Shown here one piece after another: positions 1 to 64,000 of a stretch of DNA of 64,000 nt. The DNA comes from Clostridiales bacterium (GTDB lineage Bacteria; Bacillota; Clostridia; Christensenellales; UBA1242). Both the position numbers and the translations under genes were made by a program. The notes below the pieces were generated by a model that was given only the letters and a program-made list of their open reading frames with translations, made no database searches and was not told the origin of the DNA. Location of the stretch: NCBI GenBank assembly GCA_015055815.1, contig SVHM01000002.1, positions 172,296-236,295 on the forward strand, in the 5' to 3' direction. How positions within the stretch are numbered: position 1 is the first letter of the stretch; each line of letters opens with the position of its first letter.

Positions 1-571
1 GTACAACTAAAAGCAAACAATTTATTGTCATTAATAATATTATAGACTTTGTTGTAGCCATAGAAACAAATACAAATATAGCAAGTGCAAGCCATAATAC
101 ACCAAGTAGTATTTCCAAGATGAAATTTTCTCTTTTTTCTTTAAATGCTTGAATTATTGAGAAAACTTTCCAGATTGCAAAAGCCATAATAAATATTCCA
201 ATGAACCATCTTAAATCTAAAAGACTTCCATCAAGTTTTCCCGTTTCAAGTATTTTAGATAGCTGTAGTGAACTAAATAACATATAAGTAATAACTATAA
301 GTGCAGTTAAACAAATAGAAAATATACCTTCAGCACAAAGAGACTTTCTCTGTCCTTTAAAATCGCTGAACACCCTAATTTGTAGTACACCATTCCAAAC
401 ACTTGCTACTGCAAGCATTACTGCAGAAAAGGTGAATATTACAGTCAATTTAGCACTGCCCAAATTTGCCGCAACAGCAATCATAATAGTAGCAATAATT
501 GCAACTGCAGATAAAACTGCAAGCAAAACTATACCAGTTTTTGTCGTTCTTTTTAAAAATTGTTTTTCCAT
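1..571 (-). CDS. multi-pass membrane protein, N-terminal part (ORF runs off the window start)
   Basis: Manual minus-strand translation from ATG 571..569 (MEKQFLKRTTKTGIVLLAVLSAVAIIATIMIAV...) stays open to base 1. Several hydrophobic helices. The start lies 2 nt after the stop of the upstream gene. Absent from the ORF track because it is truncated. Confidence 0.45.
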   Translation of the reverse strand, partial: MEKQFLKRTTKTGIVLLAVLSAVAIIATIMIAVAANLGSAKLTVIFTFSAVMLAVASVWNGVLQIRVFSDFKGQRKSLCAEGIFSICLTALIVITYMLFSSLQLSKILETGKLDGSLLDLRWFIGIFIMAFAIWKVFSIIQAFKEKRENFILEILLGVLWLALAIFVFVSMATTKSIILLMTINCLLLVV

Positions 572-573
572 AA

Positions 574-1320
574 CTATTTATTCCTTTTAAATTTAGCAAG
601 TAATTTAAAGAATTTAACTATTGCATATAGAGCATATCCAGTAGATAGAAGTGTATTCATAAGCATTTCTACAGCATAAAGCTTTAGTAATTTTAACATA
701 CGAGCTTCATCTTCTTCAGCAAAAATATTAAGCTCTTCCATCATTTTAATTACTTCATTTCTAACTGCTTTTTCATTTCTCAATTGCAAAATTGATAAAA
801 TCATGTTAAGTAAAAATAATACTATAGTTATAATACCAACAACCAATGCAAATGTTGAAACTGTCTTTATAACTAATGAAACTATAAATCCAACTAAGAA
901 AACTACAAATGAAATTGCTGATAACACAGTTATAAAAGAGTTTAATGCATATTTAGGATATTTCTTGTCTTGTCTAGCATCCATTATTGCCAATGCACAA
1001 GCTTGCATCATCCATGTATAACAGATAAGACTAGAACTCTTACCCCTTAAAAATGAACAATAAACAACTTTCTTTTTTCTTTTGTACGTAGGAAACACAC
1101 CTTTCTTAACTTCTACATCAACTAGTCCATACTTATCAAGTACAGTTCTTCCCAACTCTTCAACCCCTACACCAAGGTCGCTTTTTCTATAACGGCTTCT
1201 ATTATATGCATAACGGACAGAGCCTTTTATGAAAAGAGATATAATTAAGAATGCGCCAATAACAATAAGTAAAACAGTTGCTATAGTAGAAGATATGTTA
1301 GTCGACAACAATAAATTCAT
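574..1320 (-). CDS. YugP-like membrane protein with the HExxH zinc site replaced (predicted inactive peptidase homologue)
   Basis: Track ORF 574..1359. I prefer the internal Met (MNLLLSTN...) at 1320 because GGGGG lies 6 nt upstream. Architecture matches the YugP/Zn-peptidase-2 family as I recall it: TM, soluble G.E.L.R.VLD..GL.DV.V segment, then TM bundle. The HExxH position reads MMQACALAIM. Confidence 0.55.
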   Translation of the reverse strand: MNLLLSTNISSTIATVLLIVIGAFLIISLFIKGSVRYAYNRSRYRKSDLGVGVEELGRTVLDKYGLVDVEVKKGVFPTYKRKKKVVYCSFLRGKSSSLICYTWMMQACALAIMDARQDKKYPKYALNSFITVLSAISFVVFLVGFIVSLVIKTVSTFALVVGIITIVLFLLNMILSILQLRNEKAVRNEVIKMMEELNIFAEEDEARMLKLLKLYAVEMLMNTLLSTGYALYAIVKFFKLLAKFKRNK

Positions 1321-1545
1321 ACTAACCCCCATATTTATATTTATATAATAATTTAGCAAAATAGCGAAAATATGTCAAGTAAATACGTTATATTTATATA
1401 ATATAGTTTAAAAAAATCAAAATAACCACTTTTATAAAATACAACAAGACAACCCATAATATGATAAAAAAATAAATATTTTTTAACATTGGACAAACTC
1501 AAAATAATATATACTAATTGTATAGATTAAAAGTAGGAGAAAATA

Positions 1546-2559
1546 ATGAACACTTTTAAAAAAACAATATTCTTATCAAATAAACACAACTCAAAAATCA
1601 ATACCCTATCAACGTTGACATTAGAAAAAAAGAACTCGTCAATTTTTTGCACAATTAAATGTTATAACGATACCCCACAAGGAAATTTACTACTTGGCAT
1701 ACAAAGTGGAAATAAAATCATCAAACAAAATGTATCATTTGAAAACAACCCGTATAACTTTATACTTACAGATAGTATTAATTTAAATGAAACAATAAAC
1801 TGTGTTTTAGTAGATAATAACTCAGATGATTTTAAACCAATATTATGGGGTAAAGAAAATAAAGAAAACCAAATTCAGTTACTACATAAATTGAAAGAAA
1901 ATATTTCAAAATTAAATAGAACAAAAAAAGTTTCGACAAATACAACAAACAACGATAACAAAATTGATGATAAAAATATTAGTGATGAAATCACCAATAA
2001 TAACAACCTTTTAAAAACTGAAAATGATAAAGAAATTTTTAACGAAAATTTCAAAAAAATTCCACATGAAAACCATCAACAAATTTCACTACTTAATGAC
2101 AATGAAAATAAACCAAATAATAACTCATTTGATGAAGTAGCAGTAGCACAAGCAAGTCTATTTGAATACAGCGAAAGTGAGATAGAAAATGAAATAGATA
2201 ACGCAATAAATAAAGACAATTCATCTCATAAATTTTATAATATGATATCATCACAAATTGATGAACTTTTTGAAAAATATCCTAGAGAATTTAATTTGGA
2301 AAAATTAATAGATAATAGCCAATGGGTAAAAATTAATCACGATTATGACAATAAGTACTATGTAGTTGGCATCATATATGAAGAAAACGACATTAAATAC
2401 ATATGCTATGGAGTACCAGGAAAATACAATCAAGAAAGACCTATGGAACTTGTAGGATATAGTCAATGGCTACCGACTGATGTAAAAGACCCATATAACA
2501 ATGGATATTGGGTAATGTATCAAGACGCCGATACGGGCGAAAATATAAACATAGAATAA
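1546..2559 (+). CDS. hypothetical protein, Asn-rich low-complexity centre
   Basis: 337-aa ORF with AGGAGA 7 nt upstream of the ATG. The C-terminal block YYVVGIIYEENDIKYICYGVPG...GYWVMYQDADTGE looks like a conserved module, but I cannot name it. Confidence 0.6.
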   Translation: MNTFKKTIFLSNKHNSKINTLSTLTLEKKNSSIFCTIKCYNDTPQGNLLLGIQSGNKIIKQNVSFENNPYNFILTDSINLNETINCVLVDNNSDDFKPILWGKENKENQIQLLHKLKENISKLNRTKKVSTNTTNNDNKIDDKNISDEITNNNNLLKTENDKEIFNENFKKIPHENHQQISLLNDNENKPNNNSFDEVAVAQASLFEYSESEIENEIDNAINKDNSSHKFYNMISSQIDELFEKYPREFNLEKLIDNSQWVKINHDYDNKYYVVGIIYEENDIKYICYGVPGKYNQERPMELVGYSQWLPTDVKDPYNNGYWVMYQDADTGENINIE

Positions 2560-2561
2560 AG

Positions 2562-2617
2562 AAAAAACTTTAGTAATTATGTGTAACAAAGTACATAAAT
2601 ATTACTAAAGTTTTTTA
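2562..2617. terminator. bidirectional intrinsic terminator between convergent genes
   Basis: AAACTTTAGTAAT ... ATTACTAAAGTTT long hairpin (inner TATGT/ACATA pairing), flanked by an A-run and a T-run. Confidence 0.6.
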
Positions 2618-2647
2618 TTTTAATTTAATAAAATTTATGGTGTTTTT

Positions 2648-3559
2648 TTAAGACAAAAAACCTTTAATAATCATCTCTTCAGCTTCAACTTCGTCTAGTC
2701 CCAAAGTCATAAGTTTTATCATTTGTTCACCTGCAATTTTACCTATTGCAGCTTCATGCACAAGAGAAGCATCAACACATTCTGCAACAATCTCTGGGGT
2801 TGATTTTATCACTGCTTTATCCATAAGAATAGCATCACATTCAACGTGTCCAAACGATTTGTTTTTACCTATAACTTTACTATAAAAAGACTGCCTACTC
2901 TCATCCCTTGCTACCGACCTACTAACAACATCAACACTACTATTTTCACCCTTCAACTCAACTTCAAAATTCGTATCTGCCGTTTGGCTTTCACTTGTTA
3001 ATATTTTTTCTGTAATATATAGTTTTGCATTATTATCAAGTGACGCATTAGTATTTCTAACTGAAGATGTAACACCACCCAATTGAATAGTTTCCATTAT
3101 TACTTGAGAATTTTCACCCACTTCTACATTGGTAATGGGATTTAAAACTTTACTACCCTTACCACCACCAAAATGTTTTTCTACATATTTAACTTTACTA
3201 TTTTTGCCAACGTGGAAAGAGTGTATTCCGTTATGTTCACTCTCACCATCATCTGAATTATGTATTCCACATCCAGCAACAATTAAAATATCACAATTGT
3301 CACCTATATAGAAATCATTATACACATCTTCTTTTATCCCTACTTCTGTAATTATAACTGGCATATGCATACTTTCATTTACAGTATTATCTTTAACTAT
3401 TATGTCAATTCCACTTTTATCAGATTTTTTTATAATCTCAATATTCTTAGTACTCTTCATATCGATAGATTTAGCATTCTCTCTAATGCTATAAGCACCA
3501 CTTGGAACTTGATGCAAGTCTGCAACTGCAAGTAGTAATTCTTTTCCTATATTATTCAT
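2648..3559 (-). CDS. SufB/SufD-family Fe-S cluster assembly protein (short clostridial type)
   Basis: 303 aa, beta-helix-like repeat composition. Overlaps the upstream SufC-like ATPase gene by 8 nt. The pairing is typical of the two-gene sufCB-like unit in Clostridia. Confidence 0.7.
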   Translation of the reverse strand: MNNIGKELLLAVADLHQVPSGAYSIRENAKSIDMKSTKNIEIIKKSDKSGIDIIVKDNTVNESMHMPVIITEVGIKEDVYNDFYIGDNCDILIVAGCGIHNSDDGESEHNGIHSFHVGKNSKVKYVEKHFGGGKGSKVLNPITNVEVGENSQVIMETIQLGGVTSSVRNTNASLDNNAKLYITEKILTSESQTADTNFEVELKGENSSVDVVSRSVARDESRQSFYSKVIGKNKSFGHVECDAILMDKAVIKSTPEIVAECVDASLVHEAAIGKIAGEQMIKLMTLGLDEVEAEEMIIKGFLS

Positions 3560-4280
3560 AGCACTCTCCTTGAAGCTTTGAACAAGCCCTAATTTCTTTT
3601 AAGTTTGGAAGTATCTCTTCAGGAGTTCCATATGAAGATATTTTTGAACTATCCATTACAATAACCTTATCGGCAATTTTAATAATTTTTTCTTGGTGAG
3701 AAATTATTATATTCGCAGAATTATTAACAGCTTTATTTTCATTAAATGCACTTATTAGCCCGTCAAAACTCCACAAATCAATACCCGCTTCCGGCTCATC
3801 AAACATATTAAGCCTTGCATTTCTTGCAAGAGTTGTTGCAATCTCAATCCTTTTTAATTCCCCACCCGAAAGACTATCATCAATATCTCTATCTATATAA
3901 TCTCTAGCACAAAGCCCAACTCTTGACAAGTAATTACACACTTCATTTATTTTACTATTTGTTTTTTGAGCAGTGTTAAGCAAATCTTTTACCTTTAGCC
4001 CTTTAAATCTTACAGGAGTTTGAAAAGCATATGCCAAGCCTAGTTTAGCCCTATCTGTAATAGACATAGTTGTAATATTTACGCCATCAAAATAAATTTT
4101 ACCAGAAGTGACAGGCAAAATACCCATGATAATTTTCATAAGTGTACTCTTCCCACTACCATTATGACCAGTAATAACAACCATTTCTCCATCGTTTATG
4201 GTTAAATTTATATTTTTTAATATATATTTTTGTTTGCCATCTTCTTCTACCATATAGCAAACATTATCAAGTTTTAACAT
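3552..4280 (-). CDS. sufC: SufC-like ABC ATPase
   Basis: Walker A GHNGSGKST, signature LSGGELKR, Walker B MFDEPEAGID. No permease domain. Coupled to the SufB/D-like gene. Confidence 0.75.
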   Translation of the reverse strand: MLKLDNVCYMVEEDGKQKYILKNINLTINDGEMVVITGHNGSGKSTLMKIIMGILPVTSGKIYFDGVNITTMSITDRAKLGLAYAFQTPVRFKGLKVKDLLNTAQKTNSKINEVCNYLSRVGLCARDYIDRDIDDSLSGGELKRIEIATTLARNARLNMFDEPEAGIDLWSFDGLISAFNENKAVNNSANIIISHQEKIIKIADKVIVMDSSKISSYGTPEEILPNLKEIRACSKLQGECYE

Positions 4281-4428
4281 TTTTTCTCCTTGTACAACAA
4301 TTACATTTTATATTTTTTAAAAGTTATATAAAATCTAGATATATTATACAATAAATAAACCAATTTTACTAGTATTTTTATAAATACAATTTGCTTTTAT
4401 TTTAAATTGTGATATTCTAAATATAGAT

Positions 4429-5283
4429 ATGGATATAAATGTTAAACAAAGTGAAAAATTAATAAAGTTTCTTATTCACAATATACAAGGTGTGAGTTTT
4501 GGTAGCGCTCAAAAATTACTCCGTACTGGCAAAGTAAAAGTCAATTCTATTAAAACAAAAGACAATATTACTTTAAATGTAGGTGACACTATATCAGTTT
4601 ATCTTACAACAACAAACAAGCCAACCGTTAACATCTTATATGAAGATGAAAACATTTTGATTGTAAACAAACCACAAGGTATTGAATGTGCAACAAGAGA
4701 CAAGAGTAGCGAAAACACCTACTCACTTGAAGAAATATTTGAAGAAAAAAATGCCATAGTTATACATCGCCTAGACAGGCTAACAGAAGGTATTGTCATT
4801 CTTGCTAAAAACAAAGAAACAGCTCGAGATTTTGAGAAGTTTTTTAAGGAAAGAAAAATTGATAAATTTTATAAAGCGATAGTTTTAGGAACTCCTAATA
4901 GCGAAGGAATTAAAAAAGCATACCTAAAAAAAGACAGTAAAAATTCTACTGTCATTATAAGCGATACACCAAAAGATGATTTCAAAGAAATAATTACAGA
5001 ATACAGTGTTATCACGTCTTATGAGAACTTTTCACTCCTAAACATTAAGCTTCACACCGGCAGAACACATCAAATAAGAGCGTATTTTAGTCATATAGGG
5101 CATCCAGTAGCCAATGATAAAAAATACGGCAAATACTTCCCACAATTAGATAAATTATACAAAGGATATTATCTTACAGCATACAAAGTGATTTTTAATT
5201 TGCCAGACAAATATTCTCACTTAAACACATTAAATATTGAAATCACTCCATCTTGGATAAAAAATATTAATGTAAATAAATAA
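4429..5283 (+). CDS. RluA-family pseudouridine synthase with N-terminal S4-like domain
   Basis: Catalytic motif HRLDRLTEG, plus HTGRTHQIRAYFSHIGHPVANDKKYG. Confidence 0.85.
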   Translation: MDINVKQSEKLIKFLIHNIQGVSFGSAQKLLRTGKVKVNSIKTKDNITLNVGDTISVYLTTTNKPTVNILYEDENILIVNKPQGIECATRDKSSENTYSLEEIFEEKNAIVIHRLDRLTEGIVILAKNKETARDFEKFFKERKIDKFYKAIVLGTPNSEGIKKAYLKKDSKNSTVIISDTPKDDFKEIITEYSVITSYENFSLLNIKLHTGRTHQIRAYFSHIGHPVANDKKYGKYFPQLDKLYKGYYLTAYKVIFNLPDKYSHLNTLNIEITPSWIKNINVNK

Positions 5284-5313
5284 TATTTAAATCTGATAGA
5301 CTATATTTAATAT

Positions 5314-5346
5314 AAAAAAATTGGAAATTTCTTTCCAATTTTTTTG
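5314..5346. terminator. bidirectional intrinsic terminator
   Basis: ATTGGAAA-tttc-TTTCCAAT hairpin flanked by A7 and T7 runs, between convergent genes. Confidence 0.7.
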
Positions 5347-5352
5347 TTTTTA

Positions 5353-7065
5353 TTATTCCCACATATCTTTAATATTATTTTTGTAAATAACAATTTTAAT
5401 ATCTTGAGATGCAAGTCTTGTTTTTATTGAATTAATAACGTTAGTTGTTTTGTTATTATATAAGTTCTCATCCAAGTTTAGAGTATCATAGAAATAATTA
5501 AATAATGATTTATTGCTATCTGGAGTTGTCATTGTATTACATAAAGCAGAAAGCAATTGTTCATCACTTACTTCATTTTTCTCTTTACTAAGGTCAGCAT
5601 CACCAAATAAGTTTTTAGCAATACCATCATGGAAGATAATATGAATACCATAGTCACTAATTATAGCGTCCATACTTCCTTCACCTTCACCACCATTTCT
5701 CTTGTCCAATGCTCTAACACCATTGGCAAAAGGTTTTACCATTTGGTCCGTTACACGTTCGGTATTAAAGTTTACAACATAATCAAATGCACTATTCATG
5801 ATACCTGGGTCGTCATTGAATATATAAATCAAGTCATCAAACTTTGCACTTCTTTCTGTAAATGTACCTGTAACGGTATCTTTTACATATCTATATACTT
5901 CGTCAGCTGTCCAAGTATGTTTTTCACCATCTAGTTCAAAAGTTGTTGTAGTAAGCCCAGCAATTTCTTTAAGTCTTGTTTGATATTCATCACTTTCAAT
6001 AATTGAATAATCTTCATTACCATCAGCATCTTTAACATTCATTTCTTCTTTTAAAGTCTCAACCAATTCTTTTTGAGTATCGTTAAAGTTTAAAAGAATA
6101 TGTTTTACATTTATATATTGATTACCGCTATCTGGGTGGTAGAATATATAATTCTTAGAAGCATCTTTCATAGCTGTATGGTATGCAGAATAATAATCAT
6201 CTTCAGTTACAGGAGTATTATATTCACTCTTTTGTTCAGCATATTGTTCTCTATAATAATCAAGAACTGCTTGTACATTTACTGGAGTATTGTTAAAGAA
6301 ATCATCTTCGAATTTTTCCAAATATTTATTATTTGTAATCATTTCTAGAAGTCTATTTTCTTCATGTAAAAGAACATCTTTTTCTTCAGTGCTTCTTTCT
6401 TCACTCTTAGCAACATCTTGTAAACTTTTGATATATCTTGTCCATGCTTCTTTTGCTACGTTTTCTTCAATTGGTAATAAATAATCTTTTGAAAAATGTT
6501 CTGGCAAATTATCAAGAATAGGAGTTTCTTTACTTTCTCTTACTCTAGATACCACAATTTCATTTTCGCCCTTACTATTTTTTACAATTTCAAAAGTAGT
6601 AGTTGGAGAGTAACTTTCTTCAGCATCTCTTAATGATTCTTTTTCAGCTTCTTCTTCTACTTTTATTTCACAGTCCCACTCTTTTCTAACTTTTTCAACA
6701 AAAGTATTTACTGAATCACGCATATAATCAAGAGTTTCTTTCTTAACTTCTAATTTTTCAGTATCAGTAAGAGTATAGTTTTTCTTTATTTCTTCAAGAA
6801 GTAATTTTCTTTCAATCATGCTATTAACTGTAGCAGTAATAGACTCTTCTAGCGAAGAATAATAGCCTTGTTCATAATATTGATAACCATATGAATTATA
6901 TGCTTCTGCTAAATCTTTTTTAGTAAAAGACAAATCACCAACAGTAGCAACTATTTGGTCATAATATCTGCTTCTATTTATCTCTAACCAACTACACCCT
7001 GTACACACAATACAAAGTGCAAAAGCACACACAGCAGTTAGCATCTTTTTAAATATTTTTTTCAC
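5353..7065 (-). CDS. PrsA/SurA-like lipoprotein, parvulin-type peptidyl-prolyl isomerase
   Basis: Signal peptide with lipobox (LCIVCTGC). Parvulin-like INVKHILL ... MVKPFANGV ... DYGIHIIFHDG. Sits downstream of mfd, as in many Firmicutes. Confidence 0.65.
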   Translation of the reverse strand: MKKIFKKMLTAVCAFALCIVCTGCSWLEINRSRYYDQIVATVGDLSFTKKDLAEAYNSYGYQYYEQGYYSSLEESITATVNSMIERKLLLEEIKKNYTLTDTEKLEVKKETLDYMRDSVNTFVEKVRKEWDCEIKVEEEAEKESLRDAEESYSPTTTFEIVKNSKGENEIVVSRVRESKETPILDNLPEHFSKDYLLPIEENVAKEAWTRYIKSLQDVAKSEERSTEEKDVLLHEENRLLEMITNNKYLEKFEDDFFNNTPVNVQAVLDYYREQYAEQKSEYNTPVTEDDYYSAYHTAMKDASKNYIFYHPDSGNQYINVKHILLNFNDTQKELVETLKEEMNVKDADGNEDYSIIESDEYQTRLKEIAGLTTTTFELDGEKHTWTADEVYRYVKDTVTGTFTERSAKFDDLIYIFNDDPGIMNSAFDYVVNFNTERVTDQMVKPFANGVRALDKRNGGEGEGSMDAIISDYGIHIIFHDGIAKNLFGDADLSKEKNEVSDEQLLSALCNTMTTPDSNKSLFNYFYDTLNLDENLYNNKTTNVINSIKTRLASQDIKIVIYKNNIKDMWE

Positions 7066-7143
7066 TTTAATCTTTGCCCCTTAATATAAAGTATATTTTT
7101 ACCTATATATTCTACTATAATAATTACCAAATTGCAAATATTT

Positions 7144-10100
7144 TTAACAATTCTTCATAAATATTTGAATAAAATCAATTAAATAGTCCAAAATTTCAGA
7201 CTTTTCCACACCACAAATTTCAATTGTTGGCTCGCATGTAAAATTAATAGACATATTTTTAAAATTTTGCATAACATCAAGAATTTTTTCAGTCAAATAT
7301 TCTTTACCAATAAATACTATCTTACTTAATTTTTTTATAACAATCTTGCTTATGCCAAACATTGAAAAACTATTTTTAATAAGTGAGATTTTTGCAAGAT
7401 TAATAAGTTCTTCTGGAATATGTCCGTATATTTCAGAAATTTGCTTTTCAAACAAATGATAATCATCAAGATTTTGAATAGATGATATTTGCTTATAAAC
7501 AGCCATTCGACTAGACATGCTTGGAATATAATCTTTTGAAAGATACGCTGATATATCAGTTTCAATTTTAATATCGAATTTTTGCTTTAGTTCTTTTCCT
7601 TGCAATTCATCAACCGCCTCACTTAGAAGTTGAACAAATAAATTATAGCCTATTTTCTCTATATGTCCACTCTGCTCAGCACCAAGCAAATTACCAGCAC
7701 CCCTTATCTCTAAGTCTCGCATGGCTATTTTAAACCCACTTCCCATTTCGCTAAACTCTTTGATAGCCTGCAGTCTTTTATAAGCCGTCTCTGTAAGGAG
7801 TTTTCTACTATCAAAAGTAAAGTATGCAAAAGATTGCCTATCTCCCCTACCAACTCTTCCTTTTAACTGATAAAGTTGAGAAAGTCCTAAAAGGTCGGAA
7901 TTAATTACAATCAAAGTATTAGCATTAGGCAAGTCAACACCATTTTCAATAAGAGTGGTCGAAACCAAAATTTCCGTTTCTCCAGAATACAATTTAAATA
8001 TTTCACTTTCTAATTCACTCTCATTCATTTGTCCATGTGCAACAGAAATATTTGCATTACCAACCAAAGAATGAATATAACTAGCAAATTTATATATAGT
8101 TTCCACTCTATTATAAATGACAAGTACTTGACCTTTTCTTGAAAGTTCTTTTTCTATAGCTGATTTAATAATATTATCATTAAATTCTAAAACTTCTACA
8201 ATACTTTGTCTTCTTTCAACGGGCGGTGTTTCAATTACAGAAATATCCCTAACACCTATTAAAGACATATTTATCGTTCGTGGAATTGGAGTTGCACTAA
8301 GAGTTAAAACATTTATTTGCTTTTTAAAATTCTTGATTTTTTCTTTATCACCGACACCAAATTTTTGTTCTTCATCAATAATCAAAAGTCCCAAATTTTT
8401 ATAGTCAATATCTTTTGCAAGAAGTTTATGAGTACCAATCAAAAAGTCAATCTTTCCGTCTTTAAAATCTTTTTTGATTTTTTCAATTTCTTTAGGGCTT
8501 TTTAATCTATTTAATACTTCAATTTTTACACCAAAATTACTCATTCTATTTTTTGCAGTTATGAAGTGCTGTTCGGATAAAATTGTTGTCGGACAAAGCA
8601 ACGCCACTTGTTTACCCCCAAGAATAGTTTTAAATGCAATTCTAAGAGCCACTTCAGTTTTGCCAAACCCAACATCACCACAAATAAGCCTATCCATCAA
8701 CTTGCCCGATTGCATATCTTGTTTACAATCATTAATTGCAGACAATTGGTCGGCTGTCTCATCAAAGCCAAATTGATTTTCAAACGCTACCTGCATATCA
8801 TCATCAGGTAAATATTTTATTCCTTTTAAATTTAATCTTTCTCTATACAAAGCAATCAAATCAAAAGCAACTTTTTTAACAGAACTTTTAACTTTTGACT
8901 TAGTCTTAGCAAACTCAACTCCACCTATTTTATTAAGTACAGGTTGTTTGTCTGTAGACAAATACTTAGACAATTGATTTAAATTCTCAACTGGCAAATA
9001 TAATTTATCATTGTTCTTATACTCAACTACCACATAATCTCTAAATGATGAACTTATTTGCATGGTTTTTACACCCAAACATTTCCCAACACCATGAAAA
9101 TTATGTACAACGAAATCGCCTTCAGATGGAACTTCCCCATCAAAAAAGCCCGCCTCTACTTGTTTAATTTTTTTCTTTCTTCCAAACAAACTACTTGTTG
9201 AAATAATAGCTAATTTTTCTTCTGAAACAATTATATCAAGCGGAAAATTCCTTGATAAAATATTCACTTCTCCCTTTTGACAAAGAGAAAAAACAGAACA
9301 AATAGAATTGGGTACATTTTTTTCGTCAAATAAATTTTTTATCCTTATGGCATTTTCATTTGTACCACTCGCCAAAATAACAGTATATCCCAACTTTTTG
9401 AAATTGTTTACATCAAGTAGTAAAACATCATTATATCCAACATAATTTACAGGAGCAAGAGTTCTAATATTAAATACTTTATTTGGTTTAAAAATTCTAT
9501 TACCCTCATTGATAAAGTGAAAAGCAATTAACTGATGATTAAATTTTAAAACCTTACCCAAATCAATATATTCGTTACCCAAAACAACTGAAAGTGGCTT
9601 TTTTAAGTCTTTAATTTTTTGTTTAAAGTTTTTTACGTAATCATCAAGTTTGTTATAAATATTTCTTGCACCATCAAAAACTATTGTGGCATCTTGAACA
9701 AAGTCAAAAATAGAACTTTTAAAATTATCAAAAGCAATAAGTCTATAATCGTTATTTTTTAATTCAATTAAATTATCATATATTTCATCAAAAGATAATT
9801 TTTTTGATGAAAAAAACTCATCAATTTTTTCTTTACTAACCGAACAATATTTATTCGGATAAATACAAATTTCATCTATATCTTGACTTGTAAGCATTGT
9901 AACAGGATTGTATTCTTTTATATTTGATATTGTATCATAATCAAAATAAACCCTTGTTGGAACTCCCGACAAAGGAAAGATATCAACAACATCACCCTTA
10001 ATAGAATATTCACCCATTTGACTTACCAAGTCCACTCTACGATAATTTAACTGCGTAAGCCTTTTACCAATATTAACAATATTATCTTCACAGCCAACTT

Positions 10101-10476
10101 TCAATTGAATATTATCAATATTGCTAATATCTGGATATCTTTGACAAATAATTTCAGGGATTACAATAAGAGTATCAATTTCATTGTTTTTAATTTTATA
10201 TAAAGTTTTTAATATTTTTTCAAAAGATGTAAATTCATCAGTAAAAACATTAATTGTATCGGTAAGAATATCACACTTTCTACCAAGTGCTGTTAATTTT
10301 TCTTCTACTTCAAAGACATTATCTCCATTATCACAGACAAAAAAAAGGAAGGCGGTATCTTTTACTATCGCCAATTTTTCTCCTAGATTTAGACCAAAAA
10401 CACTAATATTTTCGCCCGCTTCTACCGAATTTATTAAATTTAAAAAATTACCATTTGATAAAAATTTCTTAAACAT
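7144..10476 (-). CDS. mfd: transcription-repair coupling factor Mfd
   Basis: 1110 aa. Superfamily-2 helicase motifs GDVGFGKTEVA, DEEQKFGV, SATPIPRT. Conserved pth-mfd synteny. Confidence 0.95.
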   Translation of the reverse strand: MFKKFLSNGNFLNLINSVEAGENISVFGLNLGEKLAIVKDTAFLFFVCDNGDNVFEVEEKLTALGRKCDILTDTINVFTDEFTSFEKILKTLYKIKNNEIDTLIVIPEIICQRYPDISNIDNIQLKVGCEDNIVNIGKRLTQLNYRRVDLVSQMGEYSIKGDVVDIFPLSGVPTRVYFDYDTISNIKEYNPVTMLTSQDIDEICIYPNKYCSVSKEKIDEFFSSKKLSFDEIYDNLIELKNNDYRLIAFDNFKSSIFDFVQDATIVFDGARNIYNKLDDYVKNFKQKIKDLKKPLSVVLGNEYIDLGKVLKFNHQLIAFHFINEGNRIFKPNKVFNIRTLAPVNYVGYNDVLLLDVNNFKKLGYTVILASGTNENAIRIKNLFDEKNVPNSICSVFSLCQKGEVNILSRNFPLDIIVSEEKLAIISTSSLFGRKKKIKQVEAGFFDGEVPSEGDFVVHNFHGVGKCLGVKTMQISSSFRDYVVVEYKNNDKLYLPVENLNQLSKYLSTDKQPVLNKIGGVEFAKTKSKVKSSVKKVAFDLIALYRERLNLKGIKYLPDDDMQVAFENQFGFDETADQLSAINDCKQDMQSGKLMDRLICGDVGFGKTEVALRIAFKTILGGKQVALLCPTTILSEQHFITAKNRMSNFGVKIEVLNRLKSPKEIEKIKKDFKDGKIDFLIGTHKLLAKDIDYKNLGLLIIDEEQKFGVGDKEKIKNFKKQINVLTLSATPIPRTINMSLIGVRDISVIETPPVERRQSIVEVLEFNDNIIKSAIEKELSRKGQVLVIYNRVETIYKFASYIHSLVGNANISVAHGQMNESELESEIFKLYSGETEILVSTTLIENGVDLPNANTLIVINSDLLGLSQLYQLKGRVGRGDRQSFAYFTFDSRKLLTETAYKRLQAIKEFSEMGSGFKIAMRDLEIRGAGNLLGAEQSGHIEKIGYNLFVQLLSEAVDELQGKELKQKFDIKIETDISAYLSKDYIPSMSSRMAVYKQISSIQNLDDYHLFEKQISEIYGHIPEELINLAKISLIKNSFSMFGISKIVIKKLSKIVFIGKEYLTEKILDVMQNFKNMSINFTCEPTIEICGVEKSEILDYLIDFIQIFMKNC

Positions 10477-11030
10477 TATAAATTATTAACATCTATCCCA
10501 TTTACCGATTTTTTATTAATAAACTTAATTATTGCTCCATTAATCTTTTCAAATACACCGCTTAAAATATCCAATTTTTCATTAGACATTTTGCTTAACA
10601 CATATGACGCCAAATCTCCACTTTCTGGTCTACCCGCACCTATTCTAATTCTAGGGAAATCTTCACCAATTCTTTTTACAATATCCCTAAGTCCATTATG
10701 CGTACCCGCACTGCCTTTTGCCCTTATTCTAATATCAGCAAAATTCAAATCAATATCATCAGATAAAAGTAGAATTTTACTTCCATCCAATTTATATAAA
10801 TTTTTAATTTCTTCAACAGCCTTTCCCGATAAATTCATAAACGTCTGGGGTTTAAGTAAAATTACTTTTTCTCCATCAATTACCTTCTCAGCCATAAGTG
10901 ACGAAAACTTATTTTTAGTAAAATCAAATCCGTTTTTCTCGGCAAAATAATCTAGCGCCATAAAGCCTAGATTGTGTACGGTATTTTCATAATTTTTGCC
11001 AGGATTACCTAGTCCCACTATTACTATCAT
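10476..11030 (-). CDS. pth: peptidyl-tRNA hydrolase
   Basis: MIVIVGLGNPG...YENTVHNLGF...GTHNGLRDI motifs. TAATG stop/start overlap with mfd. Confidence 0.95.
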   Translation of the reverse strand: MIVIVGLGNPGKNYENTVHNLGFMALDYFAEKNGFDFTKNKFSSLMAEKVIDGEKVILLKPQTFMNLSGKAVEEIKNLYKLDGSKILLLSDDIDLNFADIRIRAKGSAGTHNGLRDIVKRIGEDFPRIRIGAGRPESGDLASYVLSKMSNEKLDILSGVFEKINGAIIKFINKKSVNGIDVNNL

Positions 11031-11898
11031 TTCTTTCTCCTAAACGGCTATGACTTGCAATTTTCGATTTCGCTTCAACATTATAATTAACAATGCTAGA
11101 ATGACTTTCAATAATACTTTCTTCACCTATTAGTGCATTTAAAACATCACAAAAAGCCGAAATATAAACGTTTTTACCTAGTACAGAGTTTATCACATTA
11201 CTCCTAGAAATACAACACCCTTTGCCAATTTTTGAATTGTCTATTACATTATTTTCTTTTAATATAACATCATTCATTATCTTGGTTTTGCCTTTCAAAG
11301 TGTTATTAGGATATATAACAACACCATCTGAAATATCAACTTCTGGCTCTATATATGTACTACTTGGTTTTATAATTTCAACACCATTCTCCATGTGAAA
11401 ATCATTAATTCTTTTTTGCAAAACGTCCAAAGCATAATTAAATTGTTTTTTGTTTTCAACAATATAAAAGTTGTCTAAATTAAAAGAATATACACTATCA
11501 ACAAAATAATTATCTGTATTCAAAAGGTAATCGTTTTTAAAAATGTACCCGCTTGGAAGTTTACAAAGATTTACATCTTTAATGGTTGCATACTCAATAA
11601 TATTATCTATATCACTACTTTCTAGAAGTGGTGTCGACGACATCAAAAGTAGAGTATAATCAAAACTTTTATCAATATGTTTTTTAACATACGATAAAAT
11701 ATTATCACCCTTTGTAAAATCGACAAACTTTATACTTCTACCATTACAAGCAAACGCCACCCAATCATAAAGTTTTCTACCCAAAAGCATGCCATCATAA
11801 GAATTTTTTAAAAAAGGAACTTTGCAAATAATAACAGATGTACTTTTGCCTTTAATTTTTATTTTTTCTAATTTTTCAATGGCTTCTAATGTCTTCAT
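11005..11898 (-). CDS. truncated GlmU-like protein (degenerate nucleotidyltransferase fold plus short left-handed beta-helix)
   Basis: 297 aa, AGGGGAG RBS. Aligns by eye with GlmU (LLGRKLYDWV; TLLLMSSTPLL; GVEIIKPSSTYIEPEVDISDGVVIYPNN hexapeptide turns). The GxGTRM motif position reads CKVPFLK, and the acetyltransferase C-terminus is missing. Confidence 0.5.
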   Translation of the reverse strand: MKTLEAIEKLEKIKIKGKSTSVIICKVPFLKNSYDGMLLGRKLYDWVAFACNGRSIKFVDFTKGDNILSYVKKHIDKSFDYTLLLMSSTPLLESSDIDNIIEYATIKDVNLCKLPSGYIFKNDYLLNTDNYFVDSVYSFNLDNFYIVENKKQFNYALDVLQKRINDFHMENGVEIIKPSSTYIEPEVDISDGVVIYPNNTLKGKTKIMNDVILKENNVIDNSKIGKGCCISRSNVINSVLGKNVYISAFCDVLNALIGEESIIESHSSIVNYNVEAKSKIASHSRLGERNDSNSGTR

Positions 11899-12337
11899 TA
11901 TCTCCCCTTAAAGCACTAAAGAAATTACTAAGCATCTCATCACATTCTTTATTTAATATACCGCCTTCAACATCGCATTTATGATTGAAGTTATTATCTT
12001 TTGCAAGTTTAATTGTTCCAAATCTTTTATCTTTTGACCCGTAATAAATTTTATCAATTCTAGCACTTAATATTGCACCCATGCACATAAGACAAGGTTC
12101 TTTGGTAACATATATTTCACAACCCGAAAGCCTAAAATTTTTTACTTTTTTACTCGCTTTATTAATAGCTAAAATTTCAGCATGGTTAAGACAATTTTGT
12201 TTTTTTTCTTTAGTATTATGAGCTTTTGAAAGAACTTTTCCATCTTTTACAATAACAGCACCCACTGGCACGTCTTTTGACTTTATACATTTTTTACTTT
12301 CTTCCAAAGCCAAAGCCATATAATAATTTTTATCCAT
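11876..12337 (-). CDS. tadA: tRNA-specific adenosine deaminase
   Basis: HAEILAI and PCLMCMGAI zinc-binding deaminase motifs, 153 aa. Confidence 0.9.
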   Translation of the reverse strand: MDKNYYMALALEESKKCIKSKDVPVGAVIVKDGKVLSKAHNTKEKKQNCLNHAEILAINKASKKVKNFRLSGCEIYVTKEPCLMCMGAILSARIDKIYYGSKDKRFGTIKLAKDNNFNHKCDVEGGILNKECDEMLSNFFSALRGDNEDIRSH

Positions 12338-12342
12338 ATTTT

Positions 12343-12813
12343 CTATTTGTGATAGATTATATTATTTGTTATAGTACAGCTTCTATAAATTTGCTCAAGT
12401 AACATCATTCTAAATAATTGATGTGGAAAAGTCATTTTTGAAAAACTCAAACCCATATTTGCCTTTTTCTTTATCTCTTCGCATAGCCCATAACTGCCAC
12501 CTATGACAAAAGTTATAGTATCAAATGACAAGGCAACTTTTTCAATTTTTTGAGAAAATTCAACACTACTTAAGCATTCACCTTCTATATTTAAAACTAT
12601 CACAAAACCCTTTAAATATTTTTCAATTTTTGCACCTTCTTTAACAAGGCACTTTGATATATCTAGTTCAGAATAATTTTTAGGCAATTTTTCTTCTTCA
12701 ACTTCAATCATATTAATACTATGAAATCTACTTATTCTCTTAATGTATTCTTTACATCCGTCAATTAAATATTTTTCTTTTAGATTGCCTACAGTTACTA
12801 TATTAATTTTCAC
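12343..12813 (-). CDS. rlmH: 23S rRNA (pseudouridine1915-N3)-methyltransferase RlmH (SPOUT)
   Basis: 156 aa. MKINIVTVGNLKEKYL... with C-terminal knot region LFRMMLLEQIYR. Confidence 0.9.
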   Translation of the reverse strand: MKINIVTVGNLKEKYLIDGCKEYIKRISRFHSINMIEVEEEKLPKNYSELDISKCLVKEGAKIEKYLKGFVIVLNIEGECLSSVEFSQKIEKVALSFDTITFVIGGSYGLCEEIKKKANMGLSFSKMTFPHQLFRMMLLEQIYRSCTITNNIIYHK

Positions 12814-13944
12814 CTAAAACAACCCCCAAATATAAGTAAATAGCGTTACAAGTCCACTAAGCACAAATGCTCCCCACATAAATATTTTATCTTTAAAAGA
12901 CCATTTATAAATAGCTTTTTCTTTCGGCATTACTATATTTATAGGATTATCCATTTTTTGATAATCAAGATTTAGAAGAGTATTTGTTTCAATCAATTCT
13001 CTAATAACCTTTTCTTCTTCTACATAAACGGGTTTATTTGTCACAATTTCACCGCTACTTTTATAGACTTTGTCAATAGCATGATTAACTTTTCTCACAA
13101 TTGATTGCTTATATAATAACCATATCAGCAAGAATAACAATGCAACAACCACTATAACCACAATTGCACTTACAAAGAAAATCATAAATGTATTCCCGCT
13201 AAATAATGCTAATTGCAATTTTCCTAAAATATTACCGCCTATCCATCCCCTATTTGAAGCATAGCTAAGATAAGTACTTAAAAAATTATTCAAAAAGTGA
13301 ATTATAATTGCTGGAAAAATATTTTTAGCAACTACAGATGCAAACCCCATTATAAGTCCAACTATTATTGCATAAGATACTTGTTGAATATTAAAGTGAA
13401 TAAGTCCAAACATTAAAGATGAAATTACTATCGCTTTTTTAAAACCGATATGTTTAATACCTTGAAGAAGTAGTCCCCTGTGCAAAAACTCTTCAGCAAT
13501 TGCTGGCAAAATAGCAACTGTTATTATATCTATAATAAAATTCAAATCGGAATAATCACTACTTCCAGACGAATTAAATCTATATCCAGTATACGAAAGT
13601 ATACCATTAAATAAAGATGAAACAATAATATTTACAACAAAGCAAATTAAACCTAGTCCAATACTTATAAGAATTATTTGGATATTAATTTTGCCAAAGT
13701 TACAATCTTTAAAAATCCTTTTAGGTTTACTTTTGAAGAACAAACAAAATAAAATTGATGGAATTATAACTAGTATAACCACTTGCACCAAAAAAGAAAA
13801 CAAGATATCTCCCCAAATACCATCGGGAACATATCCTAATTGAGCAAATATTCTAAGCCCACAAAAAAGAAGCATAACAACATAATAAATAAGGAAAATT
13901 TTAAATATTGATTTACCCTTTTTCTCAGTACTATAATACTCCAT
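12814..13944 (-). CDS. CPBP-family intramembrane glutamic endopeptidase (CAAX protease-like)
   Basis: Motifs AEEFLHRGLL, FGLIHF, HFLNNF within a polytopic membrane protein. Confidence 0.8.
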   Translation of the reverse strand: MEYYSTEKKGKSIFKIFLIYYVVMLLFCGLRIFAQLGYVPDGIWGDILFSFLVQVVILVIIPSILFCLFFKSKPKRIFKDCNFGKINIQIILISIGLGLICFVVNIIVSSLFNGILSYTGYRFNSSGSSDYSDLNFIIDIITVAILPAIAEEFLHRGLLLQGIKHIGFKKAIVISSLMFGLIHFNIQQVSYAIIVGLIMGFASVVAKNIFPAIIIHFLNNFLSTYLSYASNRGWIGGNILGKLQLALFSGNTFMIFFVSAIVVIVVVALLFLLIWLLYKQSIVRKVNHAIDKVYKSSGEIVTNKPVYVEEEKVIRELIETNTLLNLDYQKMDNPINIVMPKEKAIYKWSFKDKIFMWGAFVLSGLVTLFTYIWGLF

Positions 13945-13956
13945 AAAACCCCTGCG

Positions 13957-15000
13957 TTACATAAATCCGTCAATTGTATTTATAAGCCAAATTATCCCTA
14001 GCAAAACAAAGCCAAATACCATATACATTTTTTCATTATACTTTAAATTTTTCCAAACTTGAGAAATTCCAATCTTTTCTTCTGGAACTTGAGCAAGCCT
14101 TTCTTTTTTTGCTTTCTTCGTTTCAAATCTAAAGAAATTTTTATTTCTCAAGTACTTCAAAACCCAGAATAGAATTGCAACAAGAACAACCCCAAGCAAG
14201 AATATTAAGAATGGGAAAAGCATGCTGAAAAAGTTATAGTAAAAAGTTTCATCTGCAGACAGATATGAAACGATATCAAAACACGAAAATATCAAAACAA
14301 GTACATTATTCAAAAAATGTAGCAAGAAAGAATACAAAATACATCCGCCCACCAAAGAGACATACGAAAGAAGTATTCCCATAATAAATTGATATACAGT
14401 TTGTTGTAATGAGCCATGCATCAATACAAACATTACAGTTGTAAGCAAAATAGTTGCAAAACCAGAAAATCTTGTATTTAAACTTTTCTGAATAATTCCC
14501 CTAAAAATCAATTCTTCAGCAATTGCTGGAAGAAATGCAAATATAAACACTCCCAAGAAAAAGTACGACCAACTACCAGCCATTTTCTCTTGTAAGGGAA
14601 TTGTATCATCGGGAGTAAAACCACCATTTGAAAAGAAAAAGTCAATTAAGTTCATGAAAGGCGTAAATAAGAATATTGCAATAATTGAAAGAACTATTGC
14701 AACCGATATTGGAAGCAAACTAATTTTCTGACCATCGCCAAGTGCATTAATATTTCTTACTTTATGAATTTTGTTGTACACAAAATAAAAGATAATAAAT
14801 ATTGTTGGGGTCACCATATATGAAATTATATCAAAAGTCTCCGTCTCAATAAATGCATTACTACCTTCTCCACCAAGAGCAATCAGCAATACCAACTGCA
14901 ACAAAAGAGAAACTACTCCAACAGTAATCGCCAAGTAGAAAAACACTTTGAACGCATCTAAGACGGTATAATTATTAAATTCCTTCTTAACTTTTCCCAT
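13957..15000 (-). CDS. CPBP-family intramembrane glutamic endopeptidase (second tandem copy)
   Basis: Motifs AEELIFRGII, MHGS, HFLNNV. The track ORF extends to 15066, but the Met at 15000 (MGKVKKEF) has an AAGGTG RBS. Confidence 0.8.
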   Translation of the reverse strand: MGKVKKEFNNYTVLDAFKVFFYLAITVGVVSLLLQLVLLIALGGEGSNAFIETETFDIISYMVTPTIFIIFYFVYNKIHKVRNINALGDGQKISLLPISVAIVLSIIAIFLFTPFMNLIDFFFSNGGFTPDDTIPLQEKMAGSWSYFFLGVFIFAFLPAIAEELIFRGIIQKSLNTRFSGFATILLTTVMFVLMHGSLQQTVYQFIMGILLSYVSLVGGCILYSFLLHFLNNVLVLIFSCFDIVSYLSADETFYYNFFSMLFPFLIFLLGVVLVAILFWVLKYLRNKNFFRFETKKAKKERLAQVPEEKIGISQVWKNLKYNEKMYMVFGFVLLGIIWLINTIDGFM

Positions 15001-15120
15001 AGAACACCTTGCAAGGATACTTTTTCTTATATTATATATATTACTATATAATCTTAAAATAATCAAGGTATTTTCGGAAATTTCTCACTTTTTATACACA
15101 ATCAATTCGACAAAAACATA

Positions 15121-15148
15121 CAAAGAAAAGATGAAAATTTTTCATCTT
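15121..15148 (-). terminator. intrinsic terminator after the htrA-like gene
   Basis: AAGATGA-loop-TCATCTT hairpin followed on the minus strand by a T-rich tract. Confidence 0.45.
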
Positions 15149-15160
15149 AAAAAGATAAGA

Positions 15161-16144
15161 TTATTTAAGTCTTATTTTTTTGGTGTAAAAATTTCCATCT
15201 TTAAAAAATTCAATTTCAATTTTATCAGATGTCTTATGCTTATACAATTCATCTTTTAAATCAAGAGTATCATTAATGACAGCTGAATTGATTTTGGTAA
15301 TAACTTCACCGCCTTGAAGCCCAGCATCCTTTATAGCACTTCCTTGAGCTACTGATATTACATAAAAACCTTTATCTAAATTTGTCTTACGATTGAACTT
15401 CGCAATCTCACTATCAACACCATAAACGCCAAGCTTTGGAACACTATAATTTTCATCCTTAATATAATTGCTAAGTAGTGATGAAAAACTCTTTGTCGGA
15501 ATAGCAAAACCAATACCTTCACCACTTGAAATTTTAAGTGTGTTTATGCCTATTACTTCACCTTTAGAATTGATTAACGGACCACCGCTATTTCCAGGAT
15601 TTAAACTAGCATCATGCTGAATTAAATTCTGCATATACCCTTCACCATTATTACTTCCAGTTTTAATTGTTCTATCAACCGCACTCACAATTCCTTTTGT
15701 AAAAGTGTGAATTAAATTTAAACTCAAAGGGGTACCTACTGCCAATATATCATCACCTACTGACATTTTATCACTATCTCCCAACAATAAATATGGCAAA
15801 TCTTTATTGCACTTTAATATAGCTAAATCTAAAACAGTATCTTCATAAATTATTTTTGCAGTCGTCTGAGACTTATCATGTAAGTATAAAATTATATCTT
15901 CACAACCATGTACTACGTGAGAGTTTGTAAGAACATACCCATTACCCGAAACAGACACACCGCTACCAACTGACGAAGAACTTCCAGATATACCACTTAT
16001 ACCCACAACAGCAGGGCTAATATATTTAGCAATCGTACCAATTGAACTTTCATCATCAAATGAAATAACACTACCCGAAACTGTATTAATAGAACACCCT
16101 ACAAAGAATACAGAAAACAGTATAATCATTAAAATTTTTTTCAT
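15161..16144 (-). CDS. HtrA/DegP-family serine protease with C-terminal PDZ domain
   Basis: GNSGGPLIN catalytic serine motif, His region TNSHVV, N-terminal anchor/lipobox-like FFVGCS. Start moved to 16144 (AGGTGG RBS). Confidence 0.85.
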   Translation of the reverse strand: MKKILMIILFSVFFVGCSINTVSGSVISFDDESSIGTIAKYISPAVVGISGISGSSSSVGSGVSVSGNGYVLTNSHVVHGCEDIILYLHDKSQTTAKIIYEDTVLDLAILKCNKDLPYLLLGDSDKMSVGDDILAVGTPLSLNLIHTFTKGIVSAVDRTIKTGSNNGEGYMQNLIQHDASLNPGNSGGPLINSKGEVIGINTLKISSGEGIGFAIPTKSFSSLLSNYIKDENYSVPKLGVYGVDSEIAKFNRKTNLDKGFYVISVAQGSAIKDAGLQGGEVITKINSAVINDTLDLKDELYKHKTSDKIEIEFFKDGNFYTKKIRLK

Positions 16145-16179
16145 AAAAAATACCACCTAAATTTCGTAGATGGCAATTT

Positions 16180-16965
16180 TTAATTCACAACATATATAGG
16201 TCCAATACCATTAGGCTTGGCTATATCTAATTTTATATGTACATTAGGCTCAACACCCACCGACATAAGATAATCACAAACAGTTTTATAGCATAAATCG
16301 GGAGTATTGTTTTCTTCGCTTAAATGCGCAAACAATACTTGTCTAACATTATGTTGAGCAAGTTCAACGACTACCTTTGCACTATTTATATTACTAAGAT
16401 GACCATACTTGCCCAAAATTCTCGCTTTCAAAACTGCAGGATATTTAGTACTTGCAACAACCATTTTTTCATCATGGTTGGCTTCTAATATTACCAATCT
16501 ACTATCATATAGTTTTTCAACTATATCATTAGTAGTATATCCCAAATCTGTTACAATACTTATCTTATTATCATTTTCACAAATATTAAACCCAACACAA
16601 TAGACATCATGACTAACATGAAAAGTAGAAATAACAAAATCTCCAAGCTGAAAAGGAACATCATTAAATCTTATAATATTACTTTGAGTAATTTTACCCT
16701 TCTTTACAACACCATCACAAGAATTATAATGACAGTATACTGGAACATTATATTTATTAACAAGCCCACAAAGTCCTTTAGTGTGGTCACCATGCTCGTG
16801 AGAAATAACTACCCCTACAACCTTAGAGATATCAAGACCCAAAATATTAAATTTTTCTTCTAGCTCTTTACAAGATATTCCCATGTCAACAATTACAATT
16901 TCATAATCGTTATAAACTATAGTACAATTACCCTTAGACGAACTAGCAAGGGAGCAAACACGCAT
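16180..16965 (-). CDS. MBL-fold metallo-hydrolase, YycJ/WalJ-like
   Basis: HEHGDH motif, 261 aa. Followed by an HtrA-like protease and rlmH, mirroring B. subtilis yycJ-yyxA...yydA. Confidence 0.8.
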   Translation of the reverse strand: MRVCSLASSSKGNCTIVYNDYEIVIVDMGISCKELEEKFNILGLDISKVVGVVISHEHGDHTKGLCGLVNKYNVPVYCHYNSCDGVVKKGKITQSNIIRFNDVPFQLGDFVISTFHVSHDVYCVGFNICENDNKISIVTDLGYTTNDIVEKLYDSRLVILEANHDEKMVVASTKYPAVLKARILGKYGHLSNINSAKVVVELAQHNVRQVLFAHLSEENNTPDLCYKTVCDYLMSVGVEPNVHIKLDIAKPNGIGPIYVVN

Positions 16966-17510
16966 TACATTTTTCCTTTTAATTCACTTATAAGACTACT
17001 AACATCTATTTCAAAATAATTCAAAATAGCAAGAGCAAAATCAATAGCAGTTGCTGGCGATTGACTTGTTATTACATTACCCGAAACAACAACTGGGCTA
17101 TCAATAAAGTTTTCTAAATTTGCAATAAGATCTGAAGATGGATAACAGGTTGCACCCTTACCACGCAATATATTTGTTTTAGAAAAAACAATTGATGGAG
17201 TTGCACAAATTCCCGCAATTAATTTTTCATTGTTATTAAAATCTTCAAGCAACGATAGTATATCATTTGTCTCACTTAAAGTGATAGCATTTTTCATCCC
17301 ACCTACAAGCACAACGCCATCAAATTCTGAAAGACCAAAACAATTAAAAATTTCATCACAAGTAATGGTAATTCCATGCGCTCCAGTAATATTAACATCA
17401 CCAAGCCCAAGCACTTCTACTTCAACTCCACCCCTTCTTAGTACGTCTACTGTAGAAACGCATTCCATTTCCTCAAATCCTTCAGATATTACAACTGCTA
17501 ATCTTTTCAT
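16965..17510 (-). CDS. DJ-1/PfpI-family protein
   Basis: 181 aa. Nucleophile-elbow AGICATPS. VLVGGM pattern. Confidence 0.85.
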   Translation of the reverse strand: MKRLAVVISEGFEEMECVSTVDVLRRGGVEVEVLGLGDVNITGAHGITITCDEIFNCFGLSEFDGVVLVGGMKNAITLSETNDILSLLEDFNNNEKLIAGICATPSIVFSKTNILRGKGATCYPSSDLIANLENFIDSPVVVSGNVITSQSPATAIDFALAILNYFEIDVSSLISELKGKM

Positions 17511-17573
17511 TACTACATCCTTTTTGTAATTTATTATATGGTTTTATGTCAAATACATAATAGTTGATGTCAT

Positions 17574-18320
17574 TTATTTAATGGTTATCATTGATTTTGT
17601 AACCACTGTACCATCAGTCAATTTTAATTCAAAGTAAACTTTTTTATCGTTCATTTTTCTGAAAATATTTATCTCATCACCCAGTACCGTTTGGTTTATA
17701 TAATGTATTTCAAAAGTATCAATTTCATTATTTTCATAAATGTCTAATGGCAAAGTACTCAAACAAAATTTTACGCATTCAACATTGTTTGTATGCTTGT
17801 AAAAATCAAGGTGACTTAAATCAACTTTTATAGTTTTTACAAAATCTTCATCCGTCAATTCTTCAGCAAATTTTGTAAAAGCAAGTTCATTATTTTCAAG
17901 ACCACTCTCACATATATCTTTTGGGAAAAGAGTACTATGAACCGTTCTTAATTTTCTACTATCACCATCAACCGCACACATTTCTTGAATACCACAAACT
18001 ATAACTTTATCATTTAGATAAATATTATTTGAAAGCGTTACTCTAATATTTGATTTTTTCGCCACATTAGTTTTAATCTTAATTTTGTCTAACCAACTAG
18101 CATATTCATTAAATTTAATCAGCGTCTTTGTAATTACGAAAAAGGCATTACATATAGGAAGCATAGTAAGTCCATCTGCCCCATTCTTTTCAAAGAACTC
18201 ACACATATTATCTTGCATACAAATAACACTTCCTACAAGACCAAGTTTAGACTTAGTATCCAAAAGACTTGCATTTACTACATGTTCATTTATAAGTTCG
18301 TTTGTCATATTTTTCTCCAC
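17574..18320 (-). CDS. acyl-ACP thioesterase-like (double hotdog) protein
   Basis: Length (248 aa) and segment pattern (MQDNMCEFFEKNG...FFVITKTLIKFNEYASWLDKIKIKT) resemble bacterial FatA-like thioesterases. Assigned from memory only. Confidence 0.45.
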   Translation of the reverse strand: MEKNMTNELINEHVVNASLLDTKSKLGLVGSVICMQDNMCEFFEKNGADGLTMLPICNAFFVITKTLIKFNEYASWLDKIKIKTNVAKKSNIRVTLSNNIYLNDKVIVCGIQEMCAVDGDSRKLRTVHSTLFPKDICESGLENNELAFTKFAEELTDEDFVKTIKVDLSHLDFYKHTNNVECVKFCLSTLPLDIYENNEIDTFEIHYINQTVLGDEINIFRKMNDKKVYFELKLTDGTVVTKSMITIK

Positions 18321-18401
18321 CTAATTAGTATAACATAATTAAACACACTTTCCAATTAATTTTTTATTAACAACATTTAAATTATTATCATATATTTAAA
18401 T

Positions 18402-19451
18402 ATGTTTAGTTTAAGTGTTTGTTTTATTATAAAAAATGAAGAAGCCACACTTGATAGAATTTTAAATCAAGTTAAAATTTTTGCTGATGAAATAATTATA
18501 GTTGACACAGGGTCTACCGACAAATCTATTGACATTGCCAAGAAATACACCGATAATATTTTTCAATTTGAGTGGTGTAACGATTTTTCAAAAGCAAGAA
18601 ATTTTTCTTTTTCCAAAGCCACAAAAGATTATATTATGTGGTTGGATGCTGATGATTATATTAGCCCAAATAATATTACTAAAATATTAAAGTTAAAAAC
18701 CCAACCAACAGACACACATGTATTTATGTTAAAGTATGTCATGAAAGACAAAAGCGGAAATACCACTTTGGAATTTTTCAGAGAAAGAATTTTAAAAAAC
18801 AGATGCGGTTTTATTTGGCACGGTTTTGTTCATGAAGTTATTACACCAAAAGGCAAAATTGAATATTTGGATATAGAAATTGAACACAGAAAAATAAATG
18901 CGGGTAACCCTAAAAGAAATTTAAATCTATACAACATAGCAAAGAAAAATGGTATTAAGTTTTCGGCAAGAGAGCAGTATTATTACGCAAGAGAATTATA
19001 TTACAACAATTACTTTCATTCATCCGAAAAAGCTTTTAAAAAGTATTTATCCTTAAATAATAAATACCCGCCAGATATAACAGGTGCGTACCTTATGCTT
19101 ACTAAAATTTATATATCAAGAAGCAGTTTCAAAAGAGCAAAAAACATACTATTTGATTATTTGAAAAAATACTCTCCCACACATGAAATTATTAACACTT
19201 TAGCATATTTATATGACATTGAAGGAGATATTACAAGTGCTATATTTTATTACAACGCTTCACTTAATTGCGAGATACAGCAATTAGGATTTGTAAACCC
19301 AGACGAATTTGCATTTATTCCCCACGTAGAACTTAGTCGACTTTATTACAAACAAGGCAATTTCGACCTTGCTAAATATCATCACAATCAAGCAAAAAAG
19401 ATTAAACCAAACCACACATCTATTATTTATAATAATCAATTTTTTAAGTAA
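18402..19451 (+). CDS. family-2 glycosyltransferase with C-terminal TPR-like repeats
   Basis: SVCFIIKNEE...IIIVDTGSTD...WLDADD motifs. Helical repeat C-terminus. No obvious SD. Confidence 0.8.
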   Translation: MFSLSVCFIIKNEEATLDRILNQVKIFADEIIIVDTGSTDKSIDIAKKYTDNIFQFEWCNDFSKARNFSFSKATKDYIMWLDADDYISPNNITKILKLKTQPTDTHVFMLKYVMKDKSGNTTLEFFRERILKNRCGFIWHGFVHEVITPKGKIEYLDIEIEHRKINAGNPKRNLNLYNIAKKNGIKFSAREQYYYARELYYNNYFHSSEKAFKKYLSLNNKYPPDITGAYLMLTKIYISRSSFKRAKNILFDYLKKYSPTHEIINTLAYLYDIEGDITSAIFYYNASLNCEIQQLGFVNPDEFAFIPHVELSRLYYKQGNFDLAKYHHNQAKKIKPNHTSIIYNNQFFK

Positions 19452-19478
19452 AAAAGCAATCATTAATGATTGCTTTTT
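19451..19478. terminator. bidirectional intrinsic terminator
   Basis: Perfect palindrome AGCAATCATTAATGATTGCT flanked by A and T runs, between convergent genes. Confidence 0.7.
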
Positions 19479-19481
19479 ATC

Positions 19482-22400
19482 TTATCCAATATCATAATTA
19501 CTTAAGTCTTTATCTGAAATTTTTGACTTCTTTACTTTTCTTGCTTTAACCACTTTTAAAGTAACAACCAAAACCCCCAATAGAACAATTCCAGCACCTA
19601 AAATTATAGTGTTTACAACAGCCTTATCCATTTTATCTTTGGTAATGAAGAACTCGCCATTTAGATTATTTGTTCTGAATACATAATAATCGCCTTCTTT
19701 TTTCATTGAAACTTCTACCCTTTCTCCATCTACTACTTGGTATAAACATGGATTTTTTATGTTCATGGCTTTTATTTTAACAGTATACACATAATCAACT
19801 TCATTGTTTACATTTTCAAACTTAAATGAAGACACAACATTCTTTTCTTCAACTGCTAAATTGCTTGCTGTAGCGACCATATTAAGAGCCTGAATAGAAC
19901 TATCAAATGTTCCTTCAACACACTCAATTATCGAATTTTCATTACTAATAGTCAATGCGTTTGCAATTTTTAAAATACCATTTGCTTCACCATCAAAATT
20001 ATTGTCTGTAACTTTTATTGTAAATTTGTATTCACCAACTTCTATTGGTTGCAAATTGTCTTCAAAAATATACATTACACTATCTTTATTTAGTCCACAA
20101 TTTTCATCAAAGTAAAATTCCGGCTCTTTCATCGTTCCATCATAAATAAATTCGTTTTCAGCTAATACAAAACTAATTTGCATTTTCTTTATCACTAGTC
20201 TTACAACAGAACTTCTTGATGGATTGTAGTTTTGATTACCTTCAAAAATTGCAACAACCGAATATGTCCCAACATTCACAGGACTTTCAACAACGCTTCC
20301 ATTTAAAGAATATTCATATTTAAGTTCAAATGGAAATTCCGAACTTAAACTTTGAACTTTACCATTATAAATTACAGTTTTACCTTCAAGAGTTGGTACG
20401 ATATCAGCTTTTACAATTTCATAACTACCAGTCGTCAAAGATGAAATATAATAATTTTGAAGGGGTTGCATATATGTTGAAATGCAGTACACACCAACAT
20501 CATTTCCGCCATCTCTAAATAATTTTAATTCTAGCGTATCATCATATTTAAGACCGTTTATAGAATATGTCATAGGAACACATTCTTCACCATATACTTG
20601 TTCTTTATCATCAATTATAATTTCAAGACCAGCCTTTAAGATTATCAATTTCCCTGAAGTAAAGTTAATATGATAATTAGAATTATTTAGAGTTCCTAGT
20701 GAAATAATATACTCACCCACATTTTCACCAATTTCTCTTTCAAGATTTCCAGTCAACAAATCTCCATCACATAAGTTTGACACAACATATTGTAAATTAT
20801 CTTCTTCGCCGTATGTTTTTGTAGTAGTTAATGCCGTTATATATAATTCTCTAGGTAATATAACATATTTACCGTTATTTACAATTAAATTATAATTTTG
20901 GCTAGATAGAGTACCTTGCGATATAACATACTCACCTACATTTTCACCGACTTCTCTTTCAATTTCGCCAGTAATTTGAGACTGGTCATAACTACCTTCA
21001 ATAGAATATGACAACTCAACAACTTCTGAATATCTAGTTTCAATATTATTAATATTTACTACTAAATCTTTTGGAAGTATAGTAAACTTAGATTTTGAAG
21101 CTAGAACTTTGTAATTTTCGTTATAATCATCTAACATTGAAATATCATAAGAGCCTACATTTTCACCAGCTACTCTTTCAAGATTTATACCAAGATTGTC
21201 TCCAGAAACAACTTCTCCCCTTAATATTTCATAAGAAAGAGTTGGGTCATTTTCGCCATAAATTTTTGATAAATTATTTATTCTTATTACTAATTGTCTA
21301 GGTTTAATTGAATAGAAATCTTCAACATATTTACATGAGTAATTATCACTTTCAAATGATACAAGATTAATCTTGTAAACACCTACATTCTCACCAAATT
21401 CTCTTGCAACAGAGTAGTTTACACTATCACCATCAAATACACCTTCAACAGAACACTTTATGTCTCCGTCTTCATATCGGTATATTTTATATTGACCAGC
21501 AAGTGCTGTTATCTTAATTTCTTTCTTTTCAATTTTTAAAACACCATTATACACACCGGTATAATTATTATTTAATAGTTTAATTTCAAATGGATAATTA
21601 CCAACAAGCATTGGTGTTCTTTCAAAAGTCACTTTATATTCAACATTATCTTCAACAGTAACTAAAATATTTTTAACGTCTTTTCCATATGTTTGTATTA
21701 AATTACTAGCAGTGATGCTTGCAAGTTTTTGTTTTATAGTAAGGTTAATATCTGAACTTTCAATTACATAATTTTTATTAAGAGATATAAACTCAACACG
21801 ATATGTACCCGCATTTTTAAAATCTATTTTATTTTCACCAATAAATGTATTTATATCATGCTCAATTTCTTCTGTTAAAGAATATTCAATTTCTTGCACT
21901 TCTTTATTGTATGTATAATCATTATTTAATATAGTAACATTTACAACTTTAGGAATAACCTTAACTACCCCTTGTCCATTTGCTACAACATAATTACTAT
22001 CAAGTGAAGTAAAAGTATAATTATAATCATCAACATCTATTAAAGTATCAATTTGCAAAGAAACATTTATGTCTTGCTCCAATTCATATTCAAATATAAT
22101 TTCGCTTCCAGTATATGTATATTGTGATACTATATTTATAATACTTATTGGTTTTGGAGAAATAACTATCTGACCGAATACATCTCCATCTAAAACAATA
22201 CTACCATCTAACGACACTATTTCATAGTCATATGTGCCAACATCTAATAAACTCTTTTCTTCTGAATTTTGAGTAATAGTTAATTGAATAAATGAGTTAT
22301 TTGTATAATCATTTCCACCTATTGAAGTAGCAACAAATAGTAAAGTATTTCCGTTTTCATCATAAATTAAATTCTTATCAACCACTTCAATTGTCACTTT

Positions 22401-25124
22401 TGCAACAATTATTTCAATTTCCCCAGTATAGTTTAATAGTTCATAGTTTACATCACTTGTAAAGAAAGTATATGTATACACCCCAACCGCAACTGGAGAT
22501 ACATCACTTCCATTTTGAGTAAACTTAAATTCTATATTTTTAAAATTAGTTGTTTCGCCATTCTCATTTTCAAAATGGAATACAAAATCTATCTCATCAC
22601 CAGTATATTCATAAATAACTCTATCTAAAACAATATTAACTTTAACAATTACAATTGAACAATTTCCTGTAGTATAAAACAAATCATAGTTAGTATCGCT
22701 TGTTGAAATTAAATACTCATAATCACCTGGTTCTTGGAATGAAGTTTCTACCCCACCCATTTTAAAAGTTATTGTCAAACCATTTACAAAATCAATCGGC
22801 AATAAATTTTCATCAACCATTCTAAAATTTAAGTTTTGTACTTGAGCAGTATAATCGTATTCATTTTGTAACAAATCAAAATACACAGAAACTCTTGAAA
22901 TAGAACACACACCTGTATTATTAGTAAAAATATAATTTTCTTCGTCTACTGGAAGAATTGTATATGCATAATCGCCACTATTTAAAAAGTCCACTGTACT
23001 ATCATTTTGAGTATAAACAACTACCCCATCAACACCATCTGACAAATATTCAATATTTTGTATACTTGCCGAATAACTAAATTCTGTATTTAAAATTTCG
23101 ATATCTATTGTACGCTTAAATATTTCACAAGTTAGCACACCGTTTGTAAATACATAATTTTCATTATTACTAACAAATTCTATAGAATAATTTCCAGCAT
23201 TTTTAAATTGTACCTCTGCGTCATTAATTACATATTTTATATCATAATCAAAAGTACCAAAAAAAGTATAATTTAAGTTCTGAACATTTCCGTTATAAAT
23301 CAAATTAGAATTATCACCAAATTCTATAGTTACTAATATTGGTTTGATTTTAATATACATAACACCAGAGCCTATATACTCATCATTATCTACCTTCCAT
23401 TCAACTACATAATCACCAATATTATAAAGACTAGACGGAGTACCATCTTTTGTTATAGTCATATTTAGTTCAGGGCTTTCACTTGTATTCAAAGTATAAC
23501 TAGGTTCAACAAATTTACTTTCTTCAAAAGTATATTCATCTTCATAACTTTCAATATTTAATCTAAATCTATTTTTTATTTCAAGAGACATATCTCTATT
23601 GCAAGTATAATAATGCCCCGAATTACTTTTTGAGCCTTCTTCTTTGCCAAAGTTATATAGTTTATAAAACTCATAACCACTATCAGGTAGATAATTAATT
23701 GTTACCAAATCACCATACCAAGCATGATAACTATCTTCCCCTTCACCTATGGTTGCACCTAAAATTTCAAAAGAGCCATGGATAGCAGTAACATCAACTT
23801 TGTATCTAGTATCATCCATTCTAAACTCTTTAACTATCATATCGTCTTCGCTAGTAACATGCCCCGCTTCGTCCATAAGAAGAGCTTTTAAAACGTAGTT
23901 AGCATTTGGCTTATCATAAAACTCTAAAATATTTACACCCTTATTTAAAATGCTTGAACTAGTAGTAGGCGTCGTACCATCTAAAGTATAATAAACTGTT
24001 TCTTGGCTTGGCCCTTTTTCTTCATAGTCAACATTTACTTCTATTGTCCTTGTATGAGAACCTACAGGCATAGTAATTTTAAGTTTACTTACGTTATCTT
24101 TATCTATTTTAATTTCCGACTGTGGAATAGTTTGTGTATATACATTACCTACATTATCAACAACTTCAATGGTAAAAATGCCTATTTTATCAATTGTATA
24201 TGCGTAACATTCTTTGCCGTCACCATCAGTTGTCTTGGTTGCATTATTACCATTAACTTTTACACTCTGAAGTCCCGATTGATTATCACTTGCATAGATA
24301 TATACTTTTTTGTTTTCAGAACTCCATTCAGTATTATCTAGTTTCCACGAAACCACTGGAGACGAAACGTCTGAAGATGAAATAGTTAAAGTAGGACAGT
24401 TTACATAAATTCCGTTATCTCCAGATTTTTGATATTCATTATAAAACACAGCCAAAAAACCATTAGATGAAAAACTATTCCCCGTACCAGTATAGCCAGA
24501 AACGCCTTTATCTTGACCCATAGTTATAGAAAGCAATTCATAGTTATCACTATCTGCCACTTCAGAAGATGAATATGTTTTAGAAACACTACTCAAATAA
24601 TCTAGATTTTCGTTATTAATAGTTCCGTTCTGTATTGCAAGATAACTTTTATGGTTTTTTCTTTTTACATTTGACGAAAAGTTAACTAACAAATATCCAT
24701 TTTTTGCAGCATTCATTAAATTATCGCCCAATTTAAATGCAGTTGTAATTCTTGGGTTGTTTTTAAACCAACCGGACATTGTGGTCGTTCCTTCAATAAA
24801 TATTGTATTACCACTATCTTGAATTTTATAATTACCTGTAATAGTAGATACTTCCGAATCTCCCTTTGGTCTTGTCAACGATACAGAAAACTTGTCAGTT
24901 AGATTATTTCCACCATACATATTTACAACTTCTTTTCTTTCGCTTGCAGTTACGGTAGACAAAGAAGAATATACTGGATAATCTGCATTTTGCACAGAAT
25001 AATGCTTAATGATATTAGCATCATCAGTACCAGCAGAAACAGAAATACTTGAAGTGCTTGTTGTCATTAAACACAATGCACTAGCAATTGATGCTAAAGT
25101 TAAAACAAATTTTTTTCCTTTCAT
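19482..25124 (-). CDS. giant surface protein (1880 aa): signal peptide, Ig-like/InlB-B-repeat-like modules, many MBG (YGX-type) repeats, C-terminal TM anchor
   Basis: N-terminal signal MKGKKFVLTLASIASALCLM. Recurrent K.YGE.D..L.Y...G....D.L.G.L.RE.GENVG.Y.I.....NYN. units. C-terminal hydrophobic helix plus KARKVKKSK tail. ATGA overlap with the upstream gene. Confidence 0.85.
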   Translation of the reverse strand: MKGKKFVLTLASIASALCLMTTSTSSISVSAGTDDANIIKHYSVQNADYPVYSSLSTVTASERKEVVNMYGGNNLTDKFSVSLTRPKGDSEVSTITGNYKIQDSGNTIFIEGTTTMSGWFKNNPRITTAFKLGDNLMNAAKNGYLLVNFSSNVKRKNHKSYLAIQNGTINNENLDYLSSVSKTYSSSEVADSDNYELLSITMGQDKGVSGYTGTGNSFSSNGFLAVFYNEYQKSGDNGIYVNCPTLTISSSDVSSPVVSWKLDNTEWSSENKKVYIYASDNQSGLQSVKVNGNNATKTTDGDGKECYAYTIDKIGIFTIEVVDNVGNVYTQTIPQSEIKIDKDNVSKLKITMPVGSHTRTIEVNVDYEEKGPSQETVYYTLDGTTPTTSSSILNKGVNILEFYDKPNANYVLKALLMDEAGHVTSEDDMIVKEFRMDDTRYKVDVTAIHGSFEILGATIGEGEDSYHAWYGDLVTINYLPDSGYEFYKLYNFGKEEGSKSNSGHYYTCNRDMSLEIKNRFRLNIESYEDEYTFEESKFVEPSYTLNTSESPELNMTITKDGTPSSLYNIGDYVVEWKVDNDEYIGSGVMYIKIKPILVTIEFGDNSNLIYNGNVQNLNYTFFGTFDYDIKYVINDAEVQFKNAGNYSIEFVSNNENYVFTNGVLTCEIFKRTIDIEILNTEFSYSASIQNIEYLSDGVDGVVVYTQNDSTVDFLNSGDYAYTILPVDEENYIFTNNTGVCSISRVSVYFDLLQNEYDYTAQVQNLNFRMVDENLLPIDFVNGLTITFKMGGVETSFQEPGDYEYLISTSDTNYDLFYTTGNCSIVIVKVNIVLDRVIYEYTGDEIDFVFHFENENGETTNFKNIEFKFTQNGSDVSPVAVGVYTYTFFTSDVNYELLNYTGEIEIIVAKVTIEVVDKNLIYDENGNTLLFVATSIGGNDYTNNSFIQLTITQNSEEKSLLDVGTYDYEIVSLDGSIVLDGDVFGQIVISPKPISIINIVSQYTYTGSEIIFEYELEQDINVSLQIDTLIDVDDYNYTFTSLDSNYVVANGQGVVKVIPKVVNVTILNNDYTYNKEVQEIEYSLTEEIEHDINTFIGENKIDFKNAGTYRVEFISLNKNYVIESSDINLTIKQKLASITASNLIQTYGKDVKNILVTVEDNVEYKVTFERTPMLVGNYPFEIKLLNNNYTGVYNGVLKIEKKEIKITALAGQYKIYRYEDGDIKCSVEGVFDGDSVNYSVAREFGENVGVYKINLVSFESDNYSCKYVEDFYSIKPRQLVIRINNLSKIYGENDPTLSYEILRGEVVSGDNLGINLERVAGENVGSYDISMLDDYNENYKVLASKSKFTILPKDLVVNINNIETRYSEVVELSYSIEGSYDQSQITGEIEREVGENVGEYVISQGTLSSQNYNLIVNNGKYVILPRELYITALTTTKTYGEEDNLQYVVSNLCDGDLLTGNLEREIGENVGEYIISLGTLNNSNYHINFTSGKLIILKAGLEIIIDDKEQVYGEECVPMTYSINGLKYDDTLELKLFRDGGNDVGVYCISTYMQPLQNYYISSLTTGSYEIVKADIVPTLEGKTVIYNGKVQSLSSEFPFELKYEYSLNGSVVESPVNVGTYSVVAIFEGNQNYNPSRSSVVRLVIKKMQISFVLAENEFIYDGTMKEPEFYFDENCGLNKDSVMYIFEDNLQPIEVGEYKFTIKVTDNNFDGEANGILKIANALTISNENSIIECVEGTFDSSIQALNMVATASNLAVEEKNVVSSFKFENVNNEVDYVYTVKIKAMNIKNPCLYQVVDGERVEVSMKKEGDYYVFRTNNLNGEFFITKDKMDKAVVNTIILGAGIVLLGVLVVTLKVVKARKVKKSKISDKDLSNYDIG

Positions 25125-28100
25125 TCTTCTTCTCTCCTTTTGTAAATTTGTACACTTTGCGTAGATACAGTTTGTACACTACTTGTATCTATTAACAATG
25201 CCGAATTAATACCTTCAGCATACGTATCTCCATTTGAATGTTCTACAACAATATCTGGAACACTTTCTCCTTCATTATAAATTCTAAATACATATGGGAA
25301 ACTTGCATTTGTAGGAACTGACTGACCCATTGACGAAACTGTGTACGACTCATCTATTTTAAGCCCCAACAAATCTCCCGCTTTAGAAACTGTATAGGTA
25401 AGATTAATACTTTGGAAACTATCTAAATCTTGTTCAGGAACCATGAATTTCATTTGTCGCTTATAATCTTTATATGTTTCTTCATTTGCATGATCAAGTT
25501 TAAATGTAAATGTAAAACTATCTCCGTTATCGGCTATGTTTTCAACTGATGAGATTGTATTACCCGCATATTCAGTTGCGCCTTTCTTTTTGTCTACACT
25601 ATTTAAAACCATCACATATGGATAAAAACCATCGGGGTTAGTTCCAAATTGTGTAAAATAATTTTCTTTTGAAATATCTGTCCAACTTAAAGATGAATAA
25701 TCGGCAGTTCTATTTGACTTCACCACATCACCAGATGCTCTCATATATTGAAGTTCGCCATTCTTTTCATCATAATATGCAAGGAATGCAACTCTTGGGT
25801 CGACTGTTATTAAACCTGCAATATCAATCTTTTTTCCATAATTTAAGTTTTGAATTATCCTTCTACCCAAACTATCTTTCTTATAAATTATCCTTGTTTG
25901 TTGCGCATCTGCAAATTTAGTAGGAACAACTGCTCCATCAACATATACTTGATAAGCATAAGCTTTTGATAACTTTTCATATCCTAACATTGTTAAGTAA
26001 TATAGATAATGAATATTTTCAATTTGATTATCTATATTTTTAATCATCGCAGTATTTACAGTTCCAATATTATATTCAAAAAGCACACTATCATTTTCAA
26101 GACTTGCTTTGATATTAACATCTCCACTCAAACCATCAATTGTATAACTTCCATTGTTATCAGAAATAGCTTTCTTTCCACCAGCAGAAATTATCGCCCC
26201 AGAAACAACTAAACCACCTTTTGTAGTTACGGTACCCGAAACTGAATAAACTTCTTTTACTGTAACCATTCTAGTTTCATTACAAATAATACTTCCAACA
26301 TTATCTTCTATGAAGGTATATCCCAACTTATTGTATGTTATAACCGTTTCACCCGAACAATTTTCTATTGTTACCACTTCTTGCGAATAAGTTTTATATA
26401 CATTATTTACCCCAACTCTAACATTGTTATAATCTCCACCTTGGAATTTTATCACAATAGAATATGTCATATTTACATTTAAACTATTCGAATAACCAGT
26501 AATATTTTTTACTTCAGCATTATCATACCCATCAGCCAAAATTGTTAAAGACACAACTCTATCAAGTCCAGATAATGTATAACAACCATTACTATCAGTA
26601 AGAACTTCTACACCAGTTGAAGATATTACCCTAGCCCCTGCAATTTTTATATTACCAGTTGCAACAACCCCACTTATCGAATAAGTAGCTTCAACGTTTA
26701 AATTAGCATTTGTGTTAACAAAAATTTCTTCACCAAAATCGTAACCAACTTTACTAAATTCGACATATCCTTCTTCGGTAACATTAACTAGTTCAAAGTA
26801 ACCAGAATTATTCGTTCTACTAGAAACATCTCCCAATGACACGTCTACACCCGAAACAGGAATACCATCAAGTATTACATAACCCTTTACCGTAAACATT
26901 GCTGAAACATAAATTTCTTCTGCTTTATTTATTGTAATATCATTAAACTCAAAGTTTTCTTTTGAAATAGTTAAAAGGCACTCACCACTCAAACCCGAAA
27001 TTTCAAACTCTCCAAGATCATCTGTAATAACAGTTTTGTCTCCTACCGTTATTACCGCACCTGCTAGACCACTACCAGCACTAACAACCCTTCCTGAAAT
27101 TGTATAAGTTGTTGAAATGTTTATTTCTTCAACGTATAAACCAAATGTATACTCACCCAAGTCATAACCGTCTTTTGAAAGAATATACTTATCTCCAGCA
27201 TATACCTTTTCCAATAAGCCTTCACCCATCTCATTTGTAAATAGTTCATAACTACCGTATTTAATTTTTACACCTGAAAGGTAAATACTTCCCGTTTTAA
27301 CAATAATCTTAGTTGAGTAATATCCGTTAAAATCTACTTGAGAATATTCACATACTTTGACATCTTCCCCAAAGACATAGCCATTTAAACTAACAGATAT
27401 TTGAGCTTCACCCGTCAAACCAGAAATCTCATATGCCCCATTAACTGTTTGACAAGTTTTTCCTTGAGCAGAAACAACCACACCATCAAGAGAAACACTA
27501 CCGCTAGTAACCTTACCAACAACCTTATACGAACAAGTAAAGTTTACATCATAATTTAAATCAAAAGTTTCATCAACTTGTAAATTATTATTGTCAAACA
27601 CATACCCATTTTTGCTAAGAAGTACAACACATGGTTTTGTAATCAAGTCAAACACATACTTTCCATCTTCATCAGTAATCGCTTCATTATCTCCCGCTTT
27701 CACAACTACATCAGCAACAGGTATTCCCCCAGAAGTAACAACACCACCAAACGAATAACCATTATCAGCAAAGTTGTAAACTCCACCTTTATCAATAGTG
27801 TAAGAAGATGGCTTTAGTACTATATCAGTATTCTCATCATATACAACAATATATTCGCCACTCAAGTTTTCAAAAATGTAACATCCGTTATTATCTGTAT
27901 ATGCCACACTTTCTTCACCAGTATCAAGCGATATTAAAATTATTTTAAAATTAGTTAAATTTCCATCAGCCGTTTCAACTTTTCCAGTAATACTATATGT
28001 TCCATAAGTAGTAATTTCCGAGTTAGAAGAAACTGTCACACTGTTAATAGCAAAATAGTCTTTTTCAAAAGAAAGTTCAACTTCACCAGAAAGTCCAACC

Positions 28101-29851
28101 AATTCAAATTTACCGTTTCTATCAGTTAAGCACCAAATATTTCCACTAGAAACTTTAACACCAGCAACTGAATAATCTCCACATAAAACTTGACCCTTTA
28201 CAGAATAAGTCATATTGACATTTATATCACAATTATTTACATCATAATCTAAAACGCAATCATCATAACCTTCACACTTAACAGTCATTTCTCCATCAAG
28301 ATACAAATCTTCTAGCGTTAAAATTCCCATTGTATCAACTGGATAGGTAACTTCACCAATTATCACTTCTGCATTTGGTAAAATTATATCACCACTTTTC
28401 ACAGTTACACTCAAATTGAAGATTTTATTAGGCTCAATATCAAAATTACAACTTCTAAAATTGCAACTCAAACTTTCAAAAACATATCCATCTTTTCGAA
28501 GTTCAATATCCATATCACCATGTAAATTTTGTAAAGTTATTGCTCCACCTACAACATATTCTTGTCCACCAATATTAGCATTAACTTCAAGACGATTACC
28601 AGCATAACAAACATTTAATGTTAAATCATACAATTTTTCTAGTTCTACAAATAAATCATCACTACTTAAAAGTGTAACTTGCGGAGTTTTTACATAATAA
28701 CCAGCATATTCAAATCCCAATGTCTCACCAAGTTTACAATTATCTACCATAAACTCTGACCTTGTGCAATTTATAACTTCTTCACCATGAGTAATGTTTA
28801 ATCTTTTGCTTCCATCGTCGCAGACAAACGAACCATTTAAATCAAAAACACCATCAATAATTGCATTTCCACTATCACTAACAACTAATTTATCAAATTC
28901 AAACTTGCCATTTACAAAAGTCAATTCGTTATTACCATGCAACTTTTCAAGTTTATAATCATTTCCAACTGCAACAAAGTTACTATTTCCATTTACACAA
29001 ATAGCAGTTCCATTAATAGGAATACTTCCACTAACAAAAGACAATTGGTATGAATAATACTTTTCACAATTAAACTCAATCTTTTGTCCTTCTTGAGATA
29101 TTTTAATAGCATTACCGTTTATAAAATAATTATCACTAGCAAGGGTTAACACATCACCACAATAAACATTAGCCACTTCAAATGTTAAATCATCATTAAT
29201 AATAATCGACTTATCATTCAATTTTAATGCAAAATCACTAGCACTTGCTTTTTTATCTGTAACAACTTTACCCGTAATAGTAGTAGTTCCAGACACAACC
29301 AAATCATCATTAGTAATATCAAAAGTTTGCCCGAAAAATTCAGTAGTTTCACTAATAACTTCAATAGAAACTTGACCAGCAAGAGTTGGAAGATAAAACT
29401 CACCAAAATCGTTCGTAGTAGTTGTAAACGTTCCCGCTTTGCTTGAAACACGAATAGTAGCATTTGCAATCAAATTACCGTTATTTTCAACTATACCATG
29501 CTTATCAAAAATTTTGTAACCATTAAAGTCAATCTGTTTATTATCAAAGTTGGCAAATTGAATATTGTTCTCAATTAAGTATCCGTCTTTTACTGCAGAA
29601 ACTGACGACACATCTGTAAGACCATTTACGACATAATATCCTTTGCTATCGGTAGTAGCAGTACCAACATCACAAGAAATTGTTGCACCTTCCAAAGGCA
29701 AGCCATCGGCATAAACGTAACCAGAAAAAGAATATGTTTCAACTTCTTTAGGAGTTAGAAACACAGCCTTCACATAAAACAAAACCCCAACTAATAACAA
29801 AATTGGAATTAAAATACTCAAAGAAATTTTTAACGCTTTTTTCTTTTTCAT
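25121..29851 (-). CDS. giant secreted/anchored protein (about 1576 aa) with more than 12 CarboxypepD_reg-like beta-sandwich repeats and an unassigned 450-aa C-terminal domain
   Basis: Repeats of the type Y.I.GKV...G.P..GV.V......T...G.Y.L..L.GE..L...K.GY.F. The track ORF starts at 29899, but the Met at 29851 (MKKKKALKISLSILIPILLL) gives a signal/anchor and has a GAAGGA RBS. Confidence 0.8.
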   Translation of the reverse strand: MKKKKALKISLSILIPILLLVGVLFYVKAVFLTPKEVETYSFSGYVYADGLPLEGATISCDVGTATTDSKGYYVVNGLTDVSSVSAVKDGYLIENNIQFANFDNKQIDFNGYKIFDKHGIVENNGNLIANATIRVSSKAGTFTTTTNDFGEFYLPTLAGQVSIEVISETTEFFGQTFDITNDDLVVSGTTTITGKVVTDKKASASDFALKLNDKSIIINDDLTFEVANVYCGDVLTLASDNYFINGNAIKISQEGQKIEFNCEKYYSYQLSFVSGSIPINGTAICVNGNSNFVAVGNDYKLEKLHGNNELTFVNGKFEFDKLVVSDSGNAIIDGVFDLNGSFVCDDGSKRLNITHGEEVINCTRSEFMVDNCKLGETLGFEYAGYYVKTPQVTLLSSDDLFVELEKLYDLTLNVCYAGNRLEVNANIGGQEYVVGGAITLQNLHGDMDIELRKDGYVFESLSCNFRSCNFDIEPNKIFNLSVTVKSGDIILPNAEVIIGEVTYPVDTMGILTLEDLYLDGEMTVKCEGYDDCVLDYDVNNCDINVNMTYSVKGQVLCGDYSVAGVKVSSGNIWCLTDRNGKFELVGLSGEVELSFEKDYFAINSVTVSSNSEITTYGTYSITGKVETADGNLTNFKIILISLDTGEESVAYTDNNGCYIFENLSGEYIVVYDENTDIVLKPSSYTIDKGGVYNFADNGYSFGGVVTSGGIPVADVVVKAGDNEAITDEDGKYVFDLITKPCVVLLSKNGYVFDNNNLQVDETFDLNYDVNFTCSYKVVGKVTSGSVSLDGVVVSAQGKTCQTVNGAYEISGLTGEAQISVSLNGYVFGEDVKVCEYSQVDFNGYYSTKIIVKTGSIYLSGVKIKYGSYELFTNEMGEGLLEKVYAGDKYILSKDGYDLGEYTFGLYVEEINISTTYTISGRVVSAGSGLAGAVITVGDKTVITDDLGEFEISGLSGECLLTISKENFEFNDITINKAEEIYVSAMFTVKGYVILDGIPVSGVDVSLGDVSSRTNNSGYFELVNVTEEGYVEFSKVGYDFGEEIFVNTNANLNVEATYSISGVVATGNIKIAGARVISSTGVEVLTDSNGCYTLSGLDRVVSLTILADGYDNAEVKNITGYSNSLNVNMTYSIVIKFQGGDYNNVRVGVNNVYKTYSQEVVTIENCSGETVITYNKLGYTFIEDNVGSIICNETRMVTVKEVYSVSGTVTTKGGLVVSGAIISAGGKKAISDNNGSYTIDGLSGDVNIKASLENDSVLFEYNIGTVNTAMIKNIDNQIENIHYLYYLTMLGYEKLSKAYAYQVYVDGAVVPTKFADAQQTRIIYKKDSLGRRIIQNLNYGKKIDIAGLITVDPRVAFLAYYDEKNGELQYMRASGDVVKSNRTADYSSLSWTDISKENYFTQFGTNPDGFYPYVMVLNSVDKKKGATEYAGNTISSVENIADNGDSFTFTFKLDHANEETYKDYKRQMKFMVPEQDLDSFQSINLTYTVSKAGDLLGLKIDESYTVSSMGQSVPTNASFPYVFRIYNEGESVPDIVVEHSNGDTYAEGINSALLIDTSSVQTVSTQSVQIYKRREEE

Positions 29852-30046
29852 ATGGACGTCCTTCAATTTATATATAAATTGTACTACATATTTCGACATT
29901 TTTCAATCTCTATTTTAAGAACAGTTTAGTAGAGCCCACTTCTACAAAAATGACACCATTCTCACAACTCTCATCTTTGTAGAATTTTGTAATTTTTTAT
30001 TTTCAAAAGTCTTGCAATATTAAAAAAAATAGTATAAAATATAATT

Positions 30047-30631
30047 ATGGAAGATATTAAAAAAATAATCGCTAACAACATTAGCAATCTAAGAAAAGAA
30101 AACAAATTAACACAATTAGAACTTGCTGAAAAGGTTAATTATTCAGACAAAGCAGTGTCTAGATGGGAAAGGGGTGAAACATTACCAGACATAGACATAC
30201 TTTTGAAATTGTGCGAACTGTTTAACGTTAAATTTGAATATTTAATTTCAGAAAATCCAACAACCACAATGAAATCAAAGCCAACAAGAGCAGAACTTGG
30301 CAACAAATTAACCATTACCCTACTTGGCGTATCACTTGTGTGGTTTTTGGCAACATTTATTTATGTATATTCGGGAATAATTTTTGACACAAGTGCATGG
30401 AAGATATTTATATGGGCAATTCCCGCTACATTTTTTGTTGCTGAAGTATTTAATTTTTTCTGGGGAAACAGAAAAGTTGGTGTACTTTTAAATAGCGGGC
30501 TTGCATGGACACTACTTACCGCAATATACATCCAATACCTATCTTATAACATGTGGTTAATATTCTTACTAGGCATCCCAATTCAAGTATCGTTAATACT
30601 TTGGGGAAACCTAAGACCAAAGAAAAAATAA
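30047..30631 (+). CDS. XRE-family HTH regulator fused to a 4-helix membrane domain
   Basis: N-terminal LRKENKLTQLELAEKVNYSDKAVSRWERGETLPDID HTH. The C-terminal half is hydrophobic. No SD upstream. Confidence 0.85.
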   Translation: MEDIKKIIANNISNLRKENKLTQLELAEKVNYSDKAVSRWERGETLPDIDILLKLCELFNVKFEYLISENPTTTMKSKPTRAELGNKLTITLLGVSLVWFLATFIYVYSGIIFDTSAWKIFIWAIPATFFVAEVFNFFWGNRKVGVLLNSGLAWTLLTAIYIQYLSYNMWLIFLLGIPIQVSLILWGNLRPKKK

Positions 30632-30639
30632 AAAAACAA

Positions 30640-30705
30640 AAACACTATATCTGAATAACTCTTATCACACTTAAAAAAATCAGATATAGTGTTTAATATT
30701 TTATT
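30640..30705 (+). terminator. long-stem terminator after the XRE gene
   Basis: 15-bp arms AAACACTATATCTGA / TCAGATATAGTGTTT (25-nt loop), followed by a T-rich tract. Confidence 0.55.
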
Positions 30706-30722
30706 ATAATACAATATACCAC

Positions 30723-30751
30723 TTGACAAACACCAATATATTATATAAAAT
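30723..30751 (+). promoter_or_regulatory. sigma-A-type promoter for tRNA-Thr(GGU)
   Basis: TTGACA (30723-30728), 17-nt spacer, TAAAAT (30746-30751), about 20 nt upstream of the tRNA. Confidence 0.5.
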
Positions 30752-30770
30752 AGCAAAGTATATATTACAC

Positions 30771-30846
30771 GCTGATGTGGCACAGTCGGTAGCGCACCGC
30801 CTTGGTAAGGCGGAGGTCACGGGTTCAAGTCCCGTCATCAGCTCCA
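30771..30846 (+). tRNA. tRNA-Thr (anticodon GGT)
   Basis: Cloverleaf folded by hand. Acceptor GCTGATG/CATCAGC. Anticodon arm CCGCC-TTGGTAA-GGCGG. T arm ACGGG-TTCAAGT-CCCGT. Encoded CCA. One A-C mismatch in the D stem. Confidence 0.9.
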
Positions 30847-30964
30847 TTTTTATTTGCTGTATTTGGGGACTTTCACCCATGGTACTCGGGACCCCGTCAA
30901 TTATATTGACACCCGAGAAATATGACTTCGTCACATTGACAAGTCCCGTCATCAGCTCCATTTT
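30826..30964 (+). repeat. perfect 25-bp direct repeat (30826-30850 and 30940-30964) of the tRNA-Thr T-loop/acceptor 3' end, bracketing an 89-bp insert
   Basis: CAAGTCCCGTCATCAGCTCCATTTT occurs twice. The intervening 89 nt are 39/89 G+C (hand count) and contain a nested hairpin CTCGGG-acccc-GTCAA-ttata-TTGAC-a-CCCGAG. Confidence 0.85.
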
Positions 30965-30988
30965 AGCAACTAATTTAGTTGCTTTTTT
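30965..30988 (+). terminator. intrinsic terminator following the second (displaced) tRNA 3'-end copy
   Basis: AGCAAC-taattta-GTTGCT followed by TTTTTT. Confidence 0.7.
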
Positions 30989-31042
30989 ATTTGTCCATTT
31001 AATAAAACATTTAATTTAACACTTTCTCTATTTAACAAACTG

Positions 31043-31071
31043 TTGAACTATGAATATTTTTATGTTATAAT
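31043..31071 (+). promoter_or_regulatory. sigma-A-type promoter with extended -10 for the 94-aa/643-aa gene pair
   Basis: TTGAAC (31043-31048), 17-nt spacer ending in TGT, TATAAT (31066-31071). AAGGAG RBS precedes the ATG at 31098. Confidence 0.55.
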
Positions 31072-31097
31072 AAAACTAGATGTTTTAAGGAGATTTT

Positions 31098-31382
31098 ATG
31101 GAAAATTTTGAATTATTTGATGCTTTAATAAGCAAAACTGAAAAAGAAATAAAAAGCACCACAAGAAAAGTAAACAGTTTGGAAGTTAAAGATTACATAA
31201 CTTCTTCTTTGTCTTATGATTACAGCGATTTATTTAGCACACCCAAAACAACACACCATCAATCAAAATTAGTTAAAGCAAATACACCATCAAACACAAC
31301 TCAACCCGAAAGCGCAAATTCAATTGATGTAAAAACTTACATTTCTCAAAAATATTCACAAAATGAATTGGAAAGGAAATAA
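31098..31382 (+). CDS. hypothetical small protein (94 aa)
   Basis: AAGGAGA RBS. Stop lies 2 nt before the next start. No recognisable motif. Confidence 0.55.
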   Translation: MENFELFDALISKTEKEIKSTTRKVNSLEVKDYITSSLSYDYSDLFSTPKTTHHQSKLVKANTPSNTTQPESANSIDVKTYISQKYSQNELERK

Positions 31383-31384
31383 TT

Positions 31385-33316
31385 ATGTCAGAAAATCCAC
31401 TACACATAAGCCTTGATACTCAATTTCTTGTAAATTTTATTTTGGGCTCAGAATATATGCAAAAAGCACTTGAAAAAGCAGAAAGCAAATATTATTCAGC
31501 CAAATATGTTACCAATAGGCAACACCAACAAGAACAAAATACAAAATCTCTTAAATTTTATTTATCCCATTATATTTATCTTAAATTTATTGAAAAACTA
31601 GGAAAAGAAGGAAAAATAAAAATCAATATTACTCCACCAGCAATGAGCGAAGTATTGGCAGAAGGAAACTATATTGATAATGTAATTTATAACATATATA
31701 GATACGCACATAGAGATAGACCAATTAGAGATATTATAGATGCAAAAACTATAAATGGAATAATAGATAATTTAAATATTTCACAAGACGAAAAAGAAGA
31801 ACTTAAAAAACTTTATACAGGTCCTATATCCAAATCTTACACATCCGTGGAATTTGACGACAACATCAGTCGTAGCAATAATATTTTAGGAAACAAACTA
31901 CTACAACCACATTTAATCAAACTTCTTAAAAAACACTATATAAAAACACAACTTGAACAAAATCATAACATGTTAGACTTGTTGTCATTTCCACAATTTG
32001 ACAAAAACACAAGCAATCCCCTATGCGATATGATGCTTGAACTTTCTGAATTTTATAGAAACGACCCACAAATAATTGTGGACAACGAAGTTCAAAGCGG
32101 AATACCAGCAGAGGAAATTACAGACAGTGTTATTATGGCTTGTTGTTCTCTACTTAGCATGCCTTTACTTACCGGCGACTACAACGGATTAGTAAATCAC
32201 GAAAAGGCAATTGATGCAGAAAATGAAAATTTCAAAAAAATCAAAGGCAAACAAACAATTGTCAATAGCAAACCATTTTCTTTAAAGCAATTTATTGCAG
32301 ACTTTTTTAAAGAAGACTTCCTTGCTTGGATAGATGATTTTGCAATACCATCAGAAATAAGCGGAATAATTACACAAGAAATTAAAGATAGTTTTAAAGA
32401 AGAAATATCTAATATCGAAACTAGAGATTTAACACATAGAAAAACACCATCTTGCAAAGAAAATAGAGAAAAGTTTCAATTTTTATATTCAAAAGCAATA
32501 AATTCTCAACACGTATTAGTTAATTCTGTTGAAGAAATGGAAGAAGAAGCCAATGAAGAACTTTATACAAAAACTAAAGGTTTTGTTCCAGCAGTAAGAA
32601 CACATCTTCATCAAAATGACTTAACAATTATGCTTCATTATCTTCAATTATTTGACCAAAAAAGAGACAATCTAGAACTTCTAACTATTGGACGCACAAG
32701 AGATAAAAACGGAAATATTACTACTTTAAAAAGCCAACCAACAGCAACTCAAATTGCTCAAATTTCACAAGACACATTCTTAACTTTAACCGCTACAATT
32801 CAAGCAATATTTAATCAATTTTATGGTGTGAGAATAACAGAAATTGACGGAAGAATACTTATGAAGTTACATCAAATGGGCTTTGCATTTAAGACTACAC
32901 AAGATAGAAAAATTTGCGCAATTAATTATAACGGAATTCAATTTACCCAATATTCTTCACAAGAATACCCACAAAAGCAATTAGAATTTATTTACAATCC
33001 TAATGATTTAACACCAACAAGCATTGTTTTGCTTGCAACAAACCCCGCAATTCTTCAATTTTGCGACAAACGAAATCTTTTAGGCAAAGACTTAATGGAA
33101 CATTATAGAAAGTTTAAAACAGCAAATAACATTTATGGAGAATTGTATACACACCCAAGTGAATTTTACGCTTTAAGTCAACAATTAGCACACCTTCATG
33201 AAAATTCACAATCAGATGATATAGATAAGAATATGCAAAAATTATTAGAAAATAACAAACTTATACTATCGCTTAATTATCTACATTATCCCGACCCATC
33301 TAAATATTTAGCATAA
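31385..33316 (+). CDS. hypothetical 643-aa protein with possible split PIN-like N-terminal domain
   Basis: GGAAAGGAAA RBS. N-terminus ISLDTQFLVNFI, and later EITDSVIMACCSLLSMPLLTGD, resemble the first and last acidic PIN motifs but are about 250 aa apart. The rest is unassigned. Confidence 0.7.
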   Translation: MSENPLHISLDTQFLVNFILGSEYMQKALEKAESKYYSAKYVTNRQHQQEQNTKSLKFYLSHYIYLKFIEKLGKEGKIKINITPPAMSEVLAEGNYIDNVIYNIYRYAHRDRPIRDIIDAKTINGIIDNLNISQDEKEELKKLYTGPISKSYTSVEFDDNISRSNNILGNKLLQPHLIKLLKKHYIKTQLEQNHNMLDLLSFPQFDKNTSNPLCDMMLELSEFYRNDPQIIVDNEVQSGIPAEEITDSVIMACCSLLSMPLLTGDYNGLVNHEKAIDAENENFKKIKGKQTIVNSKPFSLKQFIADFFKEDFLAWIDDFAIPSEISGIITQEIKDSFKEEISNIETRDLTHRKTPSCKENREKFQFLYSKAINSQHVLVNSVEEMEEEANEELYTKTKGFVPAVRTHLHQNDLTIMLHYLQLFDQKRDNLELLTIGRTRDKNGNITTLKSQPTATQIAQISQDTFLTLTATIQAIFNQFYGVRITEIDGRILMKLHQMGFAFKTTQDRKICAINYNGIQFTQYSSQEYPQKQLEFIYNPNDLTPTSIVLLATNPAILQFCDKRNLLGKDLMEHYRKFKTANNIYGELYTHPSEFYALSQQLAHLHENSQSDDIDKNMQKLLENNKLILSLNYLHYPDPSKYLA

Positions 33317-33366
33317 AAAACAAACCTTTTATTTTGGGACATCCCATTTAAAAGGTTCGTTTTTTA
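33315..33366. terminator. bidirectional intrinsic terminator between convergent island operons
   Basis: AACCTTTTA...TGGGA-ca-TCCCA...TAAAAGGTT extended hairpin flanked by A- and T-runs. Confidence 0.65.
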
Positions 33367-33372
33367 TAAATT

Positions 33373-34635
33373 TTAATCTGCTAATTCGTAGTTATCTAAA
33401 TTTAAAATTTCATCTTTTGTAACATGTATAACCTTACCAAAATATGGCTTAAAGTCAGTATTATCATAAACTATCCAATATAATTTTTTTATACTTCTAT
33501 TGTAATCGGTATTTGTAGCAGTGTCGTACCCATCTGTAAATATAATTTTATTTACACTTTTATCTTTACTAAAACCCCTTAAGGCATTATCAAAACTTGT
33601 TCCACCCCTACCCATAATTTTGAAGTTATCTATATCTTGTATAGTTTTTATATCTACAAAATCGTATGTTCTATGGTCAAAACAACAAACTCTAATTTCA
33701 CTTTCTTTAAGCAGATGTTTTAATTGTCTCAAAAAACTCATTAGCAAACCAGAACTTACCGAGCCACTTGTATCCAACATCACTTCAATTTGCGGTTTAT
33801 CTTCATTTTCTCTATATTCTATTCTTGCTTGATAATCATTATCTTCTTCAGCTCGCCTATACGACCACCTATCTTCTTCTTTTTCAATTTCTCGCTTAAG
33901 TATCTTCTTCCAATTTACAGATTTTTGCGTCTCACCAACACTCCCTAACGATAGCAATTGATTGCCAGACTGTTTTCCAACTTTATTTTTACTTTCTAAA
34001 TTACTTCTTATTTCTTTGCCTAATTCTTTTTTTAGTTCGCTATTTTTTTCTGCAAAACTTTCTTCATCTAAAGTTTCTATATTTTCCTGACCGACCAACT
34101 CCCCATGTCCGCCATCTTGCTCTAGGGAAGTTTTATTTTTAGCATTTTCTTCCCACATTCCATGCTCGCCAATATCTCCGCTTGCACCATCTCCAGAATT
34201 ACTATTAAATCTTCTACCACTATTTTCTTCAATTAATTTTAAATAAACATTTTCAGCCGATTTGCCAAAAGCATCTTCCATATCTATGCCACATTTAGGC
34301 ATTGGTAAATGTTCATGCTTTAAAATTTGATTTATAACAGCATCAGTAGCGACATTCCAAAGTTCACTTTCTTTGCCTTGACTTCTTTTCAAATGCCCAA
34401 AAGCAACATGCATAATTTCGTGAGAAAAAAGGAATATCTTTTCATCATAACTAAGACTACTTAAAAAGTCTTCGTTATAATAAACAACATTTCCATCCGT
34501 TCCGGCTGTATCTACTTTATCTGACGGCTGAAATTGTAAGCCAGAAATGGTAGCACCTAGGGCTGGAAATTTTCTCAATACTCCACTTATATATATTTCG
34601 TGTTTTTTATCTTGTAAATATTCAAAATAATTCAC
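33373..34635 (-). CDS. HExxH metallopeptidase-like domain fused to a VWA domain (DUF2201_N + DUF2201/VWA-like architecture, names from memory)
   Basis: FSHEIMHVAFGH zinc motif near the N-terminus. Acidic/Lys-rich linker. C-terminal VWA with intact MIDAS MLDTSGSVS ... GGTSF ... IIFTDGYD. Confidence 0.8.
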   Translation of the reverse strand: MNYFEYLQDKKHEIYISGVLRKFPALGATISGLQFQPSDKVDTAGTDGNVVYYNEDFLSSLSYDEKIFLFSHEIMHVAFGHLKRSQGKESELWNVATDAVINQILKHEHLPMPKCGIDMEDAFGKSAENVYLKLIEENSGRRFNSNSGDGASGDIGEHGMWEENAKNKTSLEQDGGHGELVGQENIETLDEESFAEKNSELKKELGKEIRSNLESKNKVGKQSGNQLLSLGSVGETQKSVNWKKILKREIEKEEDRWSYRRAEEDNDYQARIEYRENEDKPQIEVMLDTSGSVSSGLLMSFLRQLKHLLKESEIRVCCFDHRTYDFVDIKTIQDIDNFKIMGRGGTSFDNALRGFSKDKSVNKIIFTDGYDTATNTDYNRSIKKLYWIVYDNTDFKPYFGKVIHVTKDEILNLDNYELAD

Positions 34636-34689
34636 TTAAAACTCCACATCATAGTTAAATGCTTTTAAACACCTTTCGTAATTTTAATG

Positions 34690-37200
34690 TTACATACTTC
34701 TACTAGGAAGCAATTTTTTATAGCCATATTCTTTGACTAGTTTTTCAAACTCTTGCTCAGATAGGTATTTAGAAAAATCAATTTCTTCAAAGGTGTACAT
34801 TTTTAAATCTTTTTCTTTTAGTGCATAGAAATAATCGCTAAACATCCCTTCGTTCCAATAACAAGTTAAGTTTTTATGAGTATCCCAAACATCTCGATTT
34901 ACATATGATTGACCAGTACTCCACTTCAAACCCATTCTATCCATTACCGTACATAACACGTCCGACTTCCATTTTTTATCACAATGAATTGCTTTCTTTT
35001 GTCCAATATCGGCAAAATCATCTATTGAAAGGGTATATGTATCTTTCTTTTTAAATAACGTTTTTCTCTTTACCGTTTTTTGCTCGGGAGAATTTACAGA
35101 CAAAGTTTCAACATATATTGCTCTTTCGTCATCATTTCCGACCCAAACATTATCAAATGTAGCAAGAATTTCACTACCCAGCCTATCCCCAATAAAATCT
35201 CTCACAACAGGCAAATCTTCAAAGCCAACACTTCTTAACGACAATGCCAAAGCATACTTTGAGTCAAACGACACAGGAATATCTTCATTTGAATAATTAC
35301 CAGAAATTACATCTTCTAAAGATATAAGCGGTGTTTTAGCAAAAGCCATGAATGAAGCCGAAATTTCCTTGCCTACTTTATTTTCAATTAATTCTTTTGC
35401 GATTTTACCTTTGTTGTCATAAATAATATCACTAACCTGCTCCCAACCACGTGGGTCAATTGCATAGTCTTTCGGATTGTCACTATCATAAGGCGAATAG
35501 AAAACTTCTTCGCCATACGCACTAACAAAAGCTGAGACTATTGGATGCACTTTTGAATAACCCGGCCTTTCTTCGCTTTCTTCACTTCCCCACTCAACCC
35601 AACTTTGAATATCCGGTTTTAAGTAAATATGCGCATCATATCTTCTAAACAACGGCTCTGGCATATTATATGCCGCTTCACTTTCACTCTTACTATTTCC
35701 CGCAGACACAACAACTGCATTTTCAGGTAGTTTACCAATATTAGGACCAATTGAGTTATTGAGAACTAAATGGAACACCAAACTTTGTTCACTTGGCCTA
35801 ACGTTTGTTATTTCGTCTATAAACAACACATGATTTTTATCTGGCTCATTTTTACATTTATTACAAAGTTCTTCATACCATGCTGGTGGCACCCAAATAC
35901 CCACTTTCGTTTTATCATTATTTGGATATATAGTCTTACCAATCACTTCTTCTGGAAGTATTCCATTTCTAAGAACTATCGAAACATACTCTGGGTCAAT
36001 TTCTTCAATTCTTCTAGTCTTACCTATTCCACTAGGCCCATGCAACATAAATGATTTTCCATGCTCGATATAAAATCTAATTTGCTCATTTACATCCATT
36101 GGCTCTTCTTCAACTTCTACCGCATACTTACCTTGAGACTTAGTTGTCCTTTTAGTTGACTTTACTGGCAAAGTATCTTCAATCATCATGGCATCGGTCA
36201 AAAAACTATTTCCCTTAGAAAAATCTCCGCCACCATAAATACCCATAGATTTTGAACCATTTTTCTTAATGTTATTAACATTGATGCCGTTTAAAATTCC
36301 CCTAACGGTTGAATTTTGCCACAAGCAATTACCACTTTCATCACTAGGATGATATGGAACACCCGACAAAAGCCCACTATCCGCTTTCATTTCTAGATAA
36401 AGATCTTCTTCACTTCCAAGTGGGTTTATATATTTAGGAAGATTATCCCAATTCAAAACTCGCCACTTTATTGGCTCTACTGCTACCCAGTAGTTTTTAT
36501 CTTTTTCTATTTTCTGAATTTTGCCATCAATTACAATACTTCTATCATCATATTCACTCTTTATCCTAACATACCTTCTACCTTCAAATTCATATTCTGG
36601 ATATGTTATAAGACCTGCACTTTGAGAATATTTGCCAATATATTTCTTTCCCGTCTTTTTAATTTTCCCACTTTCAAAAATTCTTTCAAGCAAATTATTC
36701 TCAACATTACTTACAGCCGATTGTGGAAACTCCCCAAATGTAACTGTGTAGCTTCCCCTTGGTTGCTTTTGGACTTTAAACAAATGCGGATAATCACTTC
36801 TCAAATTTTCAAAGTCTTCAGCATGAACACTTATTCGTGGAGCAATAGTCGTCCAATCAGCATTGGGATTAAGACCTACCGTTACAGTTCCAGTAGCGGA
36901 CACTTGAAATATACTTGAGATGTTATCAAAATCGGAATAAGTACTTCTAAGTGGTGCAGTTCCTACAAGCCCACCTTGTCTAGTTGTGTAATTTTCTTCA
37001 ACATGAGCACCATTTAAAATAGCGTAAGCAGTAGGAAAAACAAGCCTATTACCAATAGTCAATACATCAGCATCTCTAACACTGTCGATAAAAACTTTGT
37101 CGTGCGTCTCCAAATTATTTCTTTCAAATCCGTTTAAATCATAATTATAAACATTTGACGAATCAATTTGTTTACTTAAGTCTATCATCATTTTACTCAT
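34690..37200 (-). CDS. MoxR/AAA_5-type AAA+ ATPase (836 aa) with long N- and C-terminal extensions
   Basis: Walker A LHGPSGIGKT, Walker B VLFIDEITN, sensor VVSAGN, PEPLFRRYD. N-terminal about 370 aa contains FGEFPQS ... YWVAVEPIKWRVL ... WQNSTVRGILNG (DUF6273-like motif set, name from memory). Confidence 0.8.
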   Translation of the reverse strand: MSKMMIDLSKQIDSSNVYNYDLNGFERNNLETHDKVFIDSVRDADVLTIGNRLVFPTAYAILNGAHVEENYTTRQGGLVGTAPLRSTYSDFDNISSIFQVSATGTVTVGLNPNADWTTIAPRISVHAEDFENLRSDYPHLFKVQKQPRGSYTVTFGEFPQSAVSNVENNLLERIFESGKIKKTGKKYIGKYSQSAGLITYPEYEFEGRRYVRIKSEYDDRSIVIDGKIQKIEKDKNYWVAVEPIKWRVLNWDNLPKYINPLGSEEDLYLEMKADSGLLSGVPYHPSDESGNCLWQNSTVRGILNGINVNNIKKNGSKSMGIYGGGDFSKGNSFLTDAMMIEDTLPVKSTKRTTKSQGKYAVEVEEEPMDVNEQIRFYIEHGKSFMLHGPSGIGKTRRIEEIDPEYVSIVLRNGILPEEVIGKTIYPNNDKTKVGIWVPPAWYEELCNKCKNEPDKNHVLFIDEITNVRPSEQSLVFHLVLNNSIGPNIGKLPENAVVVSAGNSKSESEAAYNMPEPLFRRYDAHIYLKPDIQSWVEWGSEESEERPGYSKVHPIVSAFVSAYGEEVFYSPYDSDNPKDYAIDPRGWEQVSDIIYDNKGKIAKELIENKVGKEISASFMAFAKTPLISLEDVISGNYSNEDIPVSFDSKYALALSLRSVGFEDLPVVRDFIGDRLGSEILATFDNVWVGNDDERAIYVETLSVNSPEQKTVKRKTLFKKKDTYTLSIDDFADIGQKKAIHCDKKWKSDVLCTVMDRMGLKWSTGQSYVNRDVWDTHKNLTCYWNEGMFSDYFYALKEKDLKMYTFEEIDFSKYLSEQEFEKLVKEYGYKKLLPSRSM

Positions 37201-37233
37201 CCCAAATCCCCATTTAAAATTATAATCTAATAT

Positions 37234-37262
37234 ATTATACTATATTTAAAAACCAATTTCAA
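37234..37262 (-). promoter_or_regulatory. sigma-A-type promoter for the AAA+/VWA operon
   Basis: Minus strand: TTGAAA (37262-37257), 17-nt spacer, TATAAT (37239-37234). GGGGA RBS before the ATG at 37200. Confidence 0.5.
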
Positions 37263-37284
37263 TACCCCAATTACAACAAAAACA

Positions 37285-37314
37285 TCAAAAAAACGCCCAA
37301 AATACGAGCGTTTT
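37285..37314 (-). terminator. weak intrinsic terminator after uvrC
   Basis: Minus strand: AAACGC-tcgtattttgg-GCGTTT followed by T7. Confidence 0.45.
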
Positions 37315-37333
37315 ATATTTTTATAACTTAAAA

Positions 37334-39145
37334 TCACTTATGAAAGTAATCAAAAATATTCTCAGCAAGTTTTCTACCAATACCACTAACAGTCATAAGT
37401 TCTTCAACTGTCGCAGACTTAATAGCGTCTATTTTTTTAAACTTTTCGAAAAGTGCATTTTGCTTCGAAACTCCCAAACCATCAATTTGTGAAAGTTGAG
37501 ATTTTAAAGTGTTTTTCTGCCTTAAAGATTTCTGGAAAGTAATAGCAAATCTATGGCTTTCATCTCTTACCGCCTGAAGAAGTTTAAGAGCAAAATTATC
37601 TCTACTAAGGATTACCTTTGAGCCATCAGTTAAATAAATTTCTTCTTCTTTTTTTGCAAGCGAAACAATATCTATATCATAACCCAATTCTTCCATAGAC
37701 GTTTTTGCAAAAGTAAGCTGAATAATTCCACCATCAATCAAAATTAAATCGGGCAGATTTGAAAAGCTAACATCTTTCCCATTTTTATATTCTTGCAATC
37801 TTCTAGCCAAAACATCATGCATATTTTTAAAGTCGTTTTGACCAATACCATCAATTTTAAATTTTCTATAATGCTTTTTATACTGCTCACCATTTACAAA
37901 AACAACCATACTAGCAACTGTGTTTGTTCCCGCCAAATTACTTATATCATAACCCTCAATTCTCTTTGGAAGTTTGCTAAGCCCAAGACTTTTTTGTAAA
38001 GTTCGAAGAGCACCCATAGTCTTTAATTCATGAAGTTTGTTTTTCTCGATTGACTTATTTAAATATTCACTAGCATTACTGTTCGCCATATCTAAAAGCC
38101 TTTTGTAAATACCACGAGAACCCGTCAACACAGTTATTTTTTTACCAGCAAATTGATTAAGCCACTCATTTAGTGTTTCACTTTCAAACTCAACAACAAT
38201 ATTTTTAGGCACAACCTTATTTGACAAATAATATTGAGTTATAAACTTTTGCATTGTATCGTCGGGAGACAGGCTTGCATCAATAACGGCATAGTTATTA
38301 ACCCCCACCATCTTATCTCCCCTAATACACGCAACTGTTATAACAACATTTTCACCACCATTAGCATAACCAAAGACATCAATATCCATACACTTATTTA
38401 GCCCCGTTACGTTTCTAGCAGATATAAACTCAATACTTTTTAAATTATCTCTTATTTCAATTGCTTTCTCAAACATTTCCATTTCTGAATAAGCTTTCAT
38501 TTTCTTTATCAGAATTTCTTTTGCTTCCAATAAATCACCTTTTAAAAAGTTTATAACTTTATCTACTTCCAAACGGTATTCTTCTTTCGAACATCTTCTT
38601 GTACATGGTGCTAAGCAATTACCTATATGATAATTTAAGCACTCCCTACTACAACTACCATTCATTCTAACAGTACAGTCACGCAATTTAAAAGTATTAT
38701 TGATTATCTTAAAAAGTTCTGTAGCTGAAATTTTATTAAAGTATGGCCCAAAATATAAAGCATTGTCTTTTAAAATTTTTCTAGTTATAGAAACTTTTGG
38801 AAAGTCGTTTTTAATATCAATTTTAATATACGGGAAAGCCTTTCCATCCTTTAGAAGAATATTATAAAAAGGTTGATGCTTATGAATAAGATTACTCTCT
38901 AAATTTAAAGCTTCCAGTTCACTTAAAGTAATAATATACTCAAAGTCATAAACATTTTCTACCATTTGTTGAACTTTAGGTAGTTTATCAGTGTTTAAGA
39001 AATAAGAAGAAACCCTGTTCTTCAAATTTTTTGCCTTACCAATATAAATAATATTCCCATAAACATCAAGCATTTTATAAACACCTGGCGACGTAGGTAA
39101 AGCATGAACTTTATCTTTTATTCGCAATCTTATTTCTTCTTTCAT
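37334..39145 (-). CDS. uvrC: excinuclease ABC subunit C
   Basis: GIY-YIG N-terminus (PGVYKMLDVYGNIIYIGKAKNLKNRV), UVR domain, RNase H-like and C-terminal HhH2 (GIGRKLAENI). 603 aa. Confidence 0.95.
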   Translation of the reverse strand: MKEEIRLRIKDKVHALPTSPGVYKMLDVYGNIIYIGKAKNLKNRVSSYFLNTDKLPKVQQMVENVYDFEYIITLSELEALNLESNLIHKHQPFYNILLKDGKAFPYIKIDIKNDFPKVSITRKILKDNALYFGPYFNKISATELFKIINNTFKLRDCTVRMNGSCSRECLNYHIGNCLAPCTRRCSKEEYRLEVDKVINFLKGDLLEAKEILIKKMKAYSEMEMFEKAIEIRDNLKSIEFISARNVTGLNKCMDIDVFGYANGGENVVITVACIRGDKMVGVNNYAVIDASLSPDDTMQKFITQYYLSNKVVPKNIVVEFESETLNEWLNQFAGKKITVLTGSRGIYKRLLDMANSNASEYLNKSIEKNKLHELKTMGALRTLQKSLGLSKLPKRIEGYDISNLAGTNTVASMVVFVNGEQYKKHYRKFKIDGIGQNDFKNMHDVLARRLQEYKNGKDVSFSNLPDLILIDGGIIQLTFAKTSMEELGYDIDIVSLAKKEEEIYLTDGSKVILSRDNFALKLLQAVRDESHRFAITFQKSLRQKNTLKSQLSQIDGLGVSKQNALFEKFKKIDAIKSATVEELMTVSGIGRKLAENIFDYFHK

Positions 39146-39604
39146 TTACATTTCCATATTAGTTATTAACAAGTCAGTTTTGCTTTTAATAGTAGAAATA
39201 TCTCCAGCCAAATCTTCATGATGAACAAGTCTACAAACGTATCTAATATAATCAGCAACATCAAGTCTTAATGACAAATCTTTTTCATTAAAAGCACCTT
39301 CCAAAGTATCTTGTAAATGAGAAATTAAAAGTTCTTTTTCCATGTCATTTAATGAGCCTATAAACTCACTCGCCCTTGCAATATTTAACTTCTCATTATA
39401 CTCAGATGCCTTATAATTCTCGCCATACTTTTTATCTTTAGTCATAAGCGATTTATACTTACTAGCCTTGTATCCATCAACAATCGCTCTTTTAACAATA
39501 GATGAAATTTTTTTAATTTTTGCTTTAGGTGTAAGTTTCAAAAAATCATCAACTTCACCTTTAGCTAGTTCATTAGTTTTTGAAATCAATTCAACATAAT
39601 CCAT
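39146..39604 (-). CDS. hypothetical protein (152 aa), abuts uvrC
   Basis: Long ORF in operon position (stop directly adjacent to the uvrC ATG). No motif recognised. Confidence 0.6.
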   Translation of the reverse strand: MDYVELISKTNELAKGEVDDFLKLTPKAKIKKISSIVKRAIVDGYKASKYKSLMTKDKKYGENYKASEYNEKLNIARASEFIGSLNDMEKELLISHLQDTLEGAFNEKDLSLRLDVADYIRYVCRLVHHEDLAGDISTIKSKTDLLITNMEM

Positions 39605-39605
39605 A

Positions 39606-39779
39606 TTACCAATCCTGCCTTTTTAAAGTTCTATCTTTTACATCATCATAATACTCAAAATATTTATCTTTAAAATTAGAATTTTTTCCACTTAATTTTT
39701 CTAAATCTTCTACCGTAAAATCTGACATGGAAAACTCTTCCATAGTCTCAGCAAGTTTCATAAGTTCCCTTTCATTCAT
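39606..39779 (-). CDS. small acidic ORF (57 aa), below the ORF-track length cutoff
   Basis: Manual translation MNERELMKLAETMEEFSMSDFTVEDLEKLSGKNSNFKDKYFEYYDDVKDRTLKRQDW. Stop lies 1 nt before the next ATG. Its ATG overlaps (ATGA) the stop of the displaced rumA tail reading frame. Confidence 0.4.
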   Translation of the reverse strand: MNERELMKLAETMEEFSMSDFTVEDLEKLSGKNSNFKDKYFEYYDDVKDRTLKRQDW

Positions 39780-39823
39780 TTTATATTATCTCCCACAAGT
39801 TTTATATCAGCAATAATCTCAGT

Positions 39824-39967
39824 ATGTTTTGTAAATGAAAACATATATCCTTCGCTACGCTCTCAAGTATATGTTGCTCTCACGCCGAGAGCGATATCAA
39901 AACACTTCTCACACTTGTCTTTGCAAGCAAACAAGTGTTTCTACATGTTTTGTAAATGAAAACATAT
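39824..39967 (-). repeat. perfect 23-bp direct repeat (39824-39846 and 39945-39967) of the rumA-like gene 3' end, bracketing a 98-bp insert
   Basis: ATGTTTTGTAAATGAAAACATAT occurs twice; it is itself an inverted repeat ATGTTTT-n7-AAAACAT and encodes MFSFTKH on the minus strand. The insert is 43/98 G+C (hand count) with hairpins GCTCTC-acgcc-GAGAGC and ACACTTGT-n12-ACAAGTGT. Confidence 0.85.
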
Positions 39968-41045
39968 CGTATGGGTATATGTCAGTAAGCACGTAGTTAT
40001 TGTCATTTATAATATGTTTTATGTCTCTATAAGCAGTATCCGGGTTACAACTCATATAAACAATATTTCTTGGTTTTATTGATTTAATAGCATCAATAAC
40101 CTTAATATCAAGACCAGCTCTAGCGGGGTCTACAAACACCACCAAATCACCGTAATTATTAGTAGATATTTGACCTATTACATCTTCGCATTTTCCTGTC
40201 TTAAATTCTATATTTTTTATATCATTAATTTTTGCCATATATTTAGCATTATTAACTGCAGTTACAACTTCTTCACAAGAGATAACTTTCTTACAATTCT
40301 TTGCAAACAACATACTAGTAATTCCAATACCGCTATACAAATCTATCACCGTTGTGTTTTCATTTACTTGAAGTAACGACAAGGCTTTCTTATACATTTT
40401 TTGTGCGATAGGTAAATTGACTTGTAAAAAAGAATTTGGCTCAATACTAATATTAAACGAAAGGAAGTTAAACTTTAAAAATTTTTCCCCACCAACAAAC
40501 TTTGAAATACCATCTAAAACCATATTATCACTTCTTCTATTTATGTTAAGATATAGCGATACAGTCTTAAAATTTTCTTGTAATTTTTTAAGTAGCCAAT
40601 CACGTCCAGCAAAGTTATCAGTTGTAGCAACAATTGATAATTGAATGTTATCTTCTATACATCTTGCATGGGCATATTTTAACACTCCACCATTATATGA
40701 ATTAACAGCTCTCAATTTAAATCTTGATACCCATTCTTTCAAAATAGCGACAAGTTTATTTAACCAATTATCGAATAGCATACAACCATTTATGTCAACA
40801 ACTTTACTGCTACCATCTTTGAAAAAACCAATAAGCATTTTCCCTTTCAATTCATGAAAAACCAAATGCACTTTGTTCCTATATTTATAAGGATAAAAAT
40901 TCCCAACACACTTATGTACTTTTGCATCCAAACTGCTAAAGATATTTTTAATATCATTTGTTTTTTCTACAAGCAATTCTTCATAATCTTTTTCCAGCCC
41001 AACACATCCGCCACAATCTTTTTCAAATTTACATTTCATGACCAT
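39909..41045 (-). CDS. RumA/RlmD-family 23S rRNA (uracil-5-)-methyltransferase, TRAM-less, with N-terminal Fe-S cysteines
   Basis: CKFEKDCGGCVG cluster. SAM motif IDLYSGIGITS. FVDPARAG. Catalytic YMSCNP. C-terminal DMFSFTKHVET. Confidence 0.85.
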   Translation of the reverse strand: MVMKCKFEKDCGGCVGLEKDYEELLVEKTNDIKNIFSSLDAKVHKCVGNFYPYKYRNKVHLVFHELKGKMLIGFFKDGSSKVVDINGCMLFDNWLNKLVAILKEWVSRFKLRAVNSYNGGVLKYAHARCIEDNIQLSIVATTDNFAGRDWLLKKLQENFKTVSLYLNINRRSDNMVLDGISKFVGGEKFLKFNFLSFNISIEPNSFLQVNLPIAQKMYKKALSLLQVNENTTVIDLYSGIGITSMLFAKNCKKVISCEEVVTAVNNAKYMAKINDIKNIEFKTGKCEDVIGQISTNNYGDLVVFVDPARAGLDIKVIDAIKSIKPRNIVYMSCNPDTAYRDIKHIINDNNYVLTDIYPYDMFSFTKHVETLVCLQRQV

Positions 41046-42718
41046 TTACCCCCTTTGCTAATATGGGGTTTCCTTGAAATTTTTGTTTCTTCAACTTTTT
41101 CAATTTTAACTTCATCTTTTCCCTTATACTCATCATAGTTTCCACCAAACTTTGTTATTTTCTTATTATCCAACTCAAGTATTCCGGTCGCCAAATTATT
41201 AATAAAATACCTATCGTGAGAAACAAATAAAATAGTACCTTTAAATTTACTTAGCATCTCTTCAAGCACTTCTCTTGTGTAAATATCTATATGGTTTGTA
41301 GGTTCGTCAATAATTAAAAAATTAATATCCTTTTCAAGTAGACAGGCTAGTTTTACCCTTATTTTTTCACCACCACTAAGTTTACCTACCGACTTTTCAA
41401 CATCATCTTTATAGAAATCAAATTTAGCAAGTAAGCGCCTCGCTCCTTCTTCTTTAAGTTCGGTATTGTTAGTTACATATGAAAGTATACTTTCTTTTTC
41501 CTTTTCAAAAACAAGAAGTTGCGGTAAGTATCCAACAGTTATACTACTTCCTATTTTAATTTCACCCTGATAATCAATTTCACCCAATAAACTTTTGATT
41601 AAAGTAGTTTTCCCACCACCATTTTTGCCGATTAACGCCAACTTCTCTCCATGCAATATATCCAAATTAATTGAGTTTAAAATGTTTCTATCGCCATATG
41701 TCACATTTAAGCCTTTTACCTTTACAACTTCATTCCCACCCCTATTTGAAGTCTTACAAGAAAGCTTAAGCTCTTTTCGACTATTTGGTTTTGAAACAGC
41801 AACTTCTTCCATTGCATCTATTCTTTTTTGAATTGCCTTTGCCCTTCTAAACATTGTTGGATTGTCAGATTTTCTGCCCCACTCATAAAGCCTTTCAACT
41901 GCTTTTTTAAGTTCAGCAATTTTCTTTTGTTCGTTTTTGTACTGTTCAAATTGTCTTAGTTCTTTTGCTTCTTTTTCTTTTACAAAATATGAATAATTAC
42001 CTTCATATTTTTCACCGCTATCTTCAATATCAATTATCCTATTTACCACTTTATCTAAAAAATACCTATCGTGAGATACAATCACGACCCCACCCTTAAA
42101 TCTCTGTATATACGATTGAAGCCATTCAATTCTATCAATATCCAAATGATTTGTCGGCTCATCTAAAAGAAGTAATCGTGGCGACATTAAAAGTATTCGT
42201 GCAAAATGCACAATCGTTTTTTCACCACCGCTAAGGGTATTATATTTTGCTTTTCGTATATTTTCGTTTATCCTTAAACCATTAGCAACATAGTTAATTG
42301 TATTTTCTACTTCATACCCACCATCTTCTATAAACTCATTTAACATATCACTATATTTATTAATAAGTTTATCTAAATCATTTCCAGATAGTGTAGCCAT
42401 TTTTTCAGCCATTTTATCAATTGTTTTCTGTCTCTCAAATAACTTTTCAAAACAACTTTTAAATATTTCTTCAACCACTCTATCATCATCCAAATCTGGC
42501 GCTGTTTGTTCAAGATATCCAACCGTTGTATTTTTAGCTAGAGTAATCGAACCTTTAAAGTTTTCTTTACCCGCAATCATTTTTAAAATTGTACTTTTCC
42601 CACTGCCATTCCTACCAACAAGACCTACAACATCACCATCATCAACAGAAAAAGAAATGTCCGAAAAAACATCTCCAAATCCAAAATTTTTACTAACCTT
42701 AAAAACGTCCAATATCAT
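41036..42718 (-). CDS. ABC-F family ATPase (two ABC domains, no TMD)
   Basis: Walker A GRNGSGKST and GKNGGGKTT. Signatures LSGGEKT / LSGGEKI. Charged inter-domain linker. Confidence 0.9.
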   Translation of the reverse strand: MILDVFKVSKNFGFGDVFSDISFSVDDGDVVGLVGRNGSGKSTILKMIAGKENFKGSITLAKNTTVGYLEQTAPDLDDDRVVEEIFKSCFEKLFERQKTIDKMAEKMATLSGNDLDKLINKYSDMLNEFIEDGGYEVENTINYVANGLRINENIRKAKYNTLSGGEKTIVHFARILLMSPRLLLLDEPTNHLDIDRIEWLQSYIQRFKGGVVIVSHDRYFLDKVVNRIIDIEDSGEKYEGNYSYFVKEKEAKELRQFEQYKNEQKKIAELKKAVERLYEWGRKSDNPTMFRRAKAIQKRIDAMEEVAVSKPNSRKELKLSCKTSNRGGNEVVKVKGLNVTYGDRNILNSINLDILHGEKLALIGKNGGGKTTLIKSLLGEIDYQGEIKIGSSITVGYLPQLLVFEKEKESILSYVTNNTELKEEGARRLLAKFDFYKDDVEKSVGKLSGGEKIRVKLACLLEKDINFLIIDEPTNHIDIYTREVLEEMLSKFKGTILFVSHDRYFINNLATGILELDNKKITKFGGNYDEYKGKDEVKIEKVEETKISRKPHISKGGKWS

Positions 42719-42735
42719 AAAAGTCTCCTAAATTT

Positions 42736-42763
42736 ATTGTAACACATAATTAGTCGATTGCAA
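42736..42763 (-). promoter_or_regulatory. sigma-A-type promoter for the ABC-F/rumA/uvrC transcription unit
   Basis: Minus strand: TTGCAA, 16-nt spacer ending in TGT, TACAAT. AGGAGA RBS. Short leader with no attenuator. Confidence 0.45.
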
Positions 42764-42773
42764 ATACTATTTA

Positions 42774-42815
42774 TAAAAAAAACTGTATTACAATTGTAAT
42801 ACAGTCTATTTTTTA
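42774..42815. terminator. intrinsic terminator after the GLUG lipoprotein gene
   Basis: 24-nt perfect palindrome ACTGTATTACAATTGTAATACAGT flanked by A8 and a T-run. Confidence 0.7.
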
Positions 42816-45464
42816 ATTACTTTTATAAGTTAAATATAATATGAAGTTTTCACCCGAATTATCATCAACATAACTTGTTATATGAGACAAATCAAATCTA
42901 AATGAATATTTCTTCTCAGGCATAATAAGGGTAAATAGAACATATCTTAATTTGTTAACGCTAGTCTCTTCTTCTCCTTCAGTAGTTGTAGTATCACCGC
43001 TTATAACGCCGTCTTCAGTTATTTCCTGTGAGAATTGATTATATCTATTTACAACAACATTATCAGCATTCAAAGCAAAGTTTTTTGCTAATGTACACTT
43101 TATAAAACTAATAAACAATTCCGAATACTCACCAAGTAAAACTTCTGCCTTATCTTCTTCACTCTCTTCGCCATCAGTAGTTTCTTCTTCATCTTCTTGA
43201 ATGCCAGCTTGACCGCTTTGTTCTTCTACTGGAGCATCACCATTTCCGCCTTCTTGAGTTGTATCATCTGGAGTAGGAGTTTCTTCATTTCCTTCCGATC
43301 CACTACCCATAATGTCTTCAATAACATAGTCAAGAGTTGCCATATTATCAAAACAACTTCTATTAAATACAAGAGCCGTATCAGTTGATACATTTTTTTC
43401 GATTAAGTTCACAAAGAAACTTAAAAGCTCATCTGTATAATTAACTTGAACATTACTATCTGCACCTTGTTTTAATTCAAAGAATTTATCAAAGTTATCA
43501 TATATATTATTTTGTTTCTTAGTTGTAAAATAACCAAGTCGTGCTTTTTCTTCGTCAAGAGTAAATTTAATTTCTTCAACTTTTTTAGAATACAAATCTA
43601 CTTCATCTATTCCAGCGCCACACTTAAAACCAATATTGCTTCTAAAGAAAGGTACAAAACCACTTGCCACAAGATTTTTGGTAGATATGCTTGAATAATC
43701 CGGCACAGGATAATCATTATCTATAGCACCGTCTACCTTAACGGTATTTTTGTATTTTTTATAAACAATACCTTCTTCTGTATTTTCCCAATCATCTGAA
43801 ACAACATAAATTGATTTAAATATTTGCGGAGCAACAACTGTATAATCAATTGTCTCCGTTACCGTATCATCGTCTTCTTCACCTTCTTCTCCAACTGATG
43901 GGTCTACAGTTGTATTTATAGTTCCCCAGCTAAATGGATTTCCAAGTCCATAATTTAAGGAAACATCCATAGCTCCGTCACCATCAATAATATTCTCACC
44001 CATTACAATAACACCTTGCATATGCGGTGCTTTATACGCTGAATATGTCATTTTATCATTTGGATTTCCACCAACAGAACCAGAAGAGTCTGTTTCAAAC
44101 TTAGTAAGAGTTCCAACCCAAACACTAGCTTTTCCTTCAATTGTTGTATTATCAATATTAATAGGGGTATATACTACTGCAGACTTAATATAACCATATT
44201 CGGTAATACCTATCATATTAGAAGCAGTTGTTGATACAGAGTTAACAACATTAATACTTCCCCTACTAATGATATTATCAAAAATACCGAAGTGATTTTT
44301 TCCACAAATACCGCCTAATGTTGACACACCAGCATTTTTGATATCAATCTTTGCATCACTTGTACAGTAATCAACAATACCGCCATCATTATAACCAACA
44401 ATACCGCCTACAACTATAGGATCGTTGTCTATTCTACCAAATTCATAATCGAAAGCAATATTTGCGTCAGTTTTACAGTTTCTAAGTTCCGCCACCAAGC
44501 CATTCTTTCCGCAAATTCCACCAATATAATAGCCATTTCTACTACTTATTGGTCTTACTCTTGACATTAGTTTTCCAGTAGATGTACAAGTAGACATAAA
44601 GCCATTATTTTCACCCACTATCAAACCAACATTTGCAATATATGACGACAATTCATCAATTACAACATCACTATTACAATTATATGCAGTTGCTCCTTTA
44701 TTAAATGTAGAAACAACTCCACCAATATTGGTTTCAGTATTAACAGACGCATATTCATCCATGGTAATTTTACCATAAACAGTAATATCACTAAGAATTT
44801 GTGTTGATTGCTTATCTAAAACATTACCTTCGCCACTAAGTCCAAACTTAGAAATATCTCCCGAACATAATGAAACGTCTAAACTAGCACTACTTCCGCC
44901 CGCTTTCTTTATTAAATCAAGCCAGCCTTTAACTTCAATATTTTCAATCTTTAAAGTATTAACAAACGGACTAATTGTTGTCTTGCCAGTATTTTCAAAA
45001 GTGTACGATTGTTTACCCATGAAAATTCTTAAATCATATACGGCATTACCATTATAGAAAAGGCTGTTAACAATGTCGTTACTATCACCAGTTGGAACTT
45101 GCGCCAATTTAAAGTTGGTAATGTACTTATTATTTCCATAAAGTGTACCATTTTTTAAATTAATAGCAATTGCTTTGCCACCACAGTCGATATTTTTCGT
45201 AAGTTTATACGAAGTTGGAGTATCTCCCGCTTCTTCTATCTTCTTTGCAAGATCATCCAGACTTGATACTTCTTGAACATTCGCATCTTGAATAACTCTA
45301 GTTGATGGATCAGCCTTTTCATAAATAGTTTCCCATGTAGAAATAACTTGGTCACCATCAAGGTCAACAGACACCCTATCATTATTTTTACCACACGCAA
45401 AAAGAGATGTTGTCATAAACATCAACATTATACACAAACAAATTTTTTTCCAAAATTTCATCAT
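42813..45464 (-). CDS. surface lipoprotein with GLUG-motif repeats and an acidic low-complexity linker
   Basis: Lipobox SLFACG. Repeated GGICGKN / GGIVGYNDGGI / GGICGKNHFGI (GLUG-type). Glu/Asp/Thr-rich tract near the C-terminus. Confidence 0.75.
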   Translation of the reverse strand: MMKFWKKICLCIMLMFMTTSLFACGKNNDRVSVDLDGDQVISTWETIYEKADPSTRVIQDANVQEVSSLDDLAKKIEEAGDTPTSYKLTKNIDCGGKAIAINLKNGTLYGNNKYITNFKLAQVPTGDSNDIVNSLFYNGNAVYDLRIFMGKQSYTFENTGKTTISPFVNTLKIENIEVKGWLDLIKKAGGSSASLDVSLCSGDISKFGLSGEGNVLDKQSTQILSDITVYGKITMDEYASVNTETNIGGVVSTFNKGATAYNCNSDVVIDELSSYIANVGLIVGENNGFMSTCTSTGKLMSRVRPISSRNGYYIGGICGKNGLVAELRNCKTDANIAFDYEFGRIDNDPIVVGGIVGYNDGGIVDYCTSDAKIDIKNAGVSTLGGICGKNHFGIFDNIISRGSINVVNSVSTTASNMIGITEYGYIKSAVVYTPINIDNTTIEGKASVWVGTLTKFETDSSGSVGGNPNDKMTYSAYKAPHMQGVIVMGENIIDGDGAMDVSLNYGLGNPFSWGTINTTVDPSVGEEGEEDDDTVTETIDYTVVAPQIFKSIYVVSDDWENTEEGIVYKKYKNTVKVDGAIDNDYPVPDYSSISTKNLVASGFVPFFRSNIGFKCGAGIDEVDLYSKKVEEIKFTLDEEKARLGYFTTKKQNNIYDNFDKFFELKQGADSNVQVNYTDELLSFFVNLIEKNVSTDTALVFNRSCFDNMATLDYVIEDIMGSGSEGNEETPTPDDTTQEGGNGDAPVEEQSGQAGIQEDEEETTDGEESEEDKAEVLLGEYSELFISFIKCTLAKNFALNADNVVVNRYNQFSQEITEDGVISGDTTTTEGEEETSVNKLRYVLFTLIMPEKKYSFRFDLSHITSYVDDNSGENFILYLTYKSN

Positions 45465-45652
45465 AAACTACCTACTTATCATTAGTATTTGTAGAAAGTG
45501 AATTATTATTTTAATAATATTACTATTTATTTTAATAAATAAACAACTATTAGTCAAATAATTTTATAGTAAATAATATTTAAATGTTCAATATAATTGA
45601 CCAGAAAAATTTTTTTTGTTAAACTTAATCTATCAACAAAGGAGATGAGAAA

Positions 45653-46654
45653 ATGTCAAAAGGAAAGAAATTTTTAATTATACTTATTCTAATTCTTGTC
45701 GTTGCAGTTGCTGGAGTTATTACATATTTCGTTGTTCAAAACAAAAGAAATAAAACTGCAGAAACAGTAATGATTTGCGAAGTAAACCCACAAGTTCAGT
45801 TCTTACTAAATAAAAATGACAAAGTTATGTCAGCTATTGCTCTTAACGAAGAAGGACAACAACTACTTGTCAAGGCTGAATTTGAAGGTAAAACTGCCGA
45901 TGAAGCATCAAAATTATTTATTCAACTTGCAGTTGAAGCAGGTTATGTTGAACTATCCACAACAGGAACTCAAGTGTCGGTAGATTTCAGCGGACTTAAA
46001 GATAATTACGATGAACTAAAATCATCAGTTACCAATTCAATTAACAGTTACTTTGATGAAAACGGCATAATTGCTGGTGCAGTAGCAACAGTTACAGACG
46101 ACCTAAAAACAGCAATAAACAATGTTAAAACAACTACTGAAGATTTGACTGTAAAAAGCGAACAAGAACTTCTTGAAACTTATAAAAAGACAGCTGATGA
46201 CATGGCAGGAATATCTGCTACATTGAGAGCAAAATTCTTCGAAGCTTTAGATTTGCTAGAAAAACAACTTGAAGCATCAGTAACAAGCCTAGAAGCAACA
46301 ATTAAAGAATATGAAGACAAAGTTGCCGAAGCACAAAAAGCAGTTGATGAAGCACCAGAACTTTTAAAAGAGTCTCTTCAATACACTTTAGATTTGGCTC
46401 AAGAAAGCCTTACTTCAGCAAAAAACAAACTAAATGAAGCTGAAGACAAATTCCAAAAAGATATAAAAGAAACAAAAGAAAGTTATGTTAAACAAAGTGA
46501 GGCTGTATTTAAAGAACTAAAAGACAAAATCAATTCAGCAATTGAAAACAATAAAACTGCACTTGAAGCACACAGACAAGCAATTGCAGAAAATAAAGCA
46601 GACGTTCAAGCTAAGATTGATGAGTACAGAAAAACTTTAACAACTAATGAATAA
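45653..46654 (+). CDS. membrane-anchored coiled-coil protein
   Basis: N-terminal TM (FLIILILILVVAVAGVITYFVV). The juxtamembrane segment EVNPQVQFLLNKNDKVMSAIALNEEGQ...GY resembles the post-TM module of clostridial anti-sigma-domain proteins. Ala/Glu/Lys-rich helical C-terminus. Confidence 0.65.
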   Translation: MSKGKKFLIILILILVVAVAGVITYFVVQNKRNKTAETVMICEVNPQVQFLLNKNDKVMSAIALNEEGQQLLVKAEFEGKTADEASKLFIQLAVEAGYVELSTTGTQVSVDFSGLKDNYDELKSSVTNSINSYFDENGIIAGAVATVTDDLKTAINNVKTTTEDLTVKSEQELLETYKKTADDMAGISATLRAKFFEALDLLEKQLEASVTSLEATIKEYEDKVAEAQKAVDEAPELLKESLQYTLDLAQESLTSAKNKLNEAEDKFQKDIKETKESYVKQSEAVFKELKDKINSAIENNKTALEAHRQAIAENKADVQAKIDEYRKTLTTNE

Positions 46655-46655
46655 C

Positions 46656-46677
46656 ATTAGGTGCGAAAGCACCTAAT
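46656..46677 (+). other. 9-bp stem / GAAA tetraloop hairpin between the CDS stop and the tRNA
   Basis: ATTAGGTGC-GAAA-GCACCTAAT. No U-tract. Ends 4 nt before the tRNA 5' end. Confidence 0.6.
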
Positions 46678-46681
46678 ACTT

Positions 46682-46757
46682 GCTGATGTAGCTCAGTCGG
46701 TAGAGCAACAGATTCGTAATCTGTAGGTCGTGAGTTCGATTCTCACCATCAGCTCCA
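46682..46757 (+). tRNA. tRNA-Thr (anticodon CGT)
   Basis: Hand-folded cloverleaf. Acceptor GCTGATG/CATCAGC. D arm GCTC/GAGC. Anticodon arm ACAGA-TTCGTAA-TCTGT. T arm GTGAG-TTCGATT-CTCAC. Encoded CCA. Confidence 0.9.
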
Positions 46758-46763
46758 AACATG

Positions 46764-46794
46764 AAAAAAGTGCTAAAATTTAGCACTTTTTTTT
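46764..46794. terminator. bidirectional intrinsic terminator
   Basis: GTGCTA-aaatt-TAGCAC flanked by A6 and T8. Confidence 0.7.
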
Positions 46795-47521
46795 ACATTG
46801 ACATTTGATCTATATCTTCTAGTGACTTAAATACTATGTCTGGCAAAGGTTTATTTGTAGGATTTGCAGTATAAACTTGAGCATAATCTTGCATCTTTTC
46901 TAACCACAACTCTTCAGTCCTTTCTTGCTCACGAAGAGTATAACCATTTGGTGCTTGATTTCTATCTTTTACGAAATCATACATATCTTGACCACCAATT
47001 TGCAAAATCGCTTGCATTTGCTCTTCTGTATAATAAAGTCCAGATGGGTCTATAGCCGGGTTGTAATTTGGATTTTCATAAAAATCTCCTTCAAGCCTAT
47101 CACAATAAATCCCCGACACCAATGACTTTGTAATACCTATTTTCATATTGCCATTATTATCTTGCTTTTTCACAAAGAAAGGCAATGGAAAATCCATACC
47201 CACTTGACCATTTTCCAATGTGTATTGCTCCAAAGCCAAATATTGTTTTGGGATTTTTAACACAGTTATAAAATCATTTTGCGGATTAGCTTTACGAAAG
47301 TTTTCTACAACTTCTTTTATTCCACCAGCACAACTTTCAACATAACCTTCTTCCACTTGAGCGACATCTTGTCTACCATTTAATGTAAAGCTTCCATCCA
47401 TTACAAGACCAGCTTTCATTATATCTTCAACAACTTCTTTTAATTGTTCATCTGTTAAATTTTTATCAGCAATAGACTTTGAACATAAAAAATATATATA
47501 TTTTTCTTCATTGTTATACAT
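46793..47521 (-). CDS. hypothetical protein (242 aa)
   Basis: Long ORF with AAGGAG RBS. No motif recognised. Confidence 0.6.
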   Translation of the reverse strand: MYNNEEKYIYFLCSKSIADKNLTDEQLKEVVEDIMKAGLVMDGSFTLNGRQDVAQVEEGYVESCAGGIKEVVENFRKANPQNDFITVLKIPKQYLALEQYTLENGQVGMDFPLPFFVKKQDNNGNMKIGITKSLVSGIYCDRLEGDFYENPNYNPAIDPSGLYYTEEQMQAILQIGGQDMYDFVKDRNQAPNGYTLREQERTEELWLEKMQDYAQVYTANPTNKPLPDIVFKSLEDIDQMSM

Positions 47522-47647
47522 ATTAGTACTCCTTAATAATTTTATAATAACACCATAGGAACACTTATGTCAAATCATTCAAACGCTTTTGTTTTTATAA
47601 TAATTATGTTATAATAGCCAAAATATTAAATTAAAAGGCGTGTTTTC

Positions 47648-48988
47648 ATGCAATTACCCGAAAGCTTTATTTTAAAAATGCAAGATTTATTAGGAGACGA
47701 GTTTCCTTCTTTTTTGCGTAGTCTTGAAGAACCTTCGCAAAAAGGTTTAACCGTCAATTTCTCTAAAATCTCAAAAAACAACTTCGAAAAAATAGCAGAT
47801 TTTAAATTATCTCCCGTACCACTTGTAAACAACGGCTACTTTGTAGAGAATTTTAAATTTGGGGAACATATTCTTAATCATTTGGGCATAATTTACTCTC
47901 AAGAGCCAAGCGCCATGTACCCCGTTGAATTATTAGACATAGAAAAAGGTGATTTTGTCCTTGATTTGTGCGCATCGCCCGGTGGCAAATCTATTCAAAT
48001 ACTTGAAAAACTCGACGGGACTGGATTTTTACTAAGCAATGAAATTGTTTACAGCAGAGCAAAATTACTTTATGAAAATCTAAATAAAATGGGTTTTAAA
48101 AACTTTGCAATTTCATGCAACTCACCTAAAGACTTTGAAAATATCAACATTAAATTTGATAAAATTATAGTTGACGCACCTTGTGGCGGAGAAGGAATGA
48201 TTAGAAAAAACAACTTTGATATGAGTTCGTACAAACAAAGCAATATTGAAACTAACGCAAAAAGGCAATTGGAAATTTTAAATTCAATAAAACACCTTTT
48301 AAAAGACGGTGGAAAAATTGTCTACTCAACTTGCACATATGACAGAAGAGAAAATGAAGGAGTAATTGAAAATTTCCTAGAGAATAATTTAGACTTTGAA
48401 ATTATTGGAAACAAAGATTTTGAAAAAATTGCAAGTACAGGTATAAGCGACAACAAAGAAATCGCACAATCTTCATATAGAAGATACCCACATAAACACA
48501 AAGGCGAAGGTCAATTTATGATACTAATGCAAAAATTAGGAAATGAAGAGATTGAAAACACTAACCGACTTCCCAATACCTTTTCAATATTATATAGAAA
48601 TTCGCTCAAAGATTTTGAAAGAAACTTTACATCAATTGCAAATATAAAAGATTTAAATATTGCCAAAAGAAACAATTCGTACTTTGCACTACCCGAAAAT
48701 TATCCAAACTTGGAAAAGTTAAATATACTAACTATTGGCTGTTTAATCGGCACACAAGAAAAAACTTTTAAAATCAGTCATCAGTTCTACAGAACTTATA
48801 GTAGACTATTTTTAAACAAAGTCGACCTTGATTTAGAAAATGCTATAAAATACTTAAAAGGTGAAGAATTAGATAGCGATAGAAAAAACGGAATAGTTGT
48901 AGTTACCCACAAAAACATCCCACTTGGCGGTGGCAAAATCGCAAACGAAAAACTAAAAAATTATTACCCAAAAGAATTAAGAATTTAA
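47648..48988 (+). CDS. NOL1/NOP2/Sun-family rRNA m5C methyltransferase (RsmB/RsmF-like)
   Basis: DLCASPGGKS, DAPCGGEGMIRK, VYSTCT motifs. TGTTATAAT extended -10 upstream. Confidence 0.85.
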   Translation: MQLPESFILKMQDLLGDEFPSFLRSLEEPSQKGLTVNFSKISKNNFEKIADFKLSPVPLVNNGYFVENFKFGEHILNHLGIIYSQEPSAMYPVELLDIEKGDFVLDLCASPGGKSIQILEKLDGTGFLLSNEIVYSRAKLLYENLNKMGFKNFAISCNSPKDFENINIKFDKIIVDAPCGGEGMIRKNNFDMSSYKQSNIETNAKRQLEILNSIKHLLKDGGKIVYSTCTYDRRENEGVIENFLENNLDFEIIGNKDFEKIASTGISDNKEIAQSSYRRYPHKHKGEGQFMILMQKLGNEEIENTNRLPNTFSILYRNSLKDFERNFTSIANIKDLNIAKRNNSYFALPENYPNLEKLNILTIGCLIGTQEKTFKISHQFYRTYSRLFLNKVDLDLENAIKYLKGEELDSDRKNGIVVVTHKNIPLGGGKIANEKLKNYYPKELRI

Positions 48989-49001
48989 AGGAATACAAAA
49001 A

Positions 49002-49940
49002 ATGAAAACATTAATACTTACACACAAAGCAGATATAGACGGACTAAGTCCAATAATATTTTTGAAAATTTTAAGAAAAGATGTAGACTATATACTTCTA
49101 AACGCAAATGAAATAAACAATAAAATTGCAGAAGTTATAAATTCACAACTATACAAAAAATATGATGAAATATATGTGACAGATTTAACGCTTGACAAAA
49201 AATCATGCGAACTTATAATGTCAACAAACGAACACCATAAGTTTCACACATTCGACCATCATATATCAAACTTAATCTCTAACGAATATCCATTTGGTCA
49301 AGCAATATCTACAAATTCAGATGGAGTAAAAGAATGTGCAACTTCATTATTTTATAAATATCTAAAAAATTTATATCCAGAAACTTTTGATAAAGAAATT
49401 TTTGAAAGTTATTCAGAATTGGTACGACTAAACGATACATGGGACTGGGCAATAGATAACAACCTATTTGCCAAAAAACTAAACGACCTACATGCTATTT
49501 ATGGTAGAGACAAATACATTGAAAACTATGTAGACTTTTTACAAAAAGAAAATAAATTTCACTATACAGACAAAGAAGAGTTTTTACTAGAAATAGAAAA
49601 CGATAGAATAAAAAGGTACTTAGAAGAAAGTGAAAAGACAATGTTCCATGCAACACTTTGCGGGAAAAAATGTGGTATAGTTTTTGCCGAACAAAACAGA
49701 AGCTTACTTGGAAATTATTTAGCAGAAAAATACAGTTATCTTATCGACTTTGTTGTGATAATTAATATGCAACAAGGCATATCTTTTAGATGCTCAAAAG
49801 ATAACGTTGACGTATCAGAAATAGCAACCATTTATGGTGGGGGGGGACACGCAAAAGCGTCAGGCTCACCAATGGACAATTCACTTAAAAGAGAAGTAAT
49901 AAAATTAATATTTAAAGATTACGCAATGTTTGACATTTAA
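49002..49940 (+). CDS. DHH/DHHA1-family phosphoesterase
   Basis: HKADIDGLS, TFDHH, GGGGHAKASG motifs. Confidence 0.7.
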   Translation: MKTLILTHKADIDGLSPIIFLKILRKDVDYILLNANEINNKIAEVINSQLYKKYDEIYVTDLTLDKKSCELIMSTNEHHKFHTFDHHISNLISNEYPFGQAISTNSDGVKECATSLFYKYLKNLYPETFDKEIFESYSELVRLNDTWDWAIDNNLFAKKLNDLHAIYGRDKYIENYVDFLQKENKFHYTDKEEFLLEIENDRIKRYLEESEKTMFHATLCGKKCGIVFAEQNRSLLGNYLAEKYSYLIDFVVIINMQQGISFRCSKDNVDVSEIATIYGGGGHAKASGSPMDNSLKREVIKLIFKDYAMFDI

Positions 49941-50009
49941 TTCATTTTATGACAATAAGTTATCACATAATGACACAATGTTTATTATTAAAGTCAATAA
50001 GGAGATGTT

Positions 50010-50720
50010 ATGAATATTAAGAAATACAGCAAGGAAGATAATTATTCTTTTACATTTGGCGGATTTCCAACATATGAACTACTTAAACAAAAAACAGAAA
50101 AAGTGAGAGAAATAATTATCCACGAAAAACTCACTGAGAATACGGAAAGTAAGAAGATTTTAGAACTTGCAAAGAAGAATAGAATTCCAATCACAACCAA
50201 CGGAAAATTAATCGAAAAATTATCAGGCAAAGGTAACGTATTTATAGTTGGAGTTTTTGAAAAATATTCTCAAAAAATCAACCACGAAAAAAATCAAATT
50301 CTTCTTGTTAATCCAAGCGACATGGGAAACTTAGGAACAATCATTAGAGTAGCGTTAGGCTTTGGTTATGATAATATCGCAATTATTAAACCATGCATAG
50401 ATATATTCGACCCTAAAGTTATTCGAGCAAGCATGGGTGCAATATTTAATATTAATATAGAGATGTACAATTCATTGGACGACTATCTCAAAGTTAACAA
50501 AAATCACAAATATCCATTTATGCTACAAGCCAAACAAACTCTACAAAATCTAATCACCAAGCACATTCCACATACATTAATTTTTGGGAATGAAAGCTCT
50601 GGACTTGATAGTAATTATTTAAACATAGGCACACCACTTATAATAAAACATTCCAACCTTATAGATAGTTTAAACTTATCCATGTCTGTAGGAATTGCAT
50701 TGTATGAATTTACAAAATAA
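50010..50720 (+). CDS. TrmH/SpoU-family RNA 2'-O-methyltransferase
   Basis: SPOUT motifs NPSDMGNLGTIIRVALGFG, LIFGNESSGL, SLNLSMSVGIALYE. Confidence 0.85.
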   Translation: MNIKKYSKEDNYSFTFGGFPTYELLKQKTEKVREIIIHEKLTENTESKKILELAKKNRIPITTNGKLIEKLSGKGNVFIVGVFEKYSQKINHEKNQILLVNPSDMGNLGTIIRVALGFGYDNIAIIKPCIDIFDPKVIRASMGAIFNINIEMYNSLDDYLKVNKNHKYPFMLQAKQTLQNLITKHIPHTLIFGNESSGLDSNYLNIGTPLIIKHSNLIDSLNLSMSVGIALYEFTK

Positions 50721-50757
50721 AAGAGACAAAAATTAAATTTTGTCTCTTTTATTTTTT
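50721..50757. terminator. bidirectional intrinsic terminator
   Basis: AAGAGACAAAA-attaaa-TTTTGTCTCTT followed by a T-run. Confidence 0.7.
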
Positions 50758-50764
50758 TATAACT

Positions 50765-51703
50765 TTATTTTTGTTTAAGTTTAATTCTCAAATCTTCACC
50801 TTTGAAATTTATCTTTAAACTTTGCAACTTATGCATAAGCCTTGAAAAAATTCTCTCACCATAAACTTCTTGTATCTGCCCCAAATCAAGATTTGTAGTT
50901 ATAACTGTTTTTTTCTTTTTTTGCATTCTTTCATTTATTACAAGATACAAATATTCATTAGTTACATTATTAATTTTGTTTTCACTTCCCAAATCGTCTA
51001 TATATAAAATATCTGCATCCAAATAAGGCTCTAATATATATTCTTTTTCTTCAAGTTTCCCAACATGATACTTTAACATTTCTTGATTAAAATTAAACGC
51101 AGTTGCATACTTTACCTTTAAACTTTTTTCTAAAGAATATGATACCATGCAATTTATTAAATGTGTTTTACCAACACCCGTATCCCCAACAATTAAAACT
51201 ATATCATAAGGAGACATTGTCACTTCATCAATATAAGTTTTCATCTTAGAATAAATACCAGCAACAACCTTAGGATTAGAAAACATAGAATAATCATCAT
51301 TAAACTTTGGAAGTTCTTCAATATTCAGTCCTGACAACTTTATCAACTCTTTGCTGTATTCTCTTTTTAAACACTCGCATTCTTTAAGACCTATGTACCC
51401 TGTATCTTTACAAATATCGCATGAATAATTGGGTTTAAGGGTAGACTTGTCTACACCCATTTCCTTAAGGTATTGAGCTATCAACTCTCTACCCTTATTA
51501 TATTCATCTCTTTTTTCTTTTGAACTTCTTCCAGCGATATCTAGTTTAGCAATTTCAACAACAAGCTCTTTGCATTTAACAAATAAAATTTTAACCCTTT
51601 CATCTTGTAAAACCTTATTCAAATTTTCATCAGCAATTCTCTCTGCATTAAGTTTTCTTTTTAAAATATTTTTTACAGCTACATCTTTTACATTCATATC
51701 CAA
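50765..51703 (-). CDS. DnaI/DnaC-like helicase loader ATPase
   Basis: Walker A GDTGVGKTHL, Walker B LYIDDLG. N-terminal Cys cluster CDICKDTGY..CEC. Downstream of the DnaB(Bsu)/DnaD-domain gene. Confidence 0.8.
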   Translation of the reverse strand: MDMNVKDVAVKNILKRKLNAERIADENLNKVLQDERVKILFVKCKELVVEIAKLDIAGRSSKEKRDEYNKGRELIAQYLKEMGVDKSTLKPNYSCDICKDTGYIGLKECECLKREYSKELIKLSGLNIEELPKFNDDYSMFSNPKVVAGIYSKMKTYIDEVTMSPYDIVLIVGDTGVGKTHLINCMVSYSLEKSLKVKYATAFNFNQEMLKYHVGKLEEKEYILEPYLDADILYIDDLGSENKINNVTNEYLYLVINERMQKKKKTVITTNLDLGQIQEVYGERIFSRLMHKLQSLKINFKGEDLRIKLKQK

Positions 51704-51709
51704 TAACCT

Positions 51710-53158
51710 TTATATTTCTACTTCTTCAATATTATCAAACAAACTATCCAATTCTTTCTTTGAATACTCTCTCTTTTTAGCTTCTTTGCCAGAAGTTTTA
51801 GAAGAGTTATTAAGAGTGTTATTTACAAAAGTAAATTTATGCTTTTTTACATCATCCAAAGTCTTTAAATTATGCGTATGACATTCAGATAAAATTTTAT
51901 TTAAATATTGCATTGGTAGGTATTTTCCATCACACATTGAACAAGCAAATTTTAAAACTTCTTCCGACATACCCCACGTTTCAGTCCACGTCTTGAACAA
52001 ACTTCTATCAACACTATTAACTTCTCTTAATATACCCAAACATTCAAGTATTTGCTTAATAATACCATCGTTTCTGACAATATCTGCAATATAATTGTCA
52101 ATATCGCCACTTGTAATAATTCCCTGCTTAAACATAGTATTCACAATCTTATTAAAGCCTTCAAGCGTTCTCACTGAAGCTCTAAACGAATAATCACCAA
52201 GTTTTAATAGAGCATCTTCATCAAATCCAAGTTGCAACCAAGATGTAATATAAGTGTCAACAACCATCGACAAATCATCATACCAAAGCCCAAGTTTTTT
52301 CACTAATTTTTTGGCCACCCCAAACATCTTTTCGACACTAGCAAAATAATCATCAATTTCTTTAATACTCTCAAGCCTTAACGAGTAACATTTCATAATT
52401 AAATCTTCTAATTTCTTAAAGGTTTTTACCTTTTGAGATTTTGCAACATGCGTGATAATTTCTAATGACATTTCTAAATCTTTAATAAGGCGAATATACA
52501 TCTGATACTCTTCAATAGTGGCCGACCTTTTTAGCCCCATTGCCTTCATCACCAAAACAACATCACCTGAAATTCTTTCTTGAGTTTCTAATCTTTCATC
52601 AACATCTTCACTTGTAAGCACGCCTTCATGCGCCCAGTTTTTCGCTACAGCAACAACATAACTAACCGCTATGTTTTCACCTTTAAACTTAACGCAGTAA
52701 TCTATAATTTTTAGCAATGCCTCTTTTTCCATTTTTAAGTTTTCAATTATATAATAAAACTCTTCAAACTCTCTAGGTGTTAGCATTTTACTTCCCATTA
52801 TTTCTTGCGCAGAAATATTAAATGCAGTATACTTATCAACATTGTATTTTTTCATTTTCTGAAGGGCGTTTTTCATAGGTAAATATTTAACCTGTATTGG
52901 CTCAACATTAATTACTTGAACAAGTCCCAATTCTTGCCAATAGTAAAAAATACTAACAATATCATCAGCAGAAAGTCCTAGTGCTTTTTCAAACTGCTCT
53001 AAAGTATTATCCCTACCCGACGAACATTTATAAAGCCCATATAAATACACCTTAACGCAATTTTCACTTGCATTGGGCATAAAATCACTTATGAAAATAT
53101 TATCAATTGTTGTTACATTTTTTGAAACTACTTCAGTTGAAAATTCACAAAAAGCCAT
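51710..53158 (-). CDS. replication initiation/membrane attachment protein (B. subtilis DnaB-type, DnaD-like domains)
   Basis: Repeated DnaB_2/DnaD-like segments (LTPREFEEFYYI...YVVAVAKNWAHEGVLTSEDV). Synteny with dnaI. Confidence 0.7.
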   Translation of the reverse strand: MAFCEFSTEVVSKNVTTIDNIFISDFMPNASENCVKVYLYGLYKCSSGRDNTLEQFEKALGLSADDIVSIFYYWQELGLVQVINVEPIQVKYLPMKNALQKMKKYNVDKYTAFNISAQEIMGSKMLTPREFEEFYYIIENLKMEKEALLKIIDYCVKFKGENIAVSYVVAVAKNWAHEGVLTSEDVDERLETQERISGDVVLVMKAMGLKRSATIEEYQMYIRLIKDLEMSLEIITHVAKSQKVKTFKKLEDLIMKCYSLRLESIKEIDDYFASVEKMFGVAKKLVKKLGLWYDDLSMVVDTYITSWLQLGFDEDALLKLGDYSFRASVRTLEGFNKIVNTMFKQGIITSGDIDNYIADIVRNDGIIKQILECLGILREVNSVDRSLFKTWTETWGMSEEVLKFACSMCDGKYLPMQYLNKILSECHTHNLKTLDDVKKHKFTFVNNTLNNSSKTSGKEAKKREYSKKELDSLFDNIEEVEI

Positions 53159-53419
53159 TATTTTTCTCCTATAACATTACAAATACTATATCACAAAACG
53201 CATTCTCTTTCAATAAAAAAATATAATTTGATAAAATAGATGTTTTATACACATTTAACCCACATTTTATATGTGGAAATGATTGCTTTTATTTGGCTAT
53301 ATATATTTATAACTTTATGAAATAAATTTAAATTATATATATATAACATTTTGCTATTTTAAAAAATTATGATAGAATATTATAGAAAAATGTTTAATGA
53401 AAAATGGAGAATATAACAA

Positions 53420-54652
53420 ATGAGAATTTTGCATACTGGCGACTGGCATATAGGCGCAAAAACTGACGACCTAGATAGACTAGCCGAGCAAAAAGAAGCA
53501 CTAAAACAAATAGTTGACATTTCAAAAAAATACGAAGTTGACATGGTTATTATTGCTGGAGATATCTACAGCAGTCTTGTTCCAAGTGCAGAAGACGAAG
53601 AAGTATTCTACAAAACTATTGTAGATTTGTCACGTAATGGAGACTGCGCAGTTGTAGCGATTGCAGGTAACCACGACGACCCAAGAAGACTTAGTAATCC
53701 AAATATCTTTACAGATAAGTTTGGTATTTTTCTTGTGGGATATATTGACGACATCAAAATTAACAATAAAAACACCGATACCAATATTTATGCCACTAAA
53801 TGCGGTAAAGGATTTATTGAATTCCACACAAAGAAAGGTGAAGATTGTGTTCTTGCCCTTCTTCCTTTCCCATCTTATTATAGATATAGGGAATTAAAGA
53901 AAGAAGGCGAGAAGTTTAACGACAAAGTTAAATCTTGGTTAGAAGCTGGTGCAAGTGCTTTCAGAGACGATACAATCAATATCAATGTTGCCCATGCTAT
54001 GAGTTATGGAGTTGACCTTGACCCTGAAGAATTTCAATCTTACACAACACTAAGCACTACGTTCAACTATGTTGACCAGAAAATTTTCCACAACAAAGCC
54101 CACTATACTGCATTGGGACATATTCACCGTACAATTACAGTTAACAAAGATAAAAACATTTATTATTCAGGCTCTCTTATTAACCAATTCTTTGATGATA
54201 GTTCTGAAACAAATGTATTGATTGTTGATTTAGATAAAAATGGCGTTCAAAACATTATTAAACACCCACTTAATGTTAAACTTTTAAAAAGGTTTATGGT
54301 TAATTCTGTTGCACAAGCACACAAAGTTTTGAAAGATAATCCAGACGACCTTGTAAAAGTTATTATTCAGGATGTAGATAATGTCGATGACGAAGTTGAC
54401 AACACAACCTATACTCCATACATTACAACCAATGACCTTAAGAAACTTAGAAAAGAACATCCAAACTTGGTAACATTATCAGTAATTACAAACCAAGCAA
54501 AACAAACATCAAATATTGTTAGCAAAAAAGATTTAACCAACTCAGAAATATTTGATAATTTCATAAAACACAGACTAGGAACAGAACCCGACCCAGAAGT
54601 TAAAGAACTATTCTTAAGTCTAATGTCGGAGGGATTATATGAAGCCGATTAA
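53420..54652 (+). CDS. sbcD: SbcD/Mre11-family nuclease
   Basis: Phosphoesterase motifs GDWHIG, AGDIYSS, GNHDDP, VAHAM, GHIHRT. Confidence 0.85.
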   Translation: MRILHTGDWHIGAKTDDLDRLAEQKEALKQIVDISKKYEVDMVIIAGDIYSSLVPSAEDEEVFYKTIVDLSRNGDCAVVAIAGNHDDPRRLSNPNIFTDKFGIFLVGYIDDIKINNKNTDTNIYATKCGKGFIEFHTKKGEDCVLALLPFPSYYRYRELKKEGEKFNDKVKSWLEAGASAFRDDTININVAHAMSYGVDLDPEEFQSYTTLSTTFNYVDQKIFHNKAHYTALGHIHRTITVNKDKNIYYSGSLINQFFDDSSETNVLIVDLDKNGVQNIIKHPLNVKLLKRFMVNSVAQAHKVLKDNPDDLVKVIIQDVDNVDDEVDNTTYTPYITTNDLKKLRKEHPNLVTLSVITNQAKQTSNIVSKKDLTNSEIFDNFIKHRLGTEPDPEVKELFLSLMSEGLYEAD

Positions 54653-57347
54653 ACTAAAAATAAAGGGAATAAATAGCTACGTAAACGAACAAGTAATAGA
54701 CTTTAAAAAGTTATCAGAAAATGGTGTTTTTGGAATATTTGGCGAAACAGGAAGCGGAAAAACAACAATTCTTGATAGCATAATATTATCTATTTACGGA
54801 GTAAGCGATAGAGACAATCTTCAAAATATTATTAACGTTCATACAAAAGATGCATATGTTGAATTTACTTTTGAAATGGACGATACTTCTAGTAAGCCTA
54901 GAAGATATCTAGTTAGAAGAGACTTTAAACTTCGCCCAAGCGGACTTAAAACAGAAGCATACTTAAACGACTTAAAGAGCAAGAAAACTATTGCTGACAT
55001 GCCTGACGCAGTTAATAATAAATTACTTGAAATTGTTGGGGTTGGCAAAAAAGAATTTACTAAATGTATCGCACTTCCACAAAATGAATTTGATAAATTT
55101 CTTGCCGACACCCCATCAATCAGGAAGAAAACTTTGGCTAAACTTTTCGACCTAGAACAATTCGGTATTATACTTAACGAAAAATTAAAAAAGAGAAAAG
55201 AAATTACTCGCCTTGAAAAATCTACTTTAGAAGAAAAAGTGGCTGTTTATCAAGGAGTGAACAAAGAAACAATTATAAAAACTGAAGAAATTCTTAATAA
55301 AAGCGATATTGAACTTAAAAAATTAACTAGTCAAATAAGTAGAGATAAAAAACTAGCCGAAAAAATTAAAGCTGAGCTTGAAGTAAAACAAGAACTTCTT
55401 GATTTGGAAGTTTCATTAAGTATTAAACAAAGTGAACTAACTGATATCAATTTTATCGAAAAACAAATTGATTATACAGAAAAGTACGGCGATTTTACAA
55501 TCTTAAACAACAAACACAACACCTATATTGATGAATTAGAAAAATTAAATATTTCCATTGAAGATACCAAAAACTTCATGGCTTCATACAACGAAGAATT
55601 GAAAAAATTAGAAATAATTATTGAACATCAAAAAGAAAAAATTGCCGATATTGAAAAGAATATCAACGACATAAAAGTTGAGCATGAAAAGAAAAAACTT
55701 CATGAAGAAAAATTAGAACAATTAACAAAAGAAAGAACTATTGTTAATAATAAACTTATTGATTTATCTTCTAAAGTTGTTGAAACCAATACTCTTCTTA
55801 AAAATTACAAGGCAACAATTTTAGACCTTGAAAATACAAAAAATAAAGTAATTAAAACAATTGAAGATAATGACGAAACAATAGACAGGCTTGGCAACTG
55901 CCAAACATTCAAAACAAAACAAGACTTTGCGCTATTCTTAACCTTGACAAAAAACAAAATTAATCCAGAAAGCCTTGCTGAAGTTGAAAATTTCAATATT
56001 TATGATGAAGCATCAACAGTAATTCATGATATTGAAAATTATGAAATTGGCATAAGAAAAGAAATTGGCGACATCATGAGAGAACTTCATACTCTCGAAA
56101 TTGATAGCGATAATATTGACACAATCAAAGAAGATTTTATTGCTCAAAACGAACAACTTCAAGATAAGTTAAAAGAATTAAACACTAAAATTACAAATGC
56201 GAAAGAAAATTACGCAACCGCCAAAGCAATTATTGACACAAATCAAGATAAAGTTCATGAGTGTAATGAAGAATTAGAAAAAATCAAAAAACAAATAAAT
56301 GAAGAAAAAGAAATAATCAAGTCTATACTTCCAAATAAAGACTATAATTATTTAAACAAAACCCTTCTTGATTACAACAATGAACTTGCTGAACTTGGTA
56401 AAAAATTAAATGAATTGAATGAGAGAAAACAAAAATCTCTTATCGATATGGAAATCACAACTAACAATATCGAAAATTATAAAGAAAAATTAACACAAGT
56501 TCAGATAGCATTGAAACCTTATAACAAAACAACATTTAAAGATAGAGCAGACCAATCTCTTCTTTTAGACTATGAAGAAATTCCAGAACTAAAAGAAAAA
56601 GTTGAAGCTTTCCACAAAGAACTTAATGTTCTTGAAAGTAATACTGCAAAACTTAGAGAAAAGACAAAAGACTATATATATACAAAAGATGATTATAATA
56701 GTTTAATTGATACTTTAAATGAAAATGAAGAAAAATTAACCGAATTAAAAGTATTTATAAATGTTAATAAAATAACCATTGATATTCAAAAACAAAATCT
56801 AAAAACAGTTGAAGTACTTCAAGAAAAATTGGATGCAATAAACAAGCAATACGACACCATCGAGAAACTTGAAAATTTACTTGCAAACGGAGCTCTTATT
56901 GATTTCGTTTCTGAAGAATACATGGGACTTATTACAGATTTTGCCAATAGTTATGTTTACAAAATTTCAAAAGGTAAATATTTATTAAATTACGACGGAG
57001 ACTTTAATGTTATAGATAACTTTAATGGTGGCATTAAACGTTCGGTAAAAACACTAAGCGGTGGTGAAAGATTTATTGTTTCTCTATCCTTAGCATTAGG
57101 CATTTCTCAAAGCATTGCCGTAAACAACAACAAGAACTTCAACTTCTTCTTTATAGATGAAGGTTTTGGAAACTTAAGCGAAAACTATATCGAAAAAGTT
57201 TTACAAAGTTTTGATGCGCTTGTTAAATTAAACTTTACTGTTGGATTTATTACCCATGTAGAGAAAATGCAATACTATTTAACAAGCAGAATAACGGTTA
57301 AAAAAGAGAGTAATGACGAAGGTTCAAACATCACTCAATATTATTAA
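54639..57347 (+). CDS. sbcC: SbcC/Rad50-like SMC ATPase (902 aa) without a CxxC zinc hook
   Basis: Walker A GETGSGKTT, signature LSGGERF, Walker B FFFIDEGFG, long coiled coil. Overlaps sbcD by 14 nt. Confidence 0.8.
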   Translation: MKPIKLKIKGINSYVNEQVIDFKKLSENGVFGIFGETGSGKTTILDSIILSIYGVSDRDNLQNIINVHTKDAYVEFTFEMDDTSSKPRRYLVRRDFKLRPSGLKTEAYLNDLKSKKTIADMPDAVNNKLLEIVGVGKKEFTKCIALPQNEFDKFLADTPSIRKKTLAKLFDLEQFGIILNEKLKKRKEITRLEKSTLEEKVAVYQGVNKETIIKTEEILNKSDIELKKLTSQISRDKKLAEKIKAELEVKQELLDLEVSLSIKQSELTDINFIEKQIDYTEKYGDFTILNNKHNTYIDELEKLNISIEDTKNFMASYNEELKKLEIIIEHQKEKIADIEKNINDIKVEHEKKKLHEEKLEQLTKERTIVNNKLIDLSSKVVETNTLLKNYKATILDLENTKNKVIKTIEDNDETIDRLGNCQTFKTKQDFALFLTLTKNKINPESLAEVENFNIYDEASTVIHDIENYEIGIRKEIGDIMRELHTLEIDSDNIDTIKEDFIAQNEQLQDKLKELNTKITNAKENYATAKAIIDTNQDKVHECNEELEKIKKQINEEKEIIKSILPNKDYNYLNKTLLDYNNELAELGKKLNELNERKQKSLIDMEITTNNIENYKEKLTQVQIALKPYNKTTFKDRADQSLLLDYEEIPELKEKVEAFHKELNVLESNTAKLREKTKDYIYTKDDYNSLIDTLNENEEKLTELKVFINVNKITIDIQKQNLKTVEVLQEKLDAINKQYDTIEKLENLLANGALIDFVSEEYMGLITDFANSYVYKISKGKYLLNYDGDFNVIDNFNGGIKRSVKTLSGGERFIVSLSLALGISQSIAVNNNKNFNFFFIDEGFGNLSENYIEKVLQSFDALVKLNFTVGFITHVEKMQYYLTSRITVKKESNDEGSNITQYY

Positions 57348-57353
57348 AATATT

Positions 57354-57385
57354 AAAAAAGAGTACAAAATTGTACTCTTTTTTTA
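57354..57385. terminator. bidirectional intrinsic terminator
   Basis: AAGAGTAC-aaaatt-GTACTCTT flanked by A- and T-runs. Confidence 0.7.
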
Positions 57386-58618
57386 GTTGTTATTAGGTCT
57401 TTTTACTCTTTCCATAACCAAGTCGTTATCGTTTATCATATCGGGAGTTTGTTCATGTAAACTTTCAAGCCCCCTACTTTCAGCCAAAAGAAGTTTAATT
57501 CTCCTTATACACTGGTCCGATTTAATAGGCAAACCCTGCGTATTTGCTGGGCTTTCATTTGTAAGTAGCGCTGAAACAATTTCTCTCGCATTCCAATGCT
57601 CACCATAGCCATTTAAATCTTGTTGCAACTGTTCTATATTGAAGCCTTGTCCACTTTTTACTTGACCTTCAATTGAATCTAGCATTCTTTCAAAAATACC
57701 CCTACCTTCTTCGCCAAAAGCCATATCCGTTCTGCTTGCATCATCATCTTTCATAACGTTGCTATCTTTTGTGTTGCTATATACAAAGGAATCATGCCAT
57801 GCTTGCGCCATCTGCGCTTCAGCGATTAATTTTTTATCATTAAGAACTTTTTGAGTTTCAGTATCAACAACAACCAATTCATTATTGATTATTTTTAACT
57901 TATACTTTTCATAAGCTTGTTTCATTTTGTCAAAGTTAAAATACTCATCATTGACAGCATTTTCCATTTCAGAATGAGACATCATCTTTTCTCTAACACC
58001 TTCAGTCATATTATTTGACAAAGCTGTTATTTTCTCTTCTGTAGCATCAGGAGCAGTTGAATGTAGGGTTTCCATTTTAGCACCCGACGTCATCTCTTCT
58101 ACCTTTTCACCTTCTTGTGAATGTTCAGTCACCGCAACCAAAGGAACAGTTACAGGCTCACCGTTTACCAAAATATCATGGTTAACCAGCATGCCTTCTT
58201 CTTCAACAAATCCCTTTTGCTTTAAATAATCGACATGAAAATCGTGACCATTTGTTTCAAATTCAATAAGATTACCATTTACTTTAAATGACATTTCAGG
58301 ATTTGCCATTTGCATTTCATACAAAACATCTCCCGGTGTTAGAATTTTCTCTAAATGTTTAAACTCACACTTAATCTCTTCAATAACCTTATCGTCACTA
58401 TAAACAAATCCACGACCTTGCTCAAACTTCCAGTTATCCGGAAACTTTACCTTTTCTCCATTTTTATGGAATATATTAGTAGATACTATTACTTTATGTT
58501 TAGTATCTTCTTCTTTAGACGCAACAATATCTTTTTCTTTAAAAGAATTTTTCTTTATAAACTCTTTAACAAACTTATCAACCTTTTTATTAAATTCATT
58601 TATTTTTTTATCAGCCAT
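57383..58618 (-). CDS. hypothetical protein (411 aa)
   Basis: Track ORF starts at 58654. The Met at 58618 (MADKKINEF) has an AAGGAAA RBS. No motif recognised. Confidence 0.6.
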   Translation of the reverse strand: MADKKINEFNKKVDKFVKEFIKKNSFKEKDIVASKEEDTKHKVIVSTNIFHKNGEKVKFPDNWKFEQGRGFVYSDDKVIEEIKCEFKHLEKILTPGDVLYEMQMANPEMSFKVNGNLIEFETNGHDFHVDYLKQKGFVEEEGMLVNHDILVNGEPVTVPLVAVTEHSQEGEKVEEMTSGAKMETLHSTAPDATEEKITALSNNMTEGVREKMMSHSEMENAVNDEYFNFDKMKQAYEKYKLKIINNELVVVDTETQKVLNDKKLIAEAQMAQAWHDSFVYSNTKDSNVMKDDDASRTDMAFGEEGRGIFERMLDSIEGQVKSGQGFNIEQLQQDLNGYGEHWNAREIVSALLTNESPANTQGLPIKSDQCIRRIKLLLAESRGLESLHEQTPDMINDNDLVMERVKRPNNN

Positions 58619-58676
58619 AACAAATTTCCTTATTTTTTCTTGATTGTACCACATATAATCCGAATATCAAAACATT

Positions 58677-60971
58677 TTAACACAATTGAATTGCACGTAT
58701 ACAAATTACTGTCATATCATCTTTTGAAACATTTCCAGATAGTTCCAACGCCCTATTCAAAATTTTGTCACTTAAACTTTGCGGATTAACACAATCTTGA
58801 TGAATAACAAATGATTGTAAATTATCTCCAAAACAGTCAAATATTCCATCAGACACAATTACAACAATATCCATAGGAGAAATAAGTTTCCTAGTGATAT
58901 GCGGTTTTATATTTTCTAATATACCAACTGGCAAACCACTATTCTCAACTTCTTCTACATCACCACCATCTCTAAAAATAAAACTTTTACAACCACCCAA
59001 TTTAATAAAATCATAATACCCATTACTGCCATCAAAAACACACAAATCTATAGTAGAGTAATTCTCTTCTTCGTTAAGACTTAAAAGCTTATTTATGGTA
59101 TTTAAAATTACATCATTTTCAAAGCCTGCTTTATAAAATTTTTCAATCAAAGAAATTGTTAAAGCACTTATTTTATTTGCCCTATCACCACTACCCATCC
59201 CATCACACAAAGACACCATAAATTTGCCGTTATCAATCTTCATAATTGAATGACTATCACCACATAATTTTTTGGATAATTTATTAACTTTTGATATCCC
59301 GTATACAATATCAAACTTTGGCGAATTTATAAGAGTTAAATACATACACTCATGTATATCCGATTGCACAGACGACACAATGCACATTTTTGTTTTAAAT
59401 ATCTTCGTGACAACATGTTCAATATTTTTGACATTTATTGTATTGTTTGTGACAATTAAATTAACTTCCGTTTTATTGCTATTTACATAATACACAAAGC
59501 ATTCATGGCAAACTATATTTTTATATGCCAACTCTTCAATTATTCTTTCTGATATTTTTGTATTATTATTTAATGTTACATTCATGTCATTTTTTAATGT
59601 AGAAAGAACAGAACTTATACCAGATAATTGGTCGGCAATTATAAGCCTACTTGAATCTAAATTATTAACAGCTTTTTCATAATCTTTATAGCTAGCAATT
59701 ATATTATTAAGATAATCAATAAGACTATTAACTTTAACACAATTAGTCGAAAAAAATTGTGGCAAATCTACAAGTAATATTTTATTTTTTTCATAAGCAA
59801 TATCAACTATTGTGCTAAACGAATTATTTGCAAAGCTTCCACTTTTTCTAAAGCAATTATTGTAGTTTATACAATCTTTACACACATATGAAACAACTTC
59901 TTCTTTAAGCATTTCTTTTGCTGAATCTTTTGGCAAAGTTCCCCTTACCATATCTTTATACACATCTTTCATTTCATCAAATATAGCACCCAGTTCTTCT
60001 ACTTTGCCTATAACTTTTTTCTTGGCATTTTCTAGAATATCACTTATTATTATTTTTTCATTTGAGTTTATAATCATTTCAAGTTTTGAAAGTTTTTTCT
60101 TAGGTATTAAAATAAACGCAAGCCCGCCAATTATAATACTTATAATCTCTCCCCACGAAAGCCCACAACCAAAGACTAGACAAAATATAATGTAACCCAA
60201 TACATACGATACACACGAATATATTCTATAAGTATTTTTAAATATAATCGCACAAATTGACAAACATACAAAAAGAGATATAAACATGCTATTTGTCGAA
60301 TTTATAGAAAACGATATTCCAATTATCGAAGAAAGCAATATAGTTGTTGAAATGGGAAAGATATAATTTGAAATAAGGATAATTATCGTTGCAAAAATAA
60401 ATCCCAAATTTATAATAGATATATTTGTATAAGCCATACCCATTATAAAAATAACAAGCATAACACATCCACAAATCTTCTCATCAACATTCAGTTTAGT
60501 TATAAAACCCCTATGCACAACCGCATCTAAAAAAGACAAACTTACATATAAAAATAAAATTGATAATACTATAGATACAAGTATTGCAAGATTTACTTTT
60601 CCACTTCCTACATTCGTTAATATAAAAAAGATTTGGGATACAAGGCTCAAAACAAATATTTGCCATTTTTTAAATGTCTTTTTCTTTTTGTCTTTTAGCA
60701 TTTGAGATAGAATTAACACTGCAACAACATTTAATGCAACCAAAAAAGAATTAAATGTAAGCCCCGCTAAAACATACGACACAACATACACTAAGCCTAA
60801 AACATACCCATTAAAGTTAATATAAAACAAAGCAAATATCAACCCCACACCAAACGGAAGTAAGGGAGCATAATAAACATGAACGTTACTTATTCCGTAT
60901 AATATAATGGCAATTCCAATATATATAAGTATATTAATTTTTTTACTTTCTTTACTACAACTGATTTTCAT
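58677..60971 (-). CDS. spoIIE: stage II sporulation protein E (polytopic membrane domain + PP2C phosphatase)
   Basis: About 10 N-terminal TM helices. C-terminal CGDSHSIMKIDNGKFMVSLCDGMGSGDRA and VSDGIFD PP2C motifs. 764 aa. Confidence 0.85.
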   Translation of the reverse strand: MKISCSKESKKINILIYIGIAIILYGISNVHVYYAPLLPFGVGLIFALFYINFNGYVLGLVYVVSYVLAGLTFNSFLVALNVVAVLILSQMLKDKKKKTFKKWQIFVLSLVSQIFFILTNVGSGKVNLAILVSIVLSILFLYVSLSFLDAVVHRGFITKLNVDEKICGCVMLVIFIMGMAYTNISIINLGFIFATIIILISNYIFPISTTILLSSIIGISFSINSTNSMFISLFVCLSICAIIFKNTYRIYSCVSYVLGYIIFCLVFGCGLSWGEIISIIIGGLAFILIPKKKLSKLEMIINSNEKIIISDILENAKKKVIGKVEELGAIFDEMKDVYKDMVRGTLPKDSAKEMLKEEVVSYVCKDCINYNNCFRKSGSFANNSFSTIVDIAYEKNKILLVDLPQFFSTNCVKVNSLIDYLNNIIASYKDYEKAVNNLDSSRLIIADQLSGISSVLSTLKNDMNVTLNNNTKISERIIEELAYKNIVCHECFVYYVNSNKTEVNLIVTNNTINVKNIEHVVTKIFKTKMCIVSSVQSDIHECMYLTLINSPKFDIVYGISKVNKLSKKLCGDSHSIMKIDNGKFMVSLCDGMGSGDRANKISALTISLIEKFYKAGFENDVILNTINKLLSLNEEENYSTIDLCVFDGSNGYYDFIKLGGCKSFIFRDGGDVEEVENSGLPVGILENIKPHITRKLISPMDIVVIVSDGIFDCFGDNLQSFVIHQDCVNPQSLSDKILNRALELSGNVSKDDMTVICIRAIQLC

Positions 60972-61026
60972 AAATTATCCTACTTTTTATATTTAATTTT
61001 ACCAATCAACAAGCGAAAATTTTAAG

Positions 61027-61066
61027 AAAAAAAACCACAAAAGAAATTGTTTCTTTGTAGTTTTTT
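61027..61066. terminator. weak AT-rich hairpin terminator after helD
   Basis: CACAAAAGAAA-ttg-TTTCTTTGTAG imperfect stem flanked by A8 and T6. Confidence 0.4.
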
Positions 61067-61084
61067 GTTGTTTTAAAAGTTTTA

Positions 61085-63139
61085 TTAATTTTGTCTATTA
61101 ATTATAAGCTTATGTAACGCTCTAGTTTTTGCCACATACAATAACTTTAAATCATTAGCACTTTCAGTATAACTATTTTCATCATACAATATTACCGAGT
61201 CAAACTCTAGTCCTTTTGCCGTCTGCACTGTTAATATTATAACTTTATCATTTTCATAATTTAAATTGCTTTCGTCCAAAACTACCATATTCAAATTTGC
61301 CAATTTTTCACACGCAACTTTTAATTCGTCATCATCTTTACAAATAATAGCTGTTTTTGAATAACTTTCATTTAATCTTTGAACTTCATCTTTTATTATT
61401 TCAAACGAATTACCACTCACATATTCAACTTCTTCTCCATGCCTTACCACGTTATCTGCTGGCGGAATACCCAACTTTGCAAGTGTCAAATTAGCACTTT
61501 CCATAATTTCAATTGTCGTTCTGTAACTTCTCTTCAGATAAAGAAGTGAACTTTCTTTAATAATATTTTGCACATCACTCCAATCATCAATTGACTGATA
61601 TGAGTATATACCTTGTGCCACATCTCCAAATATAGAGAATGTCGCATTTGGAAATAATTTAGTAAATGCCATATACATAAGCGACGACAAATCTTGAGCT
61701 TCATCAATAAATACAACTTTTAATTTTTGATAGTATGGAAAATTTACAAACCTTGCATACAGATATAATATTGGAGCCAAATCATCATAAGCAATAATTT
61801 TTTTCTTTAAATTACCCAAAGTTGATTTTTTTAATAAATCAATATTTTCATTATCAGTAAACTTCTCAATATTCTTTATAAAATCTTCATACACTTTAAA
61901 TATATTGAAGTTCTCTTTAACATTTTTTAAATATGCAACATTTCCACTCTCAATTTTTCTTTTTAATTCAAATTTCTTATGAATATCAATGTCAGCATTA
62001 TCTATATTAGACATAGCAATCTTTTTTATTTTTTCATCATACTGAAGAGCAAGCGCCAATTTCTTTGCACCATTTGTTATAATATTTGACACTATTATAT
62101 CTTTATTATAATCAAAATACTTAAGCATTGTTTCTTTATCTAGTATCTTTACCGACTTAAATACCAAATCTTTACAAATATTATTTTTACAATAGTACTC
62201 AATGTACCTTTCAAGAATTTTAACAAATTCAAGAGAGTTTTTAAATTTCAAATAATCTATAGGCTGGCGATTTTTCATAAGTCTTGCATACTCATGATGC
62301 TTTGAAAGAATTTTGTATTCATTACCCAATATATCTGTAAACAATTTGTTTAATGAATAGCTATTTGATTTATCCGCATCCAAATCAACTAAAATATTTG
62401 AAATATAACTCATAAAAATATCATTTGGAGATAGTATCAAAAACTCTTCAGGCTTAACAGATTTTTTGTAATTGTAAATAAGATAAGAAAGTCTATGCAG
62501 TGCAACCGTTGTTTTACCCGAACCAGCAACACCCTGAACAATAACATTTTGAAAGACGGGAAGTCTTATTATTTTATTTTGTTCTTCTTGTATGGTTGAT
62601 ACAATATTTTTCAGTCTATTATCGGCACTTTGTGTAAGATAGGGCTTTAAGAAATCATCATTTGTAACCGCCTCTTCAAAATCAAATATGGAATTTACTT
62701 TGCCTTCTTTTATATCAATTTGCCTTTTTAATTTCAAATCAACAGAATATTCTTTGCCATGTGCTGAATATGTACTATTTCCTATTCTACCATTATAATA
62801 AAGGTCTGAAATAGGAGCTCGCCAGTCAACAATTTTTTCATCTGATGGAGATGAGACTTCACCAATACTCAATCTTCCAATATACCCGTTAAACTTCATC
62901 CCATCATTATTATCTTCAAAAATTAATTTAGCAAAGTATGGCTCATTAAAATGTCTTTTATATATTTCCAGTTTTTCGTCAATATCTTCAATCAGTTTTT
63001 CTCTCTCAATATTAAAGCCGTTATCCGTTTCAATTGGCATGTCTAAAGCCCGCTCTCTATCTTCTAGCAATTCTCTATGATAGTTTTCAAACATTTCCTT
63101 TAGCACTTCAAATTTCTTTTTCTCGTATTCTAATCCCAT
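61085..63139 (-). CDS. helD: HelD-like UvrD-family helicase (helicase IV type, RNAP-associated)
   Basis: N-terminal YFAKLIF...YIGRLSI...IVDWRAPISDLYY. Walker A GVAGSGKTT, VFIDEAQD, YRTT, QTAKGLEFDSVIL, YVAKTRALHKL. Start moved to 63139 (AAGGAGGG RBS). Confidence 0.8.
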   Translation of the reverse strand: MGLEYEKKKFEVLKEMFENYHRELLEDRERALDMPIETDNGFNIEREKLIEDIDEKLEIYKRHFNEPYFAKLIFEDNNDGMKFNGYIGRLSIGEVSSPSDEKIVDWRAPISDLYYNGRIGNSTYSAHGKEYSVDLKLKRQIDIKEGKVNSIFDFEEAVTNDDFLKPYLTQSADNRLKNIVSTIQEEQNKIIRLPVFQNVIVQGVAGSGKTTVALHRLSYLIYNYKKSVKPEEFLILSPNDIFMSYISNILVDLDADKSNSYSLNKLFTDILGNEYKILSKHHEYARLMKNRQPIDYLKFKNSLEFVKILERYIEYYCKNNICKDLVFKSVKILDKETMLKYFDYNKDIIVSNIITNGAKKLALALQYDEKIKKIAMSNIDNADIDIHKKFELKRKIESGNVAYLKNVKENFNIFKVYEDFIKNIEKFTDNENIDLLKKSTLGNLKKKIIAYDDLAPILYLYARFVNFPYYQKLKVVFIDEAQDLSSLMYMAFTKLFPNATFSIFGDVAQGIYSYQSIDDWSDVQNIIKESSLLYLKRSYRTTIEIMESANLTLAKLGIPPADNVVRHGEEVEYVSGNSFEIIKDEVQRLNESYSKTAIICKDDDELKVACEKLANLNMVVLDESNLNYENDKVIILTVQTAKGLEFDSVILYDENSYTESANDLKLLYVAKTRALHKLIINRQN

Positions 63140-63170
63140 AATTCCCTCCTTTATATTTGTGAAAAGCATC

Positions 63171-63211
63171 AAAAAAGGCTGACATCTAAGTTACCCTAGA
63201 ATATCAGCCTT
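63171..63211 (-). terminator. strong intrinsic terminator located inside the helD leader (candidate attenuator)
   Basis: Minus strand: AAGGCTGATAT-(15-nt loop)-ATGTCAGCCTT (11 bp, one G-U) followed by TTTTTT. Ends 31 nt before the helD ATG. Confidence 0.65.
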
Positions 63212-63292
63212 GTTGGTATTAAGTTCTGTAGCGTTACAAATATTTGTAACTAAATTATTAAGCTTATGTCGATACAAACTATATACTTTCAT
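63191..63292 (-). promoter_or_regulatory. candidate 33-codon leader ORF (MKVYSLYRHKLNNLVTNICNATELNTNKADILG)
   Basis: GAGAGG 3 nt upstream of the ATG at 63292. Its last codons encode the 5' arm of the terminator, and its TAA lies in the terminator loop. Contains the perfect 18-nt palindrome GTTACAAATATTTGTAAC (63233-63250). Confidence 0.3.
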
Positions 63293-63318
63293 ACGCCTCT
63301 CACATAAATAATAGATAC

Positions 63319-63347
63319 ATTTTATCACATTAAATAACTATTGTCAA
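63319..63347 (-). promoter_or_regulatory. sigma-A-type promoter with extended -10 at the head of the helD leader
   Basis: Minus strand: TTGACA (63347-63342), 17-nt spacer ending TGa, TAAAAT (63324-63319). Confidence 0.5.
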
Positions 63348-63373
63348 CTATTTTTGTTAAAAACAATTAAATT

Positions 63374-63766
63374 TTACAATAAATTAAGTATGACAAATAA
63401 AACACCAACACTTGCAAAAAGCACTCCTTGTATTATAGATAGAATTATAAATAGCACATCAGGCATCTTTTTTCTATACACAATAAACAATACATTTAAA
63501 ACTGAAAGTACAGCCAAACCAATTCCCCAATAAATCTCTTTGCACAAAAATGCAATTAGAGTAGCAAGCAACAATACACCAGTACTAACAAAGCAAATAT
63601 TCATCCACTTAATATTTTCTTCAGCCTCAGCCTTTTCCCTATTTACTTCTTTAACAGCATCTTTTACAACTTCTTTTGAAGTGACTTTTTCTTCTTTCTT
63701 TATTTCTTTAAGAACTTCTTCTTTTAATTTTTTCTTGCTTTCTTCATCTAAATCTTCTAGTTTCAT
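63374..63766 (-). CDS. small membrane protein (130 aa) with charged N-terminal helix
   Basis: Track ORF starts at 63877. The Met at 63766 (MKLEDLDEESKKK) has an AAGGGGAGAA RBS. Three C-terminal hydrophobic helices. Confidence 0.55.
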   Translation of the reverse strand: MKLEDLDEESKKKLKEEVLKEIKKEEKVTSKEVVKDAVKEVNREKAEAEENIKWMNICFVSTGVLLLATLIAFLCKEIYWGIGLAVLSVLNVLFIVYRKKMPDVLFIILSIIQGVLFASVGVLFVILNLL

Positions 63767-63851
63767 ATTTCTCCCCTTGACATATTTAAAGTATAACACA
63801 TGTAAGAACGTTTGCCAACTTACACAAAAACCGACATATAAAGCAAAATTA

Positions 63852-64000
63852 TTATATAAAATTATGAATAAATGCATAAGTTGACAATATCAAAATTAAC
63901 AAAACATCTATAACACTACATATAAGTGTTAAAATAGCATGTTTAAGTACAAGCGCAACAAAATGCACCGCTAGAATAACTCCCACCACATACATACCTT
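63852..64000 (-). CDS. C-terminal fragment of a membrane protein (ORF enters from beyond the window end)
   Basis: Manual translation ...GMYVVGVILAVHFVALVLKHAILTLICSVIDVLLILILSTYAFIHNFI, stop at 63854..63852. Confidence 0.35.
   Translation of the reverse strand, partial: GMYVVGVILAVHFVALVLKHAILTLICSVIDVLLILILSTYAFIHNFI

Follow-up and report, generated by a model that had tools for sequence, protein, structure and literature searches.

A short foreign insert between two copies of a tRNA-Thr(GGU) 3' end in a Clostridiales genome: a candidate integration scar with a homologue in another genus

Introduction

Integration into a tRNA gene classically leaves an intact gene on one side and, on the other side, a fragment running from the T-loop to the CCA (Reiter 1989; Williams 2002; both cited in PMC9897764), and the published tRNA-integrated examples given in that source span about 9–23 kb and larger. 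Here we describe a locus in a 64-kb stretch of DNA from a Clostridiales bacterium (the window), in which the 3' end of a tRNA-Thr(GGU) gene is repeated a short distance downstream. The locus resembles the attL and attR sites of islands, prophages, ICEs, and IMEs at tRNA genes: it is bounded by an intact tRNA and a 3' fragment, and its repeat extends from the T-loop to the CCA. It is also like them in the foreign DNA between the repeats, the sporadic distribution, and the apparent variability of the site. However, it differs from them in that only 89 bp lie between the repeats, which contain no gene and no integrase, and that no parent element was found.

CIMEs, known from the streptococcal ICESt1/ICESt3 type, and other non-autonomous att-flanked elements have att sites without a recombination module and are probably derived by deletion and mobilisable in trans. 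CIMEs are kilobases long and carry genes, and their cognate ICE is known. The unit in the window likewise combines att-like sites with the lack of a recombination module, but it is only ~0.1 kb long, is shared only in part between its copies, and has no cognate element that we could find. Regulatory RNAs can also be cut from a tRNA precursor, as is 3'ETS-leuZ of E. coli; such spacers lack a repeated tRNA 3' end and are conserved by vertical descent in their clade. Both 3'ETS-leuZ and the insert in the window lie immediately 3' of a tRNA with which they share a transcription unit (a predicted one in the window) that ends at a terminator.

Results

The intact tRNA-Thr(GGU) gene is located at 30771..30846 on the plus strand, encodes its CCA (ARAGORN; Rfam RF00005, 68.8 bits), and represents the attL-like side of the unit. 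Upstream of it, a promoter-like site (TTGACA-17 nt-TAAAAT; 30723..30751, plus strand) was recognized by its consensus match alone, at 11/12 positions. The sequence CAAGTCCCGTCATCAGCTCCATTTT forms a perfect direct repeat of 25 bp with an offset of 114 bp, with one copy in the tRNA-Thr(GGU) gene (30826..30850) and the other at 30940..30964, both on the plus strand. Copy 1 (repeat family D16) consists of the last 21 nt of the tRNA, from C56 of the T-loop to the CCA, plus TTTT, and covers the 3' part of the T-loop and the 3' strands of the T-stem and the acceptor stem. Copy 2, found by repeat search, is the displaced tRNA 3' end plus TTTT and represents an attR-like core. The repeat start, at C56 of the T-loop in the window, is one of the canonical sublocations, which are the anticodon loop, the T-loop, and the extreme 3' end. 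The 25-mer occurred exactly twice in the 64-kb window, with an expectation of 0 in shuffled sequences, and no third copy was found there when up to three mismatches were allowed. The perfect duplication of the tRNA 3' end reported in the earlier note was thus confirmed. GTCAC is also common to the tRNA and copy 2, located 5 nt to the left of the perfect repeat and past a 5-nt mismatch block (GTCAC-GGGTT-CAAGT in the tRNA vs GTCAC-ATTGA-CAAGT at copy 2). No 5' tRNA-Thr fragment was found anywhere in the 64-kb window.

The window sequence contains no terminator between the tRNA-Thr(GGU) gene and the insert. Directly 3' of copy 2, terminator search and alignment identified an intrinsic-terminator-like hairpin of eight pairs followed by a T run (30965..30989, plus strand), of which the hairpin AGCAACTAATTTAGTTGCT occupies 30965–30983.

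The tRNA-Thr(GGU) structure with its insert was base-for-base identical in contigs of 54–252 kb from six samples (L001–L004, L008, and L009), and at least two assembly pipelines yielded it. Therefore, an assembly artefact, which the earlier note had named as a possible refutation, is very unlikely and can be excluded for practical purposes as the source of the duplication at 30826–30964. We give almost no weight to a collapsed or mis-joined repeat. All of the sequence compared, the window included, comes from metagenome assemblies, and one of the contigs at this site (L005) may be chimeric, but direct evidence for an artefact was lacking, different assemblers gave the same result, and a homologous arrangement was present in three independent assemblies of another organism.

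The insert (30851–30939) contains 39 G+C among its 89 nt (0.438), compared to 0.20 in the intergenic DNA on both sides, which bears out the elevated G+C content described previously. Its left 16 nt (TATTTGCTGTATTTGG; 30851..30866, plus strand), delimited by alignment and motif counts, begin with TATTTGCTGT and are not shared with the homologous locus of the genome SIG395 described below. The following 73 nt (30867..30939, plus strand) form a module that is conserved in SIG395 and is proposed to be the arm next to attR. Within this module, a nested palindrome or hairpin was identified from the fold and the alignment (CTCGGG-ACCCC-GTCAAT-TAT-ATTGAC-A-CCCGAG; 30885..30917, plus strand), in which CTCGGG at 30885–30890 pairs with CCCGAG at 30912–30917 around GTCAAT/ATTGAC. 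It differs from its SIG395 counterpart at only two bases, both in the 3-nt centre. A second palindrome or hairpin, seen in the sequence and the fold (GACTT-C-GTCA-CAT-TGAC-AAGTC; 30924..30945, plus strand), extends across the junction of module and repeat, and its GTCAC at 30930–30934 matches variable-loop/T-stem bases of the tRNA. While the nested hairpin of the earlier note is present, the fold energy of the whole 89 nt was ordinary (z = -1.37), with 20 of 200 shuffles folding equally well.

The arm motif (A)TTTGCTGTCAA of the integrative elements at tRNA-Thr(GGU) in relatives partly recurs in the insert, with its first half at the insert start as TATTTGCTGT and in addition as TGTCAAT. The expected number of TTTGCTGT was 0.004 per 89 nt, and the insert contains GTCAAT three times (0.064 expected) and TGTCAAT twice (0.018 expected). 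This overlap with the element arms was noticed post hoc and is a hint of relatedness, not proof.

The tRNA was the sole match in Rfam 15, and no RNA family was found in the insert at either the gathering threshold or E = 10. BLAST searches of phages and plasmids yielded 0 matches, as did searches of IMG/VR with attP-type junction probes (GACAAGTCCCNNCANCAGCTCCA and others). Local alignment of the insert with the bodies of four tRNA-Thr genes showed no significant similarity (p = 0.28–1.0), and a decayed second copy of tRNA-Thr was rejected on this ground. A tmRNA, a tRNA-like gene, a tRNA pseudogene, and minus-strand hammerhead-like motifs were considered and rejected for lack of Rfam or ARAGORN support. 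A coding insert was likewise rejected, since the SIG395 copy has no ATG corresponding to that of the 48-codon ORF starting at 30879 and has a 1-nt indel there.

The palindrome, with 24 specified bases, was searched for in a set of genomes representing each GTDB species once. The single match among these species representatives was the MAG "Clostridiales bacterium SIG395", which belongs to a different genus and whose UvrC is 68% identical to that of the window. The SIG395 locus has the order tRNA-Thr(CGU), 62 nt, a 43-nt repeat of the tRNA 3' part, 129 nt, a third copy of the 3' end (CAAGTCCCTCCATCAGCTCCA), and a terminator, and this arrangement was reproduced in two further independent assemblies. 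The last 74 nt of the 129-nt stretch aligned to 30867–30939 of the window with 69 identical positions (93%). The boundaries of this identity are abrupt, starting at GGACTTT and ending at CCA, and a stretch of 43 nt is perfectly conserved. The att-like repeat around foreign DNA without an integrase, as proposed in the earlier note, is thus corroborated by a 93% identical copy behind a tRNA-Thr gene of another genus, which is also bracketed by 3'-end repeats. The parts next to the intact tRNA, of 16 nt in the window and 54 nt in SIG395, are unrelated.

SIG395 is a distant relative of the window organism, and the order of the genes for a Glug protein, a tRNA methyltransferase, and UvrC is common to both. 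By synteny, the tRNA-Thr(CGU) gene of SIG395 is the positional orthologue of the second tRNA-Thr gene of the window at 46682, which has a plain terminator and no module, and therefore the two genera carry the module downstream of non-corresponding tRNA-Thr genes. Between the orthologous tRNA-Thr(CGU) genes, identity is 60/76 (79%), compared to 93% for the module. Because the module is more similar than the orthologous tRNAs and has sharp boundaries, a recent horizontal origin fits better than vertical descent. The window's species and a SIG395-like organism were both present in sample 3300031555. A mirror model, in which the intact tRNA would be borne by an element located upstream, was rejected because the window has no 5' tRNA-Thr fragment and the genes upstream in SIG395 belong to the conserved syntenic core.

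The two bases that differ between the repeats of the two genomes (GT in the window and TC in SIG395) are those of each host's own T-stem. In the SIG395 fragment CAAG-TCCCTC, CAAG is as in the module (CGAG in the host tRNA) and TC is as in the host T-stem, with the identity to the host tRNA beginning 3 nt later than the C56 start in the window. Such a combination of CAAG from the module and TC from the host is predicted by a crossover within the T-loop or T-stem, at an attR site. The two known copies of the module are distinct sequences, in which the palindrome stems are invariant and compensatory changes inside the module are lacking; of the five substitutions, two fall in the 3-nt palindrome centre, a pattern that suggests selection rather than decay.

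The terminator of SIG395 is similar to that of the window, with a GCAAC/GTTGC stem at the same offset but after a different tRNA gene, and the two stems have one compensatory difference (T-A vs C-G) that keeps the hairpin. The location of a terminator directly after copy 2 was correctly described in the earlier note, but its identification as the tRNA's original terminator is doubtful given a similar one behind another tRNA in SIG395.

SIG395 also showed an insert of 62 nt with a repeat of 43 nt beginning in the anticodon stem (L013 296–473, minus strand; the same in L014 and L016). This 62-nt/43-nt unit looks like a second, independent mini-scar of an anticodon-loop type, upstream of the module-bearing one.

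The loci of relatives were fetched with UvrC homologues (~70–79% identical) as anchors. The module was absent from the tRNA-Thr genes of L021, L023, L025/L026, L028, and L040–L048. Five sampled relatives lacked it, and the tRNA-Thr genes of the UvrC-anchored relatives had ordinary terminators. With a covariance model of the two module copies, nothing further was recovered in 397 kb of related loci. An RNA gene conserved in all relatives, which the earlier note had named as an alternative, was not supported, as the module was absent from five lineages and its two copies showed no internal covariation.

Contig L005, from the window's species, has the same upstream gene and tRNA with a different insert (3801–4098), a variant of a 273-nt insert that we refer to as type B. 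The contig ends 1 kb past the insert. L005 is suggestive of an alternative occupant, and the contig may be a k-mer chimera. In further contigs of these samples, the 273-nt type B insert is located between another tRNA-Thr(CGU) gene and a 24-nt T-loop-to-CCA repeat (L029 9578–9874; also L030, L032, L034, and L050). It folds well (z = -3.9) with paired ends, and its right part is nearly invariant while its left part varies. No Rfam, ARAGORN, or phage match was found for the type B insert, and contigs L049 and L051 break inside it. The junctions expected are GGGTTCAAGTCCCGTCATCAGCTCCATTTTAGCAAC for an empty site and CACATTGA-CAAGTCCCGTCATCAGCTCCATTTT-TATTTGCTG for an excised circle. The empty site was found 0 times in a scan of metagenome contigs, but as this collection also missed a 23-mer present in JGI contigs (e.g., L001 and L003), its negatives are uninformative.

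Integrative elements were identified at tRNA-Thr(GGU) in relatives. In L025/L026, the tRNA-Thr(GGU) gene is followed by an element with a tyrosine integrase of 453 aa, whose family had 593 matches at E <= 1e-40 and adjoins tRNA-Thr(GGU) in every fetched locus (in L042, a 3' fragment of one). Besides a MobL relaxase, they have cargo of restriction or reverse-transcriptase type and are therefore integrative mobilisable elements. They use the same target gene as the unit in the window, and in L044–L047 the 3' end of tRNA-Thr(GGU) is identical to that of the window. However, in L042 and in a complete element in L048 the crossover is located in the anticodon loop instead of the T-loop, with a 9-nt core (CTTGGTAAG) and a displaced 3' part of 46 nt. 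No homology to the module was found in the integrase elements of L026 and L040–L048. The search for longer occupants and integrase-bearing elements, recommended in the earlier note, thus yielded a homologous module in SIG395, while the integrase elements that were found cross over elsewhere. The L026-type integrase was rejected as the cognate recombinase because of its anticodon-loop crossover and the lack of a shared module. A phage contig with a related integrase (L037/L038) was also rejected as a source, as no tRNA-like core was found near the integrase.

The complete element in L048 (2690–2900 and 11750–12180, minus strand) is a mobilisable element of ~9.3 kb with an MmeI-like restriction enzyme, MobL, and the integrase. 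A 5' tRNA fragment lies 62 nt upstream of an intact tRNA, and the opposite end has a 3' fragment of 46 nt; the acceptor pair is GCTAATG/CATTAGC in the intact tRNA and GCTGATG/CATCAGC in the 5' and 3' fragments. The L048 element thus appears to interrupt the host gene at the anticodon loop and to supply a whole tRNA-Thr of its own. Two such 5' tRNA-Thr fragments occur in series in L046 (13130–13420).

Complete tRNA-Thr(GGU) genes were also found on two IMG/VR phage contigs, L011 (100–183; sample 3300024272) and L012 (4399–4482; sample 3300023371). The first sample also holds a SIG395-like organism and the second one the window's species. The phage tRNA-Thr(GGU) differs from that of the window in one compensatory base pair in the anticodon stem, and the adjoining gene encodes a putative terminase small subunit, judged by eye from the likeness of the N-terminus. 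One of these phage contigs (L037) also encodes an integrase that is 50% identical to that of the tRNA-Thr(GGU) elements.

Close UvrC homologues place the window organism among uncultured Christensenellales/Clostridia MAGs. The gene upstream of the tRNA in the window encodes an HTH_3 (RstR/Cro-like) protein. Downstream are ORFs of 94 and 643 aa without family assignment, a DUF2201 protein (420 aa) and an 836-aa protein on the other strand, and UvrC. No integrase was found among the Pfam matches of ten large ORFs between 30047 and 45464, and the downstream genes (94, 643, 420, and 836 aa) had no integrase, phage, or defence-system assignment. The accessory island that the earlier note had placed 130 bp downstream is thus not supported as such, since the region has no integrase, third repeat, or phage or defence signature and accompanies the insert in all assemblies of the species with downstream DNA.

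Upstream of the HTH gene, two adjacent and very large ORFs of 1880 and 1592 aa (19482–29899, minus strand) matched carbohydrate-binding or CarboxypepD_reg-like domains only faintly and probably encode surface proteins. The one nearest the HTH gene is 1592 aa long in the window and 1583 or 1576 aa in metagenome contigs. An ABC-F type ATPase gene (41036–42718) is located between the genes for the Glug-motif protein and the tRNA methyltransferase in the window. It is also present in L021 and L023 and absent in SIG395, L025, and L028, a lineage-specific difference within otherwise conserved synteny.

Discussion

We consider it rather likely that the 114-bp unit is an attR-type scar, consisting of the arm of a T-loop-targeting element and the displaced tRNA 3' end, without a recombinase of its own. 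A mobile element with a tyrosine-type integrase would have recombined with tRNA-Thr(GGU) inside the T-loop. This integration would have rebuilt an intact tRNA at one end and shifted the original 3' end, now copy 2, downstream. The body of the element would later have been lost almost wholly by internal deletion, leaving 16 nt by the tRNA and the last 73 nt of the arm by copy 2, in which the palindromes and the GTCAAT/TGTCAAT repeats may be protein-binding sites. The unit lacks a recombinase gene and has probably become immobile. We favor the scar because it explains the repeat and its start, the foreign composition, the host-matching bases, the sharp boundaries, and the sporadic distribution.

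Some observations do not fit the scar well. Both known copies of the module are tiny, and no full-length parent element with the module at its end was found in the GTDB representatives (one match, also solo), in IMG/VR, or in the phage and plasmid searches. No cognate integrase was found either, and the only integrase family seen at tRNA-Thr(GGU) crosses over in the anticodon loop. The scans of metagenome contigs, uninformative as they were, yielded no empty site, and the substitutions in the palindrome centre are more in line with selection on the module than with decay. In addition, the similar terminators of the two genomes are not predicted by a simple attR model, in which the DNA to the right of the core is that of the host; a hybrid site formed by serial integrations could account for the likeness.

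The earlier note had left a choice between a deletion remnant, a CIME-like element, and an RNA carried on the tRNA transcript. Although these options are not fully separable, the data are better matched by a remnant of related larger elements than by a mini-element moving as a unit, because only the right 73 nt are common to both genomes and a unit that moves whole should match throughout. A still-mobile, non-autonomous CIME- or MITE-like element composed of att sites and an arm, excised from and re-inserted at tRNA-Thr 3' ends by an integrase acting in trans from elsewhere in the genome or from a co-resident element, would be in keeping with the lack of a recombinase between or near the repeats, with the finding of short units (89 and 129 nt) bearing the module at distinct tRNA-Thr genes of the two genera, and with the co-occurrence of both organisms in sample 3300031555, and its palindromes and repeated GTCAAT resemble binding sites. 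Nevertheless, we regard it as unlikely, since the unit is present in a single copy in the window and as a single match in the SIG395 genome, the other tRNA-Thr gene of the window is unoccupied, and no autonomous element with matching arms was found, the integrase elements that were found using another crossover site. A circle of 114–150 bp, whose DNA would have to bend sharply, is also a poor substrate for recombination. The homologous tRNA-Thr-bearing DNA of phages and elements raises the separate matter of an integrase-free local duplication or gene conversion, templated by such foreign DNA or by a repair-associated insertion. The tRNA-Thr(GGU) on phage contigs of these samples is one compensatory pair away from that of the window, and the tRNA-Thr(GGU) elements of relatives appear to carry whole tRNA-Thr genes, so that homologous partners would be at hand. 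However, the flanks of these phage and element genes are dissimilar to the insert, and the repeat boundary falls at the same T-loop position in both genomes although their tRNAs differ, which suggests site-specificity and makes this origin quite improbable.

A functional small RNA or 3' external transcribed spacer is also doubtful as an explanation of the insert. According to this model, the promoter at 30723 would drive transcription through the tRNA, the insert, the tRNA-like tail, and the terminator, and processing would free an RNA of ~140 nt with two conserved hairpins. The gap between tRNA and insert without a terminator, the good terminator right after copy 2, and the G+C content, which is high for an intergenic region, are consistent with such a transcript. 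So are the perfectly conserved 43-nt stretch, with changes confined to the hairpin loop and unpaired parts, and the compensatory difference (T-A vs C-G) by which the terminator hairpin is kept. On the other hand, the insert folds no better than ordinary sequence (z = -1.37), has no Rfam family even at E = 10, and includes a module free of compensatory pairs. Five related lineages lack it, as does the orthologous tRNA gene of the window, and 93% identity across genera with orthologous tRNAs at 79% cannot be vertical conservation. An exact T-loop-to-CCA repeat that tracks the host tRNA has no obvious rationale at the RNA level.

Going beyond these readings, the module with its tRNA-like tail may be a selected, horizontally spreading non-coding cassette, not debris, that would enter behind tRNA-Thr genes through copying of their T-loop-to-CCA end, either as a trans-mobilised miniature element of ~0.1 kb or as an RNA of the tRNA-Thr transcript. 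The 62- and 129-nt inserts of SIG395 and the 273-nt type B insert of L029 would then belong to a broader class that has not been described. We put this forward tentatively and hold it to be improbable.

As a scar, the 114-bp unit on its own is a routine, ordinary kind of marker of integration at a tRNA gene that helps to delimit mobile DNA. The tRNA-Thr genes of this clade are integration hot spots, as shown by the widespread integrase family, the 62-nt/43-nt unit of SIG395, and the 24-nt repeat around 273 nt in L029. The locus thus flags these genes as hot spots in an uncultured gut or rumen lineage of Clostridia, and the non-coding arm of 73 nt, 93% identical across genera, provides a sequence tag for finding the putative T-loop-targeting parent element. 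Short inserts flanked by tRNA ends recur in the clade, and if they are mobile or functional rather than debris, they would represent a new class of miniature integrative element.

What the first reader, a model, noticed from the sequence alone, without database searches (positions are those of the whole stretch)
33373..37200. MoxR-type AAA+ with an extracellular-style N-terminal module, paired with a peptidase-VWA protein
The ATPase core has GPSGIGKT, VLFIDE, SAGN and FRRYD, and occupies only residues about 380-560 of 836.

The N-terminal 370 aa carries the motif trio FGEFPQ / EPIKWRVL / W..STVRGILNG. I associate this trio with a beta-rich domain usually found in secreted Firmicutes proteins (DUF6273-like, name from memory), yet there is no signal peptide here. 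A 270-aa C-terminal extension is unassigned.

The partner has an intact HExxH (HEIMHVAFGH) and an intact MIDAS (DTSGS), so both activities look preserved. This fusion architecture is not that of the characterised MoxR systems.
Basis: partly seen in the sequence, partly recalled or inferred. Interest (0 to 1): 0.6.

Follow-up and report, generated by a model that had tools for sequence, protein, structure and literature searches.

The report
Lectin-fold sensor fused to MoxR ATPase
A gut Clostridiales bacterium carries a two-gene operon in which a lectin-type binding domain is fused to a MoxR-type motor ATPase and paired with a zinc-peptidase/VWA protein. In about a third of related loci a mutagenic retroelement (DGR) rewrites that domain's binding site, which suggests a programmable intracellular sensor, although this particular copy is not being diversified.

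Summary
Both ORFs, every quoted motif and the lack of a signal peptide are confirmed.

- **ATPase:** MoxR-class; the best structural matches are NorQ, CbbQ and McrB.
- **Partner:** DUF2201_N zincin plus DUF2201 VWA. HExxH and the MIDAS residues are invariant in 55/55 relatives.
- **The pair:** a common phage module (phrog_1297 + phrog_1314) whose function has not been tested.
- **What is unusual:** the N-terminal 345-aa module, a circularly permuted DUF6273 (reported C-type-lectin-like) domain. No phage version has it.

In 16 related loci an Avd-TR-RT cassette lies upstream, directly so in 15. In 15 of them a 96-120-nt TR/VR pair (39 nt in the sixth­teenth) differs almost only at template adenines (264 of 286 mismatches). 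The VR sits in codons ~53-121 of the ATPase gene. Natural variants of one such protein differ mainly at aa 86-107. The family is therefore a DGR target.

The window's copy has no RT or TR within 64 kb, shows no hypervariation, and lacks the small AAA-like middle gene that most relatives carry.

Best reading: a cytoplasmic ligand sensor, MoxR motor and peptidase effector, probably a conflict system. The mechanism is inferred, not shown.

The parts
37290..37314 (-). Terminator-like hairpin plus T-run after uvrC; upstream boundary of the operon
   Evidence: 10-bp stem, 4 GC pairs, T-rich tail; sequence read
37234..37262 (-). Promoter-like site TTGAAA-17-TATAAT (11/12), 34 nt upstream of the ATG
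   Evidence: a consensus match only
34690..37200 (-). 836-aa fusion protein: permuted DUF6273 module + MoxR-type AAA+ + optional C-terminal domain
   Evidence: identical to MBE5757821.1 'MAG: Clostridiales bacterium'
36166..37200 (-). N-terminal module, aa 1-345: circularly permuted DUF6273 (reported C-type-lectin-like) domain. One compact AF2 body (pLDDT 92, pTM 0.88)
36829..36957 (-). aa 82-124: the stretch equivalent to the DGR variable region (VR) of relatives; not diversified in this lineage
   Evidence: mapped from P0007 VR; no TR or RT in the window; no hypervariation
35101..36102 (-). AAA+ module, aa ~367-700. Walker A K394, Walker B D462/E463, sensor-1 N502, Arg finger R519/R520, candidate sensor-2 R584; helical lid/extension
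34693..35040 (-). aa ~721-836: optional small alpha/beta C-terminal domain with no family assignment
33373..34635 (-). 420-aa partner: zincin peptidase + VWA
33853..34575 (-). DUF2201_N putative metallopeptidase domain, aa 21-261; HExxHxxxxH at 72-81
   Evidence: E 7.7e-30; invariants
33421..33783 (-). DUF2201 VWA-like domain, aa 285-405; MIDAS D288-x-S290-x-S292 and D368
   Evidence: E 2.7e-14; invariants

Best explanation
The two genes form a self-contained operon encoding a cytoplasmic three-function machine. (1) A ~345-aa ligand-binding module, a circularly permuted DUF6273/C-type-lectin-like domain, is fused to (2) a MoxR-class AAA+ ATPase expected to form a hexamer. This works with (3) a partner carrying a zincin peptidase and a VWA/MIDAS docking domain. 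The ATPase + peptidase-VWA core derives from a module common in phages. The cellular lineage added the lectin-type module, and in roughly 30% of loci a DGR (Avd-TR-RT) hypermutates its binding loop. Proposed mechanism (inferred): the lectin modules capture a protein or other ligand. The MoxR ring, docked to the partner through the VWA domain as NorQ-NorD and CbbQ-CbbO are, converts ligand binding and ATP hydrolysis into remodelling or cleavage by the peptidase. This would give ligand-directed proteolysis, most plausibly directed at invading elements. The window's copy is a fixed-specificity member: no DGR, no hypervariation, and no small AAA-like middle subunit. Shown: architecture, homology, intact catalytic residues, DGR targeting in relatives. 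Inferred: hexamer, VWA docking, ligand-triggered proteolysis, role in conflict.
For: MoxR class: the AF2 model of aa 361-836 (pLDDT 88) has best Foldseek hits NorQ and NorQ-NorD VWA complexes (E 1e-7), CbbQ and McrB. 46/61 and 40/61 family members match AAA_5 and AAA_3. All catalytic residues are invariant or nearly so. Partner: DUF2201_N + DUF2201, with HExxH and MIDAS in 55/55. Pairing: 42/60 assessable genome loci and 52/68 viral loci have the peptidase-VWA gene alongside. N-module: PF19789 hits in 20/61 members at aa ~5-120 against profile 55-171. Artificial permutation raises the score in 4/4 homologues and extends the match to profile 26-171. DGR: TR/VR in L004 was found by an unbiased repeat search and differs at 21/21 TR adenines. 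All 16 RT-bearing loci have such a pair, with 264/286 mismatches at TR adenines, P~3e-107. RT = RVT_1 and Avd = bAvd-like, the latter below cut-off. Natural variants of the P0007 cluster differ mainly at aa 86-107. Cytoplasmic: no hydrophobic segment, and stand-alone relatives of the module start at residue 2-30. The module is absent from phage versions. Multi-copy paralogues occur in single MAGs, and insertion sites vary among housekeeping genes. Published precedent for DGR-diversified lectin sensors working with MoxR/vWA systems: PMC7159879, PMC10907252. DUF6273 as a C-lectin-like DGR target: PMC10743442, PMC11792537, bioRxiv 10.1101/2024.10.15.618418.
Confidence: 0.55

Rival explanations
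1. A domesticated phage assembly chaperone/maturation protease. The MoxR + metallopeptidase-vWA pair keeps its proposed phage role, folding and processing of structural proteins. The lectin module is only a client adaptor, serving a prophage, GTA-like particle or cell-surface assembly rather than immunity.
For: The ATPase core and partner are closest to phage families phrog_1297/phrog_1314 and are adjacent in 52/68 viral loci. Iyer et al. 2021 proposed a virion-assembly role. L004 has Bro-N/HTH neighbours. In L032 the cassette lies downstream of a GpJ-like tail protein. DUF6273 DGR targets in gut phages are receptor-binding proteins.
Against: No fusion protein was found in 50,697 phage genomes or in IMG/VR. 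Most loci, including the window, sit among housekeeping genes with no phage structural genes nearby. The protein is cytoplasmic with no virion-protein features. In N4-like phages the pair lies among replication genes rather than structural genes.
Confidence: 0.22
2. A housekeeping MoxR-VWA maturation system of the NorQD/CbbQO/CobST type, which inserts a cofactor into or reactivates one specific cellular enzyme. The lectin module would bind that enzyme.
For: The best structural matches are NorQ and CbbQ. An adjacent VWA partner with an intact MIDAS is the hallmark of such systems.
Against: No conserved client gene lies next to the cassette, and neighbours differ from locus to locus. Distribution is patchy, with 3-5 paralogues in some MAGs. 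The partner carries a conserved peptidase, which the characterised maturation systems lack. DGR hypermutation of the binding loop makes no sense for a single fixed client.
Confidence: 0.08
3. In this genome the cassette is an inactive remnant. It has lost its DGR and the small AAA-like subunit and no longer does anything.
For: No RT or TR. No mini ORF (54-bp gap). The VR-equivalent stretch has diverged from the family ('APLRST' in place of 'WLRS'). The N-terminus no longer matches Pfam DUF6273.
Against: Both ORFs are full length with every catalytic residue intact. The operon has its own strong promoter-like site and lies behind a terminator. The identical protein is found on 15 contigs, and a strain variant shows only conservative changes. 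About 70% of assessable loci lack an RT nearby, and three other loci also lack the mini gene.
Confidence: 0.1

Closest known systems
Phage MoxR AAA+ / metallopeptidase-vWA pair (PHROG 1297 + PHROG 1314; noted in group 2.2 jumbo phages by Iyer et al. 2021, PMC7824862)
   Same: The same two-gene core. ATPase aa ~340-700 aligns at 23-32% identity. The partner covers 87-97% of its length at 24-30% identity with the same DUF2201_N + DUF2201 architecture. The genes are adjacent and in the same order.
   Different: Phage ATPases are ~350-400 aa with no N-terminal lectin module, no C-terminal domain, no separate mini-AAA gene and no DGR. Their function is only predicted (virion assembly).
Characterised MoxR-VWA chaperone pairs: NorQ-NorD, CbbQ-CbbO, RavA-ViaA
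   Same: AAA+ fold class (best Foldseek hits). An adjacent VWA partner with a MIDAS motif. Expected hexamer-plus-VWA docking.
   Different: Those ATPases have no fused ligand-binding domain of this kind. Their partners have no peptidase. They have a fixed client (NOR, Rubisco and others). Sequence similarity here is below Pfam thresholds for the window protein.
DGR-diversified C-lectin sensors in vWA-MoxR(-VMAP) ternary conflict systems (Kaur et al. 2020, PMC7159879; Dore et al. 2024, PMC10907252)
   Same: The same combination of parts: a DGR, a hypervariable lectin-fold domain, a MoxR ATPase, a vWA protein and a peptidase. The targets are predicted to be cytoplasmic, and a sensor-transducer-effector logic is proposed.
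   Different: There the lectin/FGS domain is fused to the vWA protein or stands alone, MoxR is a separate gene, and the peptidase is trypsin- or caspase-like on a VMAP protein. Hosts are multicellular cyanobacteria and proteobacteria, and the VR is C-terminal. Here the lectin module is fused to the ATPase itself and permuted so that the VR is N-terminal. The zincin is on the vWA protein, there is no VMAP, and hosts are gut/rumen Clostridia and 'Alphaproteobacteria' MAGs.
DUF6273 DGR targets of gut phages (tentaclins and Mtd-like proteins; PMC10743442, PMC11792537)
   Same: The same Pfam domain family. The VR ends at the 'RP(A/D)L' end of DUF6273. AAY-rich TR.
   Different: The phage proteins are virion receptor-binding or decoration proteins with Ig-like domains. 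Here the domain is permuted, cytoplasmic and fused to an ATPase.
McrBC (working analogy only)
   Same: An N-terminal target-recognition domain is fused to an AAA+ of the same structural clade (Foldseek E ~2e-6). A separate effector subunit is activated by the ring.
   Different: McrB is a GTPase that recognises modified DNA, and its effector McrC is a nuclease. There is no homology outside the AAA+ core.

Membership tests
MoxR-class AAA+ ATPase | Walker A, Walker B, sensor-1, arginine finger and sensor-2 all intact | tested here: met
   G391/G393/K394, D462/E463, N502, R519/R520 and R584 are invariant or >=90% conserved in 61 sequences and present in the window protein
MoxR-class AAA+ ATPase | Match to Pfam AAA_3 (PF07726) or AAA_5 (PF07728) above the gathering score | tested here: not met
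   The window protein scores AAA_5 15.5 bits against a cut-off of 22. Some relatives pass (P0066 24.9, P0011 22.7 bits), and 46/61 match at E<=0.01.
MoxR-class AAA+ ATPase | Fold closest to solved MoxR proteins, with helix-2 insert and pre-sensor-1 hairpin | tested here: met
   Top Foldseek hits are NorQ, CbbQ and then McrB. The predicted secondary structure shows a beta-hairpin at aa ~422-437 and a short hairpin before strand 4; the hairpins are read from predicted secondary structure only.
MoxR-class AAA+ ATPase | Adjacent VWA-domain partner with MIDAS | tested here: met
   Partner lies 54 bp downstream; DxSxS and D368 are invariant
DUF6273 (PF19789) | Profile match above the gathering score (23.5 bits) | tested here: not met
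   The window N-terminus gives no hit even at E<=10, in native or permuted order. Homologues at 32-34% identity over aa 1-345 do pass (P0003 32.3, P0011 31.6, P0014 31.0 bits), so membership holds only by transitive homology.
DUF6273 (PF19789) | C-type-lectin-like fold | not testable with these tools
DGR variable protein | Nearby DGR-type RT (with Avd) and a TR/VR pair whose mismatches fall at TR adenines | tested here: not met
   Window: no RT homologue, and no repeat matching aa 82-124 in 64 kb. Relatives: met in 16 loci, 264/286 mismatches at TR adenines.
DGR variable protein | Hypervariation among near-identical natural variants, confined to the VR | tested here: not met
   Window cluster: an identical protein on 15 contigs, and one fragment with 4 differences, three of them conservative. 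The P0007 cluster (DGR-linked) shows 11-14 of 19-43 differences within aa 86-107.
DUF2201_N + DUF2201 (metallopeptidase-VWA) | Both Pfam domains above the gathering score, HExxH and MIDAS present | tested here: met
   104.9 and 53.8 bits against cut-offs of 23.2 and 26.4; motifs
vWA-MoxR-VMAP ternary conflict system (Kaur et al. 2020) | A third gene encoding a VMAP protein; effector or lectin domains fused to the vWA protein | tested here: not met
   The operon has only two genes. The flanking orf643 and orf94 have no Pfam hit at E<=0.1, and the next gene is uvrC. The lectin module is on the ATPase, not on the vWA protein.
Catalogued anti-phage defence systems (PADLOC-DB v2) | Significant match of either protein to a defence-system model | tested here: not met
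   The only hit is a P-loop-only match to DolB (17.4 bits, aa 384-406); the partner has none

The most novel reading that the evidence does not exclude
This family is a programmable intracellular targeting machine of unicellular gut anaerobes. A DGR rewrites the binding loop of a lectin-fold receptor fused directly to a MoxR unfoldase or remodeller. The receptor delivers whatever it binds, for example phage proteins, to a VWA-tethered zincin peptidase. This would amount to an 'antibody-guided' ATP-dependent protease or immune sensor built from a captured phage chaperone module. The window carries a fixed-specificity descendant of it.
Probability: 0.3. Interest if true: 0.85.

Novelty: new variant of a known kind. 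Interest (0 to 1): 0.66.

Why it matters
DGRs are densest in the gut microbiome, yet nearly all described gut targets are phage receptor-binding proteins or surface adhesins. A DGR-diversified, cytoplasmic lectin-fold domain fused to a MoxR motor and coupled to a peptidase would extend the proposed 'hypermutated antigen sensor' idea. That idea has so far been tied to multicellular cyanobacteria and proteobacteria; this would carry it to unicellular gut Clostridia and to a much simpler architecture of two or three genes that could be reconstituted.

It would also give a first functional handle on the MoxR + metallopeptidase-vWA pair found in hundreds of phage genomes, which is often mislabelled 'HNH endonuclease'.

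The system is directly testable. DGR-linked relatives supply natural libraries of binding loops, and the window's copy supplies a fixed variant for ligand fishing.

Tried and rejected
- **PDB sequence searches.** With the protein and with the family profile they gave only a marginal CbbQ hit (E 0.039) and nothing for the N-module. The partner gave only weak minigluzincin MJ1213 hits.
- **Single-protein scan of genome contigs.** It found nothing; the alignment-based scan worked.
- **Word-index homology search with the C-terminal domain.** No hits. Pfam also found nothing for that domain or for the mini-AAA protein.
- **Search for a trans-acting TR.** I used a degenerate pattern of 'VR base or A'. 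It was clean in the window, matching only itself. The result is uninformative.
- **Defence-island test.** Pfam and PADLOC scans of 129 immediate neighbours showed heterogeneous, mostly housekeeping genes and only scattered defence-like hits. This neither supports nor excludes a defence role.
- **Is the small middle ORF of relatives fused as the window's C-terminal domain?** Rejected. The mini ORF aligns to the Walker B to sensor-1 part of the ATPase, not to aa 700-836, and L012 and L013 have both.
- **Is the pair a cobaltochelatase- or NorQD-like maturation system?** Rejected as the main reading, for the reasons given under that rival.
Full report
**1. What is in the window**

Two co-directional ORFs on the minus strand occupy the reported coordinates: 34690..37200 (836 aa) and 33373..34635 (420 aa), 54 bp apart. 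They lie behind a terminator-like hairpin that follows uvrC (37314-37290). They also have their own strong promoter-like site, TTGAAA-17-TATAAT at 37262-37234. On the other side, two orphan ORFs on the plus strand converge on them (31098-33316), followed by tRNA-Thr.

Neither protein has a hydrophobic segment that could serve as a signal peptide or TM helix. The 836-aa protein is identical to GenBank MBE5757821.1, 'hypothetical protein, MAG: Clostridiales bacterium'. The window is chromosomal, at about 30% G+C.

**2. Domain assignment**

*Partner.* It matches Pfam DUF2201_N (putative metallopeptidase, E 7.7e-30, aa 21-261) and DUF2201 (VWA-like, E 2.7e-14, aa 285-405). Across 55 relatives, H72, E73, H76 and H81 (HExxHxxxxH), D288, S290 and S292 (MIDAS DxSxS) and D368 are invariant or nearly so.

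*ATPase.* It reaches only sub-threshold Pfam scores (AAA_5 E 0.018) but matches PHROG 1297 'ATPase' over aa 367-656 (E 6e-36). An AlphaFold2 model of aa 361-836 (pLDDT 88) has as best PDB matches:
- NorQ hexamers and NorQ-NorD(VWA) complexes (E 1e-7);
- CbbQ;
- McrB.

Walker A, Walker B, sensor-1, the arginine finger and a candidate sensor-2 arginine are invariant or nearly so in 61 family members. The protein is therefore a MoxR-class AAA+.

*Domain boundaries.* The family-conserved region runs to about aa 700, not 560. Residues ~553-700 form a helical lid/extension shared with the phage proteins. Residues ~721-836 form a separate small alpha/beta domain behind a disordered linker. That domain is present in only a minority of relatives and is repeated two or three times in P0002, P0008 and P0028. 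It has no family assignment.

**3. The N-terminal module**

In total 189 homologues were found, mostly 700-1190 aa proteins from Clostridia MAGs, and many carry precomputed PF19789 hits. Twenty of 61 aligned members match PF19789 at E<=0.01, several above the gathering score. The window's own sequence never does.

The match has an unexpected geometry. Protein residues ~5-120 align to profile positions ~55-171, the C-terminal two-thirds of DUF6273. The motif W..S.(V/I)RG(I/Y)LNG, which belongs to the N-terminal part of the profile, lies downstream at aa 294-305.

I tested this directly by joining aa 140-345 in front of aa 1-132. In all four homologues tried, the DUF6273 score rose (for example 32.3 to 38.7 bits, and 20.8 to 28.1 bits). 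The match also became one contiguous stretch over profile positions 26-171. The module is therefore a circular permutant of DUF6273.

AlphaFold2 predicts aa 1-345 as one compact body (pLDDT 92, pTM 0.88). An exhaustive search of 1.84 billion cluster representatives finds 749 relatives of the module. Many are stand-alone 330-470-aa proteins that begin at residue 2-30, leaving little or no room for a signal peptide. One lies inside a 4282-aa protein.

**4. The link to diversity-generating retroelements**

The same papers describe DUF6273 as a recurrent DGR target, with the variable region at its C-terminal end. In locus L004, the homologue P0007 (53% identical over aa 30-700) lies directly downstream of an RVT_1 gene. 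An unbiased repeat search found a 111-nt pair: one copy upstream of the RT, the other in codons ~78-115 of the ATPase gene. All 21 mismatches fall on adenines of the upstream copy.

I then fetched 79 loci from species-representative genomes and labelled their ORFs by iterative profile searches. Across all fetched loci, sixteen carry Avd and RT upstream: fifteen of the 79 plus L004.
- In 15 of the 16 the RT lies directly upstream of the ATPase gene; in L089 it is about 6.6 kb away.
- With neutral scoring, all 16 have a TR/VR pair, 96-120 nt long in 15 loci and 39 nt in L055.
- The TR lies between Avd and RT. The VR lies in codons ~53-121 of the lectin-ATPase gene.
- 264 of 286 mismatches are at TR adenines, against an adenine content of 31% (P~3e-107).
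- RT and Avd identities are supported by Pfam: RVT_1 at 4e-16 and 1e-19; bAvd-like at 4e-4 and 1e-5, below its cut-off.

Diversification is visible in nature. Six full-length members of the >90%-identity cluster of P0007 differ from it at 19-43 positions, and 11-14 of these fall within aa 86-107. In contrast, the RT-less P0033 cluster shows no change there. The circular permutation explains why the VR, normally at a protein's C-terminus, here sits near the N-terminus, about 1.6 kb downstream of the TR in most of these loci.

**5. The wider cassette**

The usual order is [Avd-TR-RT]-lectin/AAA+ - small 116-160-aa ORF - peptidase-VWA. The small ORF aligns to the Walker B to sensor-1 part of the ATPase and has no P-loop. 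It is a degenerate AAA-like subunit with no Pfam family.

Counts among the 79 genome loci:

| Feature | Loci with it | Loci assessed |
|---|---|---|
| Lectin-ATPase fusion gene | 64 | 79 |
| Peptidase-VWA gene | 42 | 60 |
| Small AAA-like (mini) gene | 40 | 60 |
| RT upstream | 14 | 46 |

- Some MAGs hold 3-5 paralogues.
- Some loci have two ATPases plus arrays of stand-alone lectin modules (L010, L021, L023, L024).
- A few have the ATPase without the module (L040, L074, L078).

Hosts are gut or rumen MAGs labelled Clostridia, Christensenella, Lachnospiraceae or Eubacteriales, plus a large group labelled Alphaproteobacteria.

Flanking genes differ from locus to locus and are mostly housekeeping. 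Defence-like and phage-like neighbours occur but are not clearly enriched.

**6. Relation to phages**

The ATPase core and the partner have many phage relatives. There are 150 and 367 records in INPHARED, covering N4-like, rV5-like and jumbo phages, and 66 IMG/VR loci. In 52 of 68 viral loci the peptidase-VWA gene directly follows the ATPase gene. Iyer et al. 2021 noted this 'MoxR-vWA pair with an N-terminal metallopeptidase' in jumbo phages and proposed a virion-assembly role.

None of the phage matches extends into the N-terminal module; all start at aa ~336-388. Phage loci also have no separate mini gene. The cellular family therefore looks like a phage-type two-gene core that acquired a lectin module, a degenerate extra subunit and, in part of the family, a DGR.

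**7. The window's copy**

It has no RT homologue and no TR-like repeat in 64 kb. It has no mini gene. Its VR-equivalent stretch (aa 82-124, nt 36829-36957) has diverged, with 'APLRST' where the family has 'WLRS'. The identical protein occurs on 15 contigs. The one variant fragment differs by four substitutions (R74S, I94V, V100I, S101T), three of them conservative and none DGR-like.

All catalytic residues of both proteins are intact. I therefore read it as a functional, fixed-specificity member rather than a relic, while keeping the relic reading as a rival.

**8. How it most likely works**

*Shown:* the architecture, the homologies, the intact active sites, and DGR targeting of the binding module in relatives.

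*Inferred, from the established behaviour of MoxR-VWA pairs and from the published proposals for DGR-diversified lectin sensors in vWA-MoxR conflict systems (PMC7159879, PMC10907252):*
- The ATPase forms a ring that displays six lectin modules.
- The partner docks through its VWA/MIDAS domain.
- Ligand capture is coupled through ATP hydrolysis to remodelling or cleavage by the zincin.

The logic resembles McrB-McrC (recognition domain plus AAA+ plus effector) and FtsH (AAA+ plus zincin). Hypermutation of the binding loop argues for fast-evolving, probably foreign, ligands.

I put 0.55 on this overall reading. The structural and evolutionary part is much firmer than the functional part.

**9. 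Novelty**

The kind of system, a DGR-diversified lectin sensor working with MoxR, vWA and a peptidase, has been described by comparative genomics in multicellular bacteria. Four things appear undescribed in the searchable literature:
- the direct fusion of a permuted DUF6273 to the MoxR ATPase;
- the zincin-VWA partner together with the mini-AAA subunit;
- the N-terminal VR lying downstream of the RT;
- the occurrence in unicellular gut anaerobes.

I classify it as a new variant of a known kind. For this window specifically it is a DGR-less member, which tempers the score.

Noticed in passing
L004 10205-10615; L008 8193-8597; L009 9313-9726; L006 8499-8873; L010 3479-3889 (absent from window 34636-34689): Most relatives carry a 116-160-aa ORF between the ATPase and partner genes. 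It looks like a P-loop-less AAA-like domain (consensus ...LvIdGlD..EQ.KF.gLLK...KLP..vQIv...) with no Pfam family. The window's operon lacks it.
   Followed up: partly
window 31098-31382 (+) and 31385-33316 (+): Two adjacent ORFs (94 and 643 aa) converge on the partner gene, next to tRNA-Thr(GGT) at 30771-30846. They have no Pfam, NCBIfam, PHROG or PADLOC hits. Among 90 loci they occur only in this lineage, so they may be lineage-specific cargo.
   Followed up: partly
phage records, e.g. NC_068555.1 55662-56717 and PQ805430.1 16878-18044 (L002 2884-4050): PHROG 1314 and many GenBank phage records label the metallopeptidase-VWA protein 'HNH endonuclease'. Pfam shows DUF2201_N + DUF2201 with HExxH and MIDAS, so the label is probably a propagated mis-annotation.
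   Followed up: partly
L010 833-10332; L021, L023, L024 ~5350-16100: Some Clostridia MAGs have an expanded cluster: peptidase-VWA, two stand-alone lectin modules, mini-AAA, two tandem lectin-ATPase genes, then two more stand-alone lectin modules. In L010 it lies next to a DpnII-type R-M system and an SMC-like ATPase.
   Followed up: no
L037, L041, L044, L055, L066, L082, L089 (VR regions, e.g. L044 9865-9974): In 7 of 16 DGR-linked MAG loci the target ORF is interrupted exactly at the VR. The likely cause is consensus assembly across a heterogeneous VR population rather than true pseudogenes.
   Followed up: no
L032 2938-5172 and 13979-19723: One DGR-linked cassette sits between a GpJ-like phage tail protein (Phage-tail_3, FNIII-A_GpJ) and an SNF2 helicase plus a Type III restriction enzyme. 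This could be a prophage, GTA or defence neighbourhood.
   Followed up: partly
window 19482-25124 (-) and 25121-29899 (-); also 42813-45464 (-): Two very large tandem ORFs (1880 and 1592 aa) have an N-terminal hydrophobic segment and faint CarboxypepD_reg-like repeats. There is also an 883-aa lipoprotein-like ORF with a faint Glug hit. These are probably cell-surface proteins and are unrelated to the finding.
   Followed up: no
P0005, P0010, P0012, P0020, P0022, P0025; P0024, P0026, P0062: Some family members have two tandem lectin modules before the ATPase, and others have two tandem ATPase modules. In P0005 the Pfam DUF6273 match runs across the junction of the two modules, as expected for a circular permutant.
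   Followed up: partly
window 30047-30631 (+): A 194-aa protein with an N-terminal HTH_3 (XRE-type) domain, followed by several hydrophobic segments, lies just upstream of the tRNA-Thr. It is a membrane-anchored transcription-factor-like protein.
   Followed up: no

Follow-up and report, generated by a model that had tools for sequence, protein, structure and literature searches.

A hairpin-rich tandem-repeat module at the 3' end of rumA in uncultured Christensenellales-like gut Clostridia

Uncultured Christensenellales-like gut Clostridia of one clade carry, at the 3' end of rumA, a hairpin-rich module that had not been described previously. In the 64-kb stretch of DNA analyzed here (hereafter, the window), the 98 bp found between two copies of a 23-bp sequence, together with one of these copies, probably make up one period (~121 nt) of this conserved, structured module. 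The interpretation that we favor, to which we assign a probability of about 0.6, is that a cis-acting RNA module was imported or expanded through homology, without intervention of a mobile-element enzyme. The picture is that of a single locus, drawn from the 64-kb window and 26 short loci.

Results

A 23-bp direct repeat with two reading frames

All genes around the repeat are on the minus strand. The 23-mer ATGTTTTGTAAATGAAAACATAT is present exactly twice in the 64 kb, at 39945..39967 (proximal copy) and at 39824..39846 (distal copy); no further copy with three or fewer mismatches was found in the window, and none appeared in 100 shuffles. The copies are 121 bp apart from start to start, leaving 98 bp between them, and their minus-strand reading is (D)MFSFTKH. 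Beyond the proximal copy, rumA continues as VETLVCLQRQV-TGA, with its stop codon at 39909-39911. The distal copy opens a 22-codon frame that continues as TEIIADIKLVGDNIK-TGA (39776..39823), and this TGA (39776-39778) overlaps the ATG (39777-39779) of a 57-aa ORF. Inverted arms of 7 bp (ATGTTTT/AAAACAT) are present within the 23-mer, and two hairpins, GCTCTC-5-GAGAGC and ACACTTGT-12-ACAAGTGT, are found inside the insert. The repeat, its two frames, the inverted arms and the hairpins had been described in a sequence-only reading of the region, and each was confirmed; in line with that reading, the 121-bp unit is discrete and bounded by direct repeats. The G+C content of the interval 39850-39949 (100 nt) is 43%, compared with roughly 25-33% in most neighboring intervals of the same size.

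In the conserved RumA motif DMFxxTKH, M-F is encoded by ATGTTT and K-H by AAACAT, which is why these two sequences are reverse complements; the palindrome of the 23-mer is therefore in part a by-product of coding. It is not kept as a palindrome in relatives such as L094 and L010. In L001, a relative with 97% identity, the distal copy has two mismatches and the proximal, coding copy has none.

The module encodes a canonical RumA C-terminus

The gene at 39909..41045 (minus strand) encodes a rumA/RlmD-like RNA m5U methyltransferase of 378 aa that lacks a TRAM domain and ends in ...DMFSFTKH-VETLVCLQRQV-TGA. Pfam family PF05958 matches residues 20-376 with 90.3 bits (cut-off 23) along profile positions 1-356 of 357, a full-length match that includes the C-terminal DMFPxTxHVE motif. 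Homologues of this protein amount to 855, and NCBI sources call them RlmD.

The sequence-only reading considered that the insert brought a new, replacement C-terminus. This view could not be maintained: the tail encoded by the module, HVETLVCLQRQV, is not foreign but in frame and typical of the RumA proteins of the clade (L[VATI]CLQ[RKGE] is found in 36 of 118 full-length homologues), and PF05958 aligns it to the profile end. The profile score is 90.3 bits for the native protein, 83.2 for an allele with the old tail (to profile position 349) and 80.2 for a tailless version. The module supplies a working RumA C-terminus in the window. An alternative genetic code, raised by a 422-aa call (P0020), was discarded, as the call is a TGA read-through by the gene caller and the neighboring genes are intact under code 11.

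Anatomy of the module

The module is ~135 nt long and contains four helices, P0 to P3, all given here for the minus strand. The 5' strand of P0, CAAAACAT (39945-39952), is formed by the last 8 nt of the proximal repeat, and its assignment is based on pairing and compensatory changes. Its 3' strand is the linker GTGTTTTG (39898..39905), found in the minimum free energy fold of the window sequence; RNAalifold predicts P0 independently. Helix P1, ACACTTGTTT-gcttgcaa-AAGACAAGTGT (39911..39938), drawn from RNAalifold and pair counts, codes for T-L-V-C-L-Q-R-Q-V and is closed by a pair that involves the U of the stop codon. Past the base of P1, at a distance of 6 nt in the window and of 5-9 nt in relatives, is the linker, GUGUUUUG. 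Its pairing with the T-K-H codons joins P0 and P1 into a single hairpin of ~70 nt across the stop codon. The 5' strand of this hairpin is made of the T-K-H-x-E-T-L-V codons, and its 3' strand of C-L-Q-R-Q-V-stop plus the linker.

Helix P2, CGCTCTC-ggcgt-GAGAGCA (39875..39893), is a short hairpin taken from the window fold; it is the weakest helix across lineages, and sequences of the CGCCCTC...GAGGGACG group can pair in another way. Helix P3, ACATATACTT...AAGGATATATGT (39841..39874), comes from pair counts across 11 sequences. Its 3' strand enters the distal repeat, where it duplicates the GATATGT (D-M) codons of rumA and, over a longer stretch, repeats GATATGTTTYC (D-M-F). The sense strand folds with z = -4.4 and the antisense strand with z = -3.2.

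Conservation and covariation in relatives

A protein-pattern query of GTDB genomes yielded no close relatives, and a profile query then found relatives. The module is also present behind rumA in loci L008, L009, L010, L016, L017, L092, L093, L094 and L096, and a partial module in L088, L091, L012 and L097. It thus occupies rumA 3' ends in at least 10 lineages, and their RumA identity to the window protein is only 47-59%. Between lineages, identity is 64% in the non-coding part of the module compared with 45% at third codon positions of rumA. In P1 it reaches 84%, and 100% when the window is compared with L008, L094 and L096.

A covariance model, R1, was built on 11 full modules including that of the window. 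In the 64 kb, cmsearch detected a single match, at rumA (39837..39941; E = 4.9e-21), with a score of 109.3 bits that is high by construction because the window sequence is among the 11. Across the 26 other loci, totaling 268 kb, R1 found rumA-linked copies only.

Among these 11 sequences, 89% of the cells are paired overall, compared with 34-60% in controls with slid partners. Pairing in P0, P1 and P3 is 86-97%, and ten pairs have changed on both sides. The covariation score was reached by 0 of 500 shuffles, and sliding the partners abolished the signal. In P1, 97% of cells are paired and half of the ten pairs have changed on both sides, with variants ACTCTTGT/ACAAGAGT in L010, ATTCTTACT/AGTAAGAAT in L009, ATTCTTGC/GCAAGAAT in L092 and ATACTCGT/ACGAGTAT in L093. 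An A-U pair of P0 becomes G-C or C-G in four lineages (AAA to AAG/AGC, UUUU to CUUU/GCUUU). P3 is paired in 96% of cells. Two of its pairs have changed on both sides, one from C-G to A-U and the other from C-G to U-A, and a U-G pair is invariant in 11/11 sequences. For P2, where 71% of the cells are paired, support for the helix as drawn is poor.

A structured RNA is therefore backed by covariation, in a small sample (11 sequences) and with a weak P2. The number of independent events is low because several of the compensatory changes are common to related sequences. Read as sense RNA, the helices show 89% canonical pairing, compared with about 85% for the antisense strand; the U-G pairs are located in P1 and P3. 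Symmetric changes in the palindrome could instead reflect binding of a dimeric DNA-binding protein rather than RNA folding.

A tandem repeat with variable copy number

Direct repeats of 30-98 nt, spaced by 110-157 nt, are found in the relatives, and their registers differ. In the window and L094 it is the core that is repeated, in L016 the 3' half of P1, in L008 and L096 the whole of P1, and in L093 and L010 almost the entire unit. Such differences among lineages speak against a single site-specific crossover point. L093 harbors two exact 98-nt copies, head to tail. L010 has at least two copies, and its array breaks at a run of exactly 100 N, which was identified as a scaffold gap and not as masking.

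Filled and empty alleles were recognized by comparison of L016 with L099/L100, which revealed a clean indel of 110 bp with a repeat of ~29 bp at its bounds and flanks that are ~99% identical. L094 shows the same geometry as the window, with a 30-bp repeat (29/30 identical) and a different distal tail, and is an independent parallel. Since the sequence just before the module is duplicated at its end, the locus would be a short tandem repeat, and the copy-number dynamics of a tandem repeat are indeed observed.

The displaced tail and the genes downstream of rumA

Uninterrupted alleles, on whose existence the sequence-only reading depended, were sought in relatives and exist in L002, L003 and L004. 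In L002 and L003 the rumA stop codon overlaps the ATG of the small ORF; in L004 there is a 12-nt gap. In silico removal of one 121-bp period from the window gives an in-frame RumA of 382 aa whose stop codon overlaps the ATG of the next ORF. When this excised allele is aligned with L002/L004, CAT ACT GAG faces CAT ACG GAA (H-T-E) and ttgctgatataaaa faces ttgcttggagaaaa. The 382-aa product is colinear with the 3' ends of L002/L004, which are the closest relatives lacking the unit, and the proposal that the distal frame is a genuine, now displaced, rumA tail was thereby supported. The region of the displaced tail also holds the Shine-Dalgarno-like GGGAG of the small ORF, and the TGA/ATG overlap reads ATGA.

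Two other interpretations of the distal segment were discarded. A decayed copy of P1 matches at about one third of the positions by eye, which is about chance for such AT-rich DNA, and the L002/L004 tails align clearly better. A conserved start codon in the distal copy is contradicted by the absence of ATG in L008, L010, L093 and the first L017 copy.

The 57-aa ORF (MNERELMKLAETMEEF...DDVKDRTLKRQDW; 39606..39779, minus strand) has 203 homologues and no Pfam match. Its family is conserved, without a name, and always located between rumA and uvrC, with synteny in L001-L007 and L088-L099. A 152-aa ORF (39146-39604) and uvrC (37334-39145), both on the minus strand, are packed tightly behind it and appear to share a transcription unit with rumA in the window genome. 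In a simple scan, no promoter-like or terminator-like sites were found in 39780-39908, and terminator-like sites were located at 42807-42780 and 37314-37290.

rumA is a mosaic gene

Along nt 1-930, the rumA gene of the window is closest to L002/L004 (57-82% identity per alignment interval, 66-82% from nt 91). In the last ~230 nt, identity to L002/L004 is 55-68%, compared with 69-80% to the best other lineage. The excess of affinity to L002/L004 is 14.5 identity points in columns 1-300 versus 0.2 in the last 76, and column resampling produced values as low as the observed 3'-end excess in 8 of 5000 cases. Hence rumA is a mosaic in which affinity to L002/L004 is lost along the last ~230 nt; the nucleotide breakpoint lies near nt 900-930. 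This must be read knowing that the 3' quarter of rumA carries a weak phylogenetic signal generally, and that identity between L002 and L004 themselves also falls from 78% to 64%. The mosaic structure would fit import of the 3' end. No donor was found among the sampled modules, the P2-P3 region of the window being only 58-68% identical to any of them, and an import must therefore be old or come from an unsampled lineage.

Other identities considered for the module

Searches of Rfam detected no family in the local region (E <= 10), in six related loci (E <= 1) or in the whole window, where the only matches were two tRNAs. The best match of the module, Clostridiales-1, was rejected because it is far below the gathering threshold (15.7 bits versus 48; E = 2.1). 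A simple scan found no intrinsic terminator (G+C-rich hairpin with an immediate U-tract) in 39780-39975 and no promoter inside the module; in relatives, a terminator or promoter is located beyond the module. A SECIS or recoding signal was also rejected, as the stop codon is TGA in some lineages and TAG in others. The same applies, at the sequence level, to mimicry of the 23S substrate: local alignment to the E. coli U1939 and U747 segments was within window background (upper-tail values 0.09 and 0.71).

Exact and degenerate DNA patterns for P1 and P2-P3 had no matches in viral contigs or JGI metagenomes, a BLAST search with the 152-nt unit had no match among phage and plasmid records, and no RumA relatives were found in viral contigs. 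Thus a larger element using the core or the module, anticipated by the sequence-only reading, did not appear in any of these collections.

Discussion

How may the arrangement have originated? We infer the following route from the comparisons above. The repeat of the module would expand, contract or be exchanged via slippage, unequal crossing-over, gene conversion or incoming DNA. Before the event, the resident rumA would have ended in ...HTEIIADIKLVGDNIK, ATGA-coupled to the small ORF. An incoming segment, comprising ~75 codons from the end of rumA, the module and, behind it, a copy of the core, would then have recombined into the resident gene, with a left crossover near codon 300 and a right crossover at the end of the 23-bp core. 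As an outcome, the enzyme would end in the tail encoded by the module, and the resident tail would be left downstream as the 22-codon frame. In the weakest step of the proposal, we infer that the module most likely acts in cis as sense-strand RNA, providing a structured 3' end or inter-cistronic boundary to the rumA message. Its role might be protection, processing, or control of the flow of ribosomes or transcripts into the small-ORF-uvrC genes.

The main competitor of this proposal is that rumA, the module and a second 3' copy are ancestral, that L002/L004 have lost one period, and that the distal tail of the window is a decaying duplicate. We consider it unlikely, albeit deserving serious attention. 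The module is widespread across the RumA tree, the deep branch L017 included, and its divergence follows that of the gene without signs of recent transfer; furthermore, deletions bounded by repeats demonstrably occur (L016 vs L099/L100), and all RumA tails are ultimately homologous, as illustrated by the resemblance of ELLCCLEK in L004 to ETLVCLQR. However, an old, neutral 23-mer should diverge, yet identity is 23/23 in the window and 29/30 in L094, so that gene conversion or selection must be invoked. Ancestral loss also leaves unexplained that the last ~230 coding nt have lost affinity to L002/L004, and is hard to reconcile with a distal frame that has remained open up to a stop codon falling precisely in the ATGA overlap. 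A chance, functionless local duplication, with an accidental 23-bp repeat and an accidental open frame, deserves almost no credence. Even if AT-rich DNA favors open frames of 15-20 codons and the repeat is short, this idea is already contradicted by the shuffles, which gave no chance matches, by the covarying module in at least 10 lineages, by the independent geometry of L094 and by the homology of the distal tail to the L002/L004 tails.

Mobile elements provide two further explanations. One is the footprint of a site-specific element (ICE, IME, prophage or cis-mobilizable remnant), with the 23 bp as att core and the 98 bp as remains of its arms. The direct repeats and the succession of a proximal replacement tail and a distal original one have the right geometry, tandem arrays look like accretion of att-flanked elements, and rumA is a documented ICE hotspot in streptococci, as well as the target of CTn5 in C. 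difficile (PMC4701971, PMC5633684). We nevertheless regard it as very unlikely. Known rumA ICEs have a serine integrase, direct repeats of 2-21 bp, a tail swap that changes the frame, and an attR within the integrase gene (PMC4701971), and these hallmarks are missing: the 98 bp are too small for any ORF, the flanks are rumA and the small ORF, the proximal tail is canonical and in frame, and the repeats measure 23 bp (30-98 bp in relatives). Repeat boundaries vary by lineage, when an att core would place an identical crossover in all occupied sites. In addition, the signature of a tail swap was seen in 0 of the 120 RumA homologues listed, the odd case P0020 being a read-through artifact; core and module were absent from the viral, metagenomic, phage and plasmid collections searched; and the non-coding part is conserved with covariation, unlike a scar. 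The scar of an integrated element, as initially suggested for the insert, thus gives way to a structured module that many lineages conserve at the 3' end of rumA. What survives of the replacement-tail idea is that the distal tail is displaced and rumA is a mosaic; the ICE or transposon and the foreign tail do not. The other explanation is a non-autonomous hairpin element (MITE, PATE or REP-like) moved in trans by IS200/IS605 TnpA or RAYT. The small unit with many hairpins kept by compensatory changes, its presence/absence polymorphism and its location at a gene 3' end are in its favor, but we find it extremely unlikely. Dispersed repeats should be found elsewhere, and the module gave one match in 64 kb and rumA-linked copies only in the 26 loci; besides, one of its hairpins is the own coding sequence of rumA, and its ends are undefinable because lineages carry circular permutations of one period.

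Homology-driven import or expansion also admits a bolder version, quite unlikely in our opinion, in which the module is a recombinase-free "tail-swap cassette" that would act as a reversible, heritable switch between a coupled and an insulated operon. The cassette starts with and ends in a copy of the D-M-F...T-K-H codons, which are the best conserved of rumA, and therefore could enter any rumA. Entry would occur by homologous or homology-facilitated recombination and exit by recombination between its own repeats. Each move would toggle the RumA C-terminus and add or remove an RNA barrier before the small-ORF-uvrC genes, the barrier being the long stop-codon hairpin that terminating ribosomes must melt.

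Certain features of the locus are reminiscent of known systems. Like the rumA ICEs ICESag37, ICE_Spy2096_rumA and CTn5 (PMC4701971, PMC5633684), the insert targets the rumA 3' end, is surrounded by direct repeats, alters the C-terminus of the enzyme and leaves the original 3' part at the far side. However, those elements are tens of kb long, carry a single serine integrase with an att site in its own 3' end, and show 2-21-bp repeats and a frame change, whereas here 98 bp between 23-bp repeats, without recombinase and with a canonical in-frame tail, are conserved in many genomes. The 23S-methyl RNA motif of Rfam, found in the 5' UTR in Lactobacillales only and ending in a terminator (Weinberg et al. 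2007, PMC1950547), likewise consists of large covarying hairpins tied to a 23S rRNA methyltransferase gene. By analogy, autoregulation by the RNA-binding enzyme is plausible, with the difference that the rumA module is located at or after the 3' end, overlaps the coding tail, lacks a terminator and has no Rfam match.

The locus also resembles CIMEs in having short gene-free segments, direct repeats, a gene 3' end as location and tandem arrays at one site. CIMEs and tandem accretion at ICE sites were reportedly described in the S. thermophilus ICESt1/ICESt3 work of Pavlovic, Bellanger and Guedon. CIMEs depend on a cognate autonomous ICE, whose integrase moves them and with which they have att sites in common; in our case, searches of phage, plasmid, viral and JGI data found no autonomous partner, and the repeats differ in register among lineages. 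Homology-facilitated illegitimate recombination and tandem-repeat slippage, said to have been reported by de Vries and Wackernagel in 2002 and by Prudhomme and coworkers in 2002, offer another parallel: a long rumA anchor and the 23-bp core would insert foreign DNA leaving downstream sequences intact, and the direct repeats would then permit clean deletion (L016 vs L099). By analogy, such recombination may be the route in these uncultured organisms. As in REP/BIME and structured 3'-UTR elements, hairpins conserved by pairing are located just past a stop codon, often in tandem, and comparable roles in protection of mRNA 3' ends or in boundary setting within an operon are plausible. REPs are dispersed, non-coding and present in hundreds of copies, whereas this module is bound to one gene, and its main hairpin codes for the last ~10 residues of the product.

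In practical terms, the repeat breaks assemblies and misleads gene callers, as illustrated by the 422-aa read-through and by N-terminally extended small ORFs. A word of caution also applies to annotation, since direct repeats plus a replacement tail at an ICE hotspot can arise without an integrase. More generally, a module whose end duplicates its own upstream flank becomes a self-renewing tandem repeat able to remodel gene ends. The enzyme owes its last ~10 amino acids to the conserved hairpin, and the invariant ...LVCLQRQV tail of many RumA homologues is thus explained more by the nucleic acid than by the protein. The module represents a new structured nucleic-acid motif for a poorly known, abundant group of gut bacteria and, if its RNA acts at the boundary with the uvrC genes, would constitute a cis-regulatory device of a new kind, located at a stop codon.

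A second rumA tail behind a repeated period

On the minus strand of the window, an ABC-F ATPase gene (41036-42718) is followed by a rumA/RlmD-like methyltransferase gene of 378 aa (39909-41045), a 57-aa ORF (39606-39779; the small ORF), a 152-aa ORF (39146-39604) and uvrC (37334-39145). A 23-mer, the core, has two exact copies, at 39824-39846 and 39945-39967, with an offset of 121 bp between them; no further copies at ≤3 mismatches were found in the window, nor any in shuffles. rumA ends with GAT ATG TTT TCA TTT ACA AAA CAT and then GTA GAA ACA CTT GTT TGC TTG CAA AGA CAA GTG TGA. Between this stop and a second ATATGTTTTCATTTACAAAACAT lie about 60 non-coding nt, and the distal frame then reads ACT GAG ATT ATT GCT GAT ATA AAA CTT GTG GGA GAT AAT ATA AAA TGA, its TGA overlapping the ATG of the small ORF. 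The two-copy repeat, the two tails and the hairpins described in the sequence-only reading are thus all present.

The proximal tail had been considered a new C-terminus supplied by the insert. However, the present RumA protein aligns to Pfam PF05958 as far as profile position 356/357 (90.3 bits), a L[VATI]CLQ[RKGE] tail is found in 36 of the 118 full-length proteins among the 120 best RumA homologues, and exact HVETLVCLQRQV recurs in homologues with just 45-57% overall identity. The tail is therefore canonical, not an aberrant, element-supplied peptide.

The claim that an old tail is still coupled downstream fared better. Removal of one 121-bp period in silico yields a 382-aa RumA ending in HTEIIADIKLVGDNIK. 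Among loci fetched from relatives (L numbers), L001 (97% identity) is arranged as in the window, and the uninterrupted allele that had been sought exists in the next nearest, L002/L003 and L004 (66-67% identity), all of which lack the 121 bp. The rumA stop overlaps the small-ORF ATG in L002/L003 and lies 12 nt upstream of it in L004. Their tails, HTELLICLEKRI and HVELLCCLEKNDN, both align with the window distal tail (CATACTGAG with CATACGGAA, ttgctgatataaaa with ttgcttggagaaaa). The old-tail allele scores 83.2 bits against the Pfam profile, and a tailless protein 80.2. The distal tail is thus a real rumA tail of the L002 type, weak and diverged.

A structured module bound to rumA

The unit between the tails belongs to an undescribed, rumA-bound structured repeat module. 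Complete modules lie downstream of rumA in L008, L009, L010, L016, L017, L092, L093, L094 and L096; L088 retains P1 and P2, L091 and L097 P1 only, and the L012 copy is interrupted by the contig end. These loci come from distant Clostridia/Christensenellales MAGs whose RumA is 47-59% identical to that of the window.

Helices were derived from alignment and RNAalifold, and pair statistics from an 11-sequence alignment. In the predicted P0, the T-K-H codons (CAAAACAY) pair with linker GUGUUUUG. The predicted P1, ACACUUGUUU...AAGACAAGUGU, codes for TLVCLQRQV, and its closing pair uses the stop-codon U. P2 and P3 are predicted as CGCUCUC-5-GAGAGCR and ACAUAUMCUY...RRGGAKAUAUGU, respectively. In the alignment, 89% of cells are paired, two-sided changes occur in 10 pairs (P1 5, P0 2, P3 2, P2 1), and the covariation score was reached by 0/500 shuffles; with slid partners, no more than 34-60% remain paired. 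Support for P2 is weak (71% paired), and one subgroup has a different possible pairing there. U-G pairs concentrate in P1 and P3, which makes the sense strand the better fit (89% canonical vs about 85%); MFE z-scores are -4.4 for sense and -3.2 for antisense. Across lineages, identity in the non-coding part is 64%, compared with 45% at rumA third codon positions; in P1 it is 84%.

No matching family was found in Rfam. A covariance model built from the module alignment matched the window just once (39837-39941, minus) and, in 26 other loci, matched only rumA-linked copies. The L001 module (6793-6895) shows 5 differences from that of the window in about 105 nt, in a relative otherwise 97-98% identical; two weaken outer P1 pairs, another removes 2 bp from the second GAGAGC, and the distal core carries two more. 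The module is thus changing faster than the gene, a hint that constraint is relaxed in this lineage.

Dynamic tandem repetition at the locus

In P3, the 3' strand GGAKATATGTTTYC is a repeat of the rumA D-M-F codons, so the end of every module copies the sequence in front of it. Second copies in relatives sit in differing registers: two exact 98-nt copies at a spacing of 132 in L093, an exact 55-nt repeat (spacing 124) in L010, 43 nt (157; P1 and the start of the linker) in L008, 34 nt (139; P1) in L096, 37 nt at 89% (110) in L016 and 30 nt at 97% (123; the core) in L094. Within one genome the copies are identical, including those whose P1 has compensatory changes peculiar to the lineage (e.g., L093); duplication or gene conversion is therefore recent and recurrent. 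L016 (filled) and L099/L100 (empty) share flanks of about 99% identity; what separates the alleles is a clean 110-bp indel with TTGCTTGCAAAGACAAGGTTGA[A/G]GATGTG at its borders, and P0-P1 is retained in the empty allele. The geometry of the window has an independent counterpart in L094, where the module lies between copies of a 30-bp core repeat and the distal frame (...HIE-LKITKEQNEYERKRNV) extends 28 nt into the small ORF.

In L010, exactly 100 N (4252-4351) directly follow the second copy, indicating that the assembly was scaffolded across a tandem array. Gene callers were also misled by the module: the 422-aa protein P0020 (L094 8001-9269) continues past the rumA TGA and over the module into the distal tail, and the small-ORF calls P0130 (93 aa) and P0133 (88 aa) carry N-terminal extensions through P1 copies; these extended peptides led to the discovery of the empty and filled alleles.

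The M-F (ATGTTT) and K-H (AAACAT) codons of the conserved DMFxxTKH are reverse complements (window 39945-39967; homologous rumA codons in all loci), hence AT-rich rumA genes have a built-in quasi-palindrome, a sequence feature that might make this spot prone to recombination or recombinase recognition.

Origin of the window allele

The sequence-only reading attributed the insert to a mobile element. Known rumA-targeting ICEs have a single serine integrase and 2-21 bp repeats, with attR within the integrase gene and a swap that alters the reading frame (PMC4701971, PMC5633684). In contrast, the window insert is 98 bp without an ORF, its proximal tail is the canonical one, read in frame, and repeat registers vary between loci. 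These differences, together with the conserved, covarying module interior, speak against an ICE or transposon scar, and searches of viral contigs, JGI metagenomes, phages and plasmids yielded no larger element with the core or module; the attribution is unsupported.

The module is patchy on the RumA tree, where the window and L001 are sister to module-free L002 and L004. Over alignment columns 1-300 the window is 69-70% identical to L002/L004 and ≤59% to any other lineage, but in the final 76 columns ahead of the tail this excess affinity shrinks from 14.5 to 0.2 points, a value as low in just 8/5000 column resamples. The nucleotide alignment places the switch near nt 900-930: L002/L004 are 70-82% identical in the two alignment segments that immediately precede it and 55-68% afterwards, where the best other lineage reaches 69-80%. 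This loss of affinity, along with the exactness of the 23-bp repeat and a distal frame that is still intact and ATGA-coupled, favours import by recombination of a segment comprising the last ~75 codons, the module and a trailing core. Crossovers would have occurred near codon 300 on the left and at the core on the right. Two caveats attach to the import: no close donor exists among the sampled loci (P2-P3 ≤68% identical), and noise in the 3' quarter of rumA also affects other pairs (L002 vs L004, a drop from 78% to 64%). The rival account, an ancestral module with repeat-mediated loss in L002/L004, is improbable but not negligible.

Operon context and possible function

No promoter-like or terminator-like site was found between rumA and the small ORF in the window, and terminator-like hairpins at 42807-42780 and 37314-37290 bracket the genes from ABC-F to uvrC; the module therefore lies inside an apparent operon. 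Between rumA and the small ORF, most relatives have a strong sigma-70-like promoter (TTGACT-17/18-TAnAAT; TTGACT, 17-18 nt, TG-n-TAAAAT), as in L005 (7129-7187), L009, L011, L013, L088, L092 (5246-5275), L093 and L008 (4315-4343). In most relatives this promoter comes after the module, as does a terminator in L008. The window, L001, L002 and L004 have no such promoter; rumA and the small ORF are coupled or abutting instead.

The small ORF defines a conserved family of 57-61 aa (MNERE[LM]MKLAE[ST]MEEFS.SDFTVE[ED]L...KYF[ED]YYDDVKD[RK]T.[KR][KR]QDW; 203 matches, among them L002 5540-5725 and L005 7188-7370) with no Pfam match and no source names. Every fetched locus that reaches far enough has it upstream of uvrC, and it is more conserved than rumA (82-96% identity where RumA shows 67%). 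The 152-aa ORF, also without a Pfam match, has counterparts of 133-152 aa in some relatives, is absent from L002, L094, L097 and L099, and is a second variable element of the operon. Downstream of uvrC, an 836-aa ORF (34690-37200, minus) has a P-loop, HGPSGIGKT, and no Pfam match at E ≤ 0.01. Two neighbouring giant ORFs of 1880 and 1592 aa, with a 4-nt overlap, occupy 19482-29899 (minus).

In 10 of 11 lineages, the stop codon sits at the base of P1, within the predicted P0-P1 hairpin, so that a terminating ribosome must melt the whole hairpin. Target mimicry has been proposed for the 23S-methyl motif (PMC1950547); by analogy, mimicry of a 23S rRNA target by the module was considered and found to be without sequence support. 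The module is a putative cis-acting RNA boundary element, which would have a role in 3'-end protection, processing or coupling control. It is akin to two known kinds of element, tandem repeats at 3' ends and structured RNA motifs associated with rRNA methyltransferase genes.

Follow-up and report, generated by a model that had tools for sequence, protein, structure and literature searches.

HelD frees stalled RNA polymerase, and proteins of the HelD/HelR type guard the enzyme against rifampicin in Actinobacteria and, as is now recognized, also in Bacillus subtilis. How the synthesis of such a protein is itself controlled is the question raised by a helD-family gene in the stretch of DNA analyzed here (the window, 64 kb in length). 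The initial annotation had proposed that a short upstream open reading frame (uORF) ahead of this gene overlaps a terminator, and that the position of the ribosome on the uORF sets read-through into helD; the comparative sequence data described below support this core reading. The gene product is clearly a HelD-family protein by its sequence, although a divergent and shorter one (684 vs 774 aa). It matched the NCBIfam HelD_BACSU profile with E = 3e-104 and 349.5 bits (below the curated equivalog cutoff of 419 bits), UvrD-type domains were found in it, and the closest solved structure by sequence was that of B. subtilis HelD (6WVK_H, E = 1e-69).

The elements first described for this leader were recovered on the minus strand (Table 1). 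The near-consensus promoter, whose −35 hexamer begins 27 nt past the stop of the upstream ORF (63374), scored 11/12 plus the TG extension and was the top site within positions 61000 to 64000. From the predicted transcription start site (TSS), the leader would be ~173 nt long, in agreement with the earlier estimate of about 170 nt. It holds the SD-preceded 33-codon uORF (product MKVYSLYRHKLNNLVTNICNATELNTNKADILG), in which the SD-to-start spacing of 3 to 4 nt is like that of helD's own SD, the perfect 18-nt palindrome inside this uORF, and an intrinsic terminator with its T6 tract. As had been claimed, the terminator 5′ arm is encoded by the last uORF codons (codons 28 to 33), the uORF stop codon lies in the apical loop, and the helD SD and ATG follow, the ATG 31 nt past the T-run. 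A-rich sequence (CAACAA, 63215–63210) is present on the 5′ side of the stem. Only the stem length had to be corrected, since the 11 bp given originally became, in RNAfold, 9 + 5 pairs with a 1-nt bulge. This bulge is most likely why a simple terminator scan with a loop limit of 3 to 8 nt missed the window hairpin: with only the unbroken 9-bp stem counted, the loop is 15 nt. The whole window leader folds at z = −4.8.

Table 1 Positions of the helD gene and its leader elements in the window
Feature	Coordinates	Strand	Basis
−35 hexamer TTGACA of the leader promoter	63342..63347	(−)	Promoter scan and sequence
Extended −10 TGaTAAAAT, 17-nt spacer from −35	63319..63327	(−)	TG extension in 11/11 leaders
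Predicted TSS, ~7 nt past the −10	63311..63313 (near 63312)	(−)	Predicted from sequence
Long-range helix, 5′ strand GUGAGAGGCGUA, spanning uORF SD and start	63292..63303	(−)	MFE fold
uORF SD GAGAGG	63296..63301	(−)	SD in 11/11 leaders
uORF, 33 codons plus TAA stop (63193–63191), ATG 63292	63191..63292	(−)	ORF list and comparison
Mid-uORF hairpin, perfect 18-nt palindrome GTTACAAATATTTGTAAC	63233..63250	(−)	7-bp stem, 4-nt loop as RNA
Intrinsic terminator hairpin, −18.4 kcal/mol	63177..63209	(−)	RNAfold; covariation
T6 tract of the terminator	63171..63176	(−)	T5–T7 in all leaders
Long-range helix, 3′ strand GAUGCUUUUCAC, directly past the terminator	63159..63170	(−)	MFE fold
helD SD AAAGGAGGG	63144..63152	(−)	Sequence; ATG at 63139
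helD-family gene, 684 aa	61085..63139	(−)	HelD_BACSU profile and UvrD-type domains

Two other frames at this site were set aside. A 45-aa version of the uORF with a GTG start was discarded because the GTG precedes the predicted TSS, and an antisense 33-aa ORF on the plus strand (63210–63311) was not conserved. When the 64-kb window was scanned for further copies of the architecture, helD alone was found to have one. Searches with Rfam 15 returned nothing above chance-level matches for the window leader in an E-value scan, no match at the gathering score for the leaders of nine leader-bearing relatives, and, at the gathering score over the whole window, two tRNAs and nothing else.

For comparison, we used 11 distinct leaders of a single HelD clade, namely that of the window and 10 others (L161, L162, L163, L164, L167, L171, and L001–L004), while L165, near-identical to L003, was left out of the leader count. 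The clade hosts are uncultured gut-type Clostridia. The HelD proteins behind the 10 other leaders are 53 to 80% identical to the window HelD, that of L161 being at ~80%. In the phylogeny, the HelDs with a leader group in one clade that has a single nested loss, and the clade members L081 and L166 have a plain promoter and a short UTR in place of the leader. HelD loci farther away, at ≤36% identity (Ruminiclostridium, Peribacillus, Cytobacillus, and gut MAGs), did not have the architecture. Each of the leader-bearing relatives has a promoter at the equivalent position (score 10–12 of 13), and the predicted TSS lies 20 to 31 nt before the uORF start in all leaders. The gap between the T-run and the helD ATG is 30 to 63 nt in all 11 leaders. 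A helD TSS downstream of the hairpin, which had been named as a case against attenuation, found no counterpart in the sequence scan, as no promoter-like site was present in this gap in any of the 11 leaders or, in the window, between 63209 and 63139; with the window ATG so close behind the T-run, there is no space for a separate helD promoter.

The best reading of these leaders, and one we consider probable, is that of a transcription attenuator that is coupled to the ribosome, works by direct occlusion (tlrB/pyrBI-like), and gates helD, such that helD appears to be transcribed only if the polymerase has a ribosome close enough behind it for the terminator to be blocked. The strong extended −10 promoter would initiate the leader, a ribosome would load on the uORF once its SD and AUG have emerged, and RNA polymerase would probably be paused or paced at the mid-uORF hairpin. 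The last five to six uORF codons would then double as the terminator 5′ arm, and the stop codon in the loop, ~17 to 29 nt from the release point, would correspond roughly to the closest approach of a terminating ribosome to a polymerase on the T-tract. When the polymerase reaches the T-tract while the leading ribosome occupies one of the final ~10 codons or the stop, no hairpin should form and helD should be transcribed, while a ribosome that is late, absent, or stalled early should let the hairpin fold and a ~140-nt transcript be released. Since occlusion would decide read-through, helD output would be a readout of how tightly translation follows transcription on the leader. A precedent for this physical step comes from E. 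coli, where a stop codon 5 bp before a terminator lowers termination from ~90% to <10% in a translation-dependent manner (PMC4824070).

Conservation of the uORF among relatives, one of the checks suggested at the outset, was seen for the open frame and not for the peptide. The frame is kept in 11/11 leaders at 27 to 36 codons, each with an SD and an ATG or TTG start, and the stops summed over the 11 leaders number 0 in the uORF frame vs 32 and 51 in the other two frames. A single SD-preceded ORF with 20 or more codons and its end within the hairpin occurred in 0.8 to 4.7% of shuffles per leader (p 0.008–0.047) and in all 11 real leaders, p-values that are not fully independent because the leaders share ancestry. 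Between the window and L161, the uORF differs by a 3-nt indel; the 5′UTR/SD and the terminator are 100% conserved and the middle codons vary freely. The 11 peptides are dissimilar throughout, save for the residues dictated by the RNA stems, their residues are those expected of AT-rich sequence (K 17%, N 10%, I 10%) and form no runs, and no shared arrest motif was found among them. With peptides unrelated outside the stem-encoded residues and no Pfam match, we rejected the uORF as a conserved small protein. This pattern suggests that the uORF is selected as an open frame and not as a peptide.

The drifting peptide also bears on whether the same hardware could have a ribosome-targeting antibiotic or nascent-peptide arrest as its input, as in erm, cat, ARE ABC-F, tlrB, and tet(M) leaders, with a ribosome drug-stalled at the last codons or the stop holding the 5′ arm. 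Antibiotic-responsive Firmicute leaders usually consist of a uORF plus a terminator (PMC6851288; 10.1101/2021.03.24.436905), a stall on the last ~10 codons would by geometry block the hairpin, and K/R-x-K/R is present near the C-terminus in some leaders (KTR in L002; KYK/KLK in L004). However, neither a conserved peptide nor a common arrest motif accompanies these matches, and there is no antiterminator for an early stall to free: when we folded the leaders without the 3′ arm, the pairing of the 5′ arm was weak (gain 0.3–5 kcal/mol) and had no conserved partner. Moreover, the target of HelD is RNA polymerase and not the ribosome (PMC7749167, PMC12802891), so that induction by translation inhibitors would be without obvious logic. 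We regard an antibiotic input as unlikely.

The terminator, unlike the peptide, is maintained base pair by base pair. Hairpins of −10 to −24 kcal/mol followed by T5–7 are present across the leaders, 96.7% of the cells in the terminator alignment are paired, and 8/12 pairs carry double (compensatory) changes, which answers the covariation check proposed along with the uORF comparison. The covariation score was reached by 0/500 shuffles, and it collapsed in slid controls. The position of the uORF stop codon is held as well. In every leader it lies within the terminator loop or at the loop edge, beginning 8 to 26 nt into the hairpin and 0 to 10 nt before the 3′ arm, with its first base 17 to 29 nt before the end of the T-run in the 11 leaders, and this position is kept although the frame relative to the stem differs in L002, L164, and L171. 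The upstream neighbors differ among the leaders (dnaN, greA, NUDIX, PNP, a membrane protein, and, in L001, a gene divergent to helD). Since the design is kept with differing upstream genes, one of them divergent, the hairpin is not merely the terminator of the upstream gene, the other case that had been raised against attenuation.

These observations are also the ones to set against a constitutive leaky terminator, which would act as a damper or insulator with the uORF fixing the level of read-through or shielding the leader RNA, respond to no regulatory input, and in the window also end the upstream transcript. Consistent with such a role, in the window no terminator separates the upstream gene from the leader promoter, no signal was identified from sequence, and the two clade members with a plain promoter and short UTR manage without the leader. 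On the other hand, a damper needs no SD, start codon, and 27 to 36 stop-free codons in AT-rich sequence, retained in 11/11 leaders, and no stop codon held inside the hairpin across frames, and the leader travels with helD rather than with the upstream gene. A purely constitutive element is, in our estimate, a shade less likely still than an antibiotic input.

The mid-uORF hairpin has a differing sequence at the same position in 8 to 9 of 11 leaders, beginning 35 to 44 nt past the start codon and ending 20 to 27 nt before the terminator. It is weak leader by leader (p = 0.01–0.45) and absent from L167 and L171; within the attenuator reading it may be an RNAP pause or an insulating hairpin. Its perfect palindrome in the window, together with a fixed-position hairpin in most leaders, could instead point to a trans-acting factor or ligand, either a protein or small molecule on the mid-uORF hairpin or 5′UTR or a DNA regulator on an 18-bp operator. 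The actinobacterial RAE of helR/helD is comparable in being a ~19-bp palindrome in the 5′UTR of a helD-family gene (PMC12802891, PMC10719064), but the RAE is conserved GC-rich DNA common to several rifamycin-resistance genes, whereas the palindrome here is AT-rich, unconserved, inside the uORF, and behaves as an RNA hairpin. Even in L161 the palindrome is not perfect: an A-U to G-C change is compensatory, and the loop is shorter by 3 nt. Such changes are RNA-like and not operator-like, and we rejected the palindrome as a DNA operator or RAE analogue on these grounds. There was also no Rfam match, the leaders had no conserved unpaired nucleotides from which a ligand pocket might be built, and the element sits within an ORF predicted to be translated, all of which makes control by a trans-acting factor improbable.

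For B. subtilis helD itself, experiments have established a rifampicin alarm in which the sense promoter is occluded by, or suffers collisions from, an antisense promoter within the leader (PMC12802891). Such an alarm is very improbable here. The window has no antisense promoter-like site scoring 9/12 or higher in the interval from the sense promoter to helD, the best antisense matches of the relatives (8–10) vary in position, many of them preceding the sense promoter, and no antisense promoter is conserved in position among the 11 leaders.

The proposed attenuator is a variant of a known design, with tlrB and pyrBI as its closer counterparts; the analogy to erm, cat, and ABC-F leaders drawn in the initial annotation holds for the uORF plus terminator but is loose, there being no antiterminator and no conserved peptide or arrest motif here. 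The E. coli pyrBI (and pyrE) leaders carry an ORF that overlaps the terminator, and read-through there needs a ribosome close behind the polymerase; UTP-sensitive pausing, which slows the polymerase, is the pyrBI signal, the peptide is uninvolved, and there is no antiterminator. The pyrBI system is mentioned in PMC4824070 and PMC5021804. The helD leaders share with pyrBI/pyrE the ORF–terminator overlap and the lack of an antiterminator, but pyrBI has an enterobacterial host, an ORF that runs through and beyond the terminator, U-rich pause sites, and a pyrimidine-synthesis target, while in the helD leaders the stop consistently falls within the hairpin loop or on its edge and no link to nucleotides is apparent.

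The tlrB (yxjB) leader of B. subtilis, also from a Firmicute host, likewise has an SD-preceded ORF that ends at or beside an intrinsic terminator, and a ribosome near or stalled at its stop occludes the terminator base after a synchronizing RNAP pause (PMC6851288). In both systems a ribosome at or near the stop would block the hairpin base directly, with no need of an antiterminator helix, and the ribosome is proposed to gain time from an RNAP pause (NusG-dependent in tlrB). However, the tlrB peptide is 9 aa long, carries a conserved RYR arrest motif, and is tylosin-specific, in contrast to the 27 to 36 codons without a conserved motif here, and its target is an rRNA methyltransferase rather than the RNAP factor HelD. 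The tet(M)/Tn916 orf12 leader is also a Firmicute element with a short ORF overlapping terminator structures and a proposed readout of leader translation vs transcription speed; it differs in its conserved leader with rare codons and in its target, a ribosome-protection gene, and a role of its peptide has been questioned experimentally (10.1101/2021.03.24.436905). The erm, cat, and ARE ABC-F leaders (vmlR, msrD, lmo0919) similarly place a uORF plus a terminator (or SD hairpin) before a stress or resistance gene, but they use conserved arrest peptides and mutually exclusive antiterminator/terminator helices, and the helD leaders have neither. Nor do the latter have the regulatory codon run or the antiterminator helix of the trp/his/leu attenuators. 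The B. subtilis helD alarm is alike in gene family, long 5′ leader, and low basal and inducible output, the last of these as predicted here, but it relies on promoter interference by an antisense promoter 45 to 100 bp downstream, and its leader has no described uORF or terminator (PMC12802891). Neither HelD reviews, nor the 2026 B. subtilis paper, nor full-text searches, which were hampered because "helD" also matches the English "held", yielded a report of helD being controlled by a leader peptide or an attenuator. As the initial annotation had it, leader-peptide control of helD appears not to have been described, but inducible control of helD itself has been, in B. subtilis via convergent promoters (PMC12802891).

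The sequence constrains neither the direction nor the identity of the physiological signal to which the proposed attenuator would respond. In Bacillus, the polymerase is generally considered to run ahead of the ribosomes, and coupling of the tightness that occlusion requires might therefore be rare, in which event the terminator would be mostly constitutive and the finding would reduce to a conserved expression damper. Given the drifting peptide, the sensor is likely to be coupling and not the peptide itself, and the most coherent guess for the input is an RNA polymerase that is slowed, paused, or in short supply, for example through RNAP-targeting drugs or NTP shortage: a slowed polymerase would let the ribosome catch up, and more of an RNAP-recycling factor would be made. 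We tentatively hypothesize that the leader is a coupling sensor serving as an RNA polymerase stress alarm, in which the ribosome abuts or collides with a slowed, paused, or depleted polymerase, suppresses termination, and induces HelD. This is a speculative step beyond the attenuator itself, with rifamycin- or fidaxomicin-type drugs, NTP shortage, and roadblocks as possible triggers.

How HelD/HelR proteins are induced is an active question, addressed so far by the RAE and by the 2026 convergent-promoter alarm, and a clade-wide helD attenuator would be a mechanistically different answer in Clostridia, which include gut organisms exposed to rifaximin and fidaxomicin. If the RNAP-stress reading is true, the leader would be a third independently evolved route from RNAP trouble to HelD, beside the RAE and the Bacillus convergent promoters, and a natural coupling reporter in a Firmicute-type bacterium. 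The design is unusually simple, with no antiterminator, a drifting peptide, and a stop at about the minimal ribosome–polymerase distance from the release point, and this simplicity would allow the question of whether ribosomes in Firmicute-type bacteria couple to polymerase, and under which circumstances, to be addressed in a clean natural setting. As a compact part of ~170 nt, the leader could also serve synthetic biology.

One further structure concerns transcripts that have passed the terminator. In the minimum free energy fold, the segment directly past the T-tract pairs with the uORF SD and start (Table 1), and in the window this long-range duplex amounts to −19.5 kcal/mol (p = 0.002). 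The helix is significant in 6/11 leaders (Fisher 1.6e-7) and absent from 4 to 5 of the 11. As modeled, it could form in read-through transcripts only, where pairing of the post-terminator segment with the uORF SD/5′UTR would probably stop further uORF translation and close the 5′ end. Downstream pairing silences further leader translation in tlrB as well, but the tlrB downstream hairpin sequesters the SD of the target gene, whereas the long-range helix here would sequester that of the uORF. Sequestration of the uORF SD/AUG by the early uORF codons, for which the Fisher p was 0.025 and was driven by three leaders, was set aside.

The protein encoded downstream of the leader matched NCBIfam HelD_BACSU (E = 3e-104, under the equivalog cutoff), and its closest solved structure was B. 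subtilis HelD (6WVK_H, E = 1e-69). By homology, the gene is thus predicted to encode a HelD-family protein, in line with the helD-like assignment of the initial annotation. The promoter, the uORF with its SD, the palindrome, the stop codon within the hairpin loop, and the helD SD and ATG were all present on the minus strand where they had been placed, and the final uORF codons form the terminator 5' arm. The -35 starts 27 nt past the stop of an upstream membrane-protein ORF, and a promoter scan ranked the leader promoter as the top promoter-like site within 61000-64000. For the terminator, the hairpin and its T6 run were borne out, but the proposed 11-bp stem was not, as the stem consists of 9 + 5 pairs with one bulge. 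A simple terminator scan missed this terminator, most likely because of the bulge.

Features of the helD leader in the window, listed in the direction of transcription
Feature	Position	Strand	Remark
-35 element, TTGACA	63347-63342	minus	17-nt spacer to the -10
Extended -10 element, TGaTAAAAT	63327-63319	minus	promoter scores 11/12 plus TG
Predicted transcription start	near 63312	minus	implies a leader of ~173 nt
uORF Shine-Dalgarno, GAGAGG	63301-63296	minus	
uORF, 33 codons	ATG 63292, TAA 63193-63191	minus	
Perfect 18-nt palindrome	63250-63233	minus	
Terminator hairpin	63209-63177	minus	-18.4 kcal/mol
T6 run of the terminator	63176-63171	minus	
Long-range helix	63170-63159 with 63303-63292	minus	sequence just past the terminator pairs with the uORF SD/5'UTR
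helD ATG with SD	63139	minus	31 nt past the T6 run

A 33-aa TTG-started ORF lies antisense to the uORF (window 63210-63311, plus strand). It lacks an SD, and in most relatives stop codons close the frames opposite the uORF, so this ORF probably arises as a by-product of the sense one.

A genome-collection scan returned four MAG loci with HelDs 58-60% identical (L001-L004), and the HelDs beyond these had 36% identity or less. A protein search returned >100 clusters belonging to a clade of HelDs of 684 aa, without exception from uncultured Clostridia; DNA was retrieved for 11 of these clusters, and one further locus (L081) was added from a metagenome scan. Comparison of the upstream regions revealed a common design in 11 of 11 distinct leaders (the window, L161-L164, L167, L171, and L001-L004), with HelD identities to the window of 80% for L161 and 53% for L167. 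An extended -10 promoter is followed by a 5'UTR of 20-31 nt that contains an SD, by a uORF of 27-36 codons, and by a terminator hairpin of -10 to -24 kcal/mol with T5-7, and 30-63 nt separate the T-run from the helD ATG. The gene upstream of the leader is divergent in L001, dnaN in L003 and its near-identical counterpart L165, greA in L004 and L171, and NUDIX, PNP, or HTH in the others. Since the upstream genes differ, the leader goes with helD, and its hairpin is more than a neighbour's terminator; a hairpin that just terminates the upstream gene was the scenario that the initial annotation had set against its own reading.

Selection on the uORF was assessed from its frame and its end point. 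The leaders have an A+T content of 71-82%, and over the uORF spans we counted no stops in the uORF frame versus 32 and 51 in the other two frames. When the sequence from the TSS to the hairpin was randomised, only 0.8-4.7% of shuffles per leader produced an ORF of 20 codons or more that had an SD and stopped within the hairpin, versus 11/11 observed, the joint probability not being a simple product because the leaders share ancestry. The window and L161 are 100% identical over the 5'UTR/SD and the entire terminator block; the middle codons vary freely and the sole indel is of 3 nt. In every leader the uORF stop begins 8-26 nt inside the hairpin and 0-10 nt ahead of the 3' arm, and lies 17-29 nt before the end of the T-run, even though L002, L164, and L171 have the uORF in another frame with respect to the stem. 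Conservation of the uORF, proposed earlier as a check, was thus found for the open frame and stop position (11/11) but not for the peptide, which showed no conservation across the leaders. The conserved feature appears to be translation that reaches into the 5' arm and terminates there.

The terminator covaries among the relatives, a second check that had been suggested: 8 of its 12 consensus pairs show compensatory double changes, and 96.7% of cells are paired. This covariation score was reached by 0/500 shuffles, and in slid controls the paired cells fell to 27-55%. A further hairpin, which in the window is the 18-nt palindrome, lies mid-uORF in 8-9 of the 11 leaders (it was not found in L167), beginning 35-44 nt past the start codon and ending 20-27 nt before the terminator. 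These hairpins are weak individually (p = 0.01-0.45 for the nine leaders scored, L171 being outside the scoring), and Fisher's method, applied by hand to the nine p-values, gave ~2e-4. Because the sequence is distinct in every lineage and L161 carries an A-U to G-C compensatory change together with a 3-nt loop deletion, we take the palindrome to be an RNA hairpin; on the same grounds, a DNA operator was rejected. The long-range helix, unmentioned in the initial annotation, was significant in 6 of the 11 leaders tested (each p <= 0.01; Fisher 1.6e-7), and L002, L003, L167, and L171 lack it; it could form in read-through transcripts only. Folding the leaders with the 3' arm removed left the 5' arm with weak, non-conserved partners, and no antiterminator was found; no Rfam family matched the leader of the window or those of the nine leader-bearing relatives searched. 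By eye, an AATAT-like motif recurs in most leaders, in varied frames, ~8-14 nt 5' of the terminator stem (window 63216-63226, minus strand, and equivalent positions in relatives); it might be a pause/termination-context element or mere AT-rich background.

Promoter scans and the spacing leave no room for a promoter between the leader terminator and helD, so helD would be transcribed only by read-through. The anatomy fits direct occlusion, in which the ribosome itself blocks the terminator hairpin. A ribosome on the last ~10 uORF codons or on the stop codon would cover the 5' arm, and, as the stop lies 17-29 nt before the release point, a ribosome terminating there would come roughly up against the polymerase on the T-tract; from this geometry, output would be set by a kinetic race in which the first ribosome pursues the polymerase. 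A plausible pause or pacing element is the mid-uORF hairpin, and the post-terminator helix could plausibly silence the uORF and close the 5' end after read-through. Occlusion of this kind has been seen experimentally in other leaders and terminators. E. coli pyrBI uses a like mechanism with a UTP-sensitive pause. Also in E. coli, a stop codon 5 bp before a terminator reduced termination from ~90% to <10%, only with a translated ORF (PMC4824070), and in the tlrB leader of B. subtilis an RNAP pause allows a ribosome to catch up and, from near the stop codon, to block the terminator base (PMC6851288).

Taken together, the helD leader is best filed as a ribosome-coupled, direct-occlusion transcription attenuator, new as a family and in its target gene, and it would not belong to the arrest-peptide/antiterminator class. 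We infer all of its functional steps, and the translation-coupled attenuator first proposed is supported within the reach of comparative sequence analysis. As the input, peptide-specific drug arrest is unlikely because the uORF peptide drifts. We tentatively suggest a slowed, paused, or scarce polymerase that lets the ribosome catch up, an input favoured because HelD recycles stalled polymerase. Rifampicin-stimulated read-through at the rpoBC attenuator of E. coli, cited in PMC10719064, provides an earlier example of terminators answering RNAP inhibition.

The actinobacterial helR/helD genes differ in being controlled through the RAE palindrome (rifamycin-associated element). B. subtilis helD is inducible by sub-MIC rifampicin via a convergent promoter pair, and the N-terminal domain of its HelD protects RNAP (PMC12802891). 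No antisense promoter was found in the window leader, and none recurred at a conserved position among the leaders of the relatives; the helD leader appears to lie outside both known systems. As the initial annotation had presumed, there was no mention of a leader peptide or attenuator for helD in PMC12802891, HelD reviews, or full-text literature searches.

A neighbour-joining tree placed the leader-bearing HelDs in a single clade, with L167 at its base. Nested inside this clade are L081 and L166 (57-59% identity, N-termini MSELD/MTDL), whose upstream regions (L081, 900-991; L166, 1100-1200) show a plain extended -10 promoter and a UTR of ~35 nt with the uORF and terminator missing, which indicates secondary loss of the design. 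The design was missing from the sister group L168-L170 and from all distant HelDs examined, and within the 64-kb window it occurs at helD only. The sister-clade helDs of L168 and L169 (44-45% identity, acpS/recX upstream) have another conserved leader of ~190 nt (1010-1200 in each). Its promoter is again of the extended -10 type; it also carries a mini-ORF conserved as ATG CTT TGA and a hairpin rich in C (CCCC..GGGG), and its T-run (T6-7) lies 50-95 nt ahead of the helD start. This leader had no match in Rfam and may be a second, unrelated helD attenuator. Upstream of helD in Bacillus mesophilum and Cytobacillus gottheilii (L061, L063, L080), a long hairpin with a T5 run (-11 to -21 kcal/mol) recurs at ~48-105 nt from the start (around 2680-2740); its end lies 48 nt ahead of the start codon, and no uORF is consistently present in these upstream regions.

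Elsewhere in the window, a 23-nt hairpin at 42782-42804 (minus strand, -9.1 kcal/mol, plus T6) lies 64 nt 5' of a 560-aa ORF that starts at 42718; there is no uORF there, and the hairpin may either terminate the upstream gene or be a further leader element. The Rfam gathering-score matches across the 64 kb were two tRNA genes only (30771-30843 and 46682-46754, both plus strand). Adjoining helD downstream, as also in L171, is a gene for a SpoIIE-type sporulation phosphatase (764 aa, window 58677-60971, minus strand), so the organism is probably a spore-former. The transcript-cleavage factor gene greA lies immediately upstream of the helD leader in the sister lineages L004 (2323-2793) and L171 (342-812), and a 93-aa protein with a GreA_GreB domain is encoded downstream of helD in L166 (4002-4283); these GreA-type genes beside helD may form a functional neighbourhood of secondary-channel factors.
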